This document shows, piece by piece, positions 1 to 64,000 of a DNA stretch of 64,000 nucleotides. How positions within the stretch are numbered: the stretch's first letter is position 1; every line of letters begins with the position of its first letter. The notes beneath the pieces were generated by a model. That model did no database searches and was not told where the DNA came from. It saw only the letters and a list, made by a program, of their open reading frames with translations. This DNA comes from Candidatus Nomurabacteria bacterium RIFCSPLOWO2_01_FULL_39_18 (GTDB lineage: Bacteria; Patescibacteriota; Minisyncoccia; Phycocordibacterales; UBA9973): contig MFUV01000004.1 in assembly GCA_001787005.1 (NCBI GenBank), positions 911-64,910 of the forward strand, read 5' to 3'. A program made the position numbers and the translations under genes.

Positions 1-113
1 CAACCGTATATTTAGAAAGATGGAAGCCCATCGCCAGCCTGCCGGCGTATTTCGTAGCCATCGTTGAACCTTTGATGACCATATACAACGCCACAAAAAA
101 AATAAATAAATTA

Positions 114-2729
114 TTAAGCATAATTTCTTTGAGAACTAGCTTGCCTGTTTCTGAAAAACCACTTTGCCCCTTCAATCAGAACAATGTTCAGCACACCAAT
201 CATGGCGACACCAATCACCCAGGGAAGTGGCAGAGCGACTGTATAAAAAATGGCTTGCAATCCAGGATAATAAATGGCCGCGGCCATCAGAACAAGGCCG
301 ATAACAATGCCTCCGTTAAGATATTTATTTGAAAAAAGTGAATAAGACAGAATGCTTTTATCTAAACTCCGCACCGAAAGGGCCACGAGCAGAGTGTACG
401 TGCCGAAAGCCGCAAAGATGAAAGTACGTACAGTGGCTTCATCGTGGCCGAGCCGTATCAGAACAAAATAAATAACAAAGAGCAGGATACTAGTGGATAG
501 ACCGATAGCCAGAATAAGGAATTTCATGACTGGGTCGAAAAGTTTTATCTTGCCTCTCTTTAGCGGTTTGTGCCTAAGACCGTCTCCATCTTTTTCGAAA
601 GCAAACGAGATAGCCGGAAAACTGTCGGTAAAGAAGTTGACCCAAAGAATTTGAAGCGGGTTTAGAGGCAGAGGCAAACCAGTCAAAAGCGATCCGCCGA
701 TTAGAATTAAGCCGTCAGTAACATTAGAAAGAAGATATACAAGCACTTTGCGAATGTTGCCGAGAATCTGTCGACCCTCTTCGATAGCCGCCACAATGGT
801 TTCGAAGTTGTCATCGAGAAGCACCAGGTCGGCAACGCTTTGCGCCACTTCTGTGCCAGAACCCATGGCGATGCCCACGTCGGCTTGCTTGATAGAGGGC
901 GCATCGTTCACCCCATCCCCAGTCATGGCCACCACCTCGCCTATTTCTTGGTAGAGCTTGGCGATACGAAGTTTGTCGAACGGCGTAACGCGGGAAATAA
1001 CAGTGAGTTTCGGCAATCGTTCTCGCAAGACCTCTTCCGAGAGCCCCGCAAGCTCGGACGCATCAAGCACTGAATGATTGTCGACCCTTATGCCAATTTC
1101 TCTGGCAACGGTCAGAGCCGTTCCTCGATGGTCACCGGTCAATATCACCGTCTTAATGCCAGCATCGCCGACTCTCTCTATGGCGTGCTTGATACCCGGC
1201 CTGATGGGATCGCGAAATGTAATGAGACCACCAAATGACAGATGCGAGAGTGATAAATTTTTTGAAAATGAAAAGTTTTCTGTGTGAATAATTTCTTTGG
1301 TCGCAACACCCAGCACACGTTCTCCGGAGAATGCGAGAGAATCAATCTGCTCTAACAATGCTTCCTTTTCTTTTACTCCGAGTGAAGAATGATTTAGTAG
1401 AATATCGGGTGCGCCGAAAAAGACAAGCAGGTGTTTGCTAGATTCTTTAATTAAAGACACAGAGAATTTCTGCACCGCGTTAAACGGCATAGTTTGGAGA
1501 ACATGTTTTTTGTTTGTTATCTCGGCAAAGGTCATCCCCCGAAGACCAGCCGATCGAACAAGCGACGTCTCCATTATTCTGCCATTCATGCGCCACAATT
1601 CTGGATCTTCGTGTGGATTTTCTATTAAAACATCTGCATTAGTTAGAGCCTGGAGAATAAGCTTCTGTTCGTCAATACCGAAAGGAATAACCTTGGACAT
1701 CACCATCTTCGCCATTGTTAAAGTTCCAGTTTTATCCGTAAGGATGACCGTGGTACTGCCGAGAGCTTCGGCGGCCACAAGCTTCCTGACAACGCCCTTA
1801 CGTTTAGCCATACGCTCCACCCCAACTGCTAAAATAACAGTTAAAGATACTGGCAACCCTTCTGGAATGGCTGACACAGCAATGGCGACGGAAGTGAGAA
1901 ACATGCTAAGGACTGAATAACCAGCGAGAACCCCAATTCCAAATACAACAAGAGTCAAAATACCAAGAGCGATACTCGAATAGATGCTGAAACTGATAAT
2001 GGCTTTTTGAAGAGGCGTTTTCTCGTTCTCGGAAGTTGCAATGAGTGAAGCAATCTTGCCAATTTCAGTGCTTGAATCGGTACGGCAGACGATGGCAGCG
2101 CACACTCCCTGAATGACTAGTGTGCCGGCAAATACCATAGAATCTTGATCTGAAATTCCGGCTGATTCTGGTGATGGATTGCTTGATTTGGCTACTGGTA
2201 AGGACTCCCCAGTCAGCACCGCTTCGTCAACCTGGAAGTCGTTCACAAATATCACCCTCGCATCGCCTGGCACTCGGTCGCCCTGGGCTAGACGGATGAT
2301 GTCGCCGGGCACTATCTCCTCCGCGTCAATCTCTCGCTCCTTCCCTTCCCTGATTACTCTTGCTCGTTGTTTGAGATATGTCTTCAATTCAGAAAGCGCG
2401 CGCTCGGCTTTGTTTTCCTGATAGAAGCCCAGAGTGGAATTAACTAACACAGCGAAAAAAATAAAAATAGTGTCCCGATAGTGAGAAATTAAAAGTGTTA
2501 TGATGCCGGTAACGATCAGAACGAGGATTAGGGGACTCTTCAATTGATTCAGGAATATTTTCAGCCTAACCGCCTTTCGCGATGAACTTATGGTGTTCCT
2601 GCCAAAAATTGACAAGCGGTCTTTGGCTTCTTCTCCGGACAAACCTTTTTCAAGGTCAGTCTCCAACAGACGCATCGCCTCGGACGATGATAGATGCCAA
2701 AAATTTTTGTTTTGTATTTCTATTAGCAA
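114..2729 (-). CDS. Cation-transporting P-type ATPase (Ca2+/Mg2+, type II-like)
   Basis: 871 aa with the DKTGTLT phosphorylation motif, the TGDGVNDAPS hinge motif and an N-terminal cation-ATPase-like region. Confidence 0.9.
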   Translation of the reverse strand: MLIEIQNKNFWHLSSSEAMRLLETDLEKGLSGEEAKDRLSIFGRNTISSSRKAVRLKIFLNQLKSPLILVLIVTGIITLLISHYRDTIFIFFAVLVNSTLGFYQENKAERALSELKTYLKQRARVIREGKEREIDAEEIVPGDIIRLAQGDRVPGDARVIFVNDFQVDEAVLTGESLPVAKSSNPSPESAGISDQDSMVFAGTLVIQGVCAAIVCRTDSSTEIGKIASLIATSENEKTPLQKAIISFSIYSSIALGILTLVVFGIGVLAGYSVLSMFLTSVAIAVSAIPEGLPVSLTVILAVGVERMAKRKGVVRKLVAAEALGSTTVILTDKTGTLTMAKMVMSKVIPFGIDEQKLILQALTNADVLIENPHEDPELWRMNGRIMETSLVRSAGLRGMTFAEITNKKHVLQTMPFNAVQKFSVSLIKESSKHLLVFFGAPDILLNHSSLGVKEKEALLEQIDSLAFSGERVLGVATKEIIHTENFSFSKNLSLSHLSFGGLITFRDPIRPGIKHAIERVGDAGIKTVILTGDHRGTALTVAREIGIRVDNHSVLDASELAGLSEEVLRERLPKLTVISRVTPFDKLRIAKLYQEIGEVVAMTGDGVNDAPSIKQADVGIAMGSGTEVAQSVADLVLLDDNFETIVAAIEEGRQILGNIRKVLVYLLSNVTDGLILIGGSLLTGLPLPLNPLQILWVNFFTDSFPAISFAFEKDGDGLRHKPLKRGKIKLFDPVMKFLILAIGLSTSILLFVIYFVLIRLGHDEATVRTFIFAAFGTYTLLVALSVRSLDKSILSYSLFSNKYLNGGIVIGLVLMAAAIYYPGLQAIFYTVALPLPWVIGVAMIGVLNIVLIEGAKWFFRNRQASSQRNYA

Positions 2730-2858
2730 ATTGTGGACCGTACAGGACTCTAGATTATTATATGATCAAGTATACCTTTTCAATTTGCTGAGAGTCAAGA
2801 TCCAAAAATTTGCATAATTAAGAAAATAAGCTAGAATGTTGCTATCTGGGCCGTTAGC

Positions 2859-3145
2859 CCCTCACCCAGAAATCATGCATTATATTTATGTATTAAAAAG
2901 TGTTATATTGGGTGAGTTATATATCGGACAAACAAATGATCTTAAACGGCGTTTTGCTGAACATAATGGCAAGAAAAACATTTCAACAAAACACAAAGCT
3001 CCGTTTAAGCTCGTTTATTACGAAGCTTATAAATCCCGGTCTGATGCTGTGTATCGTGAAAAGCAACTAAAGAAACATTCACAAGCTTATGTTGCCCTAA
3101 GAGAAAGAATAAAAAACAGCATTGCATGATTTCTGGGTAGAGGGG
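2859..3145. mobile_element. Small inverted-repeat-bounded element carrying a GIY-YIG nuclease gene, inserted at the 5' end of tRNA-Ala
   Basis: Near-identical 22-23 bp terminal inverted repeats: cccctcacccagaaatcatgca at 2859-2880 and tgcatgatttctgggtagagggg at 3123-3145. An 11-bp direct repeat GGGCCGTTAGC lies at 2848-2858 and 3143-3153. The second copy is the 5' end of the tRNA. Confidence 0.5.
2875..3129 (+). CDS. GIY-YIG nuclease family protein (UPF0213-like)
   Basis: Contains YIYVLKS...GELYIGQTNDLKRRFAEHN, a GIY-YIG motif. The start is taken at the internal M (MHYIYV), which overlaps the left inverted repeat. The TGA stop lies inside the right inverted repeat. Confidence 0.75.
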   Translation: MHYIYVLKSVILGELYIGQTNDLKRRFAEHNGKKNISTKHKAPFKLVYYEAYKSRSDAVYREKQLKKHSQAYVALRERIKNSIA

Positions 3146-3215
3146 CCGTTAGCTCATCTGGTAGAGCACCTCATTTGCAATGAGGGGGTGGCAGGTTCGA
3201 GTCCTGTACGGTCCA
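3143..3215 (+). tRNA. tRNA-Ala (anticodon UGC)
   Basis: Manual cloverleaf fold. Acceptor stem GGGCCGT/ACGGTCC with the G3:U70 pair, anticodon loop TTTGCAA, T-loop TTCGAGT. CCA is not encoded. Confidence 0.9.
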
Positions 3216-3251
3216 CAAAAAAATTAGCTTTTAAGCACATTTTTTGGTAGC

Positions 3252-3989
3252 ATGAACATTTTTGAAAAATTTACCAATAGAAAATCCAAAACAGTAGAAC
3301 AGGATCAAAAAATATTACCATCTGATATAAGATACGCTCTACAATACAAAAAGAGTCTACTAAACAGGATAGATATAGAAACTTTGGTCAGAAATAATTT
3401 CGAAAATGAGGCACTTTATCTGACATTTAAAAGTTTAACAGAAAATCCGGAACAACACAGAACTTTGCTTGAAAAATGTATTTCTTGTGTTTTAGAAAGT
3501 GGTAATGACACAAAAACTCAAAAAAACACTTTGCAAAAACTTATACTTGAAGCATTGGGAAATAGAAATGACATCCAAGTAAAGGGGGGTAAGTTGGCCC
3601 AACTATCTCGTCAGGGATTTGATCTTTGGCAAGATAAATTCAAACTCGTGGCTTCCCAATTAAGCGATGATGACAGAAATGTATTTTTGGTAACTAATCC
3701 CATGCTTATTGGTTTAAGTTCTTTTGTGCAGGCTTTTTCTGAAAAAAATAAAACATTAAATATAGTAGTGCCCGCATGGCTAGAAAAAGAAAATATGGGA
3801 TATGTTGTTACTTTTGCTGGTGGAAAAATGAATGTGGAATGGTTACGGAAACCTTTTGATAAAAGAGATTTGGTTATAATTGATGATACTAGAAACACAG
3901 GGGACACCCTAGAAAGAATACGGGATTATTTCGTGAAAAATGGTTCTCAAGAGCCAGAGATGTTGGACATGGACAAGATGATAACTTAA
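3252..3989 (+). CDS. Hypothetical protein with a C-terminal phosphoribosyltransferase-like motif
   Basis: 245 aa. The C-terminal segment VIIDDTRNTGDTLERI resembles the PRTase PRPP-binding loop. The N-terminal part was not recognised. Confidence 0.4.
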   Translation: MNIFEKFTNRKSKTVEQDQKILPSDIRYALQYKKSLLNRIDIETLVRNNFENEALYLTFKSLTENPEQHRTLLEKCISCVLESGNDTKTQKNTLQKLILEALGNRNDIQVKGGKLAQLSRQGFDLWQDKFKLVASQLSDDDRNVFLVTNPMLIGLSSFVQAFSEKNKTLNIVVPAWLEKENMGYVVTFAGGKMNVEWLRKPFDKRDLVIIDDTRNTGDTLERIRDYFVKNGSQEPEMLDMDKMIT

Positions 3990-4009
3990 AAAATTTACCA
4001 AATTAACTC

Positions 4010-4741
4010 ATGCCCCAAGAATTTAGATTCTCGAAAAATGTTACCACTCTAATCAACATCCCCCTGGGCGGGCTTTTTGCAATGATTCAGGCTTTGTTTT
4101 TTATAAACGGATTGCTGTGGCTAGCAGGCATAATTTTTGCCACAGATATTAATATAATATTCTGGCTGATTTGTTTTGTTGGTATATTCATCTGCGCTTT
4201 CTTTACATCGCTTTGCGGTCTCTTGGAGTTGAAATGGAGCGCCGTCATCATGGGCACGATAGCAGGGTTAGTGTTCGTCAAAGCAACTGGAGAATTCACG
4301 CAGTTTCAGTTATTTTTCTCTTTATTCACCACGACACTGGCAACATATATTTTTTCAATGTTCCCGGAGATAAAATTAAAAAAGCCTGATTTTATAAATA
4401 ATTTAAATATAATAATCGCAGGACACGTCTTCTGCGACATTATTGTCATGATTAGTTTATTCGCCTCAATCTGGGTGGGGTGGATAAGGCCTTTTGTTTT
4501 GATTGAGATTCTAATTATCATCCTTGCTTGGTATATATTAGGCGGATGCCCTTTCACGGTCGTGGAAGTAAAATTAAATGATAGTAGCGCAAAAAAGATC
4601 ATCCAACATGGATTCCTAGTTTATTACGGAAGATCATATTTGGGACTGAAGATAGATGAGCTCAAATTTGAAACAATGCTAGACCACGTTTTCTATGTTG
4701 GCACAGCTATAATTTTCCTCCTGTGGTTTGTCCTACCGTAA
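4010..4741 (+). CDS. Hypothetical integral membrane protein
   Basis: 243 aa with multiple hydrophobic helices and no recognised motif. Confidence 0.4.
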   Translation: MPQEFRFSKNVTTLINIPLGGLFAMIQALFFINGLLWLAGIIFATDINIIFWLICFVGIFICAFFTSLCGLLELKWSAVIMGTIAGLVFVKATGEFTQFQLFFSLFTTTLATYIFSMFPEIKLKKPDFINNLNIIIAGHVFCDIIVMISLFASIWVGWIRPFVLIEILIIILAWYILGGCPFTVVEVKLNDSSAKKIIQHGFLVYYGRSYLGLKIDELKFETMLDHVFYVGTAIIFLLWFVLP

Positions 4742-4756
4742 AAATTCAAAGAATTC

Positions 4757-6196
4757 CTAGAATTTATTCCAGAGCACCTGATTGGTTACCTCGTGGTGAT
4801 AGACAATCTCGGAGGATTTGATGAGCGCCCCGAGAGCCTTGGGGCTGCGGTCAGCCGCCATCTGTTTAAATTCTGTAAATTTTTCTTGGTTAGTCCGGTT
4901 TAGAATTTTACCGACGAAATCGCTGGCCTTGAAGAGTTTGATCGCGTCATTGATGTTGTCTGGCAAGACCCGCACCCTGTCCCGCTTTTCTTTATCTTTA
5001 ACGAGAAGCTGGCCCTCCAGCCCAGTTTTTAAGATTGTAAAAAGCGCCATGTAAGGATTCGCATCCGGAGCAACAGAGCGGACTTCGATGCGGGTGGAGC
5101 GTTCATTGCCCACAGGAATACGTATCATCGAACCGCGGTCAATTGGAGAGACTTTGATCTGGTTGGGCGCTTCGAAGTGCGGGTCGAGCCGGCGATAAGC
5201 GTTCACGCTCGAATTCAAAACCAAGCAGATTTCCGAGGCATGATTTAAAATTCTCGAAATAAAATCCCAAGCAATCTCTGACAAGCCTTCCTTGCCCTTT
5301 GTATTATAAAATATATTTTTCCCGCCTTTAGAGAGTGAAATGTTCGTATGCATGCCAGAACCGTTGATGCCGATGAAGGGCTTCGGCAAGAAAGTCGCCG
5401 TAATGCCCAGATTGTTGGCGACTTGACGGCAGACCAGTTTGTAGAGCTGGATATTATCCGCGGCCCGTAGAATGTCTGTATAAGAAAAGTTCATTTCAAA
5501 CTGCGAAGGCGCCACTTCCGGATGGTCCTTTTCATTCTTGAAACCCATCGCCCTTTGCGCTTCGGCGGCGCGATCGATAAATTGGCGGAGTCGATCAAGC
5601 GGCAATGAATGATAGTACCCGCCAGTTGAAATAAATTGAAAGGAGCCTGTTTCTTCATACCTCTGTTCAGCGTTAATTCCATCAACCAGAAACCCCTCCA
5701 CTTCTGCCGAGACATATGCCGTTATTCCGCTTTTCTTCTTGAGCGCTTCTCCATAGAGCTTGAGCTGACTGCGAAAATCAGAAACGTACGGGGTGTGGTC
5801 TCTATTTAAGACATCCACAAACATAATAACTTTGCCAGGACCAAAAACATCCGACGGGAGATACCTGATGCTCCCCCAATTAATAGCGAGGCGGAGGTCA
5901 GACTCATGTTGCTGGCTAAAACCACGAATAGATGAGCCGTCAAAGGTCAGGTTATTGGCCGAATCTAGGAGAAACTTTTTATCATAATCAAGCATATGGA
6001 ATCTGCCCTCTAAATCCGTAAAACAGAGCGTCACTGCTTTAATCCTTTTTTCTTTTTGCAAATATGCGCGATATTCCCTCTCGAGCAAAGCTTCACTCAC
6101 CTTCTCTCTCCGGTCTTTAGCTCGGAGATTCATCGCCTCAAGGTCATCGTAGGAGATCTCTAAAAAATTCTTCAATTCTTTCTTTATTCCATTCAT
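4757..6196 (-). CDS. glnA: Glutamine synthetase
   Basis: 479 aa carrying the glutamine-synthetase ATP-binding signature KPFIGINGSGMHTNISL. Confidence 0.9.
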   Translation of the reverse strand: MNGIKKELKNFLEISYDDLEAMNLRAKDRREKVSEALLEREYRAYLQKEKRIKAVTLCFTDLEGRFHMLDYDKKFLLDSANNLTFDGSSIRGFSQQHESDLRLAINWGSIRYLPSDVFGPGKVIMFVDVLNRDHTPYVSDFRSQLKLYGEALKKKSGITAYVSAEVEGFLVDGINAEQRYEETGSFQFISTGGYYHSLPLDRLRQFIDRAAEAQRAMGFKNEKDHPEVAPSQFEMNFSYTDILRAADNIQLYKLVCRQVANNLGITATFLPKPFIGINGSGMHTNISLSKGGKNIFYNTKGKEGLSEIAWDFISRILNHASEICLVLNSSVNAYRRLDPHFEAPNQIKVSPIDRGSMIRIPVGNERSTRIEVRSVAPDANPYMALFTILKTGLEGQLLVKDKEKRDRVRVLPDNINDAIKLFKASDFVGKILNRTNQEKFTEFKQMAADRSPKALGALIKSSEIVYHHEVTNQVLWNKF

Positions 6197-6305
6197 ATTT
6201 TTTATGTTAATTTGATAAATATTTAATATAAAAATATACTAAATTAAACTAATAATACTATATTAAAATATAAAAAAAACTCGTTCGTAAGCTAAGTATC
6301 TGTGG

Positions 6306-6392
6306 ATAACCCGGTAGTAGAGCTTGGCGATGTTTTTTGAAAAAACGCACTTCGTGCCTCGCCAAGTCTCACTACCGGGTAACTCATAAAAC
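6306..6392. repeat. Long imperfect hairpin element, copy 1, in the glnA 5' leader
   Basis: A ~22-bp stem, acccggtagtagagcttggcga / tcgccaagtctcactaccgggt, with an internal A·C/A·C mismatch loop. The same element recurs at 62357-62432. Confidence 0.5.
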
Positions 6393-6398
6393 AAAACC

Positions 6399-6425
6399 CC
6401 GCCTTGCGGCGGGGTTTTGCGGCAC
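6399..6425. terminator. GC hairpin with flanking A/T tracts (possible bidirectional terminator in the glnA leader)
   Basis: Sequence aaaaccccgccttgcggcggggtttt. Confidence 0.5.
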
Positions 6426-6498
6426 ATACATTGTTTACGATAAGTGCGAGAATTGCCTCACACACTCACAAGGGTAGTATAGCATACTTGCCAAAGAA

Positions 6499-6528
6499 TT
6501 GCAAGGAAAGTAGAAATGTGCTATAATG
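6499..6528 (+). promoter_or_regulatory. Sigma70-like promoter for the RNase P RNA
   Basis: TTGCAA at 6499-6504, an 18-nt spacer, then TATAAT at 6523-6528. An apparent divergent TTGCAA-17-TGcTATACT promoter overlaps it on the minus strand, facing glnA. Confidence 0.45.
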
Positions 6529-6530
6529 GC

Positions 6531-6860
6531 GGGGTAGGTGTTGGATAGCTACTCTATAATGTAAGTTGTAGAGAGGAAAGTCCGAACACAGTTTACCCCG
6601 TATTTATGCGGGGCGAAAAATGAGTAGTGGGTAACGCCCGCATGTAGTGATGCATAGTTGCGAACAGTGACGAACCGATTTAGTTCGGGTGAAACGGCTA
6701 AATACTTACTTCTGTGCAAGATCGTGTCCAGCCCCACTTTTAATAAAGTGGGGCTGGGAGAATCGCTTGAGCCCGAGAGTAATCGAGGGCCTAGACAAAT
6801 TGCTATCGTCCCCGACCTTGGTCGAGGACCACAGAATTCGGCTTATAGACACCTACAACA
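6531..6860 (+). ncRNA. rnpB: RNase P RNA, bacterial type
   Basis: The P4 strands are present: AGAGGAAAGUCCGAACAC at 6572-6589 and ACAGAAUUCGGCUUAUAG at 6831-6848. P1 pairs gtaggtgt (6534-6541) with acacctac (6849-6856). A promoter lies upstream and a terminator downstream. Confidence 0.85.
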
Positions 6861-6871
6861 AAAATGAGAGT

Positions 6872-6897
6872 CCCCCGCCCAAAGCGGGGGATTTTCT
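6872..6897 (+). terminator. Intrinsic terminator after rnpB
   Basis: Hairpin cccccgcccaaagcggggg followed by attttcttt. Confidence 0.7.
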
Positions 6898-6940
6898 TTA
6901 GAAAAATATTGTGTTATTATGCCTTTATAATATTATTTTT

Positions 6941-7960
6941 ATGACGAATCTTCCTACATTAGAATTCATTCTGAAGAATTATAAAAACTTCAACTCGCGA
7001 GCAACTCGTGATGCCTTAATTGCCTATTGGAAGCACATCGAGGGCGGCGGCAAGATGTTCTGGAGTGTAGCAGGAGCCATGTCTTCCGCCCAGCTTGGCA
7101 TCACGCTCGCTCCTGCGATCAGGAGTGGGCTTATTCATGGCATGTCCGTTACTGGCGCAAATCTAGAAGAATCCCTCTTCCGCCTCGTAGCGCATGATAG
7201 CTATAAAGATTTCCCAGACTACCGCTACTTCACCAAAGAGTATGATACGAAAATTTTAGAAGACGGCATGCGCCGGGTCACAGACACTAGCATCCCAGAG
7301 GATGAAGCATTTCGAGCGGTTGAAAAGCAGTTAGTGCCTGCATGGGTGGGAGCAACAAAGGAGGGTACTCGAAAATTCTGGCATGAATATTTCTACGAAC
7401 TAATCAAGGCAATAGATAAAAGCAAACATGAGGGTAGTACGGAAGAATGCTGGCTCCTAGCCGCTGCAGAGGGCAATATCCCGATGGTTGTGCCGGGCTA
7501 CGAAGATTCTACGTTTGGAAACATTTTTGCTTCACATGTGAAGCTGGGCGATGCAAGCGCCAATATAGCTAAAAGCGGCATAGAGTACATGGGCGCATTC
7601 TATGATCAATACCAAAAGCTCTCGGAAGGCACTGGCGTCGGCTTTTTCCAAATTGGAGGAGGTATTGCGGGGGACTTCCCTATCTGCGTCGTCCCATCGA
7701 TCAAATATGACATGAAGCTCCCTGTGAAGCCTTGGGCTTATTTCTGCCAAATTTCAGATTCAACGACTTCCTACGGTTCATATTCCGGCGCCACCCCGAA
7801 CGAAAAAATAACTTGGGACAAATTGACCAAGGATACTCCGATGTTCGTGATAGAGTCGGATGCCACCATCGTTGCCCCCCTCATTCTGACTGCCCTTCTA
7901 GAATGCAAAGCAGACCCTGCAGAGGCAAATAAATTAATAGATAAATACTTGGCAGAATAA
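6941..7960 (+). CDS. Deoxyhypusine synthase-like protein (possible homospermidine synthase)
   Basis: Weak motif similarity to the deoxyhypusine synthase family (segment AGAMSSAQLG...GMSVTGANLEESLF). Lies immediately upstream of an agmatinase gene. Confidence 0.55.
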   Translation: MTNLPTLEFILKNYKNFNSRATRDALIAYWKHIEGGGKMFWSVAGAMSSAQLGITLAPAIRSGLIHGMSVTGANLEESLFRLVAHDSYKDFPDYRYFTKEYDTKILEDGMRRVTDTSIPEDEAFRAVEKQLVPAWVGATKEGTRKFWHEYFYELIKAIDKSKHEGSTEECWLLAAAEGNIPMVVPGYEDSTFGNIFASHVKLGDASANIAKSGIEYMGAFYDQYQKLSEGTGVGFFQIGGGIAGDFPICVVPSIKYDMKLPVKPWAYFCQISDSTTSYGSYSGATPNEKITWDKLTKDTPMFVIESDATIVAPLILTALLECKADPAEANKLIDKYLAE

Positions 7961-7964
7961 AATC

Positions 7965-8873
7965 ATGAAAATTAAGACAATGAAACATGGCTTTTTGGGC
8001 ACAGACCAAGGGGTTAGGTTCGATGTTGACTATGTAAAAGCGAAAGCGGTGATTATCCCTTTTGGCATGGAAGCACACGTTTCTTATGGAGCGGGAACAA
8101 AAAATGGCCCTAAGGCAATCCTTAAAGCCAGCCATGAGCTAAACGAAAATGACGAGCAAACATTGCAAGCTGTGTATAAATGCGGCCTTTCCACTTTGAA
8201 AGAACCGAAAATCCCAAAAGATTCTGCCAAAGCCATTAAGCTTTTAAAAGAAACAACTAAAAAAGTTTTAGAAGATAAAAAGTTCCCGGTTATCTTGGGA
8301 GGAGAACATGCTCTCCTCTCTGGTTCACTTGGTGCTGTCTGCGAGCACTTCCATGATGTAAGTATTTTGCATTTTGATGCTCACGCTGATCTCCGGAAAA
8401 AATATCGCGGATCAATACACAGCCATGCTTCCGCCTTAAGAAGGGCTATGGAAAACCTACCAATTAAACGCCTGGTTTCCGTAGGCATAAGAACTGTTAG
8501 TGAAGTAGATGATGAACTCGGCTTTATTTTACGAGAGAAAAAAAGGCTTAAAATTTTTTGGGGTTGGGAAAAACTTTTAGCAAAAAAAATAGTGGTTGCT
8601 ATACCGACAAAAAATGTCTATATCACTTTTGATGTAGATGCTTTTGACCTATCGATTATGCCTTCTACTGGCACGCCCGAACCTGGTGGACTTACGTGGT
8701 GGCAAACAGTAGAAATACTAAAGCTAGCTTTTAGAGAAAAAAATGTGGTCGGCTTTGATGTGGTAGAACACTCGCCTATCAAAAACTTACCTGGACCAGA
8801 CTTTCTGGTAGCGCGCTTGATTTATAAGATGATTGGTTATAAATTTTTTAGCACTAAAACCAAGGCGAAATAA
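7965..8873 (+). CDS. speB: Agmatinase / arginase-family ureohydrolase
   Basis: Arginase-family motifs GGEHAL, HFDAHADL and TFDVDAFD. Confidence 0.85.
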   Translation: MKIKTMKHGFLGTDQGVRFDVDYVKAKAVIIPFGMEAHVSYGAGTKNGPKAILKASHELNENDEQTLQAVYKCGLSTLKEPKIPKDSAKAIKLLKETTKKVLEDKKFPVILGGEHALLSGSLGAVCEHFHDVSILHFDAHADLRKKYRGSIHSHASALRRAMENLPIKRLVSVGIRTVSEVDDELGFILREKKRLKIFWGWEKLLAKKIVVAIPTKNVYITFDVDAFDLSIMPSTGTPEPGGLTWWQTVEILKLAFREKNVVGFDVVEHSPIKNLPGPDFLVARLIYKMIGYKFFSTKTKAK

Positions 8874-8885
8874 AGCTCTAACCGA

Positions 8886-9416
8886 TTAGTAACCAAATTC
8901 TACCTTATCTCCTACTTTTAAATTATATTTATCGGAAAATCCAGCCACCACTTCAAGAACATACTTAGCATCCTCGTCGGGTTCATAGGTTTCTAGAAAT
9001 AAATCCGGGTGGGCGTTTTGCTTTATGTAGACTACTCGCATATCCTCGTTAATCCAGATTATGTCTATCGGGAAATACATGTTTTTCATCCAGAAAAGAT
9101 ATTTATCGGGACGATCGAAGACGAAGAGCATGCCTGTGTCCTCTGCCATACTTCTCCTACCGGAGAGCCCCTCTCCACGAGTAGCCTCGGTGAGGGCAAG
9201 ATCCACTTTAATATTCTGCCCGGCTACCTCTATGCTCTCAATCTGTGAAAATCTATACTCCGTCGAACCACGGCTAATAAATATAAAAGCGACAAGCAAA
9301 AAAACTAAAACGGTAAGAGCCGAAAAATTTTCTTTCTTCTCTGTTTTATTTATGGTCTCCATTTGTCCAACCAAAGAGTCGTCCAATTGCTTCTGCTGTT
9401 TCTCGTTTGCGTGCAA
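8886..9416 (-). CDS. DUF192 (COG1430) family protein with an N-terminal membrane anchor
   Basis: Segments GMLFVFDRP...FWMKNMYFPIDIIWI match the DUF192 pattern. Confidence 0.55.
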   Translation of the reverse strand: MHANEKQQKQLDDSLVGQMETINKTEKKENFSALTVLVFLLVAFIFISRGSTEYRFSQIESIEVAGQNIKVDLALTEATRGEGLSGRRSMAEDTGMLFVFDRPDKYLFWMKNMYFPIDIIWINEDMRVVYIKQNAHPDLFLETYEPDEDAKYVLEVVAGFSDKYNLKVGDKVEFGY

Positions 9417-10749
9417 CTTTTATTGTTCCATCTTGGGCGATTAACTTAGCTGGAGAAGATAGTAAACAATGGTGGGAGGCTAGAGCATCTTGATAAGCAC
9501 CAGAGTCAAAGATCGCCAGATACTGTGGCTCCCCTTCCTTTAGCTTAGGCATTAGTACATAACTTCCCCCAGAAGTGTATTTATCATCAGAATCACAAGA
9601 ACTTCCAGCAAGCCAAACACTTTTGAGAGTAGTCGCATTGGCATTATTAACTGGTACTATGTGCCACTTCTGGTGGATAGCCCATGTGTCTAGAAGGTCG
9701 TTCATAAAACTTCCGTCAATTACATACCAGGATTTTGCATTTGCCTTTGGAATAGGTTTTTCGGCAATTACACTGTATATAGTGACCTGAGCTGGAGCTA
9801 CGATGTATCTACCCCATTCGACAGCCAAATTTGGATGGCGAATCCTGGCTTTATCGCTCATTTTTTTAAGAAGCTTAACTATCTGCTCAGAAACTTTTTT
9901 TGCTCCATAAAACGGCTTTTTTTCATAAGGTACTCCAAAACCGCCACCAACATCAAGCGTGTCCAAGTTCGGATGATTTTTAACCAATTTTACATACAAA
10001 CCCATGGCTTCCTCAATCGGCTGCATGACACTCTTGGCGTTGTTGATTTGTGAGCCAATGTGGTAATGCAAAAGTTTTAGGTTTTTCATTTTTGGCAAAT
10101 CAAGTAGTTCTTTCGAGGAAAATCCGAAACGATCCACTTTCTTGTCCCAGTGGGTGTCTGCTTTGGTATCTAAATTGACCCTTATCCCCACCTCGCCTTT
10201 ATATTTAGCTAAACGTTCCAGCTCGTGTTCATCTTCAATGATTGGCATTATAGATAAATCCTTGAGTCGTAATTCCTCAATCAGTTTTATATATGCTTCT
10301 GTTTTGGGACCATTACAAAGAACGCGAATTTTGGAATGGAATTTTTCTCCCTCCCAAAGCTTTTTCACAATCCAGAGTTCGTTGACCGAACCAACCTCCA
10401 TATGCGCTCCTTCAGAGATTAAAGGCATCACAAATTCTTTGTTTTGATTCACTTTCAATGGATAGTGATAGAAGAATTTACCCCGATATCCCTGAATCTT
10501 CATGTAAGCTTGAAAATAATCGTGCAGATCTTCTAAACGTTCCTCGAGAATAAATGGAAAAACTATTTCCGTGGGTGAACCGTACTTTTTTACAATATCA
10601 TTAAGATTATAAATATAGTTTCCTTCTCGGATGGTCAGCTCGCCGTCCTTGGTAATGTCAAAATACTGAGTGTTCCACTCTTCCATTCCTAGCTTCCAAA
10701 ATTTCTTCCAATTCTTGCCCGGTTTTTTTGGTTTTTTTTTCTTTGGCAT
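9346..10749 (-). CDS. PLP-dependent fold-III decarboxylase, probably arginine decarboxylase
   Basis: Orn/DAP/Arg decarboxylase signatures YPLKVNQNKEFVMPLISEG and LDTLDVGGGFGV. Lys-rich N-terminus. The neighbouring agmatinase suggests an Arg to agmatine step. Confidence 0.7.
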   Translation of the reverse strand: MPKKKKPKKPGKNWKKFWKLGMEEWNTQYFDITKDGELTIREGNYIYNLNDIVKKYGSPTEIVFPFILEERLEDLHDYFQAYMKIQGYRGKFFYHYPLKVNQNKEFVMPLISEGAHMEVGSVNELWIVKKLWEGEKFHSKIRVLCNGPKTEAYIKLIEELRLKDLSIMPIIEDEHELERLAKYKGEVGIRVNLDTKADTHWDKKVDRFGFSSKELLDLPKMKNLKLLHYHIGSQINNAKSVMQPIEEAMGLYVKLVKNHPNLDTLDVGGGFGVPYEKKPFYGAKKVSEQIVKLLKKMSDKARIRHPNLAVEWGRYIVAPAQVTIYSVIAEKPIPKANAKSWYVIDGSFMNDLLDTWAIHQKWHIVPVNNANATTLKSVWLAGSSCDSDDKYTSGGSYVLMPKLKEGEPQYLAIFDSGAYQDALASHHCLLSSPAKLIAQDGTIKVARKRETAEAIGRLFGWTNGDHK

Positions 10750-10978
10750 TTGAGTATTAATGTAACAAAAAGAAGTATAGCAAGTGTTAATGAAATGTAA
10801 ATACTGTGGATAAGTAGAGGGGTGTGGTTGGTAGTGTTCCGAACCCCGCCCTCTTCCTCTTTAAAGAAACATCCCTGAAATGTTAGACACTGAGTGTTCA
10901 ACATTTCTATTTCCTTAAAGCCACGGCGACTCTATAGACATTCAAAGAACTATTTCTTAAAAGAACAAATTCATTTCT

Positions 10979-11269
10979 CTAAACCCATGCCACTTTTTTA
11001 AACACTTGCACTGACTGTATCTTTCTAATTTGTAAAACAATTCTGAAAACTTTATTCGACTTTCTGGCGACATTTCGTTCCGACCAGACTTTCATCTCCA
11101 CGAAGTTTGCCTTTTCTCTATTTTTTACTTTCACAAAATCCTTTTCTATGCGTTTCATTAGTCTAGTTAGTCTTCCCATGAATTCTTTATTTTTGAGTGC
11201 ATTTTTATTATTGCCAACTTTTACAATAACCATCTCACCCAGATATTTTTTTAAGTTATTTGCTTTCAT
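10979..11269 (-). CDS. Hypothetical basic protein
   Basis: 96-aa ORF directly after the argH stop. It is not the missing argH C-terminal domain. Confidence 0.25.
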   Translation of the reverse strand: MKANNLKKYLGEMVIVKVGNNKNALKNKEFMGRLTRLMKRIEKDFVKVKNREKANFVEMKVWSERNVARKSNKVFRIVLQIRKIQSVQVFKKVAWV

Positions 11270-11290
11270 TTTTATGTCTTTAGTAGTTGT

Positions 11291-12469
11291 TTACCCATAT
11301 TTTTTTGAGACTTCTCGATATGCTTCTCGGAAAGACATTCCTTTTTCAACTAAGTTATAAACTTCAGCCGTAGCGTAGAGTTCTGAAGTTAATCCATTTT
11401 CACATTTCTTTTGATTAACTTTTAGATTCTTAAAGATTTCAGCCAACATGTATAAACTTTCTGAAACAATTTCAAAGGTTTTAAATACTGGCTCTTTAAG
11501 TAACTGCAAATCTCTGTGATAGCCTGATATTAAATTACTAGTAATACCCTTTACCCGTAACTCGCAAGAGACTACTGTATGATATTTTGCTCTCAGTAAT
11601 TCCAACACATCAGGATTTTTCTTTTGTGGCATTATCGAACTGCCTGTGCGAAATTCCTTGGGTAATTCAAAGTAACCAAATTCCGACATGCTGAACATAA
11701 TTAAGTCCGATGATATTTTATTGGCATCAAACATAATTTGAGCAAGGGCATGCAAAATCGCCGATTCAAACTTACCACGACTGTTTTGCGCATAAATTGG
11801 ATTTTGTTGAACTTTTTTGAAACCTAAAATTTTTGCGGTAAAGTTTCTTTCAATTCTTATAGGCAAGCCGTATCCAGCCGCAGTTCCGAGTGGAGACTGA
11901 TCTATTAAGTCCTCTGCGTAAGCCAAAGATTTTAAATTATCTTGCATGGAATCTATAAAACTTTCTGCCAACATTTTTATTGATGAAGGCATAGCTTTGC
12001 GAGTATGCGTGTAGCCAGGAAATTTAATTTTTCCATAAAGCTTGGAAAAATTTCGCAAGCTACTAATAAATTTCTCACACAACTCATTACAAATCTTTAA
12101 GTTATCTTTGTAATATAATCTCAAAGCAACCAGAACTTGATCATTGCGAGAACGAGCAGTGTGAATTTTCTCTCCCAATATTCCCAACTTTTTAGTAAGA
12201 TAATTTTCTATGGCTGTATGACAGTCTTCTTGTTCGGGTAAGATTTTGAACTTACCTTTTGCGTCTAAACTAATAATTTCTTGTAAGGATTTAGATAGCT
12301 TTTTCACCTCTGTACTTTTGAGTAGTCCGATTTTCCCCAGCATTTGGGCATGAGCCGTGGAAGCCAAACAGTCATACTTGACCAGTTGTTGGTCAAGAAT
12401 ATAATCTTGTCCCACCGTAAATTTCTCTACATCTTTATTTAATTTGTAATTTTTTTGCCAGAGTTTCAT
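11291..12469 (-). CDS. argH: Argininosuccinate lyase, apparently lacking ~60 C-terminal residues
   Basis: Fumarate-lyase signature GSSIMPQKKNPD and an ArgH-like N-terminus. At 392 aa it is ~65 aa shorter than typical, ending shortly after FREAYREV. Its start overlaps the argG stop. Confidence 0.8.
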   Translation of the reverse strand: MKLWQKNYKLNKDVEKFTVGQDYILDQQLVKYDCLASTAHAQMLGKIGLLKSTEVKKLSKSLQEIISLDAKGKFKILPEQEDCHTAIENYLTKKLGILGEKIHTARSRNDQVLVALRLYYKDNLKICNELCEKFISSLRNFSKLYGKIKFPGYTHTRKAMPSSIKMLAESFIDSMQDNLKSLAYAEDLIDQSPLGTAAGYGLPIRIERNFTAKILGFKKVQQNPIYAQNSRGKFESAILHALAQIMFDANKISSDLIMFSMSEFGYFELPKEFRTGSSIMPQKKNPDVLELLRAKYHTVVSCELRVKGITSNLISGYHRDLQLLKEPVFKTFEIVSESLYMLAEIFKNLKVNQKKCENGLTSELYATAEVYNLVEKGMSFREAYREVSKKYG

Positions 12470-13734
12470 TTTTTATCTTTTTTATTTTTAACTGATAATT
12501 GATTTGCTAGTTTCATCTGTAAAGAGTAAATTTCAATAAATCCTGCACTTGCATTTACATTGAGTCCATACCCCTCTGTGTTATTAAATGAAGCATGGTC
12601 TAAGGCGTACGGAGACTGTACTGTGATGACAGTGGTGTTACCTTTGAATAATCTAATTTGTACTTTTCCTGTGACTTTTTGATTAATGAAATCATTAAAA
12701 TGATTTATTGATTGCATCGCTGGGTCATACCACTGAGCTCCATAGCATAAGTAGCCCCACTTTATGTCAGAAATTTCCTTGAGTTCATTCTGCACTCTTG
12801 TGCAAACATATTTTTCTAAATTCTTATGCGCTTCAATAATTACGTGTGCCGCAGGATGTTCATAAACACCACGATTTTTCAAACCAACAATTCTATCTTC
12901 AAGTAAGTAAACAGTTCCAACTCCGTGCTTCCCCGCTAATTTATTTAGTTTAACTATCAGCTTTGCTAATGACATTTTTGTGCCGTTTAAAGCCACAGGT
13001 AGACCTTGGTTAAAATCTAGAGTTACTATTCCTGGTTCGTCTGGTGCATTTTTGGGTAAAGTATAAGTGGTCAAAAACTTTTCTTCCGGCACTATTTGGG
13101 TTGGATTTGTAATTTCCCCGCCTTCCCAAGTAATGCCCCACATGTTGTCATCGTCGCTGTAAGGAAAATCTAGAGAAGCAGGAATAGGAATATTATTTTT
13201 TTGAGCGTATTTTATTTCTGCATTTCTGTCCATGTTCCACTCTCGAACTGGCGCAAGAATTTTTATTTTTGGTTCCAAAGCTACAACATAACCTTCAATT
13301 CTAACTTGGTCATTACCCTTACCCGTGCAACCGTGAGCAATACAATCAGCGTTTTCTTTTTTAGCTATTTCTACCGCCTTCTTTGCTAATATGGCCCTAC
13401 CGATTGGTGTAGAAAGATGATAGTTACCTTGATAACAAGCATTGGCTTTAATTCCATAAGAAATATATTCTTTAGCAAATTCTTCTCTCACATCTAAAGC
13501 GATAGCTTTTATTGCTCCGAACTTTAAAGCTTTTTGTCTAATTGCTTATAAGTCATCGTGTTGCTGACCTAAGTTTAGAGTTAAAGCAATAACTTGAACT
13601 TTATATTGATCCTGAATCCACTTAAGCATCACCGAAGTATCTAAACCTCCGGAATACAAAAGTAAAACTTTTTTTATCTCCCCTTTTTGCGCTTCATAAG
13701 AAGCGACTTTTATGTAAGATGTTTTTTTATTCAT
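12466..13734 (-). pseudogene. argG: Argininosuccinate synthase interrupted by a single in-frame TAA
   Basis: The 62-aa ORF 13546..13734 ([14 protein letters not shown]...LGQQHDDL) and the 341-aa ORF 12466..13491 are in the same frame. Reading through gives ...QQHDDL*AIRQKALKFGAIKAIALDVREEF..., which is contiguous ArgG sequence. The stop is the rc of tta at 13546-13548. Confidence 0.75.
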
Positions 13735-13785
13735 ATTTTTTATTTATTAGTTAATAATTTAGAAGAACTAAAAATCTAATGGGTA

Positions 13786-14000
13786 CGAAAAAAGCTCCGT
13801 CCCCGGGGAAAACGTAAAGTTTCCCTCAAGGACGGAGCTTGTAAAAGTCCGTGGTACCACCCTGGTTCCATCTCAACAATCAAAATGAGATGACACTTGA
13901 TCCGAGACTAACATCCCGGTGTCTAATTTTACGGTTAGACTTCCGTAAGGCATTTTTGCCTTCAGCTGGCAGGACGCGACTCTCGCTCGTAACGCTTTAT
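13786..14000 (-). promoter_or_regulatory. T-box-like leader with an intrinsic terminator upstream of argG
   Basis: On the minus strand, AACCAGGGUGGUACCACGGAC (plus 13847-13869) matches the T-box consensus AGGGUGGNACCGCG. It is followed by a 10-bp-stem hairpin AGCUCCGUCC...GGACGGAGCU plus U6 (plus 13786-13839). TTGACA sits at plus 14047-14052. Confidence 0.55.
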
Positions 14001-14082
14001 AAGGTAATATTTAATTGTGAGAAAAGTTTAACAAAATCAAGGTTCTTGTCAACTGTGGATAACTATGGCTTGATTTTCATTT

Positions 14083-14099
14083 GTACATTTTGTACAATA
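14083..14099. promoter_or_regulatory. Palindromic candidate operator overlapping the -10 of the phd-mazF module
   Basis: Sequence TTGTACAttttGTACAAT. Confidence 0.35.
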
Positions 14100-14104
14100 C
14101 ACCT

Positions 14105-14362
14105 ATGAACATAAAAACACTTTCAACAACACAGGCCAGAAAAGATATGAGCGATTTGATAAACATTGTCTCTATAAGTCGCAAATCAATTGTCATCGGA
14201 CGCAGGAATGTTCCGGAAGTAGTTCTGATCCCCTTCCCGGCATTTTGGAATGGCAAACTTTCTGAGATAACCAACATGAATACATACTCTAAAAGTTTTG
14301 ATTTTCTTAAAGACGAACCGGAAATTTATTCTGTAAAAGATATAAAAAAGAGATATGCATAA
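14105..14362 (+). CDS. Phd/YefM-family antitoxin
   Basis: Segment MNIKTLSTTQARKDMSDLINIVSISRKSIVIGRRNVPEVVLIPF. The 3' end overlaps the toxin gene. Confidence 0.7.
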   Translation: MNIKTLSTTQARKDMSDLINIVSISRKSIVIGRRNVPEVVLIPFPAFWNGKLSEITNMNTYSKSFDFLKDEPEIYSVKDIKKRYA

Positions 14363-14696
14363 AATAGGAGATATCGTACTGACGCCTTTCCCTTTTACCG
14401 ACCTTTCTGGTAATAAAGTTCGCCCGGCTCTTGTGCTCGGAGTACAAGACGGAGGCGATGATGTAACTGTTTGCTTTATTTCTTCTAATGAGCAAAACAA
14501 AATTCATAAGTTTGATATTCTGATTGACTTTAAAGATAAAAGCTTCAAAAAGACAGGGCTTAAGTTAAAATCAATTATTAAAGTAGTAAAAATAGCTACT
14601 CTAGATAAAGTGGTGATTCTAGGAAAAATTGGAGAGCTGGATACTTCAAATATGCGAAGGGTAAAAAATGTTTTGAAAGTTTATTTTGGATTGTAG
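14355..14696 (+). CDS. PemK/MazF-family toxin
   Basis: Segment GDIVLTPFPFTDLSGNKVRPALVLGV. Confidence 0.75.
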   Translation: MHKIGDIVLTPFPFTDLSGNKVRPALVLGVQDGGDDVTVCFISSNEQNKIHKFDILIDFKDKSFKKTGLKLKSIIKVVKIATLDKVVILGKIGELDTSNMRRVKNVLKVYFGL

Positions 14697-15952
14697 TTTT
14701 TTAAAAACTCCTCCTTAAATTCAAAAAAGTTATCATCTAAGATCGACTGCCTGATTTTTTTCACCAAATTAATAATGAAATATAAATTGTGCGTAGTGGC
14801 GAGGGTGGCGGCTAGCATTTCCTTGCCGTGAAAAAGATGGCAGAGATAAGCGCGAGTAAAACCCCCTGTTGTCCCCCTTGTCAGGGGGACAGGGCCCTCC
14901 TCCCCTGATAAGGGGAGGTCTCGGGAGGGGTTGTTGCACACATAGCACCCACAACCATCCTCAATCGGTTGGAAATCCCCCCGGTACTGGGCATTGGTGA
15001 TATTTATTTTTCCATTCTTGGTATATAGCGTTCCGTTTCTCCCATTGCGTGTCGGCGCGACGCAATCAAAAAGATCCACTCCATTTTCCACCCCCATAAA
15101 CAAATCCTCCGGTTCTCCGATGCCGAGCAAGTGCCGGGGCTTATCTTCTGGCAAAATTTCGTTCACCAGCCTGGTTGTCAGCTCCATGTGTTCCTTGGTA
15201 TAAGAGCCACCAATGCCAAATCCATCAAAAGGCAGACTGGAAATATATTCCGCGGATTTTTTGCGCGAATCTTTTTCCAGGCCGCCCTGCACAATGCCAA
15301 ACAGGGCTTGGGTATCTTTGTTTGGTTTGGATTGGTGATACTCTAGTGAACGCTTCGCCCAAGCATGGGTGCGAGAAAGAGCTTCGTTTTGATATTCATA
15401 ACTTTCATGCGGAGACGTAGCTTCATCAAAAGCAAAGATAATATCCGCGCCCAGGTTGTGCTGGATTTCCATAGATTTCTCCGGAGTGATGTAGTGAAGC
15501 GTTCCGTCTATATGTGAACGAAACGAGACACCGTCATTGCCGATATTGGCAAGCCGAGGCGCGCCATCTTCTGCGCTAGACCGCTCTGGAATTTGAATGG
15601 CAGGTTCGGTTCCTCTAATGACTTTCGAAAAGTCTTTTCCATAAGCCGCACCGAGAGAAAAAACTTGAAAGCCGCCAGAGTCGGTAATGATCGGACCCTC
15701 CCAATTCATAAACTTGTGGAGTCCACCGGCACGAGCCACTAATTCGTCTCCCGGCTGGAGGTAGAGATGGTAAGTGTTGGCAAGCACTACCTCTGCCCCT
15801 AATTCCGCCACCTGTAGGGGCGTGAGCGCCTTAACAGAGGCCTTGGTGGCAACAGGCACAAAGGTCGGAGTATGAATCTCCCCATGCGAGGTTTTCAAAA
15901 CCCCCGCCCTTCCTAAACTATTTTCTAATTTTTTTTCTATCTTGAAATGCAT
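14681..15952 (-). CDS. tgt: Queuine tRNA-ribosyltransferase with a ~21-aa in-frame insertion
   Basis: Motifs DCVAPTRNGRNG, LGIGEPEDL and the zinc site CGCYVCNN...TRAYLCHL. The extra peptide PSRDLPLSGEEGPVPLTRGTTGGF lies between the zinc site and TRAYL. It is encoded by the GC-rich palindromic element at 14861-14932. Confidence 0.9.
   Translation of the reverse strand: MHFKIEKKLENSLGRAGVLKTSHGEIHTPTFVPVATKASVKALTPLQVAELGAEVVLANTYHLYLQPGDELVARAGGLHKFMNWEGPIITDSGGFQVFSLGAAYGKDFSKVIRGTEPAIQIPERSSAEDGAPRLANIGNDGVSFRSHIDGTLHYITPEKSMEIQHNLGADIIFAFDEATSPHESYEYQNEALSRTHAWAKRSLEYHQSKPNKDTQALFGIVQGGLEKDSRKKSAEYISSLPFDGFGIGGSYTKEHMELTTRLVNEILPEDKPRHLLGIGEPEDLFMGVENGVDLFDCVAPTRNGRNGTLYTKNGKINITNAQYRGDFQPIEDGCGCYVCNNPSRDLPLSGEEGPVPLTRGTTGGFTRAYLCHLFHGKEMLAATLATTHNLYFIINLVKKIRQSILDDNFFEFKEEFLKNYNPK
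14861..14932. repeat. GC-rich palindromic element (RPE-like), copy A, in-frame inside tgt
   Basis: Tandem hairpins gtccccc-ttgtca-gggggac and cctcccc-tgataa-ggggagg in an AT-rich gene. Related copies lie at 42357-42449, 53106-53172 and 60176-60212. Confidence 0.5.
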
Positions 15953-15957
15953 AAATC

Positions 15958-16070
15958 AAAATGGGGGCAAGGTAATGTTTTTAGAGACTTGCGAGAGCGA
16001 CGGCTCGAACACGAGGAATTTTTTAGCAAAAAAATATCCGTGCTCTAAAAACATTACCTTGCCCCCATTT
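15958..16070. repeat. Composite palindromic element between tgt and mreC
   Basis: A perfect 28-bp inverted repeat, aaatgggggcaaggtaatgtttttagag at 15958-15985 and its reverse complement at 16043-16070. It encloses an AT-type hairpin at 16007-16045 that recurs inside pheT. The right arm encodes the last residues and stop of mreC. Confidence 0.55.
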
Positions 16071-16896
16071 CCACCTCCACAAACTTCAACTCTTGTATAT
16101 TCACTGGTGAAACAAGAAGCGCCTTTTGGAAAGAATCGCGCGGGTCAGAAATTATTGCTTCAACAACCCCCACGACATGGGGCATAATTCCCGGCAAAAC
16201 TGCCTGGTCTCCTTTTTTTAGAAAAAAATCTCTCGGCAATATCATTTCAAAGTTCCCTCCGCCCCGACCCACAATTTCCATAGAAACATCCTTGGTTGTC
16301 GTGATTTCACCAAACTCGCCCGCAATATTGTGATCAAGAGAAATTGTTATGTTGGTTTTCTCTCCACTACTCGAAAACAAAACAACTTTTGAAGAAGATC
16401 CATAAACTTCTCGAACACGCCCGATTGGCACAAAGCCTGAGGCAAATACCTTATCCCCTACTTGTAATCCCTGTTTTGTACCAACATCGATAACAAGCGT
16501 ATCATAGACGCTCTGATTTGGTCTAGACAGAATAGCGGCCAGGATCATTGGGGCTCCTTCTCTCTTTCTCCCTAAAATTTCCTTGAGTTTTGAATTCTCT
16601 TCCAAAATAGAATTATAATTCGACAGTTCTGCTTCGCTTTCGCGAAGTTTTGTTCTTAGATCTTCATTTTCTTCTATTAAAGAATTCTTTGAAGTAAAAA
16701 AATAAGAAATATCTCCCAATTTATCTCTAACACTATTTCCGAAAACCACAACTGGACGAAAGATAGTGCTTGAAACGTAAGCCAATCCATGAAAAATATT
16801 CATCCTAAAATAAAAAAGAACGGAAAAAAGTATGACAAAAAAGAAAGTGTAGGAAAATTCTTTTTTCTTTGATTTTCTATCTTGGAGGTAATTCAT
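16054..16896 (-). CDS. mreC: Rod shape-determining protein MreC
   Basis: N-terminal TM helix plus coiled coil, and position downstream of mreB. Confidence 0.8.
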   Translation of the reverse strand: MNYLQDRKSKKKEFSYTFFFVILFSVLFYFRMNIFHGLAYVSSTIFRPVVVFGNSVRDKLGDISYFFTSKNSLIEENEDLRTKLRESEAELSNYNSILEENSKLKEILGRKREGAPMILAAILSRPNQSVYDTLVIDVGTKQGLQVGDKVFASGFVPIGRVREVYGSSSKVVLFSSSGEKTNITISLDHNIAGEFGEITTTKDVSMEIVGRGGGNFEMILPRDFFLKKGDQAVLPGIMPHVVGVVEAIISDPRDSFQKALLVSPVNIQELKFVEVEMGAR

Positions 16897-17923
16897 CTTG
16901 ATTCCCGATTAAAACTTCATGGTAAGATGCCATATCATCGAGTATTATTCCCGTCCCGCGAGCCACAGCTGAAAGCGGATCTTCCACCACATGCACTCTA
17001 ATCTTGAGAACACTTTGCAGGAGCTGGTCGAGCCCAGAGATTAGGGCGCCGCCGCCAGAGAGCGTGATGCCTCTATGCATAATATCCGATAAAATCTCGG
17101 GCGGGGTCGTCTCAAGCATGTCTCTGACTCCTCCCACTAATTCTTTTATCGACAACATCATGGCTTCGCGAATATCAGAATCTGTCACCACAACTTCGCG
17201 GGGTAGTCCAGTAAGAATATCGCGCCCATGAACTTCAGTTTCCATATACTCTCCTGGAATGACAGAGCCGATAGCGATTTTTACCATTTCGGCTGTTCTT
17301 TCACCGACAAGAATCTTAAATTCATCGCGCATATAAGAAATAATATCGTTGTTTAATCTATCGCCTGCTATTTTTAAATTTTTTGATTTTACAATTCCGC
17401 CGAGAGATATAACTGCGATGTCTGTTGTCCCGCCACCAATATCTATGATCATCGACCCAACAGGGTCTTTTATAGGAAGTCTGATGCCGATAGCCGCGGC
17501 CATGGGTTCTTCTACCAAGAAAACTTCTCTAGCTCCAGCCGAGCGCGCCGCATCATACACAGCGCGGGTCTCGACATTGGTGGTACCAGATGGCACACCG
17601 ATCAGAACTCTCGGTCGCGCTAACTTTTTAGACATTTTATCTGCTTTGTTTATGAGGTATGAAAGCATCTCTTCGGTAACTTCGAAATCTGAAATAACGC
17701 CATCAACCAGTGGGCGCACAGCTTTGATGTGTCCCGGAGTGCGACCCAGCATTTCTTTCGCTTTCGTACCCACAGCCAGGATTTGACTGGTTTTCATATT
17801 AACAGCCACGACTGAAGGTTCGTTGATGACGATCCCGTGACCCTTTAAATATACTAAGGTATTCGAAGTGCCTAGGTCTATGCCTATATCATTCGAAATT
17901 AATTTATAAATCTTTTCAAACAT
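16877..17923 (-). CDS. mreB: Rod shape-determining protein MreB
   Basis: Segment IGIDLGTSNTLVY and the actin-like fold motifs. Confidence 0.95.
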   Translation of the reverse strand: MFEKIYKLISNDIGIDLGTSNTLVYLKGHGIVINEPSVVAVNMKTSQILAVGTKAKEMLGRTPGHIKAVRPLVDGVISDFEVTEEMLSYLINKADKMSKKLARPRVLIGVPSGTTNVETRAVYDAARSAGAREVFLVEEPMAAAIGIRLPIKDPVGSMIIDIGGGTTDIAVISLGGIVKSKNLKIAGDRLNNDIISYMRDEFKILVGERTAEMVKIAIGSVIPGEYMETEVHGRDILTGLPREVVVTDSDIREAMMLSIKELVGGVRDMLETTPPEILSDIMHRGITLSGGGALISGLDQLLQSVLKIRVHVVEDPLSAVARGTGIILDDMASYHEVLIGNQDELPPR

Positions 17924-17967
17924 AATTTTCCAGATAGAGCTTTAGACTCTAGATAGAGTCTAAAGCT

Positions 17968-19215
17968 CTATCTGGTTAGTATTTTTAATAATTCTTCCAG
18001 AGAAACAATTTTCCCTTTTTCTTCTGTGCGCTTTTTCAATTCAATTCCGCCTTCCTTTATACTTCGAGAAGATACAACTGCTCGATAGGGTATGCCAAGC
18101 AAGTCCGCATCGGCAAATTTCTCTCCTGGAGATATTTCTCCCCGATCGTCAAATAAAACCTCAATTTTATTCCTCTTTAAACTTTCATAGACTTTATCGG
18201 CTTCTTTTTCAATCTCTGTATCATCTCCTAGGGCAAGCAGATGGACAGCGAATGGCGCTATGGATTCGGGCCAGATAATGCCCTTATCGTCAGCAAGAAC
18301 CTCTACCACGGTGCCTAAAAGACGCCCCACGCCTATGCCATAACAACCCATCAAAACAATGTGTTTTTCGCCCTTTTCATCCACATATGACAAATCAAAT
18401 GGCTTTGAATATTTTGTTTTTAAATCAAAAATGTTTCCAACTTCAATGGCCTTTTGTTCAATTAGTTTTTCTTTTACTAAACCAAGCTGATTTAGAATTT
18501 CGTCGTTGAAAACTTCTTTATTAAGGGCAGTACCGCTAGCCTCATCAATATAAATAGTATCCTCGCCTAGGGGCGTGATGGTCTGGAATTCATGCGAATA
18601 TTTAGAGAAAGTTCCACCCGAAGCGAAAGCCATGTAAGTCAAATGGCCAATACCGACTCTGGCAAAGATAGTTTTGTAAACTTCTTTCATTTTATTATAG
18701 AATTTTTCGAAATCGTCTTTTGATGTGTGGAAGGAATACATGTCTTTCATGACAAATTCCCTACCCCGAAGTATTCCGGATTTTGCGCGAAGTTCCATTC
18801 TAAATTTATTTTGAATTTGATAAATGGAGAGGGGGAAATCTTTGTGGGAAGAAACATAATTTTTCAAAATAGGAACAACGATCTCCTCGTGAGTAGGACC
18901 CAAGGCAACAACTCTTCCGGAAGAATCAGTAACTTTGTATAAATCATCCATCGATTCCCATCTTCCAGTTTTTTCCCAATTTTCTTTCGGCTGGAAAGAA
19001 GACATTAAAACTTCTTGTCCGCCGACAGCGTTCATTTCTTCCCGAATGATATTTTCTATTTTTCGAAGCGTCCGGAGCCCTAAGGGCAAATAACTATAAA
19101 CCCCTGCCATTTCCTTATGAATAAAACCACCACGAATCAGGAGCTCGGCATTTTTTGATACTTCGTCTGCTGGCGCCTCGCGCCTCGTCTTAGTAAAAAG
19201 TTTTGATTGTCTCAT
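17968..19215 (-). CDS. proS: Prolyl-tRNA synthetase, compact form lacking the INS editing domain
   Basis: N-terminus MRQSKLF...YSYLPLGLRTLRKIENIIREEMNAVGGQEVLM is a class-II ProRS pattern. 415 aa. Confidence 0.85.
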   Translation of the reverse strand: MRQSKLFTKTRREAPADEVSKNAELLIRGGFIHKEMAGVYSYLPLGLRTLRKIENIIREEMNAVGGQEVLMSSFQPKENWEKTGRWESMDDLYKVTDSSGRVVALGPTHEEIVVPILKNYVSSHKDFPLSIYQIQNKFRMELRAKSGILRGREFVMKDMYSFHTSKDDFEKFYNKMKEVYKTIFARVGIGHLTYMAFASGGTFSKYSHEFQTITPLGEDTIYIDEASGTALNKEVFNDEILNQLGLVKEKLIEQKAIEVGNIFDLKTKYSKPFDLSYVDEKGEKHIVLMGCYGIGVGRLLGTVVEVLADDKGIIWPESIAPFAVHLLALGDDTEIEKEADKVYESLKRNKIEVLFDDRGEISPGEKFADADLLGIPYRAVVSSRSIKEGGIELKKRTEEKGKIVSLEELLKILTR

Positions 19216-19279
19216 TCACCCATCTTACTCGAAAAAGGTCTTTTGGTCAAAGGAGAAAATAATGTTTCTCAAATAAAAA

Positions 19280-19510
19280 TTATATCTTGTCGAGAATGTT
19301 AAAAAATTCTTCCCAAGAAATTCCAAGTAGCCTGAGGTTGTTTCTGACGATAAACTGGGGTAGTGGGTTATCAATGGGAATTATGATGGGACGAAGTAAA
19401 TCAGAACGCACATACACAAAGTGATCCCCTTTAGATCTTTTAAGAGAACAACCAACATATATTAAAAATTTCTGAAACTGCTTATTCGTTACACTCTGCT
19501 TCTTAGGCAT
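19280..19510 (-). CDS. HicA-family toxin
   Basis: YcfA/HicA-like 76-aa protein (segment KRSKGDHFVYVRSD...). Overlaps the upstream hicB-like gene. Confidence 0.65.
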   Translation of the reverse strand: MPKKQSVTNKQFQKFLIYVGCSLKRSKGDHFVYVRSDLLRPIIIPIDNPLPQFIVRNNLRLLGISWEEFFNILDKI

Positions 19511-19793
19511 AGGAAAGGTTCATCTTTTGAACATAGCTTGAGATAACAACCGGTGGTTGCCAATTTGATTTTATTTTTTGCCAACCCAAACCAGCAAGCA
19601 CTGGATCTACTGTGCCCATTTTCGTAAGCTCTTCAAAGAAAATCGCAACAATTTCTGAAAAACGAACCTGCGCTTTTTTATAAGTAGAAGCCGAGGTAGA
19701 AAGGTCAAGTGCTGGACTATATGCTATATAGCTTTTCCCTTCCTTAAATATTGTAATTGGTAGATTTGTTACCTTCATTGTTAACTTTTTCAT
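19503..19793 (-). CDS. HicB-family antitoxin (UPF0150)
   Basis: Segment ITIFKEGKSYIAYSPALDLSTSASTYKKAQVRFSEIVAIFFEEL. Confidence 0.65.
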   Translation of the reverse strand: MKKLTMKVTNLPITIFKEGKSYIAYSPALDLSTSASTYKKAQVRFSEIVAIFFEELTKMGTVDPVLAGLGWQKIKSNWQPPVVISSYVQKMNLSYA

Positions 19794-19947
19794 AATTTGA
19801 TTATATCACAGAATGGCAATAAGGGAAACAAATATTTTGACTATGTCTTACCTAGTGGTTTTTATTAAATATTTAGGCTAACAATAACATATTTTTTACA
19901 AAACAAAAGTTTGCAAAAAGACTGGTTTTCTGCTAATATAACCCACA

Positions 19948-20021
19948 TGCAATCCCGTTAGAAATTCACTATCGGGACGTATTATTTATAAGGTTAATTA
20001 TCATTAATTTCTAATGGGATG
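19948..20021. repeat. Inverted-repeat element, copy 1, ending at the rpsB start codon
   Basis: Arms atcccgttagaaat (19949-19963) and atttctaatgggATG (20007-20021). A second copy lies at 21574-21655. Confidence 0.5.
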
Positions 20022-20762
20022 CAAAAAGCAGATATTAAGAAAAAGGACGACACTATAATAGAAAAGATGTTTCGGGCTGGAGCGCACTATGGCTATTCCA
20101 AGAGCCGAAGGCACCCTTCTGTTTCGCCATATATATACGCTACAAAGAACAATGGAGACATAATCGACCTTGAAAAGACAAACATCATGCTAGAAAAAGC
20201 AGTTGATTTTGTGAAGTCTCTGGGTGTCCAAAATAAAGTCATTCTTTTGGTTGGCACAAAGCCCGAAGCCAAAGAGGTTATCAAAAATATGGCGGAATCT
20301 TTGAGTATGCCTTACGTTACTACGCGCTGGATTGGAGGTACCTTAAGTAATTTTACAGAAATAAAAAAGAGAATTACCGAACTCGAAAATTATCGCAAGA
20401 ATACCGCGGAAGGCAAACTCGATAAATACACAAAGAAAGAGCGTGTAGTTATGGCAAAGAAGATGGAGAAACTTTCAAAATATTACTCCGGTCTTATTGG
20501 CTTCAAGAAGGCCCCTGATGCATTATTTATCATTGATGGAAAGGCGGAACATATCGCTACTACCGAAGCAAGAAAAGGAAATATACCTATAATTGCCCTC
20601 TCGAATTCTGACTCAAACATTAAAGGCATAGATTACCCTGTAGTTGCCAACGATTCTGGGATACTTTCTATCAAATTTTTCGCCACGTCTCTCGCAGATG
20701 CCTATAAAGCAGGCCTGTCTGCGCAGGCGGGTCAAAACTCTGCGCCTACAAAAGAAGTCTAA
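20019..20762 (+). CDS. rpsB: 30S ribosomal protein S2
   Basis: S2 family sequence (segment HYGYSKSRRHPSVSPYIYATKNNGDIIDLEKT). Confidence 0.9.
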   Translation: MQKADIKKKDDTIIEKMFRAGAHYGYSKSRRHPSVSPYIYATKNNGDIIDLEKTNIMLEKAVDFVKSLGVQNKVILLVGTKPEAKEVIKNMAESLSMPYVTTRWIGGTLSNFTEIKKRITELENYRKNTAEGKLDKYTKKERVVMAKKMEKLSKYYSGLIGFKKAPDALFIIDGKAEHIATTEARKGNIPIIALSNSDSNIKGIDYPVVANDSGILSIKFFATSLADAYKAGLSAQAGQNSAPTKEV

Positions 20763-20766
20763 AAAT

Positions 20767-21546
20767 ATGTCCTCTCCGATAACAACTGAGTTGGTAAAGG
20801 AACTTAGAGATGCTACTGGCGTATCTGTAATGCAATGTAAGCGGGCGCTTATGGAAGCCGAGGGTGACATGAAGAAAGCATTGGCTATCTTGAAAAAGAC
20901 AAGTTCAGATATAGCAGAGAAAAAAGTTGGCCGCGAAGTCAAGGATGGAGCAGTTATGGTGAAGACAGCGAGTAAAAAAGCTGTTCTGGTGTCCCTCCAC
21001 TGTGAGACAGACTTTGTATCTAGGAATGAAGATTTTACTAATCTACTTTCTGGTTTGGCAGACCTAGCCCTCAAAGACGGAATAGAAAAAATGAAGGTGG
21101 AAGCAAGGGATATGATAAATCCTGTGATTCAAAAAACCGGAGAGAATATCCAGCTGGGTGATGTTTATGAAGTAGAGGGTGACACTATTGGAAGCTATGT
21201 ACACAACAAAAAAACAGCCGTTATCGTCAGCCTAGAGGGTGGCAATGAAGAACTTGCAAAGGATATAGCGATGCACATCACCGCCATGAAGCCAGAGTAC
21301 ATAACACCCGGAGACGTAAATGAAGACGCGCGAAAAACGATGACAGAAATTTTCCAAAAAGAAGTTGATAAAATAGACAAGCCCTCCGAGATAAAGAAAA
21401 AGATGTTGGATGGAAAAATCAGCACTTATTTCAAAGAAAAAACACTTTTGGAGCAGCCATTTATCAAGGATGGAGATATGACGGTGGGTCAATTACTTCT
21501 AAAAAACAAAGCGCAGATAAAAGGAGTGAGGCGTTATTCGATATAG
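20767..21546 (+). CDS. tsf: Elongation factor Ts
   Basis: N-terminus ITTELVKELRDATGVSVMQCKRALMEAEGDMKKA, which is the EF-Ts UBA-like domain. The start is taken at the internal ATG of the longer ORF. Confidence 0.9.
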   Translation: MSSPITTELVKELRDATGVSVMQCKRALMEAEGDMKKALAILKKTSSDIAEKKVGREVKDGAVMVKTASKKAVLVSLHCETDFVSRNEDFTNLLSGLADLALKDGIEKMKVEARDMINPVIQKTGENIQLGDVYEVEGDTIGSYVHNKKTAVIVSLEGGNEELAKDIAMHITAMKPEYITPGDVNEDARKTMTEIFQKEVDKIDKPSEIKKKMLDGKISTYFKEKTLLEQPFIKDGDMTVGQLLLKNKAQIKGVRRYSI

Positions 21547-21573
21547 ATTTAAAATAAATTATTATGTATCCCG

Positions 21574-21655
21574 TTAGAAATCATATATGTCGAAACTTCT
21601 AATTAAAAATTATATAACTACGGAAATGCAAAGCATTTCCTATTTCTAACGGGAT
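21574..21655. repeat. Inverted-repeat element, copy 2, ending at the start codon of ORF 21654
   Basis: Arms atcccgttagaaat (21574-21588) and atttctaacgggATG (21641-21656). The internal sequence is unrelated to copy 1. Confidence 0.5.
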
Positions 21656-22061
21656 GTACATCTTTTTAATCTTATTTTTTGTATCACTCATTGGTATTGC
21701 TGTAATGGTTGGACGCAAACTGACACTTGTCAGAAGCGGACAAATTGTAGAAGTTTATCATTCGCACCCATTTATATTAGACTTTGATAAAGTCAAATAT
21801 CGATCCTTTAAGCATGGCAAAAGGATTTTATATCTCATTCTTTTTATAACAATTCGATTCTATGTTAGATCTTCTAATTTTTTAAGGAATAAATATAATG
21901 AGATGAAGATTAAGCTAAAGACTCTGAATAAAAAGGGTGGGGCAAATGGAAATCTTGGAGAAAAAGTTGAGGTTTCTAAGTTTTTGAGGATAGTTTCAGA
22001 ATACAAACATAAAATAAAAGAAATTAAGCATAAAGTGCACGAGGAGGAAAAGAACTCGTAG
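21654..22061 (+). CDS. Hypothetical membrane-anchored, Lys-rich protein
   Basis: 135 aa with an N-terminal TM helix. Confidence 0.35.
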   Translation: MYIFLILFFVSLIGIAVMVGRKLTLVRSGQIVEVYHSHPFILDFDKVKYRSFKHGKRILYLILFITIRFYVRSSNFLRNKYNEMKIKLKTLNKKGGANGNLGEKVEVSKFLRIVSEYKHKIKEIKHKVHEEEKNS

Positions 22062-22104
22062 ATATGCTAGTGTAGTAAGTGGATGATTTTTGGGGGAAAA
22101 TACT

Positions 22105-22180
22105 GCCGGAATAGCTCAGTTGGTAGAGCGCCAATTTTGTAAATTGGATGTCGTGGGTTCGAATCCCTCTTCCGGCTCCA
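22105..22180 (+). tRNA. tRNA-Thr (anticodon UGU), CCA encoded
   Basis: Manual fold. Acceptor GCCGGAA/TTCCGGC, anticodon stem CCAAT/ATTGG with loop TTTGTAA, T-loop TTCGAAT, 3' CCA present. Confidence 0.85.
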
Positions 22181-22184
22181 GCAG

Positions 22185-22874
22185 TTAAGAACCTGTCTTT
22201 GTATCGCCCTCCGGTTTTGCTTCTTGAAGCTTGAAAGACTTCAGTAATCCTTCTTCAAGATCCTCAATACTATGGAAACCGGTTAATAATTCATCGTCGA
22301 GGACGAGCGCTGGAAGCTCAGTGTCCTTTATTTTGTAAATCTGAAGCATCGCTTTCACCGCAGAGAGGTCTATGCTGTAATCAAAGGAATAAACGCGCAA
22401 TTCCGGATATTTTTCACGCAGGCTGGAGAGCACGAAACTCTCGCGCTCGCACAGACTGCAATTCTCCGCAGTGGTATAAAAATAAAGGATAAAAGCAGAC
22501 TTCACCTTGCAACTTTGAGAAATCTTCTTCATTAAGAGATAATCCTTAATCTGCAGGAGTGAGTAATATTTCTTTAAGTAAGAAACTTCTTCCGTGTCGC
22601 CCAGATTCTTCTGCCCCCATTCTAATTTGCGTCCTAGTTCGTCGAGCTCGGACGAGAGCAAGGATCCAGAAACATTCTTGCAAGAAAGCTCTTGTAGAAG
22701 CGAAAATTGTGTCTCCGAAGACAAAATATTAATCGCTATGTTGTCTTGAATTAATTTTATTTGGTTTATTTTTTGATCGCTAAAATAATTACTCAAATAG
22801 CCAGCAGTTAAAAATAGGCTAATGGTAATTAGAAACACGATTAAATATTTCTTCCAATCTATCTTGTCATTCAT
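22185..22874 (-). CDS. Membrane-anchored thioredoxin-fold-like protein
   Basis: N-terminal TM helix and a CSLC (CxxC) motif. No strong family call. Confidence 0.35.
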   Translation of the reverse strand: MNDKIDWKKYLIVFLITISLFLTAGYLSNYFSDQKINQIKLIQDNIAINILSSETQFSLLQELSCKNVSGSLLSSELDELGRKLEWGQKNLGDTEEVSYLKKYYSLLQIKDYLLMKKISQSCKVKSAFILYFYTTAENCSLCERESFVLSSLREKYPELRVYSFDYSIDLSAVKAMLQIYKIKDTELPALVLDDELLTGFHSIEDLEEGLLKSFKLQEAKPEGDTKTGS

Positions 22875-22921
22875 GAATTTTTCTTTATAACTTTATGAAC
22901 TTTATGACTTGAAACTTCGCA

Positions 22922-24175
22922 TTACCTCCAAGAAGGTTTCCTTTTCAGGATTGTATTATAAATCGCCTTCAGAAACCAAAATGGGGCAAGAATGCGAAAA
23001 ATAATTAAAAAATAAAATATATTTGGAGAAAAACTCCATTTTCCTTCTGCCATCTTTCTTCCGAAGATAATTGCGAAAATAACAAAAGAATAGATAAAAA
23101 CAACTAAAAATAAAGCAGAGTGCGTATCCAGAAAGAAAAAATCAGGATTAATAGATTCCGCAGTAAAATGCCATCCCACTGTTCTTACTTGTATAATTTT
23201 TGAATACAAAAAATCACCTAAATCATAGACAATTTGACCGAAAAGATAGCTAACAGCAAGAATAGAAACAATGCCCGTCGGCAGGGTGAAGAGAGCAAAA
23301 TTGCCATATTTTTTCCTAAATAAAACATCTCGGTAGTCTATGGTGTTATTGATGAAACCATAGATCCAGCGAAGCCTCTGCCTATAAAGTTTCTTGATAG
23401 TCCCAGGCGTACTGGTAAAGACAAAAGCGTCATTGCAATGTTCTATCTTATAGTTGTTTTTCTGCATTCGATAGGCAATCTCCATATCTTCCGTATTGTG
23501 CCCATGCCTATAAGGACCCAGGTCATTAAAAACTTTTTTGCGGAAAATAGTGAGAGGTCCGGGTGTCACATTAATAGCGCCTAGAAAACTGAGCATTTTC
23601 TTCATATAAACGCCCATGTGATATTCGGCTTTCTGCGCATTTTGAATAAGATTTTTAGGATTATATACCACAACAGAAGGAGCAACGGCCATGGCACTCG
23701 GATCTTTTTCAAAATAACTCATAATACGAACAAGGGATTCCGGATCAACAAATGAATCAGCGTCAAGCCCGCCAAAAAAATCAGTCTCCGTGTGCAGAAG
23801 TCCAAGATTAAGCGCCGTGTATTTGCCGCCATTTTCTTTTTTAAATAATTTAATATTCGGATAATGTGAAAATTTATTTATTGCATTCCATGTTCCATCG
23901 GTGGATCCATCATCAATTAAAAATATTTTCAGCTTATCTTTTGGATAATTTAGATTGAGTAAAGAACAAACTGTCTTATAAACTGTCGCCTCCTCGTTCC
24001 AGCAGGGCACCACAATCGTTACAGCCGGATACTTAGTAATTTTTATTTTATTATTTCGAACAATTATTTTCCTTCTATTTTCAAAAAAAGTAACGAGGAA
24101 AAACACCTGCACATATACAGAAAAAAAGATTAAAACATAAAAAATTATGTTGGGATTTAAGACCATATTACTCAA
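22922..24175 (-). CDS. Family-2 glycosyltransferase, processive type (membrane)
   Basis: Motifs VVPCWNEE, IDDGSTDGT and the QRLRW (QxxRW) motif, with multiple TM segments. Confidence 0.85.
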   Translation of the reverse strand: MSNMVLNPNIIFYVLIFFSVYVQVFFLVTFFENRRKIIVRNNKIKITKYPAVTIVVPCWNEEATVYKTVCSLLNLNYPKDKLKIFLIDDGSTDGTWNAINKFSHYPNIKLFKKENGGKYTALNLGLLHTETDFFGGLDADSFVDPESLVRIMSYFEKDPSAMAVAPSVVVYNPKNLIQNAQKAEYHMGVYMKKMLSFLGAINVTPGPLTIFRKKVFNDLGPYRHGHNTEDMEIAYRMQKNNYKIEHCNDAFVFTSTPGTIKKLYRQRLRWIYGFINNTIDYRDVLFRKKYGNFALFTLPTGIVSILAVSYLFGQIVYDLGDFLYSKIIQVRTVGWHFTAESINPDFFFLDTHSALFLVVFIYSFVIFAIIFGRKMAEGKWSFSPNIFYFLIIFRILAPFWFLKAIYNTILKRKPSWR

Positions 24176-24241
24176 TTATAACTCAAGTATAACTTAAGAG
24201 TAATATAGCATTTATGGACTGAAACGTAAACAGCCCCCTAT

Positions 24242-24529
24242 TTACATATTTTGTTCAGAACCTTCTACTTTACAGGAAGCGCAGGAGGCGCAAGCAGCCA
24301 TGCATTTTTTGCATTTGCAGCCAATAAGCTTCATGATAGCCGCAACTCCCACTAATAGATAAACGATACCCTCAAGCATCGGCATAGAACCCAATATCAT
24401 ATTAACAACATTCAAATCCTTGTCGATCAACATTCCTACTCCAATCAAACCCCAATTCAATCCCCCAATGACGAGCAAGATCTTCATGATCTTTGAAGTC
24501 ATACATCCGCCCCATTTACAATTGCACAT
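24242..24529 (-). CDS. DUF378-like small membrane protein with a Cys-rich tail
   Basis: Segment LLVIGGLNWGLIGVGMLIDKDLNVVNMILG. Confidence 0.5.
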   Translation of the reverse strand: MCNCKWGGCMTSKIMKILLVIGGLNWGLIGVGMLIDKDLNVVNMILGSMPMLEGIVYLLVGVAAIMKLIGCKCKKCMAACASCASCKVEGSEQNM

Positions 24530-24623
24530 ATATATTTTTTAACTATTAATTATTAATACAGCTATTATACCATAAATCAAATATATGCTATACTGGACAA
24601 ATTAATATTTAATATAAGAAACA

Positions 24624-25370
24624 ATGGAAGAAAATAACACAATGAACGAGGAAGTAGTTATTATAAACAACCCGTCAAATAGCAACCCCAAAAACAGTCA
24701 AACGCAGATTGTCGGAGCTATTATTGTAGCCGGGATCTTGATAGCCGGAGCAATCTTATTGAAAGGAACCAGCGCACCAACAACAACCGGACCAGTTGCA
24801 AACAGTGGAGGAAGTACTTCTTTCCAGGGTAGACCTGTTTCGTCAGACGATCATATACTTGGGAATATTAATGCTAAAGTGATTATCGTCGAATACTCGG
24901 ACCTTGAATGCCCATTTTGTAAAGTATTTCACAGTACAATGCATAGAGTAGTAGATGACAGCGCGGGCAAGGTGGCTTGGGTATACAGACATTATCCTAT
25001 TCCTCAACTTCACCAGAAGGCTTTCCATGAATCTGAAGCAACAGAGTGCGCATGGGAACAAGGAGGAAATAATGCTTTTTGGAAATATACCGATAGAATT
25101 TTTGAAATTACTACCTCCAACGACGGACTTGATGCATTAGAGCTCCCTAAAATAGCCCAATATGTCGGGCTTGATGTAACATCCTTTAATAATTGTCTTG
25201 AAAGCGGTAAATATAAAGAAAAAGTGCAAGCAGACATTGACGATGGTACTAAAGCCGGCGTTCGAGGAACTCCGTCCTCTTTTATTTTGGTAAAAGGCAA
25301 ACTGGTAGATACCATCCCCGGCGCCATGCCCTACGAACAGGTGATGCAAAAACTGAGCGGGATAAAATAA
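24624..25370 (+). CDS. DsbA-family thiol:disulfide oxidoreductase
   Basis: Active site ECPFCKVFH in a thioredoxin fold, with an N-terminal TM helix. Confidence 0.75.
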   Translation: MEENNTMNEEVVIINNPSNSNPKNSQTQIVGAIIVAGILIAGAILLKGTSAPTTTGPVANSGGSTSFQGRPVSSDDHILGNINAKVIIVEYSDLECPFCKVFHSTMHRVVDDSAGKVAWVYRHYPIPQLHQKAFHESEATECAWEQGGNNAFWKYTDRIFEITTSNDGLDALELPKIAQYVGLDVTSFNNCLESGKYKEKVQADIDDGTKAGVRGTPSSFILVKGKLVDTIPGAMPYEQVMQKLSGIK

Positions 25371-25395
25371 AAAAAACTTTGAGCAAGACCGAAGA

Positions 25396-25614
25396 TTATA
25401 AATCTTCAACCCTTAAACCAGTATGTTTTGCAATGCGTGATAACATTTTTGAACCGAGTTCGTCGTTGTTACTGAAAGCCCAGACATAGTTAGTATAACC
25501 CACTCTTTCGAGCACAATATGCGAAGAACTTTTATGCCTTTTTATTTCCCAGCCAATTTTAATTAGAGCCCTAAAAACTTTGCCGGCTTTACTACTTGGC
25601 CATCTTTCGCTCAT
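25396..25614 (-). CDS. HicA-family toxin (second copy)
   Basis: Segment GKVFRALIKIGWEIKRHKSSSHIVLER...LSRIAKHTGL. Confidence 0.65.
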   Translation of the reverse strand: MSERWPSSKAGKVFRALIKIGWEIKRHKSSSHIVLERVGYTNYVWAFSNNDELGSKMLSRIAKHTGLRVEDL

Positions 25615-25835
25615 GACAGTAAAAAGGCAATGCTAGAAAACCCAAGAACAGTGGCGCCTTTGTTTTCTTCCATTTCTTCTGCGAGAACTCGAAGCGCAAG
25701 TACTTCAGCATTTGCTTGAGCCTGCTCAAGAGTGGCACCATACGCAAGAACACCCGGAATTTCAAGAACTTCAGCAATCCACTTGCCATCTGTTTCTTGC
25801 TCTGTTTCTATTGTATATTTTCGTTCCTTTAACAT
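25611..25835 (-). CDS. HicB-family antitoxin (second copy)
   Basis: UPF0150-like (segment KYTIETEQETDGKWIAEVLEIPGVLAYGATLEQAQANAEVLALRV). Confidence 0.6.
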   Translation of the reverse strand: MLKERKYTIETEQETDGKWIAEVLEIPGVLAYGATLEQAQANAEVLALRVLAEEMEENKGATVLGFSSIAFLLS

Positions 25836-25863
25836 AACTACATATTAACATAGCAACACAGTT

Positions 25864-27078
25864 TTAGTCAAAATAGTTTTTTAACCTCGAGATTTTGTCA
25901 TGCTGGCGGAGTTTTTCGTGCACTTTCGCTTCAATTTGACGAATGCGTTCACGAGTAACTCCGAATTCTTCCCCTACCCGCTCGAGTGTATGCTGGATGC
26001 CGTCGAGCAATCCATAGCGCATTTCTAGAATTTTCCGCTCTTTTGGGTTAAGCTCATTTAAAACTTCGCGGATTTGGTCAGAGAGAATTCGGCGAGAAGA
26101 TTCCTGGTCGGGGCGTAAGATTTTATCATCTGGGATAAAGTTCTCCAGTGTTGATTTGTCGTCCTCATCCCCTACTGGTTGTTCGAGCGACACTGTTTCC
26201 TGTGAAATATTTTCAATGACATGAATTTTTTCTACTGGGATGCCCATTTCAGTAGCAATCTCTTCAGCTAGCGGTTCTCGCCCCAAGTCCTGGGAGAGTC
26301 GGCGGTGCGTCTGCTTGTATTTAGAAATTGTCTCCACCATGTGTACTGGTATACGAATGGTGCGAGACTGGTCAGCCAGAGCGCGAGTAATCGACTGGCG
26401 AATCCACCAAGTTGCGTAAGTAGAAAATTTATATCCCTTGGTCCAGTCGAATTTCTCAACTGCCTTGAACAATCCTAAATTTCCCTCCTGGATCAAATCG
26501 AGAAGGGTTAAGTTGGCGGACCTCCCTACATATTTTTTGGCGATTGAAACCACTAGGCGCAGGTTGGCGCGAGCGAGTAAATTCTTCGCTTCCAGATCTC
26601 CATGTTCAATACGCTTAGCAAGTTCTTTTTCCTCATTCCCATGAATCAGCGGATACTGCCCTATCTCCTTGAGATACATTTGAATGGAGTCATGCATCGA
26701 CCCTTTATTCAGATCTTTGTCACTGGGGTCAATATCGAGATTAAGCAAATTCCCTCCTTCCAATACATCAATCCCGGCAACTCCTAGCTTCTCATAAAGT
26801 TCATCTAAAAATAAAATGTTGTTTTCAATATCGGGGAAAGTTTTCAGTATCTCGTCATAAGTGATAAATCCTCTTTTACGTCCTTTTTCTATAAGCCCAA
26901 TCGAGAGATCCGCCATCCCTTGCGCTCGCTTCCCCACCTTAGACAACTTTTTTGCTCTACCTTTAGGAAGAATTTTCTTTTTAGTGATTTTTGTTTTTTT
27001 TCGCCCTTTTATTTTTTTAACTTTTTTTACTTTAAGTTTCTTTCCTTTTTTATTTATTTTTTTATTTTTTGTTTTCAT
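25864..27078 (-). CDS. rpoD: RNA polymerase sigma-70 factor
   Basis: Sigma-70 regions 2-4 (segment [14 protein letters not shown]) and a Lys-rich N-terminal extension. Confidence 0.95.
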
Positions 27079-28834
27079 GTATTTTTTTATTTATTTCTTG
27101 ACACTCTTTTAAGATTTGAGACGACCTTTCTTTATCTCCTGCCTGTTCGGCTAAATTTAATTCCCGCATCTTTCCCGCTAATTCTTCTTTGAGAGATTCT
27201 TCTTTTAAATTGCGTAACAATTCTTCTACATCTTTTTTCACATTAATATCTCCTGTCTGCGCAGGCAGGCCTTCATAAAAAACTTCAGCTTCAAAAATTA
27301 AATCATCTTTGTTTTCTTTCACCTTTTCTAAAACTTCATTCCCCGCAACGTTTAAAATCTGCCCAATCTCTTTTAAAATACCGTCGGTATCAAGGATTTG
27401 TTCTTTAAGCGTCCTCTGCCAAAGGATAATGCCCAGTAGCTTGCGCAGAATGTAGTCTTTTCTAAATTTTACCACTTCATTTTTTAAGACTTGTTCCCCA
27501 CCCGACTCGATGACTTCCTCCGTTTGGATGGGAATTTTTCTCAAGTCATCTTCTAGGGCACTCCCTGGGATAGATGATAAATCGCTTATTTTCTTTAAAA
27601 AATGGCTCTTTTCTATCGAGCTTTCTAACGCATCCACAAAAGGCAGTATTACGCTCTTTATTTCTCGTCCAACTTTGCGCATGTCTCCCTTTGAATCTCT
27701 AAGTACTCTCGCTAAGACAAACTCTATTATGTGCTTTGAATTTTTAATTACTTCACGCCACGCGTCTGGACCCCCGCTGATTTTATCCGAGATCAAATCT
27801 GCTGGATCAACACCCTCGGGCATTTCTGCCACTTTCACATCCATGCCTAGTGATAGTGCAATTCTACCAGCTCTGTTCGCAGCATTGAAGCCTGCGCGAT
27901 CTGCATCAAACGCCAGCACAATATTGGAAGAAAGACGGCGAACAAGCCCTAAATTAGTCACAATTTTTTCTTTTGAAATTGTAGAGTCTGCTAGGGCTGT
28001 GCCGGAAGTCGCGATGGTGTTCTTATATCCCGCCTGATGCGACAAAACTAAGTCCATCTGGCCTTCAACTAAAATAGAGAAATTATTCTTGCGAATTGAG
28101 TCTTTCGCCCTATCTAGTCCGTAGAGTACGGCGGATTTGTTGAATATGGGTGTTTCGGGGGAGTTTAAATACTTTGCTCCCTTCCCATCATCTATGAATA
28201 ATCTTCCAGAAAAAGCTATGATGCGCCCGCTTGAATCAGCGATAGGAAACATGATACGCCCGCGAAATCTATCATACATTGCTCTGCTCCTGTCTTCTGG
28301 TTTTTTAGCCAACCCTGCTTTTTCTATTTCCACATCAGAGAAACCCTTTGCTTTTAGATGGTCATAAAGCCTGCGCCAGTCGAGAATGGCGTATCCAATT
28401 CTAAAATCTTTGATGCTTCTCTCTTCCAACCCTCGAGTCCTTAAATATGCCAATACTTCGGCGTTTTCCTTTAAATTATTTTCGAAATATGTAGTTGCTT
28501 CCTCCATTATTCTATATAACTTTTCTTTTTCATCTTCTACCTTCGGATTATATTGCTCGAGCTTAACGCCTGCCTTCTCCGCCAGAAGTTTCAGTGCTCC
28601 TCTGAAATCAAGCCCTTCAAATTCTTCCACAAAAGTAAAGATGTCACCACCGGCCCCGCAACCAAAGCAGTAATAACTCCCTCGGCCAGGCGAAATGAAA
28701 AAGCTGGGTGTTTTTTCATTATGAAACGGGCATTTCGCCTTCAGGTTTGCCCCCGCTTTTTCTAATTTTATGTAAGAAGAGACTACTTCTTCGATTGAAA
28801 GTCTTTCTTTAATTTGTTGAACGGGAGAGTTCAT
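27062..28834 (-). CDS. dnaG: DNA primase
   Basis: CHC2 zinc finger [11 protein letters not shown] and a TOPRIM domain. Overlaps rpoD. Confidence 0.95.
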
Positions 28835-28836
28835 AA

Positions 28837-29901
28837 TTATTTTGTAAATTTGAAGGTGGAAATAATATCTTTTTCTAATTTTGATACCTCTAGATCTTCG
28901 CCAGTAATAATATCTATGACGTAAAAATGACCATTCTTTAAAGCAACAATCTGAAGGCCAGCAACTTCAGGAAAATTAAAACCTCCAATATATGCTTCTT
29001 CGCCACCAAGTATGGTTTTTTCTGGAGCCATTAAATTTTTTGTTAAATCTTTAAGGTTGTTTGCATTAGCACCGTCTATAGAAATAGTGTGCACATCTTT
29101 TATTGAAAGAAAATAAGAAACAGTCAAATCAACCTTTGATGACGAATCTAGGGTTTCATAATTTGTACCAATGGGATTAGTAATCATAAAACCATTCTTA
29201 GTGACTAAAGTTAGAAGTTGTGTGGGATATTTTATTTCAAACCCATATTGAGCATTTGTATACATTTCCCAATTTGAAGTATCCGTTTGTGTTGTCGGTT
29301 CAATAAATTTAAACGTGGAAAGAATTTGATTAACTTCGTTTTTGTATTTCTCGTTCGACAATATTACAAAAGGCTCTTTCGGATAATTAACACAAATATA
29401 ATTATCTGCTATCCTTGGACTACTTTCTATTACAGTTACAACCTCCAGAGACTTGTGCCCTAAAAAATACGAATGAGTGATGGATTCTGGTCCTCCACTT
29501 TCGCCGAAAGTCCATTCTCCACAAGGTCTTTCGGGCCAATTGTAGTCATCAGAAACTATTCCTTTGGGGAAAAAGGTTATTTTAAATATTTCCATATTCG
29601 AAAAAGGGACACTGGAATCAGGTCTAATAAATCTTATTGATCCATCATCAGAAGGTTGGGTTCCACTTTCTCCGACATAAGGTGGGTTCTCTTGAAAATA
29701 TAAATCTTCGGGATACTTAAATTCGAACCCATATAGCTCGTTCGTATAGGTTTTCCAATCCTCGGGGATCGGAGTTGAAACATCTGAAGTTTGTTGATTG
29801 TTGGGCTTCTTAGATACAGCGAAATATCCGCCGATAGCCACTAGAACAACAAGCACTCCAATTAAAACCAGACTTGCAAAACCTTTTTGATTATTTTTCA
29901 T
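28837..29901 (-). CDS. Membrane-anchored or secreted protein with two tandem ~150-aa repeats
   Basis: Each repeat runs from W-TYTN-YGFE[FI]KYP to STFKF. The 209-aa protein at 34701..35330 is a paralogue with the same start MKNNQK and end STFKFTK. Confidence 0.5.
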   Translation of the reverse strand: MKNNQKGFASLVLIGVLVVLVAIGGYFAVSKKPNNQQTSDVSTPIPEDWKTYTNELYGFEFKYPEDLYFQENPPYVGESGTQPSDDGSIRFIRPDSSVPFSNMEIFKITFFPKGIVSDDYNWPERPCGEWTFGESGGPESITHSYFLGHKSLEVVTVIESSPRIADNYICVNYPKEPFVILSNEKYKNEVNQILSTFKFIEPTTQTDTSNWEMYTNAQYGFEIKYPTQLLTLVTKNGFMITNPIGTNYETLDSSSKVDLTVSYFLSIKDVHTISIDGANANNLKDLTKNLMAPEKTILGGEEAYIGGFNFPEVAGLQIVALKNGHFYVIDIITGEDLEVSKLEKDIISTFKFTK

Positions 29902-30052
29902 TTTGTTTTTAGACTAGTTAATAATAAGCTTATAAATTAACAATGCTTGCGACTGCTGATAATTGACATTTAGCTACCCCCTTGCTACACTTTACCCGTA
30001 AATGCTTTCCTTGTCGAAAGCTCCGAGAAACCCCCGCAAGGGGGTTTCGTTT

Positions 30053-30436
30053 TTATACAATCTTCCTTATTTTTGATTTTACCTCTTTTAACTCTTCGTT
30101 TTCTACTTTACCAATAATTCTCAGTAGTCTTTTTGCGTCAAAAAGTCTAACTTGTGACAAGATCGCAGTTGAACCAGAAAAGGAATTTAGTTTGTGATAA
30201 TATTTTCCCTCCTTCTCTTCATTTAATGTTAAAGGAATTCCTAAAAATATATTATTGTTAAATTTTCTGACTATTAAAATGGGTCTTTCAAAACTGGAGT
30301 GCTTCCCATCTTCTTCATCCCCTATGTTTTTACCGATAGATGCAAACCATATGTCTCCTTTGTGAAAGAAAATATTTGATTTCTTGGTTGATAAATCTTT
30401 TTTTAATTTATTCCAATCATCATATTCTTTTTCCAT
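30053..30436 (-). CDS. PemK/MazF-like toxin, solitary
   Basis: Segment KGDIWFASIGKNIGDEEDGKHSSFERPILIVRK. No recognisable antitoxin. Sits immediately after the rpoC stop. Confidence 0.55.
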   Translation of the reverse strand: MEKEYDDWNKLKKDLSTKKSNIFFHKGDIWFASIGKNIGDEEDGKHSSFERPILIVRKFNNNIFLGIPLTLNEEKEGKYYHKLNSFSGSTAILSQVRLFDAKRLLRIIGKVENEELKEVKSKIRKIV

Positions 30437-30449
30437 ATTTTTTGAATTT

Positions 30450-33400
30450 TTATTTCTCTAGCACTACCTTGTTCTTGAACCCCGTCCCAGCTGGAATTAA
30501 TCGCCCGATTATGACATTTTCTTTAAGCCCGCGGAGAGAATCCACCCCGCCCTTGATGGCGTTTTCGATGAGCACGCGATTAGTATTTTGGAATGATGCG
30601 GCCGAGAGCCAGCTTTTAGTGCGAAGTGATACTTCGGTAATACCAAGCACGACGGTCTCTGCCTTAGCTTCTTTGCCATTTATTTTCTCGACTCGGGAGT
30701 TTTCTTCCATGAAAGTAACATTCTCAACAATGTCACCGATAGAGAAGTTAGTCTCACCTGCATCTTTTATTTTTCTGCGAGAAAACATCTGACGGACGAT
30801 TATCTCTGTGTGTTTTCTGGAAATCGAGGCGCTTTGAAGTTCATAAACTTTATTTATTTCTGCGATGATGTATTCTTCAACCAGCTCTTTGCTTCCCAAT
30901 TTAAACATTGAGGCTATGTCTGCTGATCCGTCAGTCAAAAGTTGGCCTTTCTTGATTTTTTCTCCCGCTTTTACTATCGGCATTCGGCGAAAGGCAACTA
31001 TGTATTCAATTTCATTTGGCTTACCATCAAGCTTGGTATCTGATAGCACTTTCATAATTTTTTCCTTTCCATTCTTATCTTTAATTTCTATAACCTCACC
31101 ATCTGTTTCAGAAATAATTGCCGGATTTTTTGGAATCCTTCTTTCGAATATTTCTTCAATACGCGGCAATCCTGTGGTTATGTCAGTACCAGCAACACCA
31201 CCAGCATGGAATGTACGAAGCGTCAGCTGGGTGCCCGGCTCTCCGATGGCCTGAGCTGCGATGATACCTACGGCCTCACCCTGTTCGACAAGGTGATTCC
31301 TGCCTAAATCAAGCCCATAACACATAACGCAGAGGCCGTGAACTGTGCGGCATGTAAGCGGCGAGCGGACAAATACTTCCGTAAAACCGGCTCCTTCAAT
31401 ATTGTATGCTTCCTCTTTAGTGACTAGAAATCCCCTCTTGTAAGCTACTTTGCCATTCTTGTCTTTCAGATCTCCCGCTAGCACTCGTCCGCGGATATTC
31501 TTGGAAAGTGGAATTTCGATTCCAGAAATATTTTCTCTCGTAACTATTTTCCCTTCCTTGGTGCCACAATCCTCTTCTGTGATAACTATATCTTGCGCAA
31601 CATCAACCAATCTTCGGGTTAAATATCCGGCCTTAGCAGTGTTGAGCGCGGTATCTGACGCACCCTTTCTAGCACCATGAGTAATGACGAAATATTCAAT
31701 CGGAGAAAGACCTTCCTGATAACAGGGAATGATTGGAAACTCCAAAGTATTACCCTGGTTGTTTTGGATAAGTCCTATCATGCCTGTCATTTGTATAAGT
31801 GACGACATTGTGCCCCTGGCCTTGGAAGTAAATAAATCATAGGTAGAACCACTTTTATCAAGAGTCTTGGGCAGGATTTTCTCTAAATCCTTTTTTGTGT
31901 GCGTCCAAATTTCAATAATTTTTTGGTATTTTTCTTCCAGAGACAACAGACCCTCGCTCCATTGGGAGATTATTTCTTCTTCTAGTTTTTTACCTTGCGC
32001 TATAATCTTTGGCTTCTCGGCAGGTACGGAAACATTGTCCAGACCCCAAGTAGTGCCGGAAACTGTAGAATATTTAAAGCCAAATGCTTTAATTTTATCT
32101 AGAATTGCCGGAGTATTTTCTACACCGCCATGAATTATAAGTTCATCTAGTAGTGAGGACAACCTTTCTTGAATCATTTCGTCGTTTATATAAGAAAAGT
32201 CATTGGGTAGGATGCTGTTAAAGAGAAGCTTCCCGACGGAAGTGTCGAACATTCCTCCATTAAACTTTTTATATTTATTAGTATCTGTTGCTAGAACTTT
32301 TATTTTAGCTCGGAGAGACACTATTCCGTAGTCATAGGCAGTAATGGCAGCATTCGGGCTAGAAAAATACTTCCCTTCACCCATCTCTCCATCAACATTT
32401 TTCGTCATCCAATAAGATCCCAGCACCATATCCATGCGAGGATGCACTATTAAATCTCCATTTTGCGGTTTGAGCAGATTTTTATTCGCGGCCATTAATT
32501 CTTTCGCTTCGGATTGAGCCTCTTCAAGCAGAGGAACATACACGGCCATTTGGTCTCCGTCGAAATCAGCATTAAAAGCCTGACAAACAAGAGGGTGAAC
32601 CTGAATGGCATTGCCCTCAATCAAAATAGGATTAAAAGCTTGAATACCGAGACGGTGCAGTGTAGGCGCGCGATTTAGAAGAACATATTTGCCTTCGATG
32701 ACTTTCTCCAACATTGCCCAGACTTCCCCCCCGCGTTCTTCTATGAGTTTATTTGCTCCGCGGATATTGAATGCGAGTTCTGCTTGTAAAATTTTAGAAA
32801 TTACAAAAGGCCTGAAAAGCTCGAGCGCCATATGTTTCGGCAATCCGCATTGATTGAGCTTGAGTTCTGGTCCGACAACGATAACAGATCGCCCTGAATA
32901 ATCCACTCGTTTTCCAAGCAGATTTTGGCGGAAAAGACCCTGCTTGGATTTTAGATTGTCTGATAGAGATTTTAGAGGACGCTTTTGAGATTGGCTCATG
33001 GCCGCAGAATCATTCTGCTTGGCTATTGAATTGTCGATTAGCGCGTCTACCGCTTCTTGAATAATTCTTTTTTCATTACGCAAGATTACATCCGGAGCAT
33101 TAATTTCCTTCAGTTTCTTTAAGCGATTATTTCTATTTATAACCCGGCGATAAAGATCGTTCAAATCGCTCGTTGCGTGCCTTCCGCCATCGAGCGCCAC
33201 CATCGGACGAAGCACTGGCGGAATGACGGGAATAATGGTCAAAAACATCCATTCTGGCCGAATTCCGGCATAAGTCATGGCGCGGATTAAAGAAAGCCTT
33301 TTTTGCAACTTTTCTTTTTCAACCACACTTGCTTTCTCAAGCATCTTTTCGGTATGAATTTTCAACTTGTTCAAATCGAGATTTTTAAAAATGGAGTAGA

Positions 33401-34052
33401 TAGCTTCAGCGCCAATGTTGGCCTCGAAACAAGTCCCGTATTTCAAAGAATAATGATGAAAAGATATTTCATTTAAAACTTTCCCTTCGTAAATTTCTCC
33501 AATCTCTTTTTTTGTGACAGAAAGCAAAGTTTTCAATTTTTCTCGAGTTTCATCATCAGCCACATTTTTTAATTTGGCTTTATACTCTTTATCCAGATTT
33601 TGCACGACTGTGGCTTTCTCTTCTTCGTGGACTTTGGTAATTATGTATCCAGCGAAGTATATTACCTTTTCGAGGTCGGTGACTGAAATATTAAGTAAAA
33701 TACTCATCCTGGATGGTACACCACGCAAAAACCAAATGTGAGACACGGGGGTGGAGAGCTCGATATGCCCCATTCTCTCACGCCTGACGATAGATCTGGT
33801 AACTTCTACCCCGCATTTCTCGCAGATTATATCCTTGTAGCGAATTCGGCGATATTTCCCACAATAACATTCGTAATCTTTCTCCGGTCCGAATATTTTC
33901 TCATCAAAGAGGCCTCCGCGCTCAGATCTGCCGGTACGATAGTTTATCGTCTCGGGCTTGGTGACTTCTCCATAAGACCATTCTTTTATTTGAACAGGCG
34001 AAGCAAGCCTTAGCGCAATTTGATCAAATTCAGTTGTGTTTAAAGTTTTCAT
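30450..34052 (-). CDS. rpoC: DNA-directed RNA polymerase beta' subunit
   Basis: 1200 aa containing NADFDGDQM and the other beta' signatures. Confidence 0.97.
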
Positions 34053-34057
34053 GTTTT

Positions 34058-34315
34058 TTATTTATATAAATTGCTGTGGGTGTCGATGAATAAAAATTTA
34101 ATTGCTTCTCCTTGAACTTCATACACAGCTCTCAAGTCCCCTGTTATATTTATACTTCTGTATCCGAGATATTCTCCATGAAGCGGGTGATTGCTCAATT
34201 CTGGTGACAAAGGATTAGCTATGAATATTTTTAACCGTTCGTTAAACTTTGATTTAATTTTTGGGAGTAATTTTTCATACTGCTTGAGAAAACGTTTATG
34301 ATAATCGATTCGCAT
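34058..34315 (-). CDS. YafQ/RelE-family toxin
   Basis: Segment HPLHGEYLGYRSINITGDLRAVYEV. Confidence 0.65.
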   Translation of the reverse strand: MRIDYHKRFLKQYEKLLPKIKSKFNERLKIFIANPLSPELSNHPLHGEYLGYRSINITGDLRAVYEVQGEAIKFLFIDTHSNLYK

Positions 34316-34327
34316 ATATGATTCATA

Positions 34328-34600
34328 CTAGGAATTAAGACTTTTGATCATATCTTCAGCCGTATAGAAGGGTCCGATCATATTCCTTCCTTCACGCGCA
34401 TCTTTAGAAAGTTTTGCAAGAAGTTTCTGTGTTTTTTTATTTAGAACTGGTTCATCAATAAAAGTCACTTGACGTTCATTAATAAACTGCTTAATATTCT
34501 GATTGATAACCGCATTCAAAGACACTCCAAGGGTATGAGCCACTTCATGGGCTTTTTCTTTTAACCTCTTATCGATTTTTATGCTTAACATTGTTTGCAT
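34328..34600 (-). CDS. DinJ/RelB-family antitoxin
   Basis: N-terminus SIKIDKRLKEKAHEVAHTLGVSLNAVINQ is ribbon-helix-helix-like. Confidence 0.6.
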   Translation of the reverse strand: MQTMLSIKIDKRLKEKAHEVAHTLGVSLNAVINQNIKQFINERQVTFIDEPVLNKKTQKLLAKLSKDAREGRNMIGPFYTAEDMIKSLNS

Positions 34601-34700
34601 GGTATTTTATTTTATATTTTTATTAATATCTAAAGTATATACTTTTGATTGATAATGTCAAGACTCATATTTTATGTATTGTTTGTTTAAAGTTTTCATA

Positions 34701-35330
34701 TTATTTCGTAAATTTGAAAGTGGAAAAAATCTTCTGAAAAACCAAACTATTTTGAGGAAAAGTAATTCTAAATACATTTCTTTTTTTGTCTGCAAGAAAA
34801 ACTACTTTTGTTCTATAGTATATTGGTAATTCATACCCCACATACTCACCATATCCGTGATCAACAATAAATTCGTAAGCCAAATTTTCATTATACTTGA
34901 CTTCTTTGATGTCCGAAGTTGCATAACCCATATTTTTATTAAAATTGTAACGAGATTGCGCAATGCTTAACAAGGTTTCTTCTTGTGTCATTGGAAAACT
35001 GCTAGTCCAAATATTTATCTCTTCATTATAACCAAGTTCTTTAGTATTTGAGTCAAGATTATATTTTAATCTAGTTTGTGAATCTACCGGAATGCTTAGA
35101 TTATGCTCATCATCTCTAAGTGTCACATTGCTAGTTAAATAAATGTCGGAATTAAGATCGGGATGATACAACTCGAAATCTTCAGGATACTTTATTTCAT
35201 ATTGATACATGTTATTTTCAAAGGTTTTCCACCTCTTTGTCTGGTCAGTTTTACTAACGACCAAAAAAACAATGATTGCAAATAACGCAACGAGTACTAT
35301 ACCTGCAAAACTTTTTTGATTATTTTTCAT
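34701..35330 (-). CDS. Membrane-anchored or secreted single-domain paralogue of 28837..29901
   Basis: Starts MKNNQKSFAGIVL..., contains YQYEIKYPEDF and ends STFKFTK. Confidence 0.5.
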   Translation of the reverse strand: MKNNQKSFAGIVLVALFAIIVFLVVSKTDQTKRWKTFENNMYQYEIKYPEDFELYHPDLNSDIYLTSNVTLRDDEHNLSIPVDSQTRLKYNLDSNTKELGYNEEINIWTSSFPMTQEETLLSIAQSRYNFNKNMGYATSDIKEVKYNENLAYEFIVDHGYGEYVGYELPIYYRTKVVFLADKKRNVFRITFPQNSLVFQKIFSTFKFTK

Positions 35331-35335
35331 ATTTT

Positions 35336-38300
35336 TTAATTTTCTTTATCGCCCTTTTTCTGTAAATTAACATCAAGGGCAAGACCTCGCAGATAGTTCA
35401 AGAGCACATTGAACGATGCCGGAGAATTTGGCGGTTTGATTATTTCATTTTTGATAATGGAGTCAAAGGTAGCAGAACGTCCCAATATATCATCGGACTT
35501 TACCGTAAGCATCTCACGAAGCGTATAAGCTGCGCCATATCCCTCGAGCGCCCAGACTTCCATTTCTCCGAATCTCTGTCCTCCGCCTTGAGCCTTTCCG
35601 CCAAGAGGTTGTTGAGTAATCAAGGAGTACGGTCCGATCGAGCGCATGTGGATCTTGTCCTCCACCATGTGATGGAGCTTCAGCATGTACAAATATCCGA
35701 CGGCCACATCTTGCTCAAAAGCTTCTCCAGTACGTCCGTCAAAGAGCTTCAGTTTGCCGTTTTCTGGCAATCCTGCTTTTGTTAATTCTTCTTTTATTTC
35801 TTTTTGCGTTGCCCCTAAGAATGGAGGAACTATTGCCTGATAACCAAGGCTGTTGGCTGCCATCCCAAGATGCATTTCAAAGATTTGTCCTAAGTTCATA
35901 CGGGAAGGAACACCAAGAGGAGAAAGTATGATATCAATCGGTGTGCCGTCCTCCGTATAGGGCATGTCTTCTTCCGGAAGAATCATCGAGATAACGCCCT
36001 TATTCCCGTGTCGTCCGGAAAGTTTGTCTCCAACTGAAATATTTCTTATTTGAGCAACTTCAATCACAATCTTTTTGATGATTCCAGCCTCGAGCGAATG
36101 TCCAAGATCACGAGAAAAGATTTTGATTCCGATAATACGCCCTCGCTTGCCGTGTTCCATGCGAAGCGAAGTGTCTTTCACATCACGTGCTTTTTCGGCA
36201 AAGATCGAGCGAAGAAGCCTCTCTTCCGGAGTAAGTTCAGTTTCACCCTTAGGGGTAATTTTACCAACCAAAATATCATTTTCTCTAACCTCTGCTCCGA
36301 TACGGACAATGCCGTCTTCGTCTAAGTCTTTCAATTTGAGCTCTCCGACATTTGGTATGTCACGGGTAGTGATTTCAGGCCCAAGTTTAGTATCGCGAAC
36401 TACGCAAGTAAATTCTTCAACATACACGCTTGTGAACTTGCTCCTCTTTACCAGACGTTCAGAAACAATTATCGCGTCTTCGTAAGTTGAGCCAGACCAA
36501 GACAAAAAGGCGACAAAAATATTCTGTCCTATGGAAATTTGTCCATTCATAGTGCTACTAGTATCTGCGAGCACTGCCCCCTTTTTCACTCTATCACCCA
36601 CGTTCACAAGCGGTCGTTGGTGGAAGACAGCAAAGTTATTGTTTCTCATAAAATTAACGAGAGAGTATGTCTTTTCACTCTTGCCTTTTATGACTATCTT
36701 TTTCGCATCCAAATAGGAAACAACGCCCTCTTCCCCCGCGATAACCAGTCTGCCAGAATCTCTGGACGCTAGTTCTTCTATGCCAGTAGCCACTAGTGGC
36801 ATTTCGGGGATGACGCAAGGGACAGCTTGTTTCTGCATGTTCGAGCCCATCAGCGCGCGGTTTGCATTATTATGCTCCAAGAAAGGAATCATGGAAGTTG
36901 CCATAGAAAAAGCTTGATTGGTGGCAACGTCGATAAAATCAACTTCGTTTGCGGGTATGGTGCCCGGCTCGGTTTTGATTCTAGCTTCAACTTTCTCCTC
37001 CGTGATCTTCCCATTTTCGTCATAAGGGATTCCGGCATGCGCAATGTTATATTTCTCTTCTTCAAGCGCGTTTAAATAGACTATCTCGTGAGTAATTTTT
37101 CCATTCTTCACTTTTATGTAGGGAGTTTCAATAATTCCAAATTCATTGATTCTAGCGTAAGTGGAAAGATGTAGAATCAGTCCGATGTTGGGCCCCTCAG
37201 GGGTATGAATCGGGCAAACTCGACCGTAGTGAGAAGGGTGCACATCACGAACCTCGAGCCCCGCACGCTCTCTGGTGAGGCCACCAGGCCCGAGCGCAGA
37301 TAGGAGACGGATATGTTCAGTTTCAGCCAGAACGTTTTCCTGGTTCATAAACTGTGAAAGCTGGTTGGTAGTGAAAAATTCTTTAATTCGAGCTTGGAGC
37401 GGACGCTGATTTATGATAGCGATGGGCATCGCCGTATTGACATCAATGATGGACATTCGATCTTGAATGTTTCTTTTAATCTGCATCATGCCGGTACGCA
37501 CTTTCTGCTGAAGTATTTCTCCGACAAATCGCACGCGTCTCTGTCCGAGATGGTCTATGTCATCAGCTTGGGCTCCTGGAGTATTATTCAAGGAAATAAT
37601 ATGCATTATGACAGTCACTAGATCCTCCTTGGAGATAGTGCGGCGCAATAGAGCTTCTTCGTCCATTGGTTTCTCAAAACGTTGGTTAAACCTGAATCGT
37701 CCCACCGGAGAAAGATCGTATCTCTCCGCGGTAAATAAAGAATTGATAAATTCTTTAGCATTGTCAGCTGTGGCCATGTCCCCATCTCGAAGACGTTTGT
37801 AGATATCAATGTAAGAATCATTTGCATTTTTGGCTGTATCCTTAGCAAGACATGCTTTTATGGCTTCTTCGGCGCCGGGGACTCCCTCGCCCTTTAGAGA
37901 GAAAGCCTTTAATATTGCTTCATCGTTTTCATAACCCATAACCCGAAGGAGGGCCGTGACTCCGAACTTTCTTTTCTTGTCTATCCTCACATAAATAGCG
38001 CCGTCAGCTTCTGATTCTATTTCAATCCAGACTCCGCGAGCTGGAATGATTTTCGCGCCGAAATACCTGTTGCCCTTGCTCTCTGACTCGGTAAAGAAAA
38101 CTCCGAAGGATCTAGCGAGCTGTGGCACAATGACACGCTCCACGCCATTTATGATAAAAGTACCGTGCGAGGTCATCAGAGGAAGCTCAGACATGAAAAT
38201 TTCCTGCTCTTTGACAGTGCCTAGAATTTTATTGGTCAACTTCACGCGAATCTTTAAAAGCCCTTGGTATGAGAGTTTGTTTATTTTGGTGTCATTCTCG

Positions 38301-38521
38301 TCTTGCTTTGATTCAGAGAGCGAGAAGGATAGAAATTCAAGCTGAAACTTTTTCCCGGAATAGTCCGAGATTGGGGAGAATTCTTTGAAAACTTCGCCAA
38401 TGCCTTTTTCTACTAGCCACGAAAAGGACTTGAGTTGCGCCTCGATTAAATTGGGAAATTCTACGAGAGGCTTTTTGTACCTGGAAAAGTACTTTTTAGG
38501 AAGTTTTGATTGAGCCTGCAT
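35336..38521 (-). CDS. rpoB: DNA-directed RNA polymerase beta subunit
   Basis: 1061 aa with the beta-subunit signatures. Confidence 0.97.
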   Translation of the reverse strand: MQAQSKLPKKYFSRYKKPLVEFPNLIEAQLKSFSWLVEKGIGEVFKEFSPISDYSGKKFQLEFLSFSLSESKQDENDTKINKLSYQGLLKIRVKLTNKILGTVKEQEIFMSELPLMTSHGTFIINGVERVIVPQLARSFGVFFTESESKGNRYFGAKIIPARGVWIEIESEADGAIYVRIDKKRKFGVTALLRVMGYENDEAILKAFSLKGEGVPGAEEAIKACLAKDTAKNANDSYIDIYKRLRDGDMATADNAKEFINSLFTAERYDLSPVGRFRFNQRFEKPMDEEALLRRTISKEDLVTVIMHIISLNNTPGAQADDIDHLGQRRVRFVGEILQQKVRTGMMQIKRNIQDRMSIIDVNTAMPIAIINQRPLQARIKEFFTTNQLSQFMNQENVLAETEHIRLLSALGPGGLTRERAGLEVRDVHPSHYGRVCPIHTPEGPNIGLILHLSTYARINEFGIIETPYIKVKNGKITHEIVYLNALEEEKYNIAHAGIPYDENGKITEEKVEARIKTEPGTIPANEVDFIDVATNQAFSMATSMIPFLEHNNANRALMGSNMQKQAVPCVIPEMPLVATGIEELASRDSGRLVIAGEEGVVSYLDAKKIVIKGKSEKTYSLVNFMRNNNFAVFHQRPLVNVGDRVKKGAVLADTSSTMNGQISIGQNIFVAFLSWSGSTYEDAIIVSERLVKRSKFTSVYVEEFTCVVRDTKLGPEITTRDIPNVGELKLKDLDEDGIVRIGAEVRENDILVGKITPKGETELTPEERLLRSIFAEKARDVKDTSLRMEHGKRGRIIGIKIFSRDLGHSLEAGIIKKIVIEVAQIRNISVGDKLSGRHGNKGVISMILPEEDMPYTEDGTPIDIILSPLGVPSRMNLGQIFEMHLGMAANSLGYQAIVPPFLGATQKEIKEELTKAGLPENGKLKLFDGRTGEAFEQDVAVGYLYMLKLHHMVEDKIHMRSIGPYSLITQQPLGGKAQGGGQRFGEMEVWALEGYGAAYTLREMLTVKSDDILGRSATFDSIIKNEIIKPPNSPASFNVLLNYLRGLALDVNLQKKGDKEN

Positions 38522-38674
38522 AAATAAAAACGCCTTTACGGCTTGTAATTACCTAATAAAAGAGATTGCATCCGATACTCAATCAATGAATCAGGGATAG
38601 CCTACTCTATTTGCACTTTTTTGTCAACTACGGCTGTGGATTGAGCGCATAAAAGTAGATTAAATTAAATAATT

Positions 38675-38708
38675 ACATAAGATTTCTGCATATGCTAGAA
38701 TCTTATGT
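38675..38708. repeat. ~34-bp palindrome (Pal1 family) between regulator P1 and rpoB
   Basis: Sequence acataagatttctgcatatgctagaatcttatgt. Related copies at 39328-39358 and 49216-49244. Confidence 0.5.
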
Positions 38709-38719
38709 ATGCCCCCAAG

Positions 38720-39325
38720 TCAAGATAAGTGAAAATGTTTTTTAATTTTTTCATCTCTTAAAATACTTTCCACAGACAAAACTTCTACATACTTACCTAC
38801 CCCAAAAAAATCAGCAATAAAAATTATTTCATCTTCGCATGGATATGGATAAATCCACGCAGATTTCTGAAACTGGAAAAAATTTAACTTTTTAAGATGG
38901 TATCGAAGAGCTTCTCTTCCTTTAGTAAATCTCATAGGAATATCAAACATAACCAACCTCCATTTTCCATCCCATTTTTTCTGTGTTTTAATTTCAATAA
39001 GCTCAATATCAAAAGCTCTTAATCGGGTTTTACCTTTTGTGGTAATTTTTACTATTGTTTTTCCATCCCTATCAACAATATACTCTATAAGCTTTTGCCG
39101 TTTAACACTATTAATTGCACTTCTGATTTGACTTTCGGAATATTTTCTAGAACCTTTAAACATTTTGAAAACCTGTACGACGTTACCTATAGCTCCTGCC
39201 CCCACCACAAGCACAGGTAGTGAAGCAAGCGCAAGTACACAAAGTGCAACTGTGGCAATCTTGGCCTCTTTGGTGTCGGAACTTAAAAAATCTTTCAACC
39301 TTTGCCCATATCCCCCTTTTTCCAT
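38720..39325 (-). CDS. Winged-HTH + PaaX_C-like protein, paralogue P1 (N-terminal TM)
   Basis: Segment KKWDGKWRLVMFDIPMRFTKGREALRYHLKKLNFFQFQKSAWIYPYP, preceded by a winged-helix-like segment. Paralogues at 55669..56247 and 62672..63160. Confidence 0.45.
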   Translation of the reverse strand: MEKGGYGQRLKDFLSSDTKEAKIATVALCVLALASLPVLVVGAGAIGNVVQVFKMFKGSRKYSESQIRSAINSVKRQKLIEYIVDRDGKTIVKITTKGKTRLRAFDIELIEIKTQKKWDGKWRLVMFDIPMRFTKGREALRYHLKKLNFFQFQKSAWIYPYPCEDEIIFIADFFGVGKYVEVLSVESILRDEKIKKHFHLS

Positions 39326-39327
39326 AT

Positions 39328-39358
39328 GTGTAAGATTATAGCATATGCGGATTTCTTA
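39328..39358. repeat. Pal1-family palindrome immediately upstream of P1
   Basis: Sequence gtaagattatagcatatgcggatttcttat. It is 27/30 identical to the reverse complement of the copy at 49216-49244. Confidence 0.5.
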
Positions 39359-39504
39359 TTCTTATCCGCAACAACTAAACTACTTTTTCTCCACAGTTTT
39401 TTGTCAAATCTAGGCTGGGGATTTATATCTCCTTTTCTATCAAGCTTTCCCTAAACAACTGGAAAATTCCCTCATTTGCTTATTATACCAAAAAAGATCT
39501 AGCC

Positions 39505-40161
39505 TCATCCCCCCTTCTTCCACTCATCTATCTTTTTATGATTTCCAGAAAGCAAAACTTTCGGTACTTTGTAATTTTTACCTTTGTATTTGAGAACTTC
39601 TGGGCGAGTGTAGACTTCGCTCGTAGAAACTCTTTCTTCTTCTAGTGATTCGTATTTTCCTAAAACTCCGGGAATCTGGCGAGAAATTGAATCAATCAAA
39701 ACCATCGCTGGAAGCTCTCCGCCGGTCAGCACATAGTCTCCTATCGAGACCTCCTCAGCACGTAGTATTTTTTGCACTCTCGCATCAATACCTTCATATC
39801 TTCCAGATATTAAAATTATATCTGTGAATTTTTTTGCCGCCCCTTTGGCATATCCTGTGGTGAATTTTTTCCCAGAAGTAGAAAATAAAATAATCTTTGC
39901 CTTTTTACCAAGGGGAACCCTTGGTATTTTACTTGGTATTTTAATCTTTGAGAAAGCTTTTAAAAATAATTCAGGCCGGAGCACCATTCCAGGCCCACCG
40001 CCATACGGCCGCGCATCTACTCGCTTCTTCGGCTCGCAGAAATCCATTGGGTTGTAAAACTTGATAGAAATCTTTTTATCCTTTATCGCCCGCCCAATAA
40101 TAGACCCCTTCAAATAAGAGTCAAACATTTCTGGAAAAATTGTAATTATATGGAATTGCAT
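39505..40161 (-). CDS. trmD: tRNA (guanine37-N1)-methyltransferase
   Basis: Segments MQFHIITIFPEMF...RPYGGGPGMVL. The start is taken at the internal M of the longer ORF. Confidence 0.9.
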   Translation of the reverse strand: MQFHIITIFPEMFDSYLKGSIIGRAIKDKKISIKFYNPMDFCEPKKRVDARPYGGGPGMVLRPELFLKAFSKIKIPSKIPRVPLGKKAKIILFSTSGKKFTTGYAKGAAKKFTDIILISGRYEGIDARVQKILRAEEVSIGDYVLTGGELPAMVLIDSISRQIPGVLGKYESLEEERVSTSEVYTRPEVLKYKGKNYKVPKVLLSGNHKKIDEWKKGG

Positions 40162-40284
40162 AAATAATTCAAAAAGCAAAATATAATTTTTGAAGGGGTT
40201 TGGCAAGCGACGGCGAGCCAACTTCAGGATTTTTTAAGCTTCAAAAAATCCGTACCGAAAAAAATTGATATTTTGCTTTTTGAA

Positions 40285-40623
40285 TTAGATTCCCCTCAAG
40301 TCTTCCATCGCCTGATCCACTGTTTTAAGTGGGTTCTGAGTAGGCGAAGATTCTGATCTCTCGGGTCTCATGCTCCCTTCTGGTTCATTTATCTTCAAAT
40401 TCACCCGAGCATTATTTTTCATTCCAATAATCCGGAGTAGAGTGCGGATAGCCTTGGCGGTGTTGCCCATTCTCCCGATAATCTTGCCCATATCAGCAGG
40501 GTTTACGGTGAGAGTTATAAGGACACCCATTTCGTCGACAGTGCGATCAATCTTCACATCATTCGGATTGTCAACGAGAGCCTTCACTACATACTCCAGA
40601 AATACCTTGTCAGCGTCTTGCAT
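40285..40623 (-). CDS. KH-domain RNA-binding protein (UPF0109/YlqC-like)
   Basis: Contains GKIIGRMGNTAKAIR, a KH GXXG loop. Sits between rpsP and trmD. Confidence 0.7.
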   Translation of the reverse strand: MQDADKVFLEYVVKALVDNPNDVKIDRTVDEMGVLITLTVNPADMGKIIGRMGNTAKAIRTLLRIIGMKNNARVNLKINEPEGSMRPERSESSPTQNPLKTVDQAMEDLRGI

Positions 40624-40692
40624 ATTTTTAATAAATTAATCCTTGTAATCGTGCAGTGGTACGACAATACTGCTTGCTGTAAGTATACTTCA

Positions 40693-40708
40693 CCCCGCCA
40701 TGGCGGGG
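40693..40708. repeat. Perfect 16-bp GC palindrome ccccgccatggcgggg
   Basis: Followed by a T-tract on the plus strand. A related atggcggggcaa hairpin lies at 41575-41597. Confidence 0.4.
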
Positions 40709-40712
40709 CAAG

Positions 40713-41021
40713 TTATTTTTTAGCTTTCAATTCCTTCCTCTTTTGCGTTGGTTTCTTCTTGGGAAGCACGTTGATTTTCTTGCCTTCTATCACCCCATCG
40801 TGCACTAAGAAATTGTGCATGGTGTCTGAACACTTCGCACCTTTGCTTGTCCAATATTTTATTTTTTCATTTTCGAGTTTCTTCTCGCCAGCCTTTGGGT
40901 TGTAAGTGCCAAGAATTTCCAGAAACTTTCCGCTCTTGGTGCTGTTCTTGGAATCAGTCAAAACAACCCGGAAACTCGGGTCATTCTTTCTGCCTATTCT
41001 CTGCAGTCTTATTTTTAACAT
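40713..41021 (-). CDS. rpsP: 30S ribosomal protein S16
   Basis: N-terminus MLKIRLQRIGRKNDPSFRVV. Confidence 0.9.
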   Translation of the reverse strand: MLKIRLQRIGRKNDPSFRVVLTDSKNSTKSGKFLEILGTYNPKAGEKKLENEKIKYWTSKGAKCSDTMHNFLVHDGVIEGKKINVLPKKKPTQKRKELKAKK

Positions 41022-41156
41022 TGCTAAAAGAGTGTAACATAAATTTTATAAATTGCAATTGGAACTAAAAAAGGCGCCTCCAGAACCTTTTTTAGTCTGA
41101 CTGCGCCCTTGGTTTCGACAAAATGTTTAGGAGTCATCGAATCTCCTTGGACGTGG

Positions 41157-41564
41157 CTAGTGCCCGGTGTAGAACGTAACGTTCGCGTTGCCGTAACTGT
41201 CGGTTCCAGTCACGCGCACCATGCCGGGTTGGGGTTGATAGTGACCGTAGCCGTTATACCCGTAGCCACTACCCCAGCCTCCGCCGTATCCCCAGCCACC
41301 ATAGATAGCCGGCGGCTTTGGCCAGTTGTTCTTCGTGGCGTCGGCCGTTTCGTTAGCGACTTTCTCCGACCGCTTTGCCTCACGCTCGGCGAGTTCGCGA
41401 CAGGTTTTCTCCTTTCCCGTTGCCGCCATGCAACGGATGAAGGAGTCAACAGTGACGTTCGTCGGGGTCGCCACTTCAGCCAGTTTGGTCGCTGCCTTTT
41501 CTGCCGGTTTCTGCGCCATCGCGACCGCCGCCAACAGAACTGCCAGAACGATGAGTTTCTTCAT
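41157..41564 (-). CDS. Small secreted Gly/Tyr-rich protein in a GC-rich islet
   Basis: Signal peptide MKKLIVLAVLLAAVAMA and a GYGYGGGWGSGYGYNGYGHY repeat. Local GC is well above the genome background. Confidence 0.45.
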   Translation of the reverse strand: MKKLIVLAVLLAAVAMAQKPAEKAATKLAEVATPTNVTVDSFIRCMAATGKEKTCRELAEREAKRSEKVANETADATKNNWPKPPAIYGGWGYGGGWGSGYGYNGYGHYQPQPGMVRVTGTDSYGNANVTFYTGH

Positions 41565-41713
41565 GGAACTATCCTCGTTTCTGCCCCTTTATGGCGGGGC
41601 AAACCTATTTGAATTTTGAAGAGCTTACTACCTTTACAGTATAGCACATTTGGGGTATATTGTCAAGTAAAAAGCCCTTATAATATAAGGTTCATTTGTG
41701 CTATATTGGTTAA

Positions 41714-43723
41714 GTGCAAATGAAAAAACCATCAAACAAATTACAGGGTATTATATCTATTTCCTCTAAGGGCACGGGGTATGTGGCTATCGGAGAAGAG
41801 AAGAATAAAGGGCAGGATCCAGAAATAGACTTCAAGCACCTGAACACTGCCCTCCATGGCGACATGGTGGAGATAATTCTTCATCCGAAGGGCAGAGAGC
41901 GGCAGACTGCTGAAGTTTCAAAAATAATTTCTAGAGCCAAGATGAGCTTCACTGGAGTTTTGGAGCAAGAGCATAAAATGTTTTTTCTGAAACCGGACGA
42001 TACGAAAATGTACACCGACATTTTAATTCCAGAAAAAATGCTCCATGGAGCAAAAGCTGGTCAGAAAGTTTTCGTCGAAATAATTTCTTGGCAAGACCCC
42101 CGCAAAGCACCGGAGGGCAAGGTGGTAAAAGTTTTGGGCCGCCCTGGAGACAACAACGTAGAAATGCACGCCATAGCGATAGAGAAAGGTTTCGACGCAG
42201 AACTTCCGGATAAAGTAGAACTGGAGGCGAAGAAAATAAAACAGAGTGGCATTGGAGAAAAAGATTATGTAGGGCGCCGCGACTTCAGAGGAGTCCTTAC
42301 CTTCACCATTGACCCCTCTGATGCAAAAGATTTCGACGATGCAATATCATTCCGAGTCCTCTCCTCCTTAAATAAGGAGGGGGTTGGGGGTGGTAATGCA
42401 AAGAATCACCACCCCGCCTATGGCACCCCTCCTCAAAAAGGGGGTGAGGTCTACGAGATAGGCATCCATATCGCCGACGTGTCGCACTATGTGAAGGTAG
42501 GAAGCGAGCTCGACCAAGAGGCGCGGGAGCGCGGAACATCAGTCTACCTAGTGGACAGGACGATACCCATGTTACCGGAAATACTTTCAAATGATCTGTG
42601 CTCTCTGGTCCCCCACAAAGACAGGCTCACCATGAGCGCAGTTTTTGTTATAGATAAAAATGCTAGAGTCGTGAATGAATGGTACGGTCGCACGGTTATA
42701 CATTCTAAAAAAAGATTCACTTACGAAGAAGCAGGAGAATCAATTAAAAAACCGAGTGCGCTATTCCATAAAGAATTATCTATTCTAAATAATCTAGCAA
42801 AGAAATTAACCAAGGAGAGGTTTAGGGAGGGCGCCATATCGCTCGACCAGGAGGAAGTCAAATTCGTACTGAATAAAAACGGCACGCCGCTCAAAGTAAT
42901 CAAAAAGGAGCGAGGCGATTCAAACAGACTGATTGAAGAGTTTATGCTTTTAGCGAATAAAAAAGTGGCTAGGGTCCTCTCGCCAAAAGACAAAAGTAAT
43001 AAAGAGGGGGTATCTATCTATCGCGTGCATGATCTGCCCAGCAAGGAAAAGATGATTGACTTGGCGTTTTTCTTGCGAAGTTTGGGGCATAAGGTGTCTC
43101 TGCGAGAAGGTATAATTCCTACGTATGAAATAAATAAATTATTGGAGAGTTTGGCTGGGAAGAATGAAGCCGATACAGTGCATCGAGCCGTAATCAGGTC
43201 TATGGCAAAGGCAATTTATTCTACGAAAAATATCGGGCACTATGGGCTCGCCTTTGCGTACTACACCCATTTCACTTCTCCGATCAGGCGCTATCCAGAC
43301 ATCATGGTGCATAGATTGCTTGCAAACTTTTTAGCTGGCAAAAAGATAGGTAGGGAAAAATTGCACGAGTATGAAAAAATAGCTAGGATTTCTTCTGAAC
43401 AAGAGAAGCGCGCGACAGACGCGGAAAGAGCTTCGATAAAATATAAACAAGTAGAATACATGTCTCTCCGGAAGGGAGAAAAATTCGAAGGAATCATCAG
43501 TGGGATAACCGAGTGGGGCTTGTATGTGGAAGAAATTGAGACAAAATGCGAGGGGATGGTGCGGGTAAAAGATATGACCGATGACTTTTATGTATTTAAT
43601 GAAAAGAAGCTGGAAATGGTCGGACAAAAAAAGAAAAAGAAGTATCGATTCGGCGATCGAGTTCTAATAAAAGTCAAAGGGGTTGATTTAGAACGAAAAA
43701 CAATAGATTATATTTTAATATAA
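41714..43723 (+). CDS. rnr: Ribonuclease R (RNB family) with an in-frame GC-rich insertion
   Basis: RNB motif RRDFRGVLTFTIDPSDAKDFDDA, a cold-shock domain and a C-terminal S1 domain. The extra peptide SSLNKEGVGGGNAKNHHPAYGTPPQKGG is encoded by 42357-42449. Confidence 0.9.
   Translation: MQMKKPSNKLQGIISISSKGTGYVAIGEEKNKGQDPEIDFKHLNTALHGDMVEIILHPKGRERQTAEVSKIISRAKMSFTGVLEQEHKMFFLKPDDTKMYTDILIPEKMLHGAKAGQKVFVEIISWQDPRKAPEGKVVKVLGRPGDNNVEMHAIAIEKGFDAELPDKVELEAKKIKQSGIGEKDYVGRRDFRGVLTFTIDPSDAKDFDDAISFRVLSSLNKEGVGGGNAKNHHPAYGTPPQKGGEVYEIGIHIADVSHYVKVGSELDQEARERGTSVYLVDRTIPMLPEILSNDLCSLVPHKDRLTMSAVFVIDKNARVVNEWYGRTVIHSKKRFTYEEAGESIKKPSALFHKELSILNNLAKKLTKERFREGAISLDQEEVKFVLNKNGTPLKVIKKERGDSNRLIEEFMLLANKKVARVLSPKDKSNKEGVSIYRVHDLPSKEKMIDLAFFLRSLGHKVSLREGIIPTYEINKLLESLAGKNEADTVHRAVIRSMAKAIYSTKNIGHYGLAFAYYTHFTSPIRRYPDIMVHRLLANFLAGKKIGREKLHEYEKIARISSEQEKRATDAERASIKYKQVEYMSLRKGEKFEGIISGITEWGLYVEEIETKCEGMVRVKDMTDDFYVFNEKKLEMVGQKKKKKYRFGDRVLIKVKGVDLERKTIDYILI
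42357..42449. repeat. GC-rich palindromic element (RPE-like), copy B, in-frame in rnr
   Basis: Hairpins ctcctcc-ttaaataa-ggagggg and caccccTcctcaaaaaGggggtg. Confidence 0.5.
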
Positions 43724-45702
43724 TGGAGGATTTAAAAGGAAAAAACTTTTCAAAAATAAAAGCATTCGGCTGGACGATTGTCTCTGTAACTTTGGGTATA
43801 TCGCTCGCGTCTATTGCTTTGTCATTTTTTGAGAATAATATAGATAAAATTTCAAACGAAGGAGGCAGGGCCTTGGCTGTGGAATCTATAATAAAGAATG
43901 AAAAACCTAAATATTTTTATATTAACCAAAATTCCTACGTAGAACCCAAGGTCTCGGCAAAAGCTTACTTGGTTGGCGATTTAAATACCGGTGAAGTAAT
44001 CTTGGCAAAGAATCAAGACCAGAAACTGCCAATCGCTTCAGTATCGAAGCTAATGACCGCGTATGTGGCAAAAGAAATAGTAAAAGGAGACGAAGAAGCC
44101 AAAGCCAGCCAGAGAGCGCTCTTGACCTATGGGGGTAATGGAGGGTTCCGCGTTGGAGAAAAAATAAAAATATCTGATCTTCTCTATCCCCTGCTTTTGG
44201 AGTCTAGCAATGACGCGGCAGAGATAATCGCGGAATATTTCGAACGGGACAGTTTCATCAGAAAGATGAACCAGGAAGCGGAAAATTTGAATATGTCTTC
44301 GACTTTTTTCGAAGACCCAAGTGGGCTCTCCGAAAACAATCAATCCACCCCGGCAGACTTATTTAAATTCACCGGATTTATAAAACAAGCAACGCCAGAA
44401 CTGCTCCAAATCACCACCAAAAGAAATTATTCCACCAAGAAACACAGCTGGCCAAGCACCAACCAATTTTTGCATGATTCCGGATATATGGGCGGTAAAA
44501 GCGGCTACACCGACCCTGCCCTGCAAACTGTCGTTTCTCTTTTCTCCTTGCCCCTTTCAGAATCAAGCACCAGACCTATCGGGATAGTGCTCCTTCGTAG
44601 TTTGGACCGGCGCAAGGATGTGGAAACTATTCTGAAATATTTGAAAAAAAATGTGTATTACGGAGGAGAGGCGGACGCGAGCACCGACTGGGTGAGAGAG
44701 AAGGTCGGGGCGCCCGACATTCGAGAGCCAGATTATGTGACGATGACTTTCGGGGGTGATATAATGCTCGACCGCGGAGTGAAAAATTCAGTGATAAAAA
44801 ATTTCAACAATGACTACTCTGCGCTCTTTGGCGAGCTAGAGATGCTGAAAGATTCAGACATCGTTTTTGCAAACCTAGAGGGCACAGCATCGGACGTGGG
44901 TACTGACATGCACAATTTATATTCTTTCCATATGGACCCGGCTGTCATCCCCGCTCTTTCTGGCGCGGGAATAAATATCTTATCGGTTGCCAACAATCAT
45001 ATGGGGGACTGGGGACGCGCTTCATATGAAGATACTCTCTCTCGTTTACGGGAAAATGAAATATTCTATACAGGAGGAGGAATAAATAGAGAAGAAGCCG
45101 AACGGCCGACCATTATTGAAAAATACGGAATGAAAATAGGATTCTTGGGGTTCTCGGACGTAGGTCCGAACTTCATGAAAGCGGGTGAAGACCAGGCAGG
45201 ATTACTCCTCGCCAGCAATCCACGCTTCGAAGAAATAATAAAAAATGCTTCTTCAAAGGTGGACTATTTAGTGATTTCATTCCATTTCGGTGAAGAGTAT
45301 CAGGCAAAGCATAATACGCGACAGGAAGAATTAGCGCACAAAGCTGTGGACAACGGAGCGAAACTCATCATCGGAAGTCATCCCCATGTAGTGGAAGACA
45401 CTGAAGTTTATATCCCAAAAGATTGCACTCAAAGTTCGTGCGTAGGCTATATCGCCTATTCACTAGGGAACTTTATCTTCGACCAAACATTTAGATCTGA
45501 CACCATGCAAGGCATGCTCCTCAATGTCAGGCTCAGCAATAATGGACAAATGACGGTGAGAAAAGATACGGTAAAATTAAATTCCGCTTTCCAGCCGAAT
45601 CAGATAATCAAAGGCAAAGAGGAGAAAATAAATTTTCAGGAGCATACGGAGGCGAGCATACGGAGGCGTTGCCTCCGTAGTTTCGTAGTTTGCAAGCCTT
45701 AA
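43723..45702 (+). CDS. Fusion of a D-Ala-D-Ala carboxypeptidase (peptidase S11) and a CapA/PGA_cap metallophosphatase
   Basis: N-terminal TM helix. SxxK active site ASVSKLMT in the N-terminal half. Motifs DYVTMTFGGDIMLDRGV and VFANLEG in the C-terminal half. The last ~19 residues are encoded by a REP-like hairpin. Confidence 0.65.
   Translation: MEDLKGKNFSKIKAFGWTIVSVTLGISLASIALSFFENNIDKISNEGGRALAVESIIKNEKPKYFYINQNSYVEPKVSAKAYLVGDLNTGEVILAKNQDQKLPIASVSKLMTAYVAKEIVKGDEEAKASQRALLTYGGNGGFRVGEKIKISDLLYPLLLESSNDAAEIIAEYFERDSFIRKMNQEAENLNMSSTFFEDPSGLSENNQSTPADLFKFTGFIKQATPELLQITTKRNYSTKKHSWPSTNQFLHDSGYMGGKSGYTDPALQTVVSLFSLPLSESSTRPIGIVLLRSLDRRKDVETILKYLKKNVYYGGEADASTDWVREKVGAPDIREPDYVTMTFGGDIMLDRGVKNSVIKNFNNDYSALFGELEMLKDSDIVFANLEGTASDVGTDMHNLYSFHMDPAVIPALSGAGINILSVANNHMGDWGRASYEDTLSRLRENEIFYTGGGINREEAERPTIIEKYGMKIGFLGFSDVGPNFMKAGEDQAGLLLASNPRFEEIIKNASSKVDYLVISFHFGEEYQAKHNTRQEELAHKAVDNGAKLIIGSHPHVVEDTEVYIPKDCTQSSCVGYIAYSLGNFIFDQTFRSDTMQGMLLNVRLSNNGQMTVRKDTVKLNSAFQPNQIIKGKEEKINFQEHTEASIRRRCLRSFVVCKP
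45642..45690. repeat. REP-like hairpin R1
   Basis: Sequence gcatacggaggcgagcatacggaggcgttgcctccgtag. The core palindrome is ACGGAGGCGTTGCCTCCGT, with a tandem half-duplication. Confidence 0.55.
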
Positions 45703-46061
45703 GCGTTTACAGGCAAAGCTACCTCTTCTATATAACTTTCGCAAATTGGAGTAATATGTTCAGAGATCATTGTTGCCCATTCTTCGCTAGAGTATTTTGA
45801 TTGGATCATTTTGAAAAGATCATCAATTTTTTTATCTTCCATCATCTTTGAAGCTTGCTCAGTCTCAGTTGTATTTAATTTTTCCTTTGAAACACCAATG
45901 AGTGTAAGGATAACCACCGCTGAAAAATCCAGATACATTTGATTTATCCCATCTTCGCTCAATCCTCGTTTTTCAAATATTTTTTTAAAAAAATCTTTCA
46001 TAATATTTTTAATATTCAGTCTTTTGATGTAAAATGTTCGACCCTCTCGCGCATTAACCAA
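45699..46061 (-). CDS. Hypothetical protein, possible cargo of the REP-bounded region
   Basis: 120-aa ORF. An alternative start lies at MKDFFKK. Confidence 0.3.
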   Translation of the reverse strand: MVNAREGRTFYIKRLNIKNIMKDFFKKIFEKRGLSEDGINQMYLDFSAVVILTLIGVSKEKLNTTETEQASKMMEDKKIDDLFKMIQSKYSSEEWATMISEHITPICESYIEEVALPVNA

Positions 46062-46743
46062 CTTTTTCTAATTTTTCTTCTCGTTCAAATTTTTCTCTAT
46101 ATGATATCTTTAGTGAAACTAAACGAAGGAACTCTCTTGCTGCTTCCGGATCTTCGTCAAACCTTTCCATCACAGCACTCACGGATCGATCAACAACCGA
46201 TTCATCAAAATTTTCTAACTGGTCCGGTCTGGTCCGGCTAACTTCCTTTCTGGCATCTTTAGTTTCATAATCAGTTCCTTCCTTCTTTACAATCTCCCAT
46301 CTAACACTATTTACAATACCTTTTACTCTTTTCGGTTCTTTCTCGTATCTGTTATTCATTTTTTGAGCCTCTCTACGGTCTTCTTCTTCCCTAATTTCTT
46401 CTTTTTTTTCTGGAGAAACCCCCTTCTTTATGCCAAAACGCATCGCATAATTTGTGCCAACCACAAGAGCCCCTGCTCCAACATAAGCCAGAGATTGTTC
46501 GAAATTTCCTTTTACTGCACTTTCGGCAGACTTTAACAATAAAAGAAAATTTGCCCAGCCGCTAGCTTTCATAATTGCTGTTCCGCCGTACATAAGAGCT
46601 TTGTCCTTAACTCCTTTAAGCCACTTTATATGTCTAGATCTTATCTGCTCGGCAGTTTCAACACTCGCTGTTTGTTCTTTTTTGATTATCGGTTGTGGAG
46701 ACCATTTTTCCATACAGCTTATAATACCCCCCCCCACAACCAT
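46054..46743 (-). CDS. Hypothetical charged protein, possible cargo
   Basis: 229-aa ORF with a Glu/Lys/Arg-rich C-terminal half. Confidence 0.3.
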   Translation of the reverse strand: MVVGGGIISCMEKWSPQPIIKKEQTASVETAEQIRSRHIKWLKGVKDKALMYGGTAIMKASGWANFLLLLKSAESAVKGNFEQSLAYVGAGALVVGTNYAMRFGIKKGVSPEKKEEIREEEDRREAQKMNNRYEKEPKRVKGIVNSVRWEIVKKEGTDYETKDARKEVSRTRPDQLENFDESVVDRSVSAVMERFDEDPEAAREFLRLVSLKISYREKFEREEKLEKVG

Positions 46744-46785
46744 GTCAATCCAAATGTGGATAACTCAACACCCCTCTGTTGTTTT

Positions 46786-46836
46786 TGCCTCTGTGCGACT
46801 ACGGAGGCGCGACTACGGAGGCGTTGCCTCTGTTTA
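46786..46836. repeat. REP-like hairpin R2, upstream of the RAYT gene
   Basis: Sequence ttgcctctgtgcgactacggaggcgcgactacggaggcgttgcctctgt. Confidence 0.55.
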
Positions 46837-46852
46837 TGGTTCGTGCTATATT

Positions 46853-47491
46853 ATGGACATGGCTTTAAGAAAACAATCTTTCGCTGTGGATGAATATTAT
46901 CATTTATATAATCGTGGTACTGAAAAAAGGAAAATTTTTTTAGAAAAAAGAGATTATGAACATTTTTTGTTTTTAATGTATGTCTGTAATACTACAAAAA
47001 GTATCGAATTGAGAAATATTGGCAAAACTTTTGATCGCGAAGAAACTATAATTGATATTGGTGCATATTGTTTAATGCCTAATCATTTTCATGTCCTTGT
47101 TCGTGAAAAAGTAAAAAATGGAATTTCTAAATATATGCTTAAACTAATGACTGGATATTCGATGTATTTTAATAAAAAATACAAACGAACTGGGAAATTA
47201 TATGAGGGTGTATTTAAATCAATCCATGCGAATAAGGACACATATCTAAAATATCTTTATTCGTATATTCATCTGAATCCAGCAAAATTGATAGATAAAA
47301 ATTGGAAGGAAAATAAACACAGAAACATCAAAAATTTACTAAAATATGTTTTTTCTTATAAATACTCAAGTCTAAAAGAATATATAAGCTTAAAATTTAA
47401 AATCGTAAATCCAATACCATTTCCAACTTATTTCAAAAGACCAAATGGTCATAAAGAAGAACTTTTTGAGTGGCTTAGTTTAGGTGAGTGA
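46853..47491 (+). CDS. IS200-like Y1 (HUH) transposase, REP-associated tyrosine transposase type
   Basis: Motif YHLYNRGTEKRKIF, the HUH motif NHFHVLV and a C-terminal YSYIHLNP. Flanked on both sides by REP-like hairpins. Confidence 0.75.
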   Translation: MDMALRKQSFAVDEYYHLYNRGTEKRKIFLEKRDYEHFLFLMYVCNTTKSIELRNIGKTFDREETIIDIGAYCLMPNHFHVLVREKVKNGISKYMLKLMTGYSMYFNKKYKRTGKLYEGVFKSIHANKDTYLKYLYSYIHLNPAKLIDKNWKENKHRNIKNLLKYVFSYKYSSLKEYISLKFKIVNPIPFPTYFKRPNGHKEELFEWLSLGE

Positions 47492-47497
47492 GTTAAT

Positions 47498-47540
47498 ACG
47501 GAAAATTACGGAGGCATTGCCTCTGTATATGCCTCTGTAT
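47498..47540. repeat. REP-like hairpin R3, downstream of the RAYT gene
   Basis: Sequence acggaaaattacggaggcattgcctctgtatatgcctctgtatat. It encodes the C-terminal YTEAYTEAMPP tail of Maf on the opposite strand. Confidence 0.55.
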
Positions 47541-48108
47541 ATTTATACCCTGCTTTTTTAAGTAAACTTTCTAGCAACTGAATTGGCAGACCGATGATGC
47601 CATTGTGATTTCCTTCAATTCTTTCCACATATTGTTTCATGAGTTGAATACTAAACCCTCCTGCTCGAGAGAGCATATCACCTTCTCTAATAAGAAATTC
47701 TATAAAATCATCGGAAAATGGTTTAAAGAAAACTTTAGATTTATCAACACCATCATGCCTCTCCCCCGTTTGGGTGTTCACCACCACGACAGCGCATACT
47801 GCCTCTGGAACCAGCCCTCCACTGTATCTTTTCAGAAGTTGTCTGGCTCCCTCCTCTGATTCTGGTTTTTCATAAAGTTTCCCTTCGCACACAACAATAA
47901 CATCAGAAGTAATTATTATCGATGCTTCTTCAACTTTTCCGATGAGAGCATCGGCTTTTCTGTGGGCGAGAACAAGCGGTCTTTCATATAGATCATCTGT
48001 CTTAATATTTTTCTCATCAACATTCGGACTCATAACGTCAAAAACATATCCTGCTTTTTCGAGAAGTTCTTTTCTGTATTTAGAAGATGAACCTAGAATT
48101 AATTTCAT
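47506..48108 (-). CDS. maf: Maf-family nucleotide pyrophosphatase
   Basis: N-terminus MKLILGSSSKYRKELLEKAG. Confidence 0.8.
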   Translation of the reverse strand: MKLILGSSSKYRKELLEKAGYVFDVMSPNVDEKNIKTDDLYERPLVLAHRKADALIGKVEEASIIITSDVIVVCEGKLYEKPESEEGARQLLKRYSGGLVPEAVCAVVVVNTQTGERHDGVDKSKVFFKPFSDDFIEFLIREGDMLSRAGGFSIQLMKQYVERIEGNHNGIIGLPIQLLESLLKKAGYKYTEAYTEAMPP

Positions 48109-48124
48109 GGAGAATAATTATGGA

Positions 48125-48658
48125 CTAAAAATGTTCAGGATTTTCTAGGTGCATGAGTGCCATCATAATAGCTGCCTTGTTGTATTCAGTTCTGTTCATG
48201 CGACCTTTGGTGAAAACACCTACAAAGCCCTCGTGTTCTCCTATTTTTTCATGATGAGTAAGTCCAGCTACTCGCATTGCTTGACTACCATCCATCCCTC
48301 TCTCGAGAATTTCTTTAAGAACTTTTTTGGGCCACTCAAATGCTGAAGTGGTACCCATATGAATTTGACTGCCATCAAAAATGGCACAAACACCAATTTC
48401 CATATAGCCTGATTTTGTTTGAGGGACTTTCATTAATCCACTTTCAATGCCAAAACCATAATCATGGCCGATATATGCTTGTTTAGCACGATTAACTGCT
48501 CCAGAAACAATTTCTTCGAGATTTTTTGGGTGGCCAAATTCTTCCTTCTTTACATCCACGCCAAGAACTTCTGTATTATCAAACATCGGATAGTCTTTGA
48601 GCAAATCTCTGACTGCGTCAACTTTTGTTTTATTTTTTGAACCTACTCCAACTTTCAT
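48125..48658 (-). CDS. Non-canonical purine NTP pyrophosphatase (YjjX/ITPase-like)
   Basis: N-terminus MKVGVGSKNKTKVDAV at the internal M of the longer ORF. Lies between Maf and a NUDIX gene. Confidence 0.5.
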   Translation of the reverse strand: MKVGVGSKNKTKVDAVRDLLKDYPMFDNTEVLGVDVKKEEFGHPKNLEEIVSGAVNRAKQAYIGHDYGFGIESGLMKVPQTKSGYMEIGVCAIFDGSQIHMGTTSAFEWPKKVLKEILERGMDGSQAMRVAGLTHHEKIGEHEGFVGVFTKGRMNRTEYNKAAIMMALMHLENPEHF

Positions 48659-48665
48659 AAAATGA

Positions 48666-49181
48666 TTATAACAAATTAGGGAAAAATTCTTTAACACAAA
48701 AACGAAAAGCGTCTCCGAACAATTCTGGAGTTTCTTTCAAGCCATTTCTCAATTCTTCTTCGGTGAAATATTTATGGCTTTCATCTTCATGGCTCAATAC
48801 TGGCTCTTGGTCTGAGAAAATTTTATACATTACGAAAAAATGATTTTCCTGCCGTCCTATTATGAAACGATTGAATATTTTTCTGCCCACAAATTCAAAC
48901 TTATAATCATCCTCAAAACCAACCTCTTCCTTGGTTTCTCTTCTAAGCGCGTCTACCTCTGCTTCTCCCGCACTGACATGCCCACCAATCGGAGATTGGT
49001 GCTGTCCTGCATCCTGTCTCCCCCTTACTGGTTTTAATAATAGCCATCTTTCTTTAGAATCAATCACTTGGCTAATAACCGTTTTATGCAAAAGCCCTTT
49101 TTCATGCGCTTCTTTTTTTGAAACAATTTCAATAAAGTTCCCATTTTCATCGACGATATCCACTAATTCATCTTGTGACAT
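48666..49181 (-). CDS. NUDIX hydrolase
   Basis: Nudix box GGHVSAGEAEVDALRRETKEEVG. Confidence 0.8.
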   Translation of the reverse strand: MSQDELVDIVDENGNFIEIVSKKEAHEKGLLHKTVISQVIDSKERWLLLKPVRGRQDAGQHQSPIGGHVSAGEAEVDALRRETKEEVGFEDDYKFEFVGRKIFNRFIIGRQENHFFVMYKIFSDQEPVLSHEDESHKYFTEEELRNGLKETPELFGDAFRFCVKEFFPNLL

Positions 49182-49215
49182 ATGAAATATATTAACATAT
49201 TACTTTTTAATTACC

Positions 49216-49244
49216 CAATACGTAAGAAATCCGCATATGCGAAA
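49216..49244. repeat. Pal1-family palindrome, third copy (intergenic)
   Basis: Sequence gtaagaaatccgcATATgcgaaaatcttac. Confidence 0.45.
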
Positions 49245-49259
49245 ATCTTACACATCAAT

Positions 49260-51395
49260 TTACTTCGCAATCTGGGTTGCTTCTTCAAATTTAATGGAGA
49301 GGAGTTTGGAGGCGCCGTTACTGCCCACTGTTACGCCATAGAGTATGTCGGCGCGGGACATCGTTTCGCGATTGTGGGTAACGACGATAAGCTGGGAATG
49401 TTTTGAAAGTTTCTCTAGCATGTCTCCGTATTTGCGTGAATTCGCCTCATCGAGTGCAGCGTCTGTCTCGTCGAGCACTAAGAAGGGCGGCGGGTTAACC
49501 TGTGACATGGCAAAGAGTAGCGCGATGGATGTGAGCGACCTCTCTCCGCCCGAGAGCGCATGAAGTTCTTTGACCTTTTTGTGCGGAAGTGAAACATTAA
49601 TTTCTATCCCTTGCTCGGGGGCGGTCTCTTCTTCATTTTCTATTTCCACTTCCTCTTCGTCTAAATCAGATGGAGCGTTTCTCTTCCTCTTATTTTCCAC
49701 AACAATCTTCAGGGACCCGTGTCCCCCGCCAAACATTAGGGTAAAAAATTCTTGAAACTCCACATTTATTTTCTTGATGCCTTCTTGGAATTCCATGTCA
49801 ATCTTTTCTTTTAAATCCAATATAAGCTTCTGTAGCAAATCAATGCTTTTAGTTAAATCCTCCATCTCTTTCGCCAAAAACCCGTCTCTCTCTGAAACTT
49901 CTTTAAATTCTTTCATAACTTCCGCTCCACTGCCGAGGCCTGCATCCTCTAGTTTTATTTTTAACCGTTCAATCTTTTTCCTCAATTCTTCCTGAACACT
50001 CTCTTCGCCCCCATTTTCTATCTTGTGATTTTTATATGACAAAATTTCTTCCCCCACAAGCGCAATGCCCTCTTTTATCTCTCGTTCAAAAGCTTCATTT
50101 CTGCTTCGTAAATTTCCTTCTTTAATGTTTATGAGTTCTAGCTGGGAAGTTAGTTCTTGGTGCTTAACTTTCCAAGTAAATTTCTCTCGTTCAAGATCAC
50201 GCAGAGTTTCCATTTCTTTATCAATCGCTTGTTTTAAGCTTTCTGCCGATTCTGCTCCCCTCACCTCTTCCACTTCTAGATTTTTCATCCCGGCGACAAC
50301 TTCCTGTTGTGAGTTTTTTAATTCTTCTAATTCCTTCTCTCCCTGTTGTCGCTTTTCTATTTGCTCCGGGTGCATCTCTTTGATTTCATTACCACAAAGC
50401 GGACATCTGCCAGAAAGTTTTACCTTATTTTCTTTTGATTCTAGCATCCCCTCTATTCGTCCGAGTTTTCTTTCCATTTCATTTTTGAGCGCGCGAATTT
50501 CGTTGATCTTTTTCTCAATAGCTCGAAGCTCTTCTATTTTTCGATTGCCTCCCCTAGAATTTTCATCTTCAGTGAGAGAAATTTTTTTGGCAACACTGGC
50601 AAGCTCGACAGAAATTTTATTTTTCTCTTTTGTTAAATTAGACTTTTCTTTTTCTAGGTAAACACTTTCTTTCTTCAAATATTCACGATAAAGCCCTGCG
50701 AGCTCTGCCTGCATTTCCTTGGCCTTTTCAAATTTCTCTACTTGTTTCTTAAGAAAATTAAGATGCGGAGCATTCTCTCGGCGAAGCATCGTCACCTCTT
50801 TCATATTTTCTTCTGTGCGTTCGAGCTTCCTTTCAGATTCTTTTATCTTGTATTGATAAATTTTGAGCCCCAATGCGTCTTCCACCATCTCGCGTCTTTC
50901 TTTCATATTTGCATTCAAAATTCTGTCCGCCTCGCCCTGCGAAATGATGTGGTGCCCAGAAGAGCCAATGTTGACTGAAGCCAGGAGATTGTGAATATCT
51001 TTCAGCCTGACTTCTCCCCCATTTAAACTATATTTATTGAGTCCATCTGGAAAAACCTCGCGAGAAATGCTGATGGTGTCGTAATTCAAGTTTACATTTT
51101 CTCCTTCACTATTTGAAAGTTTGAAAACTTTGTCAGAATTATTGAAATAAATTTTAACTATTGCATGGTTTCCCTTGGGCAAACTCTTTGATCCCTTGAA
51201 AATTAAATCCGAGCCAGTTTTGCCCCGCATCGACTTCATCGACTGCTCACCTAGGACATAGCGTATTGCCTCTACTACATTTGATTTCCCGGAGCCATTT
51301 GGCCCCACAATAGAAACTATGGGATTATTGAACTCTAAAAGACTTTTCTGGTGGAAAGATTTAAAGCCGTTTATTTCCAGGGTTTTCAGTCGCAT
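49260..51395 (-). CDS. smc: Miniaturised SMC-family ATPase with a Rad50-type CxxC hook in place of a hinge
   Basis: N-terminal Walker A GPNGSGKSN with an SMC_N-like sequence. C-terminal LSGGERSL and PFLVLDETDAALD. A central RCPLCGNEI lies within predicted coiled coil. Only 711 aa. Positioned directly after rnc, matching the common rnc-smc synteny. Confidence 0.75.
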   Translation of the reverse strand: MRLKTLEINGFKSFHQKSLLEFNNPIVSIVGPNGSGKSNVVEAIRYVLGEQSMKSMRGKTGSDLIFKGSKSLPKGNHAIVKIYFNNSDKVFKLSNSEGENVNLNYDTISISREVFPDGLNKYSLNGGEVRLKDIHNLLASVNIGSSGHHIISQGEADRILNANMKERREMVEDALGLKIYQYKIKESERKLERTEENMKEVTMLRRENAPHLNFLKKQVEKFEKAKEMQAELAGLYREYLKKESVYLEKEKSNLTKEKNKISVELASVAKKISLTEDENSRGGNRKIEELRAIEKKINEIRALKNEMERKLGRIEGMLESKENKVKLSGRCPLCGNEIKEMHPEQIEKRQQGEKELEELKNSQQEVVAGMKNLEVEEVRGAESAESLKQAIDKEMETLRDLEREKFTWKVKHQELTSQLELINIKEGNLRSRNEAFEREIKEGIALVGEEILSYKNHKIENGGEESVQEELRKKIERLKIKLEDAGLGSGAEVMKEFKEVSERDGFLAKEMEDLTKSIDLLQKLILDLKEKIDMEFQEGIKKINVEFQEFFTLMFGGGHGSLKIVVENKRKRNAPSDLDEEEVEIENEEETAPEQGIEINVSLPHKKVKELHALSGGERSLTSIALLFAMSQVNPPPFLVLDETDAALDEANSRKYGDMLEKLSKHSQLIVVTHNRETMSRADILYGVTVGSNGASKLLSIKFEEATQIAK

Positions 51396-51410
51396 GGTGA
51401 AAAGTATACC

Positions 51411-52106
51411 CTAATCCATCCAATTTTTCACCTTTAATGCAGATTCTGCGGCCTTTTGTTCCGCCTCCTGCTTTGATTTGCCCTTGCCTTCAGCAATCAA
51501 ATTGGGTCCGAAATAAATGCCGACGGTAAAATGCTTATCATGGTCGGGTCCCGACTCGTTCAATACTTTATAGGCGGGCGTAACATTCACAAATTCTTGC
51601 GCCTTTTCTTGTACTAGAGACTTTGCATCACGCCAGAGCTTTTTATTCACTATTTCGGTCGTTTTGGGCAGAAGTGTTTGATGCACAAATTTATCTACTG
51701 CATCATAGCCCTGATCTAGATATAAAGCTCCGATGTATGCTTCATAAGTATTTGCTAAAATATATTGCCTCGCCTTGCCATTATCCTTTGCCTCACCTTT
51801 AGACAAAAGCAAATAATCATTCATCCCGATGTTCAGAGCTGTTTCAGAGATAATAACGGCATTAACGAGCGACGAACGCACTGCGGTTAATTCTCCCTCC
51901 GTATAACTCGGATATTTTTTATAAAGAAAATCTGTAACGATTAATTCGAGCACAGCATCACCCAAGAATTCTAGTCGTTCATTATGGGAAAGAGAAGTTG
52001 CCGGATTTTCATTGATATAAGAACGATGCGTGAAAGCTTGCCGGAGCAATTCTTTATTTTTGAAAACTATTTTTGTCTTTTTCTCAAAATCTGAAAAATT
52101 AATCAT
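51411..52106 (-). CDS. rnc: Ribonuclease III
   Basis: Signature ERLEFLGDAVLELIV and a C-terminal dsRBD. Confidence 0.9.
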   Translation of the reverse strand: MINFSDFEKKTKIVFKNKELLRQAFTHRSYINENPATSLSHNERLEFLGDAVLELIVTDFLYKKYPSYTEGELTAVRSSLVNAVIISETALNIGMNDYLLLSKGEAKDNGKARQYILANTYEAYIGALYLDQGYDAVDKFVHQTLLPKTTEIVNKKLWRDAKSLVQEKAQEFVNVTPAYKVLNESGPDHDKHFTVGIYFGPNLIAEGKGKSKQEAEQKAAESALKVKNWMD

Positions 52107-52150
52107 ATCTTTGCTTTTTATCTTATAAAATTACGAACCTTTTCTACTCA

Positions 52151-53080
52151 TCATTTTTTACTTAAAATTTCAACCGCTTTGCTAATCAATGGAATGATAT
52201 CGTTGTAAATACGAAGGTCTGGCAATTCCCGCAAATGAAACCATTTGGCTCCGTCTAAGCCCCCGGACTTTTCAAGCATCAACTCTCTGTAATCGCTCTT
52301 AGCTAAAAAATACGCGACTTTCTTCAGACTTTTCCCTTTTTCTGGGTGTGTCGCCACATATTCATTCTCTCCGAGCTTTTTTTCTATTCTGATATCAAGT
52401 CCAATTTCTTCTTTTATTTTTCTCTTAGTGCCCTCTTCTATATTCTCATTAACGTCAACTTTCCCTTTTGAAAGAGTCCAATAACCGAAAACATCATGCA
52501 CCAATGCAAATAAAATATCTTCTCCCTCTATGGTGTATACCAAAGCGCCACCTAAGTTCTCAACTGGCAATTTAGTAATATCGAGCGGTTCTCTTTTTGC
52601 CACAGAATCTTTTCTTTTACTCACTTGTTCCTTGCCAGGCTCGCCAATTTCCTTGTAGACTGCGCCCAGCACGCCATTGATAAACTTGCCAGAGTTCTCT
52701 CCGCCGAAAGTTTTCGCCAATTCTATGGCTTCGTTGATTGCCACTTTTGGAGGCACTTGCGCTCTATCGCTGAAAAGAAGCTCCGTTAAGCCGATCCTCA
52801 AAATATTCCTGTCCACAACAGATATTTTGTCTATCGGCCAGTCTGGCGCAGCCTTTTCTATTATTTCATCTATGACTTTATGCTTCGCTAATATTGCCTC
52901 TATCAGCGAGGACACAAAGTTATCATCTTCCAGCCCAGGAGCAAATTCTTTTAAGTTTCTATTCAATATTTCCTGAATCTTGTCATTCTTAGAATTTTCA
53001 TCTTTCTCTGAAGCAGGCAGGAAATCCCATTCAAAAAGAGTCTGAAGTACTATTGATCTTGAAAGGTGCCTATTTGCCAT
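52151..53080 (-). CDS. NusB-like N-terminal domain fused to a NUDIX hydrolase domain
   Basis: N-terminus MANRHLSRSIVLQTLFEWDF is NusB-like. The C-terminal Nudix box is SKGKVDVNENIEEGTKRKIKEEIGLDI. Confidence 0.65.
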   Translation of the reverse strand: MANRHLSRSIVLQTLFEWDFLPASEKDENSKNDKIQEILNRNLKEFAPGLEDDNFVSSLIEAILAKHKVIDEIIEKAAPDWPIDKISVVDRNILRIGLTELLFSDRAQVPPKVAINEAIELAKTFGGENSGKFINGVLGAVYKEIGEPGKEQVSKRKDSVAKREPLDITKLPVENLGGALVYTIEGEDILFALVHDVFGYWTLSKGKVDVNENIEEGTKRKIKEEIGLDIRIEKKLGENEYVATHPEKGKSLKKVAYFLAKSDYRELMLEKSGGLDGAKWFHLRELPDLRIYNDIIPLISKAVEILSKK

Positions 53081-53105
53081 AAAATCATGAACAATTTATC
53101 AACAC

Positions 53106-53172
53106 ACCTCACCCCCGTCCCCTCTCCTTGTCAAGGAGAGGGGTGCCCAGAGACTTTCTGGGCGGGGTGAGG
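53106..53172. repeat. GC-rich palindromic element, copy C, intergenic and possibly the rpmF terminator
   Basis: Nested hairpins cctcaccccc...gggggtgagg and cccctctcc-ttgtcaa-ggagagggg, followed by a T-tract. Confidence 0.5.
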
Positions 53173-53174
53173 TT

Positions 53175-53402
53175 TTATTTTGCTTCAGCCGCTTTCGCTT
53201 TCTCTTTTTTCTGTTTCTTTTCCGCTTTTTTGACTAAATCTAAAACTTTTTTGCCTCGGTAAAATCCGCAAGATACACAAACTATGTGGCGTCTTTTCAA
53301 AGCCCCGCAATTTTCGCACTTACTAAAACTCGTACTCTCCAGAGCGTGGTGAGATCGTCTGTTTTTCGTATGCGATTTTGTATGCCTCATTCGGACTACC
53401 AT
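53175..53402 (-). CDS. rpmF: 50S ribosomal protein L32 with a Lys-rich C-terminal extension
   Basis: Segment RHTKSHTKNRRSHHAL with a CENCG...CVSCG zinc ribbon. Confidence 0.85.
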   Translation of the reverse strand: MVVRMRHTKSHTKNRRSHHALESTSFSKCENCGALKRRHIVCVSCGFYRGKKVLDLVKKAEKKQKKEKAKAAEAK

Positions 53403-53801
53403 AATGAGAACATACTAGCACATTATGAACGAAAAGCAATTTGATTTGACATATCTCTCTTTATATGTTAGTTTTTTAGCCGAGGAGTGCTCCCATGAAA
53501 ATTCTGCAGTCCGGAGAGATCCGGCATAAGGGTTCGAAACAAGTTTTCTACTGGCAGTTGGTGGAGGAAGATGGACTGCCGACGAAGACCGAAGGGATGG
53601 ACCACCCCTTCTGCCGGGAAATAGTGGAACCGCCCCCAACCATCACTGTCCGCCACCCGGACGAAATAGTTGATAAGTAGGAGAGCATAGTGTGCCATCC
53701 TACATTACACACCCGCCCGGGTGGGAGAGACTCGTTCTCGCCGCCGGACGGGTTTTCTCTTTGCGGATTGAAAAATTTTTTGAAAAATAAAAAAATATGC
53801 T

Positions 53802-55055
53802 ATGATGAATAATATGAAAAATGAAATGGATGAAAATGACCATAGGGTTATAGGCAAGGAGCTCGACCTCTTTACATTTTCCGAGCTTGTTGGACCTGGT
53901 CTTCCGCTATGGACACCTAGGGGTACTATTTTACGAGAAGAACTAGATAAGTTCGTTTGGCAACTTAGAACAAAGCATGGATACGAAAAAGTAACGATAC
54001 CGCATATTACGAAGCGTGAATTATACGAGATCTCGGGACATTGGGATAAATTTTCTGATGATCTATTTTGCATCACATCCCGCGAAGGAAAAGAATATGC
54101 TTTAAAACCGATGAGTTGCCCTCACCACACACAGATTTTTTCACGCAAACAACATTCATACAGAGAAATGCCACAGCGATATGCAGAAACTACTATGGTT
54201 TATCGTGATGAGCAATCTGGAGAACTCGCGGGCCTGACTCGCGTGTTGTCTATTACACAAGATGATGCTCATGTTTTTTGCAGGCACACTCAAGTCAAAG
54301 AAGAATTTTTTAAAATATGGGATATTGTGGATGATTTTTATCAAGCTTTTGGATTTGAATTGAGCGCGCGCCTTTCATTTCGTGATCCAGGGAATCAAGA
54401 AAAATATTTGGGTACTACAGAAATTTGGGATGAAGCGGAAAACATTCTTCGAAAAATTGCGGAAGAACGCAAAGATAATTATTTCGAGGGGCCTGGTGAA
54501 GCTGCGCTGTATGGTCCGAAATTGGATTTCATGGCTAAAAATTCTGCCGGACGAGAAATGCAAGTAGCCACTATTCAACTGGACATGAATTTACCAGAAA
54601 GATTTGATTTAACTTGTATAAACGAAAAGGGAGAGAAAGAAAGAATCGTGATGATCCATGCGGCAATCATGGGATCAATCGAAAGATTTTTGGCTGTTTT
54701 AATCGAGCACTATGCTGGCGCCTTCCCTCTCTGGCTCTCACCAGTGCAAGTCAAAGTCATTCCCGTGCGCACCAATCACAACGAATACGCAAAAAAGGTT
54801 TTTGAATTATTGAAGGAAAATAATATCCGTGCAGAACTGGATGATGCAGACGAAAACTTGGGCTCAAAAGTCCGCGATGCAAAGACAAATAAAATTCCCT
54901 ATTGGATAGTGGTAGGCGACAAAGAAATAAAAGCCGACAAAATCACTCTCGAATCCCGCCTGCCTGCGCAGGCAGGCGACTCTGGTCAACTCGGCCAAAT
55001 GTCAAAAGAGGAATTAGTGAAGAAACTTTCAGAAGATATAAAGAATAAGAAATAA
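53802..55055 (+). CDS. thrS: Threonyl-tRNA synthetase core lacking the N-terminal TGS/editing domains
   Basis: Segment DHRVIGKELDLFTFSELVGPGLPLWTPRG, a class-II core and a C-terminal anticodon-binding domain. 417 aa. Confidence 0.85.
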   Translation: MMNNMKNEMDENDHRVIGKELDLFTFSELVGPGLPLWTPRGTILREELDKFVWQLRTKHGYEKVTIPHITKRELYEISGHWDKFSDDLFCITSREGKEYALKPMSCPHHTQIFSRKQHSYREMPQRYAETTMVYRDEQSGELAGLTRVLSITQDDAHVFCRHTQVKEEFFKIWDIVDDFYQAFGFELSARLSFRDPGNQEKYLGTTEIWDEAENILRKIAEERKDNYFEGPGEAALYGPKLDFMAKNSAGREMQVATIQLDMNLPERFDLTCINEKGEKERIVMIHAAIMGSIERFLAVLIEHYAGAFPLWLSPVQVKVIPVRTNHNEYAKKVFELLKENNIRAELDDADENLGSKVRDAKTNKIPYWIVVGDKEIKADKITLESRLPAQAGDSGQLGQMSKEELVKKLSEDIKNKK

Positions 55056-55078
55056 ACCCAACTAGTTTCTCAAGATCT

Positions 55079-55591
55079 ATGTTTAAAGAACAACAGCCAC
55101 CAACAAACCCAAACGAACAATTCAGTCAGTTAATGAACCTACTCGCTGATAGACCCGACTTAAAACAAAAAATGGTTCCTGATATTCTTTTAATTCAAGA
55201 ATTAGCGCCAGAACTAGAGAGAAAAGTTTTACAGATAGCAAGTGGCTTTTACGGAAAGATAAACTGTAATGGGACATCAGTCTATTTAATAGGATTGACA
55301 GAAAAACCTATGAGGGTAAGCCCGATTAAAGAAATGATCGAATACTTAAAATCGATGACGCGAAATAAAGAATTGTTACCAGGAAGTTTGGTCTGCTATA
55401 CCGCCCATCCAGGTCTTGGAGAAGTATATGTACCTCATTCCGGAATTTTATTTTTATCAAAAAGTGGTGAACAATTAGTGCTTCATAAACCTAGTTACGA
55501 AGATCCTCTAAAAATTGAACCCATCGAAAAAGCATTTGACTTAAAAAATGTAAGAGGTGCTGGAGAATTGGAATCTTATTCTTTAAAATAA
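55079..55591 (+). CDS. Hypothetical protein
   Basis: 170-aa ORF with no recognised motif. Confidence 0.3.
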   Translation: MFKEQQPPTNPNEQFSQLMNLLADRPDLKQKMVPDILLIQELAPELERKVLQIASGFYGKINCNGTSVYLIGLTEKPMRVSPIKEMIEYLKSMTRNKELLPGSLVCYTAHPGLGEVYVPHSGILFLSKSGEQLVLHKPSYEDPLKIEPIEKAFDLKNVRGAGELESYSLK

Positions 55592-55610
55592 TTAGTGGCT
55601 GGAAGTTAAG

Positions 55611-55652
55611 CCATGTGTTTACTGTACTAACGACCGTTAGTTAAGTAAACAT
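55611..55652. repeat. ~34-bp palindrome (Pal2), copy 1, downstream of regulator P2
   Basis: Sequence gtttactgtactaacgaccgttagttaagtaaac plus a conserved tail attatataaatt. A direct repeat of 56254-56299. Confidence 0.5.
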
Positions 55653-55668
55653 TATATAAATTAAAATA

Positions 55669-56247
55669 TCAAAAATTTTCCATCTTTTTTAATGTACCCG
55701 TTTTCCCTATTTCAAAGATTTCAACAAATTCTATTATTTTCAAAAGTTCTAAATCTAAGATAAATTCGTGAGGAATTTTAACTTTTCCAATCCAAACGCT
55801 TTTGTGAACCATTCCAAACTGAAGATTTTTAACAACCTCCCTAAGCCAATTGCGCTTTCGGCGAAGTTTTTCCGGAATATCAAAACTTATGATAACTAAA
55901 CCTCTCTGATTTTCTGTTTGATAATGCCGGTCAGGCAGGTTGTTTTTTAAATCCAAAATTTTCTTCCTACCCGCGTTAGAAATCGTAAGTTTATTCTTCA
56001 CTTCCTTTATAAGCCCATCATGTTTGAGTTTAGATATAAATACTTGTAGTCGTCTTCTTCTTTTTCTTAAATCCTCTTCATTATATTTTCTGAATTCAGA
56101 AACTCGCTGGCACTTTCGGTATTCATAATCAATTTTATTCATACTCGCACCATAACCACTGGCCAATACAGCCTCAAAGAAGTCGATCTGACTGATAACA
56201 CCATCTTTAAGTATCTCAAGCGCTTTTAGTAAAATTTTTCCTCTCAT
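55669..56247 (-). CDS. Winged-HTH + PaaX_C-like protein, paralogue P2
   Basis: Segment RGLVIISFDIPEKLRRKRNWLREVVKNLQFGMVHKSVWIG. Confidence 0.45.
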   Translation of the reverse strand: MRGKILLKALEILKDGVISQIDFFEAVLASGYGASMNKIDYEYRKCQRVSEFRKYNEEDLRKRRRRLQVFISKLKHDGLIKEVKNKLTISNAGRKKILDLKNNLPDRHYQTENQRGLVIISFDIPEKLRRKRNWLREVVKNLQFGMVHKSVWIGKVKIPHEFILDLELLKIIEFVEIFEIGKTGTLKKMENF

Positions 56248-56253
56248 ACTTAA

Positions 56254-56299
56254 AGTTTACCATACTGACGACCGTTAGTATAGTAAACATATAAAATTA
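56254..56299. repeat. Pal2, copy 2, upstream of P2 and overlapping the gyrB stop
   Basis: Sequence gtttaccatactgacgaccgttagtatagtaaacatataaaatt. Confidence 0.5.
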
Positions 56300-58411
56300 T
56301 ATGTCAATCTCCGCGAGCTTGGCATTAGATTGAATAAAAGATTTTCGGGGTGGGACTTCGGAGCCCATAAGGATGTTGAAAATTTTGTTGGCTTCTTCGG
56401 CGTCGTCAATATTTACTTTTTTGAGTACTCGATGTGCTGGATCCATCGTTGTCTCCCAGAGTTCCTCTGGATTCATTTCTCCGAGACCCTTGAAACGCTG
56501 AATGTGAATTCTTGCCCCGTTAGAAGCAGGCTTCCCAGAGGAAGCCACAGATTCTAATGGGGTTGTTTGATCTTCATTTTCAGGTTCATTTTCTATCTCA
56601 TTAATCTCGCTCACTTCCGCGCCTTTACCAATAATTTTTAATTTTTCATCATCTGTATAGGCATAAGATATTTCTTTGCCTTTTTTAATTTTATAAAGCG
56701 GCGGCTGGGCAATATAAATATACCCCGCATCGATCACTTGTCTGAAGTATCGGTAAAAAAGTGTCAAGAGTAAAGTACGAATGTGCGAACCATCTACATC
56801 TGCATCAGTCGCAATGATTATTTTATGATAACGTATTTTTCCCAGATCAAAGGTATCCCCGATCGAAGTACCGAGCGCAATAACCAGAGACTTCACTTCT
56901 CTAGAAGCAAGCATCTTGTCTATGCGTGCACGCTCAACATTCAAAATTTTACCTCGCAGTGGAAGTATCGCTTGGGTACGGCGGTCTCTACCCTGCTTGG
57001 CACTGCCCCCAGCGGAATCTCCCTCCACTAAGAAAAGTTCCGATTCAGAAGCATTTTTTGTCTGACAATCTGCTAGTTTACCCGGAAGGGTCATGCCCTC
57101 GAGCGCGCCTTTGCGGAGTATTGAATCTTTCGCAGCCTTGGCGGCTTTGCGAGCCTTGAGCGCTAAAATAGATTTATTTATTATCGCTTTTGCATCGTCG
57201 GGGCTTTCCTCGAGGAAGCTGGCAAATGCTTCACCGAAGACCGTTGCCACAGCCCCCTGAGCCTCCATGCTTCCAAGCTTTGATTTGGTTTGTCCCTCAA
57301 ATTGAATTTCACGAAGTTTGACAGAAATAGCCACTGTGAGTCCTTCTAAGACATCTTCCCCTGTAAATCCACCTTCGGACTCCTTCATCATTTCCCGCTT
57401 CTTGCAATAAGTATTAAGGGTTCTAGTCAGGGCGGTTTTGAAACCAGTCACATGCGTACCACCTTCGGGGGTGTTGATATTGTTGGCGAAAGGAACAATG
57501 CGATCAACTATGTCGTCAACATATTGAAGAGCAATCTCCACGCCCACGCCGTCCGACTCTTTCTCAACATAAAAAATATTATCCTGTATAGGCTTTTGTA
57601 ATTTATTATAATATTTAATCAGAGAAATTAATCCTCCTTCGAAATAGAAAGAAGTGGAAGGAAGTTCTACTCCAAGCTCTCTAAAATAGAAAACGTCATC
57701 TTCATTTAAACCTTTTTTGCCTGCCTGCGCAGACAGGTTGTCCCACTCTCTCGCGTCAATAACCAAAATTTTCAGCCCTTTGACTAGGTACGCCTGCTGG
57801 CGGATATGATTTACTATTGTATGCCAATCAAATTTAATATCTTTGAAAATTTCTTCATCCGGCTCGAAAGTAATGATGGTGCCGTGGAGTTTAGAAGCGC
57901 CATTTTTTGTAACTTTAGACTTTTTCTTTCCTTTTGAATACTCTTGCACATATCTGCCTCCATCTCTATGCACTTCCGCTCTGCAGTATATAGAAAGAGC
58001 ATTAACGACAGATGCGCCCACTCCATGGAGACCACCGGAAACTTTATATCCACTATTCTCTCCGCCGAATTTTCCTCCAGCATGAAGAGTCGTCATAACT
58101 GTCTCAAGCGCGGAAACTTTTGTCTTCTTGTGCGTATCGACAGGTATGCCCCGGCCATTGTCCGCTACGCGAATACGATTGTGAGGAAGAAGCACAATTT
58201 CAATATTATTACAAAACCCCCCCATCGCCTCATCACGCGAATTGTCAAAAATCTCCCACACTAAATGATGAAGCCCTTCCGGGCCTGTTGTGCCAATATA
58301 CATGCCAGGACGCCTTCTCACGGGCTCTAGCCCCTCTAAAACAGAGATATCTGAAGCGTCGTAGTGGTGTCCATTTCCGCTCTTTTTACCCTCTTCTTTC
58401 TCCTTTGCCAT
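56297..58411 (-). CDS. gyrB: DNA gyrase subunit B
   Basis: GHKL ATPase domain, segment LHAGGKFGGENSGYKVSGGLHGVGASVVNALS, and a TOPRIM domain. Confidence 0.9.
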   Translation of the reverse strand: MAKEKEEGKKSGNGHHYDASDISVLEGLEPVRRRPGMYIGTTGPEGLHHLVWEIFDNSRDEAMGGFCNNIEIVLLPHNRIRVADNGRGIPVDTHKKTKVSALETVMTTLHAGGKFGGENSGYKVSGGLHGVGASVVNALSIYCRAEVHRDGGRYVQEYSKGKKKSKVTKNGASKLHGTIITFEPDEEIFKDIKFDWHTIVNHIRQQAYLVKGLKILVIDAREWDNLSAQAGKKGLNEDDVFYFRELGVELPSTSFYFEGGLISLIKYYNKLQKPIQDNIFYVEKESDGVGVEIALQYVDDIVDRIVPFANNINTPEGGTHVTGFKTALTRTLNTYCKKREMMKESEGGFTGEDVLEGLTVAISVKLREIQFEGQTKSKLGSMEAQGAVATVFGEAFASFLEESPDDAKAIINKSILALKARKAAKAAKDSILRKGALEGMTLPGKLADCQTKNASESELFLVEGDSAGGSAKQGRDRRTQAILPLRGKILNVERARIDKMLASREVKSLVIALGTSIGDTFDLGKIRYHKIIIATDADVDGSHIRTLLLTLFYRYFRQVIDAGYIYIAQPPLYKIKKGKEISYAYTDDEKLKIIGKGAEVSEINEIENEPENEDQTTPLESVASSGKPASNGARIHIQRFKGLGEMNPEELWETTMDPAHRVLKKVNIDDAEEANKIFNILMGSEVPPRKSFIQSNAKLAEIDI

Positions 58412-58430
58412 GGGGTAATTATATCAGATT

Positions 58431-60317
58431 TTACCTCACTTGCCAAGCTTCATTTCCCTTAATTTTATTAGATATTTTGGCCATAATTTCGTTTATTTCT
58501 GTGTCTGTTAGAGTGCGATTATAAGACTGAAAAACCAGACGAAAGGCGTAAGAAATTTGACTGTCTTTTTTGAACTCGTCGAATAAATCAGGGCCCTTAA
58601 TTAGGAGTTCTCCCGCGTTTTCTTTTATAATTTTTTGAACTTTTGAACTTTCAACTGAAGCGGGCACCCATACAGCAATGTCTCGCGCGATGAATGGGTA
58701 CAATGACCACATTTGAAATTTTTCTGAATAAGAATTTTCTTTAGAAGAGACTTGGGAGCGCGTCGGCGCGAGCACGAGGAATTTTTCAGCAGAAAAATAT
58801 CCGTGCTCTTCTGAAGAAGAATTCTTAGAAAGAAAATCATCTAAACTTGTTTCTATTATTTTTTCTTTTTCATTGTACACAACATGCATTTCTTCTCCAT
58901 TTTTTTTAAACACAGTTCCTATTTCGAAAATTTTAATTTCATTGAAGTCAAGCAATAAAGCATTCAGTTTATTTAATTTTAAACTTTCCTTAAGTCCATC
59001 AGTCAAATTCGTCCTTAAAAATTTCTTGTCTGAAGCACTTTGCATCACCTCCACTTCCCCCTTGTCTTGGAAGACGTATGTCATCACTTCAGAGTAACCC
59101 TCATCTAATAATTTATTTCTGGCGAAAGCTATTTTGGCGTAAGTTTCGTTAACTTTCGGCTTAAAATCTATCTTGGGCATTATCGGCTTTACTCTGTCAT
59201 ACCCTAAAATTCTACCTATCTCTTCCGCCATATCCTCTTCCATAACTAGATCAAGCCGCATCGCTGGCACAGTAATTGTGAACTTGGAGGTCTTGCCTCC
59301 AAGTGGAGGCAAGACCTCCAAGTTGTACTCAATATTGTATCTCTTAAAAATATCTTCTATCTCTTTTGCGGAAACGACTAAGCCTAAAATTTTAGAAATT
59401 TTCTCCGTTGAAAAAGAAAGTTCTCTCTCTTCTTGTTTTTTTGGATAAATATCCACAACATCCTCAAAAATAGCTTCGGGGCACATTTCCGCGATTAGCG
59501 CAGAAAGTTCGCGCATACCGTATTCTGCCATTGTCGGTGACAAATCGTTCTCAAATCTCTTGCGCGCGTCAGTAAAAATGTTTAGGGCTTGGGCGGTTTT
59601 GCGCACGCTAGTCGGATCGAAATTAGCACATTCTAGAATTATATCCGTTGTATCTTTATTCAATTCCGCATATTGCCCCCCTTTTATCCCCGCAATATCC
59701 AGAGAATTTCCAAAATCGTCAGCAATTACCATCATGGTTTCATTCATTATTTTTTCCCCTCCGCCAAGCAGAGTTATCTTTTCCCCTGCTTTAGCATTTC
59801 GTACTTTTAGTTTTAAATCTTTAACTTTTTTCAAATCAAAAACATGCGCTGGTTGGCCGCAATTAAACATTGTGAGGTTTGTGGCATCCACGATATTGTT
59901 TATGCTTCTCTGCCCGATTGATTCTAAATGCTTCACTACCCATTCTGGCGATGGGCCAATTTTAATATTCCTGACGACTCTGCCCATGTATCGGCGGCAG
60001 TTTGGACTTTCAATTGTTTTTACTAACTTCGTCGGCTTGGATTCTGGAATTTTGTATTTAGGCGTTGGGTCAATATATGAAATATTTAAAAGTGAGGCAA
60101 GCTCGCGGGCTATACCTTGATGGGAAAGCAGGTCATGCGCGCGGTTTGGTAAAATTTTTATATCAAAAATAAAATCACCACCCCCAGCCCCCTCCTCCAC
60201 AAGGAGGGGAGTTACACTTTCTACCTCCGCAACATGGTAAGTTATAATATCCGCCAGTTTTTCTGCAGAAGGAACATCGGGTATATACCATTTAAGCCAA
60301 TTGTAGGAAATTAGCAT
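58431..60317 (-). CDS. pheT: Phenylalanyl-tRNA synthetase beta subunit, compact, with two in-frame repeat insertions
   Basis: B3/4 domain, B5 domain and a C-terminal FDX-ACB-like domain. 628 aa. The N-terminal insertion VTPLLVEEGAGGGDF comes from GC-rich element D. The insertion EEHGYFSAEKFLVLA comes from the AT-type hairpin at 58770-58808. Confidence 0.85.
   Translation of the reverse strand: MLISYNWLKWYIPDVPSAEKLADIITYHVAEVESVTPLLVEEGAGGGDFIFDIKILPNRAHDLLSHQGIARELASLLNISYIDPTPKYKIPESKPTKLVKTIESPNCRRYMGRVVRNIKIGPSPEWVVKHLESIGQRSINNIVDATNLTMFNCGQPAHVFDLKKVKDLKLKVRNAKAGEKITLLGGGEKIMNETMMVIADDFGNSLDIAGIKGGQYAELNKDTTDIILECANFDPTSVRKTAQALNIFTDARKRFENDLSPTMAEYGMRELSALIAEMCPEAIFEDVVDIYPKKQEERELSFSTEKISKILGLVVSAKEIEDIFKRYNIEYNLEVLPPLGGKTSKFTITVPAMRLDLVMEEDMAEEIGRILGYDRVKPIMPKIDFKPKVNETYAKIAFARNKLLDEGYSEVMTYVFQDKGEVEVMQSASDKKFLRTNLTDGLKESLKLNKLNALLLDFNEIKIFEIGTVFKKNGEEMHVVYNEKEKIIETSLDDFLSKNSSSEEHGYFSAEKFLVLAPTRSQVSSKENSYSEKFQMWSLYPFIARDIAVWVPASVESSKVQKIIKENAGELLIKGPDLFDEFKKDSQISYAFRLVFQSYNRTLTDTEINEIMAKISNKIKGNEAWQVR
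58770..58808. repeat. AT-type hairpin element, copy 2, in-frame in pheT
   Basis: The sequence gagcacgaggaatttttcagcagaaaaatatccgtgctc closely matches 16007-16045. Confidence 0.5.
60176..60212. repeat. GC-rich palindromic element, copy D, in-frame near the pheT N-terminus
   Basis: Hairpin cccctcctcc-acaa-ggaggggag. Confidence 0.45.
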
Positions 60318-60360
60318 AGTTTATAAAGTTTTTAAAGTTGTAAAGTTCATAAAGTTAAAT

Positions 60361-61080
60361 TCAATTGAATTGATTGAGGCGCAAGTCACCTTGATAAAAT
60401 AATCGCACATCAGGAATACCCCATTTAACCATTGCTATACGATCAAAACCAAGACCGAAAGCAAATCCCTGAACTTTTTTTGGATCCAAGCCACAACTAC
60501 GTAAAACACCTGGATGAATTACACCAGAACCACCCATTTCAAGCCATTTCCCCTGAAACTTTGCGAAAACTTCTATTGATGGCTCGGTAAAAGGAAAAAA
60601 ACTCGGACGGAATTCAATATCTGTATTTTCGCCAAGCATTTTTTGAAAAAATTTAGTAAGTACGCCCTTCAAATTTGCCAAAGAAATTCCATCTTCAATA
60701 CTACCTATCATACATCCATCAATATGAAAAAACTGCATCTCATGAGTAGCGTCAGTAGCCTCATTTCTAAAAATCTTCCCCAGAGAAATGAAGGCAGAAG
60801 GAATTCGTCCCTCTCTCCCAGCTTTTTCAATTTCACGAGCAGATACACTTGTACAGTGTGTACGCAACACAGATCCAGGTTTACCCTTAATCCAAAAAGT
60901 GTCTTGCATGTCTCGCGCTGGGTGATCCTTGGCAACATTCAAAACATCAAAATTGTACCACTCGCTTTCGAGCTCTGGTCCAAGCGCAATTTCAAAACCC
61001 ATATCAGCGAAAGCCTGATAAGCTTCTTGCGCCAAAAGTGAAAGCGGATGTATTTTCCCCTGTTTATTTTCCTTACTCAT
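60361..61080 (-). CDS. pheS: Phenylalanyl-tRNA synthetase alpha subunit, catalytic core only
   Basis: Segments FDVLNVAKDHPARDMQDTFWI and FRPSFFPFTEPSIEV. Confidence 0.9.
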   Translation of the reverse strand: MSKENKQGKIHPLSLLAQEAYQAFADMGFEIALGPELESEWYNFDVLNVAKDHPARDMQDTFWIKGKPGSVLRTHCTSVSAREIEKAGREGRIPSAFISLGKIFRNEATDATHEMQFFHIDGCMIGSIEDGISLANLKGVLTKFFQKMLGENTDIEFRPSFFPFTEPSIEVFAKFQGKWLEMGGSGVIHPGVLRSCGLDPKKVQGFAFGLGFDRIAMVKWGIPDVRLFYQGDLRLNQFN

Positions 61081-61083
61081 TTA

Positions 61084-61305
61084 TCAATGATGCCTTACAT
61101 CTACATGAAAACCTTTTTCTGGATTATGTTCCATTACAAATTTTCTACCTTCACCGTCGGCAAAATGAACCTTCTCTCCCCGTTCTGCCCTTTCTTGAAG
61201 TTGTCTAAGTCCATCCTTGGTTAATCCATGTTCCAGCCAATGTTGGACCCCAGCGGCTCCACTATGAATATCAATTTTTTGATCATGAATGTGATGTGTA
61301 TCCAT
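61084..61305 (-). CDS. Hypothetical His-rich small protein
   Basis: 73-aa ORF downstream of pheS. Confidence 0.3.
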   Translation of the reverse strand: MDTHHIHDQKIDIHSGAAGVQHWLEHGLTKDGLRQLQERAERGEKVHFADGEGRKFVMEHNPEKGFHVDVRHH

Positions 61306-61335
61306 ATAACTAAATAATTAAATAATAATACTAAA

Positions 61336-62316
61336 TTATACCAAATCCATCTTGACTGGGCTAATCTTTCCGCCCCCGCCCTGGAAACTACTTGGGGCGG
61401 GTTGGCGGACAGGTCTTCCGTGACGGCTAATAATACACCCAGCCGGACAGAACACGCTTCCATTATTCTTCTCAACACAAACACTACAAGCGATAAAGTG
61501 CCTGTGGCAAATTGGGTTGGCACAGTTTACAAAGTTTTCTGATGGTTCTTTGCAATTATCACACTTACCCACTATTTTATGATTCGGATCATCGGTGTAG
61601 AAACCCATGATAACACGTTTATCAAAAACATAAAGCTTTCCTTTGAAATTTTCATTTGGATATTTTTCCATGTAGCTCACAATTCCCCCATCAAGTTGAT
61701 ATACATCCGTGAACCTCTGTGTTATCAAAAACCCAGAAGCTTTTTCACAGCGCACACCTCCGGTGCACACCGTGAGTACCGTTTTATTTTTTAGGTGTTT
61801 AATCTGCCCCACCACTTTCGGCAGATCGCGAAAATTCTCAATGGGTGGGAGAATAGAATTTTCAAAGTGCCCGACTTTATGTTCGTAAACATTGCGCATG
61901 TCGATAATGTAGAATTCGCGCCCATTTTTTATCCACTCGTGCAATTCTTTAGGAGGCAAATGTACACCTGTAACTTGATTCGGGTCTATGTCGCAAGTTC
62001 CCAAATGAAGTGAAACAATCTCCCTCCGCACTTTTATAGACAATTTTGGGAAAGCATTCCCGATGCCAATACTATATTTAAAATGTATTCCGTGAAATCT
62101 CTCATCTTTCTCCAGCTCCTTTACATATTCTTTTATATTCTCCGAAGTCCCCTCAAAAGTCGCGTTGATACCCTCGCTCGCTACAATACACCTACCTTTG
62201 AGCCCTAATTTTGTACAAAGCTTTACTTGCCGCTGCCGAACATGCTCGGGATCCACCATGTGGACATATTTGTAAAAAAGAATAATTTGCCAATCTTTAC
62301 TTGCCATATTTCTCAT
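61336..62316 (-). CDS. Rhodanese-domain protein of the UPF0176/TrhO family (tRNA U34 hydroxylase-like)
   Basis: N-terminus ILFYKYV...GRCIVASEGINAT, a rhodanese-domain Cys and a Cys-rich C-terminus. Confidence 0.7.
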   Translation of the reverse strand: MRNMASKDWQIILFYKYVHMVDPEHVRQRQVKLCTKLGLKGRCIVASEGINATFEGTSENIKEYVKELEKDERFHGIHFKYSIGIGNAFPKLSIKVRREIVSLHLGTCDIDPNQVTGVHLPPKELHEWIKNGREFYIIDMRNVYEHKVGHFENSILPPIENFRDLPKVVGQIKHLKNKTVLTVCTGGVRCEKASGFLITQRFTDVYQLDGGIVSYMEKYPNENFKGKLYVFDKRVIMGFYTDDPNHKIVGKCDNCKEPSENFVNCANPICHRHFIACSVCVEKNNGSVFCPAGCIISRHGRPVRQPAPSSFQGGGGKISPVKMDLV

Positions 62317-62356
62317 CTTCTTATCATATTAACTGCAAAAAGACAAAATGACAACC

Positions 62357-62432
62357 AGGTAGTAGAGCTTGGCAATGCGCAAAGCGCGTTCTTTTAGAAC
62401 TTTGCCAAGTCTCACTACCGGGTGCTACAATA
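62357..62432. repeat. Long imperfect hairpin element, copy 2, in the trhO 5' leader
   Basis: Arms accaggtagtagagcttggcaa / ttgccaagtctcactaccgggt. Relative to copy 1 there is a compensatory G:C to A:T change. The internal A·C mismatches are conserved. Confidence 0.5.
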
Positions 62433-62623
62433 GAAATGTGACCCATTCGAGACACTCAGGCTCGAATGAGGTCATAGTGATTGCAAAGAACCATGAGAAA
62501 AACTTACTATATCTTGATTGCTCTATTCCTGTCTTTCATCATCATCGGTCTTTATATCGGCTGGCTTGATAATGGACCAGGGTTCTTTTAGTGATCTTGC
62601 ATGGATTCTCGATAAAGTTAATA

Positions 62624-62659
62624 TTGTTAGAAATTCTGCGATAGCAGAAAATCTAACAA
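62624..62659. repeat. ~36-bp palindrome (Pal3), copy 1, downstream of regulator P3
   Basis: Sequence attgttagaaattctgcgatagcagaaaatctaaca. Second copy at 63172-63207. A further flanking direct repeat ggctYgataatggRYcaggg lies at 62567-62586 and 63222-63241. Confidence 0.5.
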
Positions 62660-62671
62660 GTAAAAAAATCA

Positions 62672-63160
62672 TTATTTTTTGAAATTATAACCCCTCGCAA
62701 GTTTAAAGGTTTTTAAATCTTCTCTCAAGCCGATACTTTTAATGTAATCCAAAAATTCTTTCGGTAGGGGTGAAGGACCCACCCAAACACTTTTCTGTAT
62801 CATGGCATAATTAAATTTCTTGAGATGCCAGCGCAACCATTCCCTTTCCGCTTTCTTTGGTTCTGGAACATCAAACATAACTATCAGGTTCTTTGGCGCA
62901 TCTTTGTCGAATTGAAAATCAAATTGTTGCAGAGAGTCAATTTTTCTTTTAATATAATTTATACCTTTCGGGGTAATGTACAGTCCGTCGCAATCCCCCA
63001 CAAGTTTTTCTTTTATGAGATGCGACATAGTTCCCCGCAATGAGCTCTGCGAATAATTTTTAAATCTTGGTAAACCCAAAAGGTTTACCCGACTTCCTTT
63101 ATAGTTGAGCGACACGCTACTAAGCTCTTTTAGAATGTCGTATATAATACTCATGCACAA
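62672..63160 (-). CDS. Winged-HTH + PaaX_C-like protein, paralogue P3
   Basis: Segment NLIVMFDVPEPKKAEREWLRWHLKKFNYAMIQKSVWVGPSPLP. Confidence 0.45.
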   Translation of the reverse strand: MCMSIIYDILKELSSVSLNYKGSRVNLLGLPRFKNYSQSSLRGTMSHLIKEKLVGDCDGLYITPKGINYIKRKIDSLQQFDFQFDKDAPKNLIVMFDVPEPKKAEREWLRWHLKKFNYAMIQKSVWVGPSPLPKEFLDYIKSIGLREDLKTFKLARGYNFKK

Positions 63161-63171
63161 AGTATAGCAAA

Positions 63172-63207
63172 TTGTTAGGAACTCTGCTATCGCAGAGAAT
63201 CTAACAC
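63172..63207. repeat. Pal3, copy 2, upstream of P3
   Basis: Sequence attgttaggaactctgctatcgcagagaatctaaca. Confidence 0.5.
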
Positions 63208-63235
63208 TATGAATAAAAGCTGGCTCGATAATGGG

Positions 63236-63682
63236 TCAGGGATTTTTATTTTGAGTCTTGGAAAAAATTATTAAAGTTTTTTCAAAATTGTCTGGAACAT
63301 CTACTATTTCATAAGAAAAACCATCTGGTAGTACAAACTTTCCATCGTTAATGAATTTTTCTACTGTTGCTTTATCAACTTCAGTTGATAGTAGAATTTT
63401 GCCGTTCTCTTTTAATAACTTCTGACAGATCTTAAATGTATCTGGGTTAATTATAAGTTCTTCACTTAAACAAAACATTGTTATTAAATCCGACATTTCT
63501 TCACCTTCTAGTTTAGTAAAATCAACCTCAAGAATAGCGGGAGATTCATTGAAATCTATTTCTTGTATACTTTTAAGAGGGACCCCCTCTTTTTTGAATA
63601 AATCTAGTGCTTGTTGATTTTTGATAGAAACTTTCTCAATACCAAGCCATTTTGCAATACTCGCAAACAGTCGCTTTGCCAT
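63236..63682 (-). CDS. Hypothetical protein
   Basis: 148-aa ORF with no recognised motif. Confidence 0.3.
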   Translation of the reverse strand: MAKRLFASIAKWLGIEKVSIKNQQALDLFKKEGVPLKSIQEIDFNESPAILEVDFTKLEGEEMSDLITMFCLSEELIINPDTFKICQKLLKENGKILLSTEVDKATVEKFINDGKFVLPDGFSYEIVDVPDNFEKTLIIFSKTQNKNP

Positions 63683-63962
63683 AGGAATTATAATTGCAAG
63701 GCCTATTAACCCATTCGCCCGTTTTAACTAAGTGGTCATAATCTGCAATGTCTTTCAGTAGTAACTCAATTTCCCCCTTCGTTATTATCCTATCGTAAAA
63801 AATTTCTTTTTTATTCTTTGCCTCCAGAAATTCCAGCCGGCTCTTTCTTACATCCGCTTTAGAAGTATTTTGAAGCAAATATGAATACATCGCCAGCTGT
63901 CGTAAGTATGAGCTCATTCTTCCTTCCTCGTCAAGCTTCTCTATTTCGCCTTTTTTCTTCAC
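63636..63962 (-). CDS. Hypothetical protein with a C-terminal Cys pair, possibly N-terminally truncated
   Basis: 108-aa ORF near the window edge. Confidence 0.25.
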   Translation of the reverse strand: MKKKGEIEKLDEEGRMSSYLRQLAMYSYLLQNTSKADVRKSRLEFLEAKNKKEIFYDRIITKGEIELLLKDIADYDHLVKTGEWVNRPCNYNSYGKATVCEYCKMAWY

Positions 63963-64000
63963 ACTTCCAGTCTTGAAATCCGTTACGCGTAATTCATTCT

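What the first reader, a model, noticed from the sequence alone, without database searches (positions are those of the whole stretch)
49260..51395. smc orthologue (rnc-smc synteny) shrunk to 711 aa with a Rad50-type CxxC hook in place of a hinge
Head domains are clearly SMC-type (GPNGSGKSN, LSGGERSL, PFLVLDETDAALD) and the gene follows rnc as in many bacteria. However the protein is ~450 aa shorter than canonical SMC. The middle of the coiled coil contains RCPLCGNEI, a Rad50/SbcC-like zinc-hook motif, and no recognisable hinge domain. A zinc-hook SMC would be an unusual architecture for the chromosomal condensin.
Basis: partly seen in the sequence, partly recalled or inferred. Interest (0 to 1): 0.6.

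Follow-up and report, generated by a model that had tools for sequence, protein, structure and literature searches.

The report
Short hinge-less SMC with zinc hook
This ultra-small (CPR) bacterium's only recognisable chromosome-organising SMC protein has half-length arms and, instead of the usual hinge, a Rad50-style two-cysteine hook, a design previously only engineered in the lab, though zinc binding, dimerisation and the partner proteins are untested here.

Summary
ORF 49260-51395 (-) encodes a 711-aa protein with bacterial-Smc heads (TIGR02168 510 bits; Rad50 models at most 74). It has no hinge. Its only two cysteines form CPLC (331-334) in the 15-residue loop at the tip of a confidently modelled antiparallel coiled coil.

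It is not a truncation. All 120 close relatives are 706-729 aa with CPxC at the same position, and nusB-rnc-smc synteny holds in about 72 of 81 related loci.

The apex model's best PDB matches are the two chains of 1L8D, the P. furiosus Rad50 zinc hook. Sequence profiles agree in register but only marginally (E about 0.03).

Context changes the picture. Short hinge-less Smc is the norm in this Patescibacteria group (at least 540 species genomes), and most carry a cysteine-free helical cap instead of the hook. Within one 21-species clade, 17 have the hook and 4 the cap. One hook/cap sister pair is confirmed by the flanking genes.

Arms of about 160-180 aa sit near the minor 163-aa natural mode reported by Bürmann et al. 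2017, whose engineered Smc(zinc-hook) chimera is functional.

Zinc binding, dimerisation and ScpAB partners are untested. I found no prior report of a natural hook-bearing bacterial Smc. I rate it a new variant of a known kind, interest about 0.65.

The parts
49260..51395 (-). Complete gene for the 711-aa short hinge-less Smc (exact match to hypothetical protein A3A95_01940, Candidatus Nomurabacteria bacterium RIFCSPLOWO2_01_FULL_39_18).
50889..51395 (-). N-terminal half of the ATPase head (about residues 1-169), including Walker A GPNGSGKSN at 51279-51305 and the Q-loop Q153.
   Evidence: The boundary was mapped by alignment to the B. subtilis Smc head.
50415..50888 (-). N-terminal strand of the coiled-coil arm (about residues 170-327, about 158 aa). 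It has a break at 275-284 and the invariant LGRIEG motif at 311-316.
50370..50414 (-). Apex loop SGRCPLCGNEIKEMH (residues 328-342) with the putative zinc-hook motif CPLC (residues 331-334, nt 50394-50405). It occupies the place of the SMC hinge.
49830..50369 (-). C-terminal strand of the coiled-coil arm (about residues 343-522, about 180 aa), with interruptions at about 447-489 that may correspond to a joint-like irregularity.
49260..49829 (-). C-terminal half of the ATPase head (about residues 523-711, plus stop codon). It holds the signature motif LSGGERSL and Walker B/D-loop FLVLDETDAALD (49449-49556), the H-loop H674, and a variable acidic insertion at about 568-594.
51411..52106 (-). rnc (RNase III), immediately upstream in the same operon. 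This is the conserved synteny partner.
52151..53080 (-). nusB-Nudix fusion gene, the first gene of the conserved nusB-rnc-smc arrangement.

Best explanation
This is the Smc (condensin) orthologue of a Nomurabacteria/Paceibacteria-type CPR bacterium, in a minimised form. Shown: it has canonical Smc ATPase head halves, arms of about 158 aa (N strand) and 180 aa (C strand), and no hinge. From helix length that is roughly 22 nm, about half the canonical 47-49 nm. At the tip a 15-residue loop carries an invariant C-P-x-C-G. Inferred: each chain supplies only two cysteine ligands, so two chains together coordinate one Zn2+ tetrahedrally, as in Rad50/SbcC. That would give the constitutive tip-to-tip homodimer that the hinge normally provides. 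ATP-driven engagement and disengagement of the heads (Walker A, Q-loop, signature, Walker B and H-loop are all intact) would then drive the usual SMC cycle on the small (under 1 Mb) chromosome, probably with a kleisin bound at the conserved neck and cap. The hook is one of two interchangeable tip modules in this lineage.
For: Head orthology: TIGR02168 scores 509.9 bits versus Rad50 at most 74, RecN 49 and ASRP 48. The B. subtilis Smc head matches at 3.8e-76, with the neck sequence conserved. Synteny: nusB-rnc-smc is conserved on an 813-kb contig and in 71-72 of 81 Patescibacteria loci. Not an artefact: 120 clusters are 706-729 aa, and at least 540 species-representative genomes have relatives. 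No hinge. Anatomy: AF2 arms have pLDDT 80-90. The apex-only model has pLDDT 93 and pTM 0.74, with helix 286-327, loop 328-342 and helix 343-389. Hook: CPxC is invariant and these are the only cysteines. The top two of 350,542 PDB chains are 1L8D_A/B, the Rad50 Zn hook (TM 0.74-0.77, prob 1.0), with 5GOX at rank 4 and 6ZFF at ranks 17 and 25. The hook profile hits 1L8D at E=0.027 and 6ZFF at 0.067, in register. Pfam Rad50_zn_hook matches in register at E=0.013, and at 0.034 in the independent hook lineage P0169. Functional plausibility: an engineered B. subtilis Smc with the P. furiosus Rad50 hook in place of the hinge supports normal growth (PMC5344682), and Rad50 hook and MukB hinge are interchangeable in yeast (PMC6969161). 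Arm length of about 160-180 aa is near the minor natural mode at 163 aa and about two ~91-aa periods below the 341-344 aa canonical length.
Against: All hook similarity statistics are marginal (E 0.01-0.07, below Pfam's gathering score). CPxCG is also a generic zinc-knuckle motif, and the best profile hit was a LysW zinc ribbon. Close relatives manage without any cysteine at the tip, so the cysteines are not the only way to build this tip. No ScpA or ScpB was found in the window or within +/-10 kb in 82 related loci, and the rest of the genome could not be searched. The full-length AF2 model has poor head confidence.
Confidence: 0.7

Rival explanations
1. It is the Smc orthologue, but the CPxC is not an intermolecular zinc hook. 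It would instead be a structural turn, a redox-sensitive disulfide or an intramolecular metal site, with dimerisation through coiled-coil or tip packing as presumably happens in the cysteine-free relatives.
For: 143 of 150 representatives and 65 of 84 SMC ORF hits in the loci have no CxxC yet keep the same overall architecture. Sister species differ in tip type. The hook similarity statistics are marginal, and CPxCG is a generic zinc-knuckle motif.
Against: C, P, C and G are strictly invariant in an otherwise variable region. There are only two Cys per chain and no conserved His or other Cys nearby, so a complete metal site needs two chains. The hook forms lack the roughly 40-aa helical cap, which implies the CPxC loop replaces its role. 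The best PDB structural match is the Rad50 hook.
Confidence: 0.13
2. It functions like Rad50/SbcC or RecN, as a DNA-end tethering or repair ATPase without a kleisin, rather than as a chromosome-folding condensin. The short arms and hook would reflect convergence on a repair architecture.
For: The architecture (about 700 aa, a coiled coil of about 20 nm, a CxxC tip) resembles archaeal Rad50. No ScpA/ScpB was found nearby. Fold hits include Rad50 and Lamassu LmuB tips.
Against: The heads are far closer to Smc than to Rad50 or RecN. No Mre11/SbcD-like gene is among the 30 window ORFs scanned or among the conserved neighbours. The conserved nusB-rnc-smc operon context matches the rnc-smc linkage known in Bacillus. 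scpAB are not normally linked to smc in bacteria (my own knowledge), so their absence nearby says little.
Confidence: 0.08
3. It is an SMC-like component of an anti-phage or anti-plasmid defence system (Lamassu LmuB, MADS mad3, Wadjet JetC).
For: PADLOC hits mad3 at 199 bits and LmuB at 111 bits. A Lamassu LmuB structure ranks third in the fold search.
Against: These scores are well below the 510 bits to Smc. No defence partner genes are adjacent. The gene sits in a housekeeping operon conserved across hundreds of species genomes, unlike mobile defence islands.
Confidence: 0.03
4. It is a truncated or misassembled fragment of a canonical smc (pseudogene, frameshift or MAG artefact).
For: The protein is about 475 aa shorter than B. 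subtilis Smc and scores below the TIGR02168 cut-off (509.9 < 567.35).
Against: It is an intact ORF with both head halves. The same length and tip occur in 120 clusters from many independent samples and assemblers and in 17 species genomes. The arms pair in a confident hairpin.
Confidence: 0.01

Closest known systems
Bacterial Smc of Smc-ScpAB (e.g. B. subtilis Smc; NCBIfam TIGR02168)
   Same: The head sequence, all ATPase motifs and the neck region match. The N-arm is collinear with the first ~315 profile positions. There is rnc-smc linkage and a single copy per locus.
   Different: It has no hinge domain. Arms are about 160-180 aa instead of about 340. It falls below the equivalog cut-off. 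The tip is a 15-residue CPxC loop. ScpAB is not located.
Engineered Smc(Zh) chimera (B. subtilis Smc with the P. furiosus Rad50 zinc hook; Bürmann et al. 2017, PMC5344682)
   Same: The design is the same: Smc heads and arms joined at the tip by a CxxC hook. The chimera supports normal growth, which shows the design can work.
   Different: This one is natural rather than engineered, and its arms are about half as long. The shortest functional engineered arms were about 253-267 aa. Function here is untested.
Rad50/SbcC zinc hook (PDB 1L8D, 6ZFF, 5GOX; Pfam PF04423)
   Same: CPxCG lies at the tip of an antiparallel coiled coil. It is the best structural match in the PDB and the sequence alignment is in register (GKCPVCGREL versus GRCPLCGNEI).
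   Different: The heads are Smc-type, not Rad50-type. There is no Mre11/SbcD neighbour. The Pfam score is below threshold (15.8 < 24.3). Common origin versus convergence is unresolved.
Archaeal SMC-related proteins ASRP / ClsN (coalescin) / Sph1-2 (PMC9389158)
   Same: These are short SMC-superfamily proteins with a zinc-hook motif at the coiled-coil tip and no hinge, implicated in chromosome organisation.
   Different: They are archaea-specific and form a separate family. NF045487 scores only 47.7 bits against a cut-off of 300. They coexist with, or replace, canonical Smc as paralogue-like proteins, whereas this one is the Smc orthologue itself.
'Hinge-less' SMC clade from ocean metagenomes (Sussfeld et al. 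2025, PMC12153180)
   Same: It is a bacterial SMC-clade protein lacking the hinge, and is not found together with a regular SMC.
   Different: That clade is Actinobacteria-affiliated and marine, and the authors state that the CXXC motif is absent. The protein here is from CPR and has CxxC.
Cysteine-free short Smc of other Patescibacteria (e.g. P0121, L014, L019)
   Same: They belong to the same family, with the same heads, arms, LGRIEG motif and synteny, and reach 68-71% identity.
   Different: Their tip is a roughly 45-60 aa two-helix cap without cysteines instead of the 15-residue CPxC loop.

Membership tests
Bacterial Smc (TIGR02168 SMC_prok_B) | Split ABC ATPase head with Walker A, Q-loop, signature LSGG, Walker B, D-loop and H-loop of Smc type | tested here: met
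   510 bits to TIGR02168, 3.8e-76 to the B. subtilis Smc head, and all motifs invariant.
Bacterial Smc (TIGR02168 SMC_prok_B) | Central hinge dimerisation domain (Pfam PF06470) | tested here: not met
   No hit at E<=0.1, and none at E<=1 in 9 relatives. Only 15 residues lie between the arm helices.
Bacterial Smc (TIGR02168 SMC_prok_B) | Long antiparallel coiled-coil arm (about 340 aa, about 47-49 nm) | tested here: not met
   The arms are an antiparallel coiled coil but only about 158/180 aa. That is near the minor 163-aa natural mode.
Bacterial Smc (TIGR02168 SMC_prok_B) | Score above the curated equivalog cut-off | tested here: not met
   509.9 bits against a cut-off of 567.35. The shortfall is explained by the missing hinge and distal arms.
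Bacterial Smc (TIGR02168 SMC_prok_B) | Kleisin/kite partners ScpA and ScpB in the genome | not testable with these tools
   None among the 30 window ORFs scanned, and none within +/-10 kb in 82 loci.
Bacterial Smc (TIGR02168 SMC_prok_B) | Conserved chromosomal context (rnc-smc linkage), single copy | tested here: met
   rnc is immediately upstream in 72 of 81 loci, with one SMC hit per locus.
Rad50/SbcC | Rad50-type ATPase head | tested here: not met
   Rad50/SbcC NCBIfam models score 36-74 bits against cut-offs of 478-1087.
Rad50/SbcC | CxxC zinc hook at the coiled-coil apex | tested here: inconclusive
   The motif, its position and its fold fit: 1L8D is the top PDB match, and profile E-values are 0.027 and 0.013. 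However, the Pfam score of 15.8 bits is below the 24.3 gathering score, and zinc binding is untested.
Rad50/SbcC | Mre11/SbcD nuclease partner, usually adjacent | tested here: not met
   There is no such gene among the window ORFs scanned or among the conserved neighbours.
Archaeal ASRP/ClsN | Match to NF045487 above cut-off; archaeal host | tested here: not met
   47.7 bits against a cut-off of 300. All relatives are from Patescibacteria.
Hinge-less marine SMC clade (Sussfeld 2025) | Hinge absent AND CXXC absent; Actinobacteria-affiliated | tested here: not met
   The hinge is absent, but CXXC is present and invariant. The taxonomy is CPR. The paper states that CXXC is absent from its clade.
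Lamassu LmuB / MADS mad3 defence ATPases | Best match to the defence-system model, plus partner genes in the locus | tested here: not met
   mad3 scores 199 bits and LmuB 111 bits, against 510 bits to Smc. The neighbours are housekeeping genes.

The most novel reading that the evidence does not exclude
The dimerisation module at the tip of a bona fide chromosomal Smc is an evolutionarily swappable cassette. In one narrow CPR clade, sister species carry either a Rad50-like zinc hook or a cysteine-free two-helix cap between conserved flanks (LGRIEGM... / ...EL.ELKNSQ). A whole major bacterial lineage runs its chromosome with hinge-less Smc whose arms are two super-helical periods shorter than canonical. 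If so, none of the proposed hinge-specific functions (DNA binding, a DNA gate) is needed for a natural condensin, and the arm-length periodicity found by mutagenesis in B. subtilis also holds in nature for a hook-tipped Smc.
Probability: 0.45. Interest if true: 0.78.

Novelty: new variant of a known kind. Interest (0 to 1): 0.65.

Why it matters
The hinge is treated as a defining, near-universal part of SMC proteins and has been proposed to bind DNA or act as an entry gate. Bürmann et al. showed by engineering that a Rad50 hook can replace it in B. subtilis. This gene suggests evolution has made the same substitution in a natural Smc orthologue, and on arms only half as long. Related species swap the hook for a different small cap, which gives a natural experiment on what the tip must do: dimerise, and perhaps nothing more. 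These roughly 710-aa proteins would be the smallest natural Smc-type motors with a chemically simple, metal-dependent, mutable dimer interface. That makes them attractive for structural and single-molecule work on loop extrusion, and for testing the arm-length periodicity rule. The case also shows that annotation pipelines miss or downgrade these proteins (labelled "hypothetical protein" or "AAA family ATPase") because they fall below the Smc equivalog cut-off.

Tried and rejected
(1) Truncation or assembly artefact was rejected.
(2) A cryptic hinge was rejected. Pfam gives no hit at E<=0.1 here or at E<=1 in 9 relatives. The profile of the cysteine-free apex hits only designed helical bundles in the PDB.
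(3) Rad50/SbcC, RecN, ASRP and MukB membership was rejected on head scores.
(4) A defence-system ATPase was rejected (plus gene context).
(7) ScpA/ScpB were sought three ways. Pfam scans of 30 window ORFs found none. jackhmmer and phmmer with Pfam-validated B. subtilis seeds (recalled from memory, validated) against 4564 ORFs of 82 CPR loci plus the window gave nothing better than E=1. Literature searches found nothing. This only shows they are not linked to smc.
(8) A conserved novel partner next to smc was sought by clustering neighbours. None was found; only nusB, rnc and convergent housekeeping genes recur.
(9) Monophyly of the hook forms was rejected (0/200 bootstraps). However, two of the three hook/cap sister pairs seen on the SMC tree were not reproduced by Rnc+NusB (L014+L013 2/200, L020+L005 0/200). 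Only L019+L011 is solid.
(10) The full-length AF2 model had poor heads (pLDDT below 50) because the alignment was shallow, so it was used for arm secondary structure only.
Full report
OBSERVATION. Direct translation confirms three motifs. Walker A GPNGSGKSN is at 51279-51305. The signature LSGGERSL followed by Walker B/D-loop PFLVLDETDAALD is at 49449-49556. The sequence SGRCPLCGNEIKEMH is at 50370-50414. RNase III (rnc, 51411-52106) ends 15 bp upstream on the same strand, preceded by a nusB-Nudix fusion gene and rpmF. Pfam reports SMC_N spanning residues 3-696 (1.6e-55) and no SMC_hinge even at E<=0.1.

IS IT REAL OR A FRAGMENT? The protein is an exact match to a hypothetical protein of Candidatus Nomurabacteria bacterium RIFCSPLOWO2_01_FULL_39_18. 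The 120 best clusters in a 5.8-billion-protein collection are all 706-729 aa at 74-81% identity, and none carries a hinge annotation. An exhaustive HMMER search of 1.84 billion 50%-identity representatives returned 150 best hits that, fragments aside, are all about 660-780 aa. A scan of one genome per species found at least 540 genomes with relatives, and the 80 best loci are all Patescibacteria MAGs. The short length is therefore a lineage property, not a frameshift or an assembly gap.

WHAT FAMILY ARE THE HEADS? NCBIfam gives 509.9 bits to bacterial Smc (TIGR02168) in two stretches. The N-terminal stretch aligns residues 2-322 to profile positions 1-315. The score is just under the 567-bit equivalog cut-off because the middle of the model is missing. 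Rad50 models reach at most 74 bits, RecN 49, archaeal ASRP 48 and SbcC 36. Against the PDB the best matches are B. subtilis Smc head constructs (3.8e-76), with the neck region conserved. PADLOC defence models score much lower (mad3 199 bits, LmuB 111 bits), and the neighbours are housekeeping genes. The nusB-rnc-smc arrangement recurs on an 813-kb contig and in 71-72 of 81 related loci, with exactly one SMC gene per locus. I conclude this is the lineage's Smc orthologue.

ANATOMY. A full-length AF2 model has poorly modelled heads because the alignment was shallow, but confident arms (pLDDT 80-90). It shows helices 178-274 and 285-327, a loop at 328-342, then helices 343-447 and onward back to the head. 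A model of residues 285-390 alone is confident (pLDDT 93.3, pTM 0.74): helix 286-327, a 15-residue loop containing CPLC with a small beta-bridge, and helix 343-389. Mapping head boundaries through the B. subtilis alignment gives arm strands of about 158 aa (N) and about 180 aa (C). My estimate from helix rise is roughly 22 nm, against 47-49 nm for canonical Smc. Bürmann et al. 2017 report natural prokaryotic arm-length modes at 238, 341 and 515 aa, "possibly" minor ones at 163 and 423 aa, and a functional periodicity of about 91 aa. The arms here lie close to the 163-aa mode, about two periods shorter than canonical. This correspondence is suggestive, not proven.

THE HOOK. C331 and C334 are the only cysteines in the protein. 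CPxC is present at the same position in all 120 close relatives, and C331, P332, C334 and G335 are invariant in a region that is otherwise variable. No conserved His or further Cys lies nearby, so a four-ligand metal site requires two chains. That is the logic of the Rad50 hook.

Three comparisons point the same way, each with marginal statistics:
- Pfam Rad50_zn_hook matches the isolated peptide in register at E=0.013 and 15.8 bits, below the 24.3-bit gathering score. An independent hook-bearing lineage (P0169) matches at E=0.034.
- A profile of the hook region finds the P. furiosus Rad50 hook structures 1L8D and 6ZFF as the 2nd and 3rd best PDB sequences (E=0.027 and 0.067; GKCPVCGREL versus GRCPLCGNEI). 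The best hit was a generic zinc ribbon.
- Foldseek of the apex model against 350,542 PDB chains ranks 1L8D chains A and B first and second (TM 0.74-0.77 over about 102 columns, prob 1.0, E=0.036). Human Rad50 hook 5GOX is 4th and 6ZFF is 17th and 25th.

So "Rad50-type hook" is the best available description of the tip. Whether it shares ancestry with Rad50 hooks or is convergent is open.

AN UNEXPECTED CONTEXT. Most short Patescibacteria Smc proteins do not have the hook. Of the 150 representatives, 143 have no CxxC, 6 have it at the apex and 1 has it elsewhere. The cysteine-free forms are about 40 aa longer. Of 84 SMC ORF hits in the loci and the window, 65 lack the hook. In its place they have about 45-60 residues forming two amphipathic helices. 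That segment matches only designed helical bundles in the PDB, not a hinge, and these proteins also lack Pfam SMC_hinge. Both tip types are flanked by the same conserved sequences (LGRIEGM.E upstream, EL.ELKNSQ downstream). Hook motifs in other lineages differ (CIYCAQ, CRTCKQ, CRYCGQ, CPVCGQ, CAACGQ, CGYCGQ, CPYCGQ) and do not group together.

In a bootstrapped neighbour-joining analysis that excluded the apex, the window's protein falls in a well-supported clade of 21 species (198/200). Seventeen of these have the hook and four have the cap, and neither type is monophyletic (0/200). One pair, L019 (cap) and L011 (hook), are sisters at 194/200 on the Smc heads and arms and at 200/200 on the adjacent Rnc+NusB proteins. 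The other two pairs suggested by the Smc tree were not reproduced by the flanking genes. At least one recent switch between tip modules is therefore well supported, and more are likely. These are distance trees, and MAG chimerism or recombination could contribute.

WHAT IS KNOWN.
- Bürmann et al. 2017 replaced the B. subtilis hinge with the P. furiosus Rad50 hook and obtained normal growth. They concluded that the fold of the dimerisation domain is irrelevant for chromosome segregation. They do not mention natural examples.
- Tatebe et al. 2020 showed the reciprocal swap in yeast Rad50.
- Archaeal ClsN/ASRP proteins are hook-bearing SMC relatives but form a distinct archaeal family.
- Sussfeld et al. 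2025 described a marine, Actinobacteria-affiliated "hinge-less" SMC clade and state that CXXC is absent from it.
- Six full-text searches found no report of a natural bacterial Smc with a zinc hook, or of the CPR short-Smc family. The library is incomplete, so prior description elsewhere cannot be excluded.

MECHANISM (shown versus inferred). Shown: Smc-type heads with all catalytic motifs, a half-length antiparallel arm, no hinge, an invariant CPxCG tip loop, the operon context, and wide conservation. Inferred: two chains share one Zn2+ through four cysteines to form a constitutive dimer, ATP-driven head engagement operates the usual SMC cycle, and a kleisin binds the conserved neck and cap.

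The kleisin is the main gap. No ScpA or ScpB was found among the 30 window ORFs scanned. None was found within +/-10 kb in 82 loci using Pfam-validated seeds, and no conserved candidate partner is linked. Since scpAB are usually unlinked to smc in bacteria (my own knowledge), this neither supports nor refutes their presence.

VERDICT. The feature is a new variant of a known kind: a natural, minimised Smc with a Rad50-like hook. It sits inside a large, apparently undescribed family of hinge-less short Smc proteins in which the tip module is interchangeable. Interest is 0.65. Confidence in the overall explanation is about 0.7: high for orthology and anatomy, moderate for zinc-mediated dimerisation, and lower for the exact cellular role.

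Noticed in passing
P0121, and loci L014, L018, L019, L020 and most of L023-L082 (apex region, about residues 320-400 of each SMC): Most short Patescibacteria Smc proteins carry a cysteine-free cap of about 45-60 aa (two amphipathic helices) instead of the hook. It has no detectable similarity to the SMC hinge or to any natural solved structure. How it dimerises is unknown.
   Followed up: partly
window 50445-50462 (residues 311-316, LGRIEG) and the same position in relatives: An invariant glycine-containing motif, L-G-R-I-E-G, sits in the N-arm helix about 15 residues before the tip. It is conserved in both hook and cap forms across the whole family, which is unusual for a coiled coil. It might be a flexible or recognition element, or a recombination flank.
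   Followed up: no
window 38720-39325 (-), 55669-56247 (-), 62672-63160 (-); also L001 3958-4530 and 19032-19619: There are three paralogous small proteins (162-201 aa) with a PaaX_M / Cas2-like domain scattered among core housekeeping genes. The same family recurs in the related 813-kb contig. No CRISPR context was seen, and the function is unknown.
   Followed up: no
window 52151-53080 (-): NusB is fused to a C-terminal Nudix hydrolase domain (309 aa). The fusion is conserved: L001 has both domains, and the family has a median length of 305 aa in 71 loci. A second stand-alone Nudix gene lies just downstream of smc (48666-49181).
   Followed up: partly
window 46601-47491 (+): This ORF has an IS200-like Y1 transposase domain (E=1.4e-7). 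It is the only plus-strand gene in the otherwise minus-strand stretch downstream of smc and lies next to maf. It may be a REP-associated or IS200-type element, and could explain why the genes downstream of smc differ from those in related loci.
   Followed up: no
window 4757-13491: A cluster of nitrogen, arginine and polyamine genes is notable for a CPR genome with sparse metabolism. It comprises glutamine synthetase, a deoxyhypusine-synthase-like protein, an arginase/agmatinase-family protein, DUF192, an Orn/Arg decarboxylase, a fumarate-lyase-family enzyme (possibly argininosuccinate lyase; only Pfam Lyase_1 was matched) and argininosuccinate synthase.
   Followed up: no
window 49614-49694 (about residues 568-594 of the SMC): The C-terminal head half has an acidic, length-variable insertion (…SDLDEEEVEIENEEETAPEQ…) relative to B. 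subtilis Smc, between the strand preceding it and the GIEINVSLP strand. It is poorly conserved within the family.
   Followed up: no
L021 10001-11497 and 11600-12271: In one related MAG the smc gene is split into two ORFs (498 and 223 aa). This is either a frameshift or sequencing error, or a real pseudogene.
   Followed up: no
L056 2654-4789: An independent hook-bearing short Smc (711 aa, CPYCGQ) is only 50% identical to the window's protein. All its nearest neighbours have the cysteine-free cap, which indicates a separate origin or transfer of the hook tip.
   Followed up: partly

Follow-up and report, generated by a model that had tools for sequence, protein, structure and literature searches.

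Three paralogous genes of Candidatus Nomurabacteria bacterium RIFCSPLOWO2_01_FULL_39_18 (P1, P2 and P3) are each bracketed by two copies of their own 34–38 bp palindrome, as the first-pass annotation had described. They were studied in a 64,000-nt stretch of contig MFUV01000004.1 (hereafter, the window). The genes belong to a family of truncated PaaX-like proteins that consist of a putative winged helix and a Cas2-like domain and lack the PaaX C-terminal domain. Judged from sequence patterns within and beyond the window, palindrome-bracketed genes of this family are probably orthogonal autorepressor/operator units.

Genes, proteins and palindromes of the window

The three genes and their flanking palindromes (the latter without strand) are as follows.

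P1: 38720..39325, minus strand; 201 aa, basic; N-terminal hydrophobic (membrane-anchor-like) helix, putative winged-helix region and PaaX_M/Cas2-like domain
P2: 55669..56247, minus strand; 192 aa, basic; putative winged-helix region and PaaX_M/Cas2-like domain; directly after gyrB
P3: 62672..63154, minus strand; 160 aa, basic; short putative winged-helix region and PaaX_M/Cas2-like domain
Pal1-U: 39327..39363; upstream of P1, of the type TAAGA-N5-GCATATGC-N5-TCTTA; holds the predicted P1 extended -10 box
Pal1-D: 38674..38709; 10 nt past the P1 stop, with the rpoB start (38521) ~150 nt downstream; 83% self-complementary
Pal2-U: 56254..56289; 7 nt past the gyrB stop, ending 7 nt before the P2 ATG; right arm apparently adapted into the promoter
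Pal2-D: 55616..55651; 17 nt past the P2 stop, between P2 and a convergent gene for a 170-aa protein (55079-55591)
Pal3-U: 63172..63207; upstream of P3; ends ~17 nt short of the ATG and directly precedes the predicted -10 box
Pal3-D: 62624..62659; 12 nt past the P3 stop codon

All three ORFs claimed earlier are present and on the minus strand; for P3, first called at 62672..63160, the ORF stands and the start moves, the ATG at 63154 being likelier than the TTG at 63160. Their paralogy is confirmed by pairwise identities of 29–34% and by motifs common to all (FD[IV]P...R..LR...K...KS.W), and each protein has a pI of ~9.8. The transmembrane helix proposed for the N-terminus of P1 corresponds to a strongly hydrophobic 19-mer at residues 23–41 (Kyte-Doolittle 2.69). 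Such a helix occurred in 91 of the 119 matches of a P1 homologue search, 91 being about the number of P1-like matches, and in 0 of 119 P2-like proteins. P1 orthologues are numerous at 75–84% identity. The genes near P1, P2 and P3 are trmD, rpoB, gyrB, pheST, rhodanese, SMC and NUDIX genes. The position of P1 and its downstream palindrome directly upstream of rpoB was borne out, and the gene before rpoB is P1-like in at least 10 of 12 related loci.

The Pal2 and Pal3 pairs are each 86% identical, and the Pal1 copies agree at 86% when one is inverted and at 72% when compared directly. In this pairwise comparison, Pal1-U was delimited to 39331-39359 and Pal2-U to 56255-56288. The Pal2 pair had been recognised correctly, with one coordinate (55611-55644) ~5 nt off. 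A TTCTGC-n4-GCAGAA core ascribed to both Pal1 and Pal3 is exact in Pal3, and Pal1 has TTCTGCATATGCTAGAA in its place. The GTTAGAAAT half-site had also been placed in the rpsB leader; the inverted repeat in question (21567-21656) follows tsf (EF-Ts) instead. A further GTTAGAAAT copy lies at 19957 and may be the element that was meant. Only 11 palindromes of comparable score were found in the window, which elsewhere contains ordinary GC-rich terminators. A 29-nt direct repeat is located just outside the P3 unit.

The conserved C-terminal pattern had been read as PaaX_C, with a Cas2/VapD-like fold as the alternative. A Pfam search assigned it to the PaaX middle domain: PF20803, which is Cas2-like, was above threshold in P1 (E-value 1.8e-19), P2 and P3 (2.5e-13), and the best fold matches of a P2 structural model were E. 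coli PaaX and Cas2. The PaaX derivation and the Cas2-like fold are thereby upheld and the PaaX_C assignment is not; because PF20803 is itself Cas2-like, the two alternatives are one fold. PF08223 (PaaX_C) had no match in the three proteins even at E ≤ 1, and their chains stop ~10–25 residues past the Cas2-like domain. The full-length PaaX equivalog TIGR02277 gave 22.4 bits for P1 against a cut-off of 264.55, and no match for P2 or P3. With TIGR01573 (cas2, cut-off 24.5) the scores were 24.8 bits for P3, 19.1 for P2 and 15.0 for P1, and the Pfam Cas2 model gave 23.6 and 22.5 bits against a cut-off of 23.8. Searches of Pfam, NCBIfam and PADLOC yielded nothing beyond PaaX_M and Cas2 matches, and no HUH/tyrosine transposase or strand-transfer domain. 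Single-protein and profile sequence searches of the PDB found no relevant match, the relationship being visible only by fold comparison and Pfam.

PaaX is a phenylacetyl-CoA-responsive repressor of paa genes in E. coli and Pseudomonas. As in PaaX (PDB 8A39, 3L09) and the PaaX-like Rv0674 (3KFW), a putative N-terminal winged helix is followed by the Cas2-like PF20803 domain, which makes the dimer of PaaX. PaaX has ~310 aa, whereas P1/P2/P3-type proteins have ~190 aa and lack PaaX_C, the helical domain with which PaaX binds phenylacetyl-CoA. Unlike PaaX, none of the three genes has paa catabolic genes nearby, and the family also differs by a regular second site past the stop codon, by several paralogues per genome and by finds that were here restricted to Patescibacteria. 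E. coli PaaX, which represses its own promoter, has TGATTC-N27-GAATCA as its binding site (PMC9493321). The family sites share this wide half-site spacing, with outer arms ~23–27 bp apart centre to centre and the predicted -10 overlapped.

With Cas2/VapD proteins the family shares a beta1 motif ending in Asp (FDIP vs YDI), a KSVW/QxSVF-type motif and the weak Cas2 model matches; this Cas2-type aspartate of FD[IV]P is invariant in the family alignment. It differs from Cas2 by the fusion to a putative winged helix and by its repeats, two copies ~600 bp apart around the own gene as opposed to a CRISPR array. A CRISPR link was ruled out, with no array within the 64-kb window and neither cas1 nor other cas genes among the neighbouring genes examined.

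Predicted promoter anatomy and site specificity across the family

Candidate promoters were read from the sequence before all three genes.

Predicted P1 extended -10 box TGCTATAAT: 39335..39343, minus strand; 9 nt before the ATG at 39325
Predicted P2 extended -10 box TGGTAAACT: 56254..56262, minus strand; 6 nt before the ATG at 56247
Predicted P3 extended -10 box TGCTATACT: 63161..63169, minus strand; 6 nt before the ATG at 63154

For P2, TACTAT with TTGACA 16 nt upstream is an alternative box. The upstream sites of P1 orthologues read GCATATGCTA[T/G]AATCTTA, followed by 3–5 nt and the ATG, and the P3 orthologue of locus L009 has the same TGGTATACT arrangement. In most family genes, a TAnnnT hexamer, often with a preceding TGn, lies 6–9 nt before the ATG, and the upstream palindrome contains this -10 hexamer or adjoins its upstream side. 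The mRNAs would be leaderless, because the -10 box is only 6–9 nt from the ATG.

In 20 P2 orthologues, the positions at which the upstream and downstream copies differ are exactly the two that generate TGn and the last T of the -10 box. Upstream copies have G at +11 in 14 of 19 cases and T at +18 in 19 of 19, whereas downstream copies have A at +11 in 14 of 20 and A at +18 in 13 of 20. By this comparison, the upstream copy breaks symmetry exactly where the predicted promoter would need it. Upstream copies are in divergent promoter regions at 20 of 61 loci.

The downstream copy begins 0–50 nt past the stop codon in most loci, and is symmetric and without promoter features. That it is an operator of the neighbouring gene does not hold, because this neighbour is convergent in 27 of 61 loci, close to half. 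Its placement indicates that the downstream copy likely belongs to the family gene rather than to the neighbour. The predicted hairpins of the downstream copies in the window have −13 to −18 kcal/mol.

The bracketed arrangement is general. Family loci were fetched from other Patescibacteria by protein homology alone and scored by the best repeat common to the upstream and downstream flanks. The median score was 23.5 for 86 family genes and 10 for 400 control ORFs (95th percentile 13.5); 80 of the 86 exceeded the control 95th percentile for a flank-shared palindrome, 64 of these with a clear pair. Apart from the inverted Pal1, flanking copies are direct or orientation-neutral across the family. 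Differences in the centre between copies (GATA/TATC, GACC/GGTC) were inspected by eye as a possible flip of an asymmetric centre; mirrored pairs were about as frequent as direct ones, giving no orientation signal, and one change from GATC or GGCC suffices to produce each variant. When the loci were scanned for long palindromes of any kind, the result was a mixture with ordinary terminators, unfit for statistics. The family comprises 5,206 clusters at 50% identity and was found here only in Patescibacteria. No description of it or of its layout was found in the literature on PaaX with Cas2-like, CPR or Patescibacteria. Phage or mobile-element origin was rejected, as no relatives were found on 2.9 million viral contigs; a PHROGs search yielded nothing meaningful.

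The first-pass annotation had proposed co-diverged regulator/operator sets, and this is the best-supported reading, as the site sequence tracks the protein sequence. Downstream-site identity is 0.45 below 45% protein identity and 0.75 at 60–80% (Spearman 0.44), and the two cognate copies of a unit have an identity of 0.86, higher than that between orthologous sites. Paralogues in one genome differ in the outer arms, and with a distinct site for every paralogue, one small genome would house several orthogonal units. Stem mismatches were counted on the sense strand as a possible RNA-hairpin signature, and there was no wobble bias: G.T vs A.C mismatches numbered 51 vs 57 in downstream copies and 51 vs 63 in upstream copies. 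Together with the position of the upstream copy outside the predicted transcript, this speaks for palindromes that act as double-stranded DNA and not as sense RNA.

Solo palindromes and competing explanations

The window contains a third Pal1 copy that was absent from the earlier description.

Solo Pal1: 49219..49255, no strand; 84% identity to the reverse complement of Pal1-U

This copy follows an SMC-like gene (49260-51395), 4 nt from its stop, and its far end comes just before the predicted -35 of a leaderless NUDIX/NTPase_I-T/Maf operon (ATG 49181). The copies within the 64 kb are accordingly three of Pal1, two of Pal2 and two of Pal3. Six extra cognate sites were found in 1 Mb, and 1.9 Mb contained one solo P2-type and two solo P3-type sites. 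Ubiquitous REP-type repeats, the reading against which the first-pass annotation had set its own, do not describe P2 and P3, the sites of which are essentially confined to their own genes; P1 resembles them in part through solo copies at 3' ends, yet its copy number looks low and the enrichment at family genes is strong. Because P2/P3-type sites are nearly absent elsewhere, a P2 or P3 'regulator' would regulate itself alone.

Solo P1-type sites lie between convergent genes in 14 cases, tandem genes in 21 and divergent genes in 1, with a median distance of 20 nt to a stop, and one follows a 5S rRNA gene. Terminators or REPs are distributed in this way, and operators are not. Intrinsic (Rho-independent) terminators were rejected as an explanation, since a T-rich tail (≥5 T among the first 8 nt past the stem, either strand) was present in only 9 of 46 solo Pal1 sites. 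The predicted hairpins of solo sites have a median of −19 kcal/mol, and 23 of 47 sites are perfectly complementary, variable spacers included, with many spacer variants. The complementary spacers hint at selection for hairpin/cruciform formation, or at a copying mechanism. An origin of the solo sites as relics of gene loss through recombination between upstream and downstream copies was dismissed for P1, as P1 is still present and the solo copies are more perfect than the flanking ones. The solo copy precedes NUDIX in the window, and it follows NUDIX in L133 and Maf in L111 and L116.

A RAYT gene lies between two copies of its own 20–40 bp REP palindrome, REP class and RAYT protein co-diverge with several orthogonal pairs per genome, and solo REPs are extragenic and near gene 3' ends (PMC2817692). 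These three traits are also present in the family, which is like the REP/RAYT 'REPtrons' in the framing pair, the co-divergence, the orthogonal pairs and the 3'-end solo copies. Hairpin elements could be kept or spread at gene 3' ends with the family protein as their cognate handler, the winged helix recognising the element, the Cas2-like nuclease-type domain acting on it and two master copies framing the gene. We regard this as rather unlikely, in general and in that detail. The convergent bias of the solo copies (14 vs 1 divergent), the copy after 5S rRNA, the variable position between relatives and the invariant catalytic-type aspartate would fit it. However, the family protein is not an IS200/IS605-type tyrosine transposase and has no HUH/tyrosine transposase or known strand-transfer domain, and its palindromes lack the GTAG/CGTC head. 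REPs number >100 copies per genome, whereas copy numbers in the DNA at hand are in units and not hundreds (3 Pal1 per 64 kb; 1 solo P2-type per 1.9 Mb). The flanking copies are also not clearly inverted, and the upstream copy, with its evident promoter/operator anatomy, doubles as a predicted promoter and operator.

Some Cas2 and VapD proteins have been reported as RNases, and transcribed 3'-end hairpins (U-tract-less terminators, stabilisers or RNase targets) that are bound or cleaved via the Cas2-like domain would account for downstream and solo copies lying 0–50 nt past stop codons, hence in 3' UTRs, for the stable predicted hairpins of both classes and for the covarying spacers of solo sites. 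Such an RNA-level element is improbable, given that G.U-compatible mismatches on the sense strand are not in excess over A.C, that the predicted leaderless transcript does not include the upstream copies, some of which are in divergent promoter regions, that T-rich tails are rare, and that sequence blocks are conserved past pairing needs; PaaX, the nearest characterised relative, binds double-stranded DNA (PMC9493321). There is about as little chance that palindrome, gene and palindrome are inserted or excised whole as a mobile cassette with the palindromes as recombination ends. The units are compact (4–10 nt from the upstream copy to the ATG in P1- and P2-type units, 0–25 nt from the stop to the downstream copy), a genome may hold at least 5 paralogous ones (e.g., MFUG01), and at least 10 different genes precede P2-like genes. 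Absence of the cassettes from the same loci in relatives had been suggested as a check, and one case was found: gyrB and a thrS-like gene flank the complete P2 unit in L002, and in L093 they are separated by a 7-nt gap with no palindrome. The direct repeat outside the P3 unit, the only unit to have one, resembles a target-site duplication, but such duplications are not general, with a median of 7.5 both in the 61 loci and in controls. Nor is there a recombinase or transposase domain, a relative on viral contigs or, outside the P1-type pattern scan, a cognate solo palindrome where the unit is absent. Several neighbourhoods are old and stable, as for P1 and rpoB, and for gyrB and P2 in 8 of 20 loci at only 60–69% protein identity.

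Proposed mechanism and meaning

Under the autorepressor/operator reading that we favour, a dimer of the family protein is predicted to bind one cognate 34–40 bp palindrome. The two winged helices would read the widely spaced outer arms (TGTxxAC ... GTxxACA), with the Cas2-like core placed over the central CG/GC-rich 8-mer. Binding at the upstream copy would shut off the protein's own extended -10 promoter, resulting in negative autoregulation. The least certain step concerns the downstream copy, which would most likely be a protein-bound boundary, acting as a roadblock to RNA polymerase leaving or entering the unit and/or forming a ~600-bp loop with the upstream copy for tighter repression; it could be a roadblock, a loop anchor or a cassette edge. 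A DNA-bound repressor can halt elongating RNA polymerase, as with LacI as a transcriptional roadblock. Lambda CI (OR/OL flanking cI) and LacI (O1/O2) likewise have a second cognate site some hundred bp from the promoter-proximal one. The family differs from both in having the second site at the repressor gene's own stop codon as a family-wide rule, and in that some members have additional sites at the 3' ends of unrelated genes. The invariant aspartate of FD[IV]P is not obviously required by a purely structural dimerisation module and speaks against this model. So do the near confinement of P2- and P3-type sites to their own genes, the placement and complementary spacers of the solo P1-type sites, and the relative in which the P2 unit is missing.

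A wider role is a more speculative matter. Rather than ordinary regulators, the candidate phyla radiation could have in this family a gene-boundary system that is sequence-specific and derived from Cas2, one that terminates or insulates transcription or maintains and spreads elements in a REP/RAYT-like manner without a transposase, with the P1 type tying gene ends to the membrane; we consider this unlikely, if worth stating. The proteins would then mark hairpin-forming palindromes at transcription-unit ends, their own unit first, and P1 would tie the region upstream of rpoB and an rRNA operon end, a version to which we give the same small chance. If the 3' sites are protein-dependent boundaries, they would represent a dedicated bacterial mode of transcription-unit punctuation; if the sites spread, they would form a REP-like system lacking a transposase.

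Much of bacterial diversity falls within the Patescibacteria, whose genomes are tiny and whose gene regulation has hardly been studied. With 5,206 clusters and several paralogues per genome, the family may be a main set of sequence-specific DNA-binding proteins in this group. The analysis supplies testable protein/site pairs together with predicted leaderless promoters, and the putative, naturally orthogonal repressor/operator pairs could become synthetic-biology parts. For the Cas2 fold, the family would be a second life outside CRISPR.

PaaX-like genes of the P1-P3 family

The three small open reading frames P1 (38720-39325), P2 (55669-56247) and P3 (62672-63154) proved to be real, minus-strand genes, and the ATG at 63154 is the probable start of the last. 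As paralogues they have 29-34% pairwise identity and share the motifs described in the first-pass annotation, which had also given them a PaaX_C-like domain. This assignment did not hold, as a Pfam search returned no PaaX_C match in P1, P2 or P3 and instead placed the PaaX middle domain, PF20803 ('PaaX protein central Cas2-like domain'), above threshold in all three; PaaX and Cas2/VapD, previously offered as alternatives, are therefore one thing. Cas2 models matched weakly and the score against the PaaX equivalog model was far under its cut-off. The family proteins have a PaaX-type architecture and are basic (pI ~9.8 for P1, P2 and P3 alike). P1 has a strong hydrophobic helix near its N-terminus, which was detected in 91 of 119 homology-search matches (about as many as belong to the P1-like group) and in 0 of 119 P2-like proteins.

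Searched with a profile, a set of 1.84 billion representative proteins yielded 5,206 matching clusters with E ≤ 1e-3 and 2,881 with E ≤ 1e-10, nearly all of them 160-235 aa in length. Protein names among the homology-search matches assign the window to Candidatus Nomurabacteria bacterium RIFCSPLOWO2_01_FULL_39_18, within the Patescibacteria (candidate phyla radiation). Almost every genome record with a relative bears the label of a Patescibacteria lineage (Nomura-, Wolfe-, Azam-, Jorgensen-, Kaiser-, Vogel-, Campbell- and Doudnabacteria, Paceibacterota and others), the remainder bearing only the generic label 'bacterium', and no relatives were found in viral contigs. Single genomes contained five or more paralogues. 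In the literature library searched, neither the family nor its self-bracketing layout was found described.

Two cognate palindromes per family gene

Each ORF has its own palindrome, with one copy on either side, as had been proposed:

38674-38709 and 39331-39359: Pal1 pair, both sides of P1
55616-55651 and 56255-56288: Pal2 pair, both sides of P2
62624-62659 and 63172-63207: Pal3 pair, both sides of P3

Palindromes of comparable score number only 11 in the entire 64-kb window. In 77 loci retrieved by protein similarity alone, the flanks of each gene (-250 to +45 of the start versus -20 to +220 of the stop) were compared for a common repeat, with 400 other ORFs of the same loci as controls. The best shared-repeat score had a median of 23.5 over 86 family genes versus 10 for the controls, and 80 of the 86 scored above the control 95th percentile (13.5), extending the observation from the window to a family-wide rule. 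The repeat common to both flanks was always a palindrome of 30-47 nt, whose outer arms are of the TGTxxAC ... GTxxACA type and are joined by variable spacers to an 8-mer at the centre (for example, ACGGCCGT, ACGATCGT, CCGATCGG, GCATATGC or GCGATAGC).

The upstream copy overlaps the promoter. Most family genes have a TAnnnT hexamer whose last base lies 6-9 nt ahead of the ATG; TGn often precedes it, as in an extended -10 box, and no space is left for a leader. The predicted boxes in the window are:

39343 to 39335, minus strand: extended -10 box TGCTATAAT of P1 (ATG at 39325)
56262 to 56254, minus strand: extended -10 box TGGTAAACT of P2 (ATG at 56247)
63169 to 63161, minus strand: extended -10 box TGCTATACT of P3 (ATG at 63154)

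The box lies inside the upstream palindrome in the P1 and P2 types, and the P3-type palindrome stops just upstream of it. Among 20 P2 orthologues, the upstream and downstream consensus are equal save at two positions. Position +18 is T (the final T of the -10 box) in 19/19 upstream copies versus A (the symmetric base) in 13/20 downstream copies, and +11 is G (from the TG of the extended box) in 14/19 versus A in 14/20, indicating that the upstream copy is a palindrome bent toward promoter use and the downstream copy was kept symmetric. The upstream anatomy fits a repressor occluding its own promoter at a predicted leaderless gene.

The symmetric downstream copy is placed at the stop codon, beginning 0-50 nt from it in most loci and sometimes overlapping it. 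A role as operator of a downstream promoter was ruled out, because 27 of 61 loci, P2 of the window among them, have a convergent gene as the neighbor on that side; the copy belongs to the family gene itself.

Site and protein co-diverge. Site sequence varies with subfamily, and downstream-site identity follows protein identity (Spearman 0.44), from a background of 0.42-0.45 below 45% protein identity to 0.60 at 45-60% and 0.75 at 60-80%. Identity between the upstream and downstream copies of one gene is 0.86, higher than between orthologous sites of different genomes. Each site therefore evolves together with its partner and with the protein. Arms differ even among paralogues of one genome (for example, TTTAC or TATAC versus CTTAC versus GTCTAC; relatives' records MFUG01, CALRHR01, MFVU01 and MFTQ01).

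Solo copies and other repeats

The first-pass annotation had missed a third Pal1 copy, which adjoins no family gene:

49219-49255: solo Pal1 copy, 4 nt past the stop codon of an SMC-like gene

It stops just short of the predicted -35 element of a leaderless NUDIX/NTPase/Maf operon; in relatives, the solo copy near NUDIX/Maf genes is placed after NUDIX or after Maf instead. The operon has a TGTTAATAT box at 49189-49197, 7 nt before its ATG, so leaderless mRNAs with extended -10 promoters may be common in this genome, beyond the family.

P2- and P3-type patterns were almost confined to their own genes (43 gene-linked versus 1 solo and 6 versus 2, respectively, in 1.91 Mb scanned), whereas the P1 type also occurs alone. 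Extra cognate copies in family-gene flanks were rare (6 in ~1 Mb) and directly follow a stop codon or lie between convergent genes (L012:2571, L052:14655 and L067:9026 in related genomes). The exact P1-type pattern TAAGA-N5-GCATATGC-N5-TCTTA was found in at least 116 stretches of metagenome contigs; the matches listed comprised 64 distinct sites, 16 adjoining a family gene and 48 alone. These solo sites are located at gene ends: among the matches listed, 14 were convergent, 21 tandem, 1 divergent, 4 intragenic and 8 at a contig edge, at a median of 20 nt past a stop codon and ~100 nt from the nearest start. They follow varied housekeeping genes, including ychF (5/44 among the matches listed), recA, comM, pheT, rmuC, maf, rplS and trmD, and in one case a 5S rRNA gene. 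In a related locus, two Pal1-like palindromes ~300 bp apart lie downstream of a 5S rRNA gene (L085:5679-6020); the stretch between them has an 18-nt internal direct repeat (GTAGCTAGCCGCCAGAAC), no ORF and no Rfam match, and could represent a novel small RNA gene with the same bracketing as family genes.

Further repeats were observed in the window and in relatives:

59281-59324: perfect 44-nt palindrome AACTTGGAGGTCTTGCCTCCAAGTGGAGGCAAGACCTCCAAGTT in pheT (58431-60317, minus strand), in frame, encoding NLEVLPPLGGKTSKF
L004:695-736, L040:8488-8531, L014:17411-17454, L077:16339-16378, L125:~4598: pheT-type palindromes in relatives
17930-17975: perfect 46-nt palindrome CCAGATAGAGCTTTAGACTCTAGATAGAGTCTAAAGCTCTATCTGG
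21567-21581 and 21642-21656: long-range inverted repeat CCCGTTAGAAAT ... ATTTCTAACGGG, ~60 nt between arms
45640-45668 and 46795-46823: two short tandem duplications ~1.1 kb apart, 14-nt period, 2.1 copies each, unit ending ACGGAGGC

The near-identical in-frame palindromes of relatives, with compensatory changes, lie in gyrB (two genomes), gyrA, an SMC-like gene and another ORF; the pheT type looks like a small element that inserts within coding sequence and recalls the palindromic elements of Rickettsia. The 46-nt palindrome shares bases with the stop codon of a class II aminoacyl-tRNA synthetase gene (17968-19215), and 6 nt separate it from the mreB start (17923). It is placed like the family's upstream copies with a different sequence plan, and no cognate protein was identified. 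The long-range inverted repeat directly follows tsf (EF-Ts, 20644-21546) and has in common with Pal3 the 9-mer GTTAGAAAT (5 in the window versus 1.2 expected).

Proposed autorepression and the possible role of the downstream sites

We infer that family proteins would bind their cognate palindromes as dimers on double-stranded DNA, and that the bound protein would repress its own gene. The upstream copy matches the anatomy of PaaX control, in which the operator is TGATTC-N27-GAATCA and PaaX represses its own Px promoter (PMC9493321). The interpretation is weakest on what the downstream and solo sites do. Most likely they are protein-bound boundaries acting as a roadblock to RNA polymerase, possibly also as loop partners of the upstream copy; repressor roadblocks are established for LacI (PMC4132739, PMC10310618).

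A REP/RAYT-like maintenance system is another candidate, having in common with the family a gene framed by its own palindrome, co-divergence and 3'-end placement, but its enzyme and copy number differ (PMC2817692). The sites could also be RNA hairpins. Complementarity was perfect, variable spacers included, in 23 of 47 solo sites with >8 spacer variants; a T-rich tail was present in just 9 of 46 (both among the matches listed). Downstream copies had no sense-strand RNA signature (stem mismatches 51 G.T versus 57 A.C). Another candidate is that the palindrome-gene-palindrome units are insertable cassettes. In one relative (L093) 7 nt separate gyrB from a convergent thrS-like gene, with neither a palindrome nor a P2 unit between them; the orthologous pair in another (L002; thrS-like 55% identity) encloses P2 with both copies, showing that the whole unit can be present or absent. 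Of 20 orthologous loci, 8 have P2 next after gyrB, and elsewhere P2 has many different neighbors; at least 10 of 12 loci have a P1-like gene in front of rpoB. Family loci have no general direct repeat outside the palindromes, and thus no target-site duplication. The Pal3 unit has a 29-nt direct repeat (83% identical) just outside both copies (62560-62588 and 63219-63247), the right-hand one overlapping the last codons and stop of a 148-aa ORF upstream; it resembles a target duplication, and nothing similar was seen at 60 other family loci.

The earlier reading as regulator/operator sets is largely right, with corrections on which PaaX domain is present, on what the downstream copy means and on the occurrence of solo P1-type sites. 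The family would consist of PaaX-type autorepressors whose self-bracketing arrangement is unusual and conserved, in a major lineage of uncultivated bacteria.

Follow-up and report, generated by a model that had tools for sequence, protein, structure and literature searches.

A dispersed palindromic insertion element of Patescibacteria with a conserved three-way-junction tip

We analyzed a window of 64,000 nt (the whole stretch of DNA under study) from Candidatus Nomurabacteria bacterium RIFCSPLOWO2_01_FULL_39_18 (GCA_001787005.1, contig MFUV01000004.1, positions 911 to 64,910 of the forward strand). On its minus strand lie three genes assigned through Pfam: tgt, encoding queuine tRNA-ribosyltransferase (14681 to 15952); mreC (16054 to 16896); and pheT, encoding the PheRS beta subunit (58431 to 60317). 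A covariance model search detected three copies of a palindromic element in the 64 kb, all on the plus strand. Copy 1 (type 1, 15959 to 16070, 97.7 bits) fills the spacer between mreC and tgt, with tgt downstream of it. The 5' arm of its outer stem, P1 (15959 to 15986), starts 6 nt after the tgt ATG (15952 to 15950), and its 3' arm (16043 to 16070), read on the minus strand, supplies the 3' end of mreC, covering the stop codon (16054 to 16056) and the codons M-G-A-R; both relationships had been pointed out in the initial annotation. The outer stem is a perfect 28 bp (folding z-score, −10 to −13), and the sequence of the 5' arm is found in the window only here and in its own partner. Between the arms lie the P2 arm (15988 to 16013), where CTTG...CACG surrounds GAGC-GACG-GCTC (columns 25 to 54 of alignment A1), and the P3 hairpin GGAATTTTTTAGCAAAAAAATATCC (16015 to 16039), which is the most conserved module.

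Copy 2 (type 1, 58720 to 58833, 101.1 bits) lies in-frame in pheT and has imperfect arms. In alignment A1, its P2 arm (58751 to 58776) shows CTTG...CACG around GCGC-GTCG-GCGC, followed by the P3 hairpin GGAATTTTTCAGCAGAAAAATATCC (58778 to 58802), which is also supported by covariation. Within PheT, the copy occupies approximately residues 496 to 533, in the linker between the CLM domain (to residue ~485) and the FDX-ACB domain (from 538), and the 39-mer from which the initial annotation started is indeed read in frame there, as EHGYFSAEKFLVL. Copy 3 is divergent (type 2, 40165 to 40287, 36 bits, E value of ~9e-7); its P3 is GGATTTTTTAAGCTTCAAAAAATCC and its arms are 27 nt each (40165 to 40191 and 40261 to 40287). 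It fills the spacer between a khpA-like gene and trmD, with the khpA-like stop codon in the right arm and the left arm starting 3 nt after the trmD ATG. The window also holds two perfect palindromes that have no core, one upstream of mreB (17930 to 17975) and one in-frame in pheT (59281 to 59324).

The similarity first noticed was between two near-identical 39-mers, one in pheT (58770 to 58808) and one at 16007 to 16045, and chance had been judged an unlikely explanation for it. Both 39-mers are present at these places, and the number of matches expected by chance was 0 (100 dinucleotide-preserving shuffles). They differ at three positions rather than the approximately four first counted, and two of the three differences (T-A versus C-G) compensate each other, as a pair that closes the inner hairpin. 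The shared stretch is 64 nt long rather than 39 (15983 to 16046 versus 58746 to 58809; 57/64 identical, 89%). The perfect 28-bp inverted repeat described at the mreC-tgt locus is real, with the left arm one base away from where it had been placed (15959 to 15986 paired with 16043 to 16070); this repeat forms the outer stem of the element itself rather than a separate feature surrounding it, and its innermost 4 bp fall within the shared 64-mer. The proposal that these sequences belong to a palindromic repeat family distinct from a GC-rich one, and that this family also lands in coding sequence, was borne out.

We scanned for the family with an exact 25-nt core pattern; all counts are lower bounds. 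The pattern was found in at least 119 stretches from at least 92 Patescibacteria assemblies, and all of the matches listed came from Patescibacteria; the 25-nt identity across 92 assemblies is a figure biased by the search pattern. At least six copies were present in one assembly (MHTV01) and at least five in another (CAZFHL01), and the density of the element is about 1 per 20 kb. These further copies, together with the third copy in the window and the orthologous loci that lack the element, support the suggestion that the family is mobile, and it is from this distribution that we infer mobility. The same pattern gave 0 matches in 2.9 million viral contigs and thus no sign of a phage vector. 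The element has no open reading frame (ORF) of its own; gene callers translate copies of it as small "hypothetical proteins." A protein search with four encoded peptides, concatenated, returned 14 candidates and was uninformative. The element matched no family in Rfam 15 at gathering and E-value thresholds, where the only hits in the window were RNase P RNA and two tRNAs, and the element locus itself gave only generic miRNA-precursor hairpin noise far under threshold. On inspection, junction strands of 1, 1, and 3 nt do not match the hammerhead ribozyme core. Literature searches, both by subject and with the core sequence itself, found nothing on this element. The element is a previously undescribed family.

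The element is ~110 to 140 bp in length and forms a long hairpin whose outer stem has a median of 29 bp and a maximum of 49 bp. The tip of this hairpin is a three-way junction of ~60 nt joining the outer stem P1, the stem P2, with a tandem G.A internal loop and a GNCG loop, and the A/T-rich stem P3, with a one-base bulge and an ARYA loop. Compensatory changes were present in the stems across the 98 copies of alignment A1, where 89.8% of cells were paired (70.8% in shuffles) and the covariation score was 0.486 (0.143 in shuffles; the observed value was reached by 0/500 shuffles). Across subfamilies, compensatory change was seen at 27/31 pairs, and in all three subfamilies the loops and junction bases are conserved while the stems covary. 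This covariation favors the three-way junction over the simple long hairpin GAGCACG...CGTGCTC that had been proposed initially, in which pairs 48-85 and 52-82 are broken in 46 and 27 of the 98 copies, respectively, without compensation.

The arms behave differently from the core, which is not self-complementary. Nearly every copy has an outer stem, and each stem has a different sequence: arm identity between copies is at background (median of 0.40 both within and between genomes), only 6/52 within-genome pairs reach an arm identity of 0.7 or more, and within-genome values form a continuum from 0.83 down to background. In the P2 region, by comparison, median identity is 0.70 within genomes and 0.50 between them. 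Identical cores occur on unrelated arms in the same genome (pairs L076/L078, L038/L064, and L007/L089), the shared part ending 2 to 10 bp into the stem, so that simple unit transposition is insufficient as an explanation. Arms are nevertheless common to three to four CAZFHL01 copies and to three MHTV01 copies at different loci, indicating that the element moves as a unit at least sometimes. Mismatches in the arms are more often G.T than A.C (51 versus 20; 79 versus 42 in alignment A1), a weak sign that a particular strand folds. Moreover, stems of copies inside coding sequence are as long as those of intergenic copies (median of 32.5 versus 29 bp), a hint that some force maintains them or that they have a role for the host.

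Comparison of filled and empty sites established that the arms and the core are all inserted DNA. Most of the 40 relatives inspected have an empty mreC-tgt junction, in which the mreC stop codon abuts the tgt ATG, and a comparison of mreC 3' ends, as the initial annotation had advised, gave VEVE[K/Q/L/I] in relatives and VEVEMGAR in the window. Orthologues of the helicase, Dus, and IscS lack the 100 to 138 nt that make up arms plus core, and the helicase-rsmA spacer is filled in two genomes (L058 and L117) and empty in two others (L014 and L112). The recommended comparison of pheT with its relatives showed a copy 2-type insert in 22/121 homologues, the rest having unrelated inserts or none, a distribution that requires at least 12 gains or losses on a neighbor-joining tree. 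At the mreC-tgt junction, a type 2 subtype is present in the closest relatives (L120 and L121), such that different core types with different arms occupy this junction in relatives whose MreC proteins are 81% identical. We rejected an origin of the arms as inverted target flank, since empty mreC-tgt sites lack both arms, the arms are unlike the flanks, and the insertion lengths in Dus, IscS, and the helicase contradict it. A preexisting palindrome as the target was likewise rejected, since none is present at the empty helicase-rsmA sites. No direct repeat was seen at the borders of the youngest paralogues or at mreC-tgt; these borders are fuzzy because the inverted symmetry extends into the flanks. 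No transposase, reverse transcriptase, or other partner gene adjoins the copies inspected, and no event of active transposition was observed. A composite transposon was discarded because the gene between two inverted copies is an ABC transporter gene in one case (L037) and the genes are glycosyltransferase or hydrolase-like in another (L083). Several contigs end within an element (L021, L026, L051, L053, L062, and L070).

About 1 in 10 of the copies checked (12/116) lies in-frame within a housekeeping gene. The host proteins are PheT, TsaD (in two genomes), MnmA, IscS, Dus, a GlmM-like mutase, a UvrD-like helicase, and ComEC, and in-frame copies occur in both orientations and in four reading frames across at least eight protein families. 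Translated inserts would yield peptides such as GYFSAEKFLVLAPSR and LGSATARARGIFQQK. Five of the six frames of the core are open; the same was true for 15% of dinucleotide shuffles, so that this openness is not significant and selection for translatability was set aside. Copies within coding sequence number 12 sense and 11 antisense, and intergenic copies are spread over the four gene arrangements (25, 15, 15, and 8). With respect to flanking or host genes, copies are oriented at random (27 same, 36 opposite), which speaks against a cis-acting mRNA element. Relative to GC skew, the bias is weak (69:47, P value of ~0.05), and a single-strand element tied to replication was rejected on this ground. 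There is no U-tract 3' of the stem, where 8 nt contain 2.55 T on average and the background T frequency is 0.28 per base, with the same result for T content on the other side of the stem; given this and the copies within essential ORFs, an intrinsic terminator or a SPRITE-like repeat was excluded.

We interpret the family as a selfish, nonautonomous palindromic insertion element of Patescibacteria (Parcubacteria/Paceibacteria lineages), a reading to which we assign a probability of roughly 55%. Either strand of a copy would fold to one long hairpin with the three-way junction at its tip. Insertion would occur wherever the host tolerates it, either in the very short gaps that separate neighboring genes, with the arms able to provide a stop codon, or in surface linkers of proteins, where the insert would be read through in whichever frame the insertion gives. 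Since the center is conserved, the stems covary, and the arms are free, we infer that the copying or moving machinery recognizes the folded tip, as single-stranded or cruciform DNA or as an RNA copy, rather than terminal sequences, and the symmetry of the arms may be maintained by templated correction of one arm from the other. Against a selfish element stands the core, which is far more conserved than expected of a neutral parasite.

It is possible, at well under even odds, that the three-way-junction tip serves for recognition in an undescribed Patescibacteria system able to read folded nucleic acid, be it one that moves DNA or a cellular site. In one variant of this idea, an enzyme specific for hairpin tips would copy or transplant the core, and a templated process would make and keep the unique, perfectly symmetrical arms; in the other, the tip would be a structured DNA or RNA site of a new functional class, used by the cell. 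Either variant would explain the center conserved in at least 92 assemblies, the covarying stems, and the identical cores on unrelated arms.

Rather unlikely, in our view, is a DNA site with a host function, recognized by its structure and bound by a conserved Patescibacteria protein, with spread being secondary and with replication restart or priming, chromosome organization, or self-recognition in DNA uptake as its proposed tasks. The core is conserved in at least 92 assemblies in which the flanking proteins are only 45 to 80% identical, and its conserved loops and junction, its covarying stems in three subfamilies, its independence of transcription in orientation, and its absence from the 2.9 million viral contigs all fit such a site, as do the genome-specific cores (0.70 versus 0.50 in P2), which would be expected if the core coevolved with a genome-encoded reader. 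However, presence is patchy at each locus and many close relatives have empty sites, so that no single site is required. Furthermore, a GC-skew ratio of 69:47 is weak for a lagging-strand-specific role, one copy per ~20 kb is far sparser than known uptake sequences, and insertion into essential genes would be costly if it were host made.

A structured RNA acting in transcripts, as an RNase III or mRNA stability hairpin, an intercistronic insulator, or an independent small RNA, is unlikely. Covarying stems combined with conserved loops classically mark a functional RNA, G.U-type mismatches exceed A.C by about 2:1 on the core strand, intergenic copies sit precisely between cotranscribed genes, and there is a precedent in the Correia/NEMIS repeats, which are RNase III substrates (PMC10969869). 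Yet transcripts of opposite copies would show complementary loops, and orientation is random (27 versus 36); a G.U excess of 2:1 is low for a true RNA; a U-tract is absent 3' of the stem; Rfam gives generic hairpins only; and a conserved promoter is impossible in the arms because these are not conserved.

More improbable still is that only the core moves or converts, entering the tips of palindromes that arose independently, with the arms not being part of the element. Insertion sequences that target palindrome loops exist, as IS1397/ISKpn1 do in REP units, and this precedent, the identical cores on unrelated arms within one genome, the core-less perfect palindromes in comparable places of the same genome (17930 to 17975 and 59281 to 59324), and the differing core types and arms at the mreC-tgt junction of relatives would all be in keeping with the idea. 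It is contradicted by empty orthologous sites that hold no core-less palindrome (helicase-rsmA in L014 and L112, and most mreC-tgt junctions) and by paralogues that clearly share both arms and core, and the continuum of arm identity, from 0.83 to background, fits divergence after duplication of the whole unit. Chance similarity or an assembly or amplification artifact such as inverted chimeras has almost no probability: multiple-displacement amplification can produce palindromes and several contigs end within the element, but such ends are the expected product of a dispersed repeat, and the reading is refuted by the shuffles (0 chance matches expected), by the occurrence of the same core in at least 92 assemblies from many independent projects, by in-frame copies in essential genes, and by copies shared at orthologous sites, as seen among the pheT homologues and the mreC-tgt relatives.

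The selfish insertion reading finds its closest counterpart in the Rickettsia palindromic element (RPE), a palindromic, noncoding sequence of ~100 to 150 bp dispersed in a small-genome, host-dependent bacterium, often in-frame in unrelated housekeeping genes and read as extra peptide loops, with transposase and target duplication not known (PMC10969869). The present element shares the ~100- to 150-bp palindrome lying in-frame in unrelated genes (here eight protein families, 100 to 138 nt). The RPE consensus covers the whole length, whereas here the central ~60 nt are conserved and the arms are copy specific; in addition, the host phylum is another, and a covarying three-way-junction core occurs in at least 92 assemblies rather than in one genus. 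Because all matches listed are in Patescibacteria, the element is at most an analogue of RPE, the two being compared by description. These comparisons suggest RPE-like behavior with the reverse layout, a conserved center and free ends, and thus recognition of the folded tip.

[quoted passage not shown] The terminal inverted repeats of MITEs are conserved and correspond to those of a parent insertion sequence, and target site duplications are present; in this element, conservation is lowest at the ends and no terminal inverted repeat is common to the family, no duplication was seen, and no parent insertion sequence is known. REP/BIME-RAYT (Y1/HUH) and IS200/IS605-type systems comprise dispersed hairpins recognized as folded single-stranded DNA, in which structure and a few bases outweigh stem sequence, as may hold for this element, and coevolution of REP repeats with a genome-encoded enzyme would fit the genome-specific cores. 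REPs are 20 to 40 nt, strictly extragenic, and tagged with GTAG/CGTC (PMC3733652). The element is no such extragenic tagged hairpin, being 110 to 140 bp, branched, and ~10% intragenic (12/116), with no RAYT or Y1 gene found beside any copy and a weak replication bias. Integron attC sites are recombined as folded single strands and resemble the element in their free stem sequence and conserved structure, but they have conserved R/L boxes at the stem base and a variable tip, the opposite of what we found; the element occurs as solitary copies between or inside housekeeping genes, with no cassette array or integrase context, and is not an attC site. The mobile GC clusters of yeast mitochondria are likewise inserted palindromes, which in some cases can lie in-frame. 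In the mitochondria of Nematomorpha, functional protein-coding genes contain long near-perfect inverted repeats (PMC6649704). There, conserved protein sequence is encoded by both arms and no core is shared, whereas here the whole palindrome is extra and has a family-specific core.

Small size, streamlining, and a scarcity of mobile DNA are usually ascribed to the genomes of Patescibacteria (CPR). This family, its related subfamilies, and the other palindromes in the window show Patescibacteria genomes peppered with palindromic insertions, some within essential genes such as pheT, tsaD, mnmA, iscS, and tgt. The elements break assemblies of metagenome-assembled genomes (MAGs), as contigs ending within the element attest, and the variable loops that they add to conserved proteins confuse alignments and phylogenies. 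Their presence or absence among close relatives means that they could serve as lineage markers. Moreover, their layout, a branched conserved center with free complementary arms, is the reverse of that of ordinary transposon-derived repeats, and it offers a concrete starting point in the search for whatever enzyme or process in Patescibacteria reads folded DNA or RNA.

The 39-mer that the initial annotation had placed inside pheT and between mreC and tgt was found at both positions, with three differences between the copies rather than the approximately four first counted. Chance similarity was ruled out, as shuffles of the window put the number of matches expected by chance at 0. Two of the three differences (T..A versus C..G) form a compensatory pair closing an inner hairpin, and the similarity is longer than first reported, spanning 64 nt at 89% identity (15983-16046 versus 58746-58809). 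Pfam confirmed the gene names, all three genes being on the minus strand (tgt, 14681-15952; mreC, 16054-16896; pheT, 58431-60317). The perfect 28-bp inverted repeat in the mreC-tgt spacer is present at 15959-15986/16043-16070, the left arm having been placed at 15958-15985; this arm does begin 6 nt past the tgt ATG, and the right arm does supply the mreC 3' end, with the stop codon and four codons (M-G-A-R) instead of five codons. In the pheT copy (58720-58833), the repeat reads in frame (…SSSEEHGYFSAEKFLVLAPTRSQVSSKENS…), with the CLM domain (up to residue ~485) on one side and the FDX-ACB domain (residue 538 onward) on the other. Run on the window, a covariance model derived from 98 copies located a third, divergent copy at 40178-40267 (36 bits, E ~9e-7), with arms of 27 nt each (40165-40191/40261-40287). 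It takes up exactly the spacer separating a khpA-like gene from trmD, the khpA-like stop codon lying inside the right arm and the trmD ATG 3 nt from the left arm, and it brings the density in the window to ~1 copy per 20 kb.

We compared these loci with their relatives, as had been proposed for the mreC and pheT 3' ends. In most of the 40 best mreC relatives, the mreC stop abuts or overlaps the tgt ATG; MreC ends in …VEVE[K/Q/L/I] in these relatives versus …VEVEMGAR* in the window, where the ending is added by the arm. At this junction, DNA stretches from other assemblies with 55-61% identical MreC (L149, L157/L159, and L128/L131) carry the same element with recognizably homologous arms, and in the closest relatives (L120 and L121, MreC 81% identical) the same position is taken by a divergent, type-2 element whose arms are unrelated. 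An ~190-nt G+C-rich structured insert (…CCCGTGCCTACCCAGGCCGAGTGCGGGCGCCGAATAGGCGCAACCC…) also lies between mreC and the type-1 element in L128, L131, and L152, and another palindrome (AAGGTCTTTCCTTGA…AGACCTT) lies in the region downstream of mreC in L122, L125, and L149. Element-free orthologues of a UvrD-like helicase, Dus, and IscS showed gaps of 100 to 138 nt, equal to both arms plus the core. L058 and L117 carry the element in the helicase-rsmA spacer, whereas in L014 and L112 this site is empty and lacks any palindrome. We rejected the idea that the arms are inverted copies of their flanks, since filled sites have gained both arms and these are unlike the flanks.

The pheT insert (EEHGYFSAEKFLVLAPSRSQVS) was present in 22 of 121 homologues (62 to 74% identical), the others having unrelated inserts or none, and the inter-domain linker is an insertion hotspot. 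On a neighbor-joining tree, the presence pattern required at least 12 gains or losses, a rough figure given the poor resolution of the tree over such distances. Among database proteins P0001 to P0120, the linker (window residues ~490 to 535) held at least six further insert peptides that recur in various relatives (for example, SLTLLQPSAGTFRLQNS, FALGDIGQGTHGSLNSS, FLNGLAGVGDPENRGPEKMT, EEYPLGGGGRIIHPGASATPQEGN, and PPRPSGTPLQKGGEEFPPRLDKEG), which suggests that several other insertion families share this hotspot.

A scan of one genome per species with the core pattern GGAATTTTTNAGCANAAAAATATCC matched at least 119 stretches from at least 92 assemblies. The labels of the listed matches are nearly all Patescibacteria, including Nomura-, Taylor-, Yonath-, Zambryski-, Wildermuth-, Lloyd-, Nealson-, and Moranbacteria, Paceibacterota, Minisyncoccia, and many generic MAGs. 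A core variant with an identical P3 hairpin was seen in L045 and L067 (assembly CAYJLM01, a MAG labeled "uncultured Gammaproteobacteria"); this could reflect mis-binning, mislabeling, or real transfer beyond Patescibacteria. The pattern had no match in 2.9 million viral contigs, no Rfam family matched the element, and our literature search found neither the core sequence in any paper nor a description of such repeats in Patescibacteria. Database "hypothetical proteins" of 48 to 103 aa (P0122 to P0130) match element-encoded peptides and are probably spurious gene calls over intergenic copies. A pattern-independent search of 357 kb of relatives picked via mreC gave 14 matches (11 distinct sequences), among which were two further subfamilies, types 2 and 3.

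Almost every copy has a conserved center set within a long inverted repeat of copy-specific sequence (outer stem median, 29 bp; maximum, 49 bp). An alignment of 98 copies together with pair counting supports a three-way junction for the core. In this alignment, the outer stem (P1) showed compensatory change in all 13 counted pairs. P2 consists of CUUG/CACG with a conserved U.C mismatch, C-G, a tandem G.A/A.G loop, a 4-bp stem, and a GNCG loop; its pair 27-52 is mostly U-A (71 copies), with A-U in 20, and 3 of its 4 distal pairs are compensated. P3 (GGAAUUUUUC-AGCA-GAAAAAU(A)UCC) is closed by C-G in most copies (72), by U-A in 22, and by G-C in 2. Paired cells made up 89.8% versus 70.8% in shuffles, and the covariation score was 0.486 versus 0.143, a value reached by 0 of 500 shuffles. 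The simple long hairpin of the initial annotation (GAGCACG…CGTGCTC), a rival pairing to P2 plus P1, was unsupported: its pairs 48-85 and 52-82 are broken in 46 and 27 copies, respectively, and the failing pairs show no compensation.

Types 2 (P3, GGATTTTTTAAGCTTCAAAAAATCC) and 3 (G+C-rich; P3, GCGCTACGCC-AGTA-GGCGTAGACAGCG and variants) share the type-1 architecture, with loops retained (GNCG and ARYA) and stems swapped. Across subfamilies, compensatory change was seen in 27 of 31 pairs in an alignment that had been fitted to the model. One type-3 copy lies in-frame within tgt of L156. Ten stretches (L015, L036, L043, L044, L050, L070, L073, L106, L113, and L119) follow a second architecture: the P3 hairpin is identical, but the outer stems are short and the left part is different and G+C-rich (…GAGAAAGCCGGAGCGCGACGGCGCGAGGCGGGGTCGC-P3-GTGACCGAATCCCTCC). 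P3 thus acts as a module that different elements reuse. Two subsets of copies from different genomes (L006, L014, L018 to L020, L027, L037, L047, L049, L052, L077, L084, and L114; L001, L012, L046, L068, L072, L087, L109, and L112) carry, in the outer reaches of the arms, asymmetric motifs that are conserved (AAAAYTCGTCGAA … GAGAAAGARTTTT or …AGCGAG… / …CGAGCG…), with a variable stem between outer motif and core. These motifs may be extra recognition sites or subfamily markers.

An open frame of at least 110 codons encloses 23 of the 116 copies, 12 of them clear in-frame cases in recognizable housekeeping proteins. The hosts are PheT (several genomes), TsaD (two genomes, same loop), MnmA, IscS, Dus, a GlmM-like mutase, a UvrD-like helicase, and ComEC. 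These copies occur in both orientations and use 4 of the 6 frames. Stems of in-CDS copies are no shorter than those of intergenic copies (median, 32.5 bp versus 29 bp). Openness of the core frames was rejected as an adaptation, as 5 of 6 frames are open, yet this is equaled by 15% of shuffles. Orientation is random both within genes (12 same, 11 opposite) and between them (25 -/-, 15 +/+, 15 convergent, and 8 divergent), and relative to GC skew it is 69:47.

The earlier proposal of a mobile palindromic family that also lands in coding sequence is supported. Repetition, insertion, a covarying structure, coding-sequence occupancy, and freedom from orientation constraint were demonstrated; its mobility, the recognition of its fold, and the maintenance of its arms are what we infer. 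We favor a selfish, non-autonomous palindromic insertion element (probability roughly 0.55), which would survive where insertions are tolerated and whose copying process would recognize the folded tip and not the ends. No transposase-like gene stood beside the inspected copies, and no target duplication was visible at the borders, which the inverted symmetry makes fuzzy. A structured DNA site used by the host is an unlikely explanation, although it fares best among the alternatives. On the core strand, G.T mismatches modestly outnumber A.C mismatches (arms, 51:20; alignment, 79:42). This hints at one strand being folded or exposed, but an excess of this size is too weak to separate RNA from DNA. 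That the element acts as RNA appears slightly less probable still: the core covaries as a branched fold, but orientation is random, and Rfam, terminator, and promoter features are missing.

The core and arms have different histories. Core identity, with the pattern-fixed P3 excluded, had a median of 0.70 within genomes versus 0.50 between genomes, while arm identity was at background (0.40) in both. Copies at different loci share arms and core in CAZFHL01 (L037 twice, L084, and L049) and MHTV01 (L008 and L083 twice), with arms ~20% diverged, matching changes in the partner arm, and nearly identical cores. Identical cores sit on unrelated arms in L076/L078, L038/L064, and L007/L089, the shared part stopping 2 to 10 bp into the stem. 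Candidate origins of the unique, perfectly complementary arms are fast evolution of the arms with templated correction of one arm by the other, gene conversion that homogenizes the cores, and transfer of the core to other palindromes. A mobile unit consisting of the core alone and aimed at palindrome tips seems more doubtful than the preceding alternatives; cores do occur on unrelated arms, and the empty helicase-rsmA sites held no palindrome. The feature is real, and we dismiss an artifact as extremely improbable.

The window holds other palindromes. Two perfect ones lack the core: a 22-bp palindrome with a 2-nt center just upstream of the mreB start (17930-17975; CCAGATAGAGCTTTAGACTCTA|TAGAGTCTAAAGCTCTATCTGG), which could be a relative, remnant, or target of core-bearing elements, and a 21-bp palindrome with a 2-nt center in the pheT B5 domain (59281-59324), encoding LEVLPPLGGKTSK. 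Compared with most of 120 homologues, the latter is an ~9-aa insertion; a similar insert (LVVGVPLGTPTTK) occurs in a few of them, so pheT bears at least two different palindromic insertions. A G+C-rich palindrome inside tgt (14874-14915; CCCCTTGTCAGGGGGACAGGGCCCTCCTCCCCTGATAAGGGG), translated within …PLSGEEGPVPLTRG…, is presumably the GC-rich family of the initial annotation. A short G+C-rich palindrome (CCTGCCTGCGCAGGCAGG and variants) has four copies (20707, 27245, 54952, and 57713), that at 57713-57738 being inside the gyrB ORF coordinates (56297-58411). A two-copy palindromic family (6309-6380 and 62354-62423; ACCNGGTAGTAGAGCTTGGCRA … TYGCCAAGTCTCACTACCGGGT) has 26 to 28 nt separating its arms, and small hairpin repeats occur in three copies (45645, 46800, and 47493; TACGGAGGCGTTGCCTCCGT) and two copies (55617 and 56255; GTTTACTGTACTAACGACCGTTAGTTAAGTAAAC).

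The nearest functional analogue is the Rickettsia palindromic element, which is ~150 bp, palindromic, and in-frame in many unrelated genes, by an unknown mechanism (PMC10969869). Membership cannot be claimed because the host phylum differs and those families have a whole-length consensus. MITEs are defined by shared terminal repeats, whereas the arms here are at background identity; REP/BIME sequences do not match in size, tag, or extragenic location; attC sites are conserved at the base and not the tip; and intrinsic terminators do not fit, as no T-tract was found after the stem. Coding palindromes of Nematomorpha mitochondria likewise keep long stems inside functional genes, but their arms encode conserved protein and they have no family core (PMC6649704). 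Palindromic repeats that colonize genes are a known kind, and this family itself is undescribed. The repeat also fragments MAG assemblies: a contig start or end falls within the element in L021, L026, L051, L053, L062, and L070, and L021 and L053 are two halves of a single mnmA gene split at the insert. Its layout is unusual, with a conserved branched center and arms that are free yet complementary, across at least 92 assemblies.
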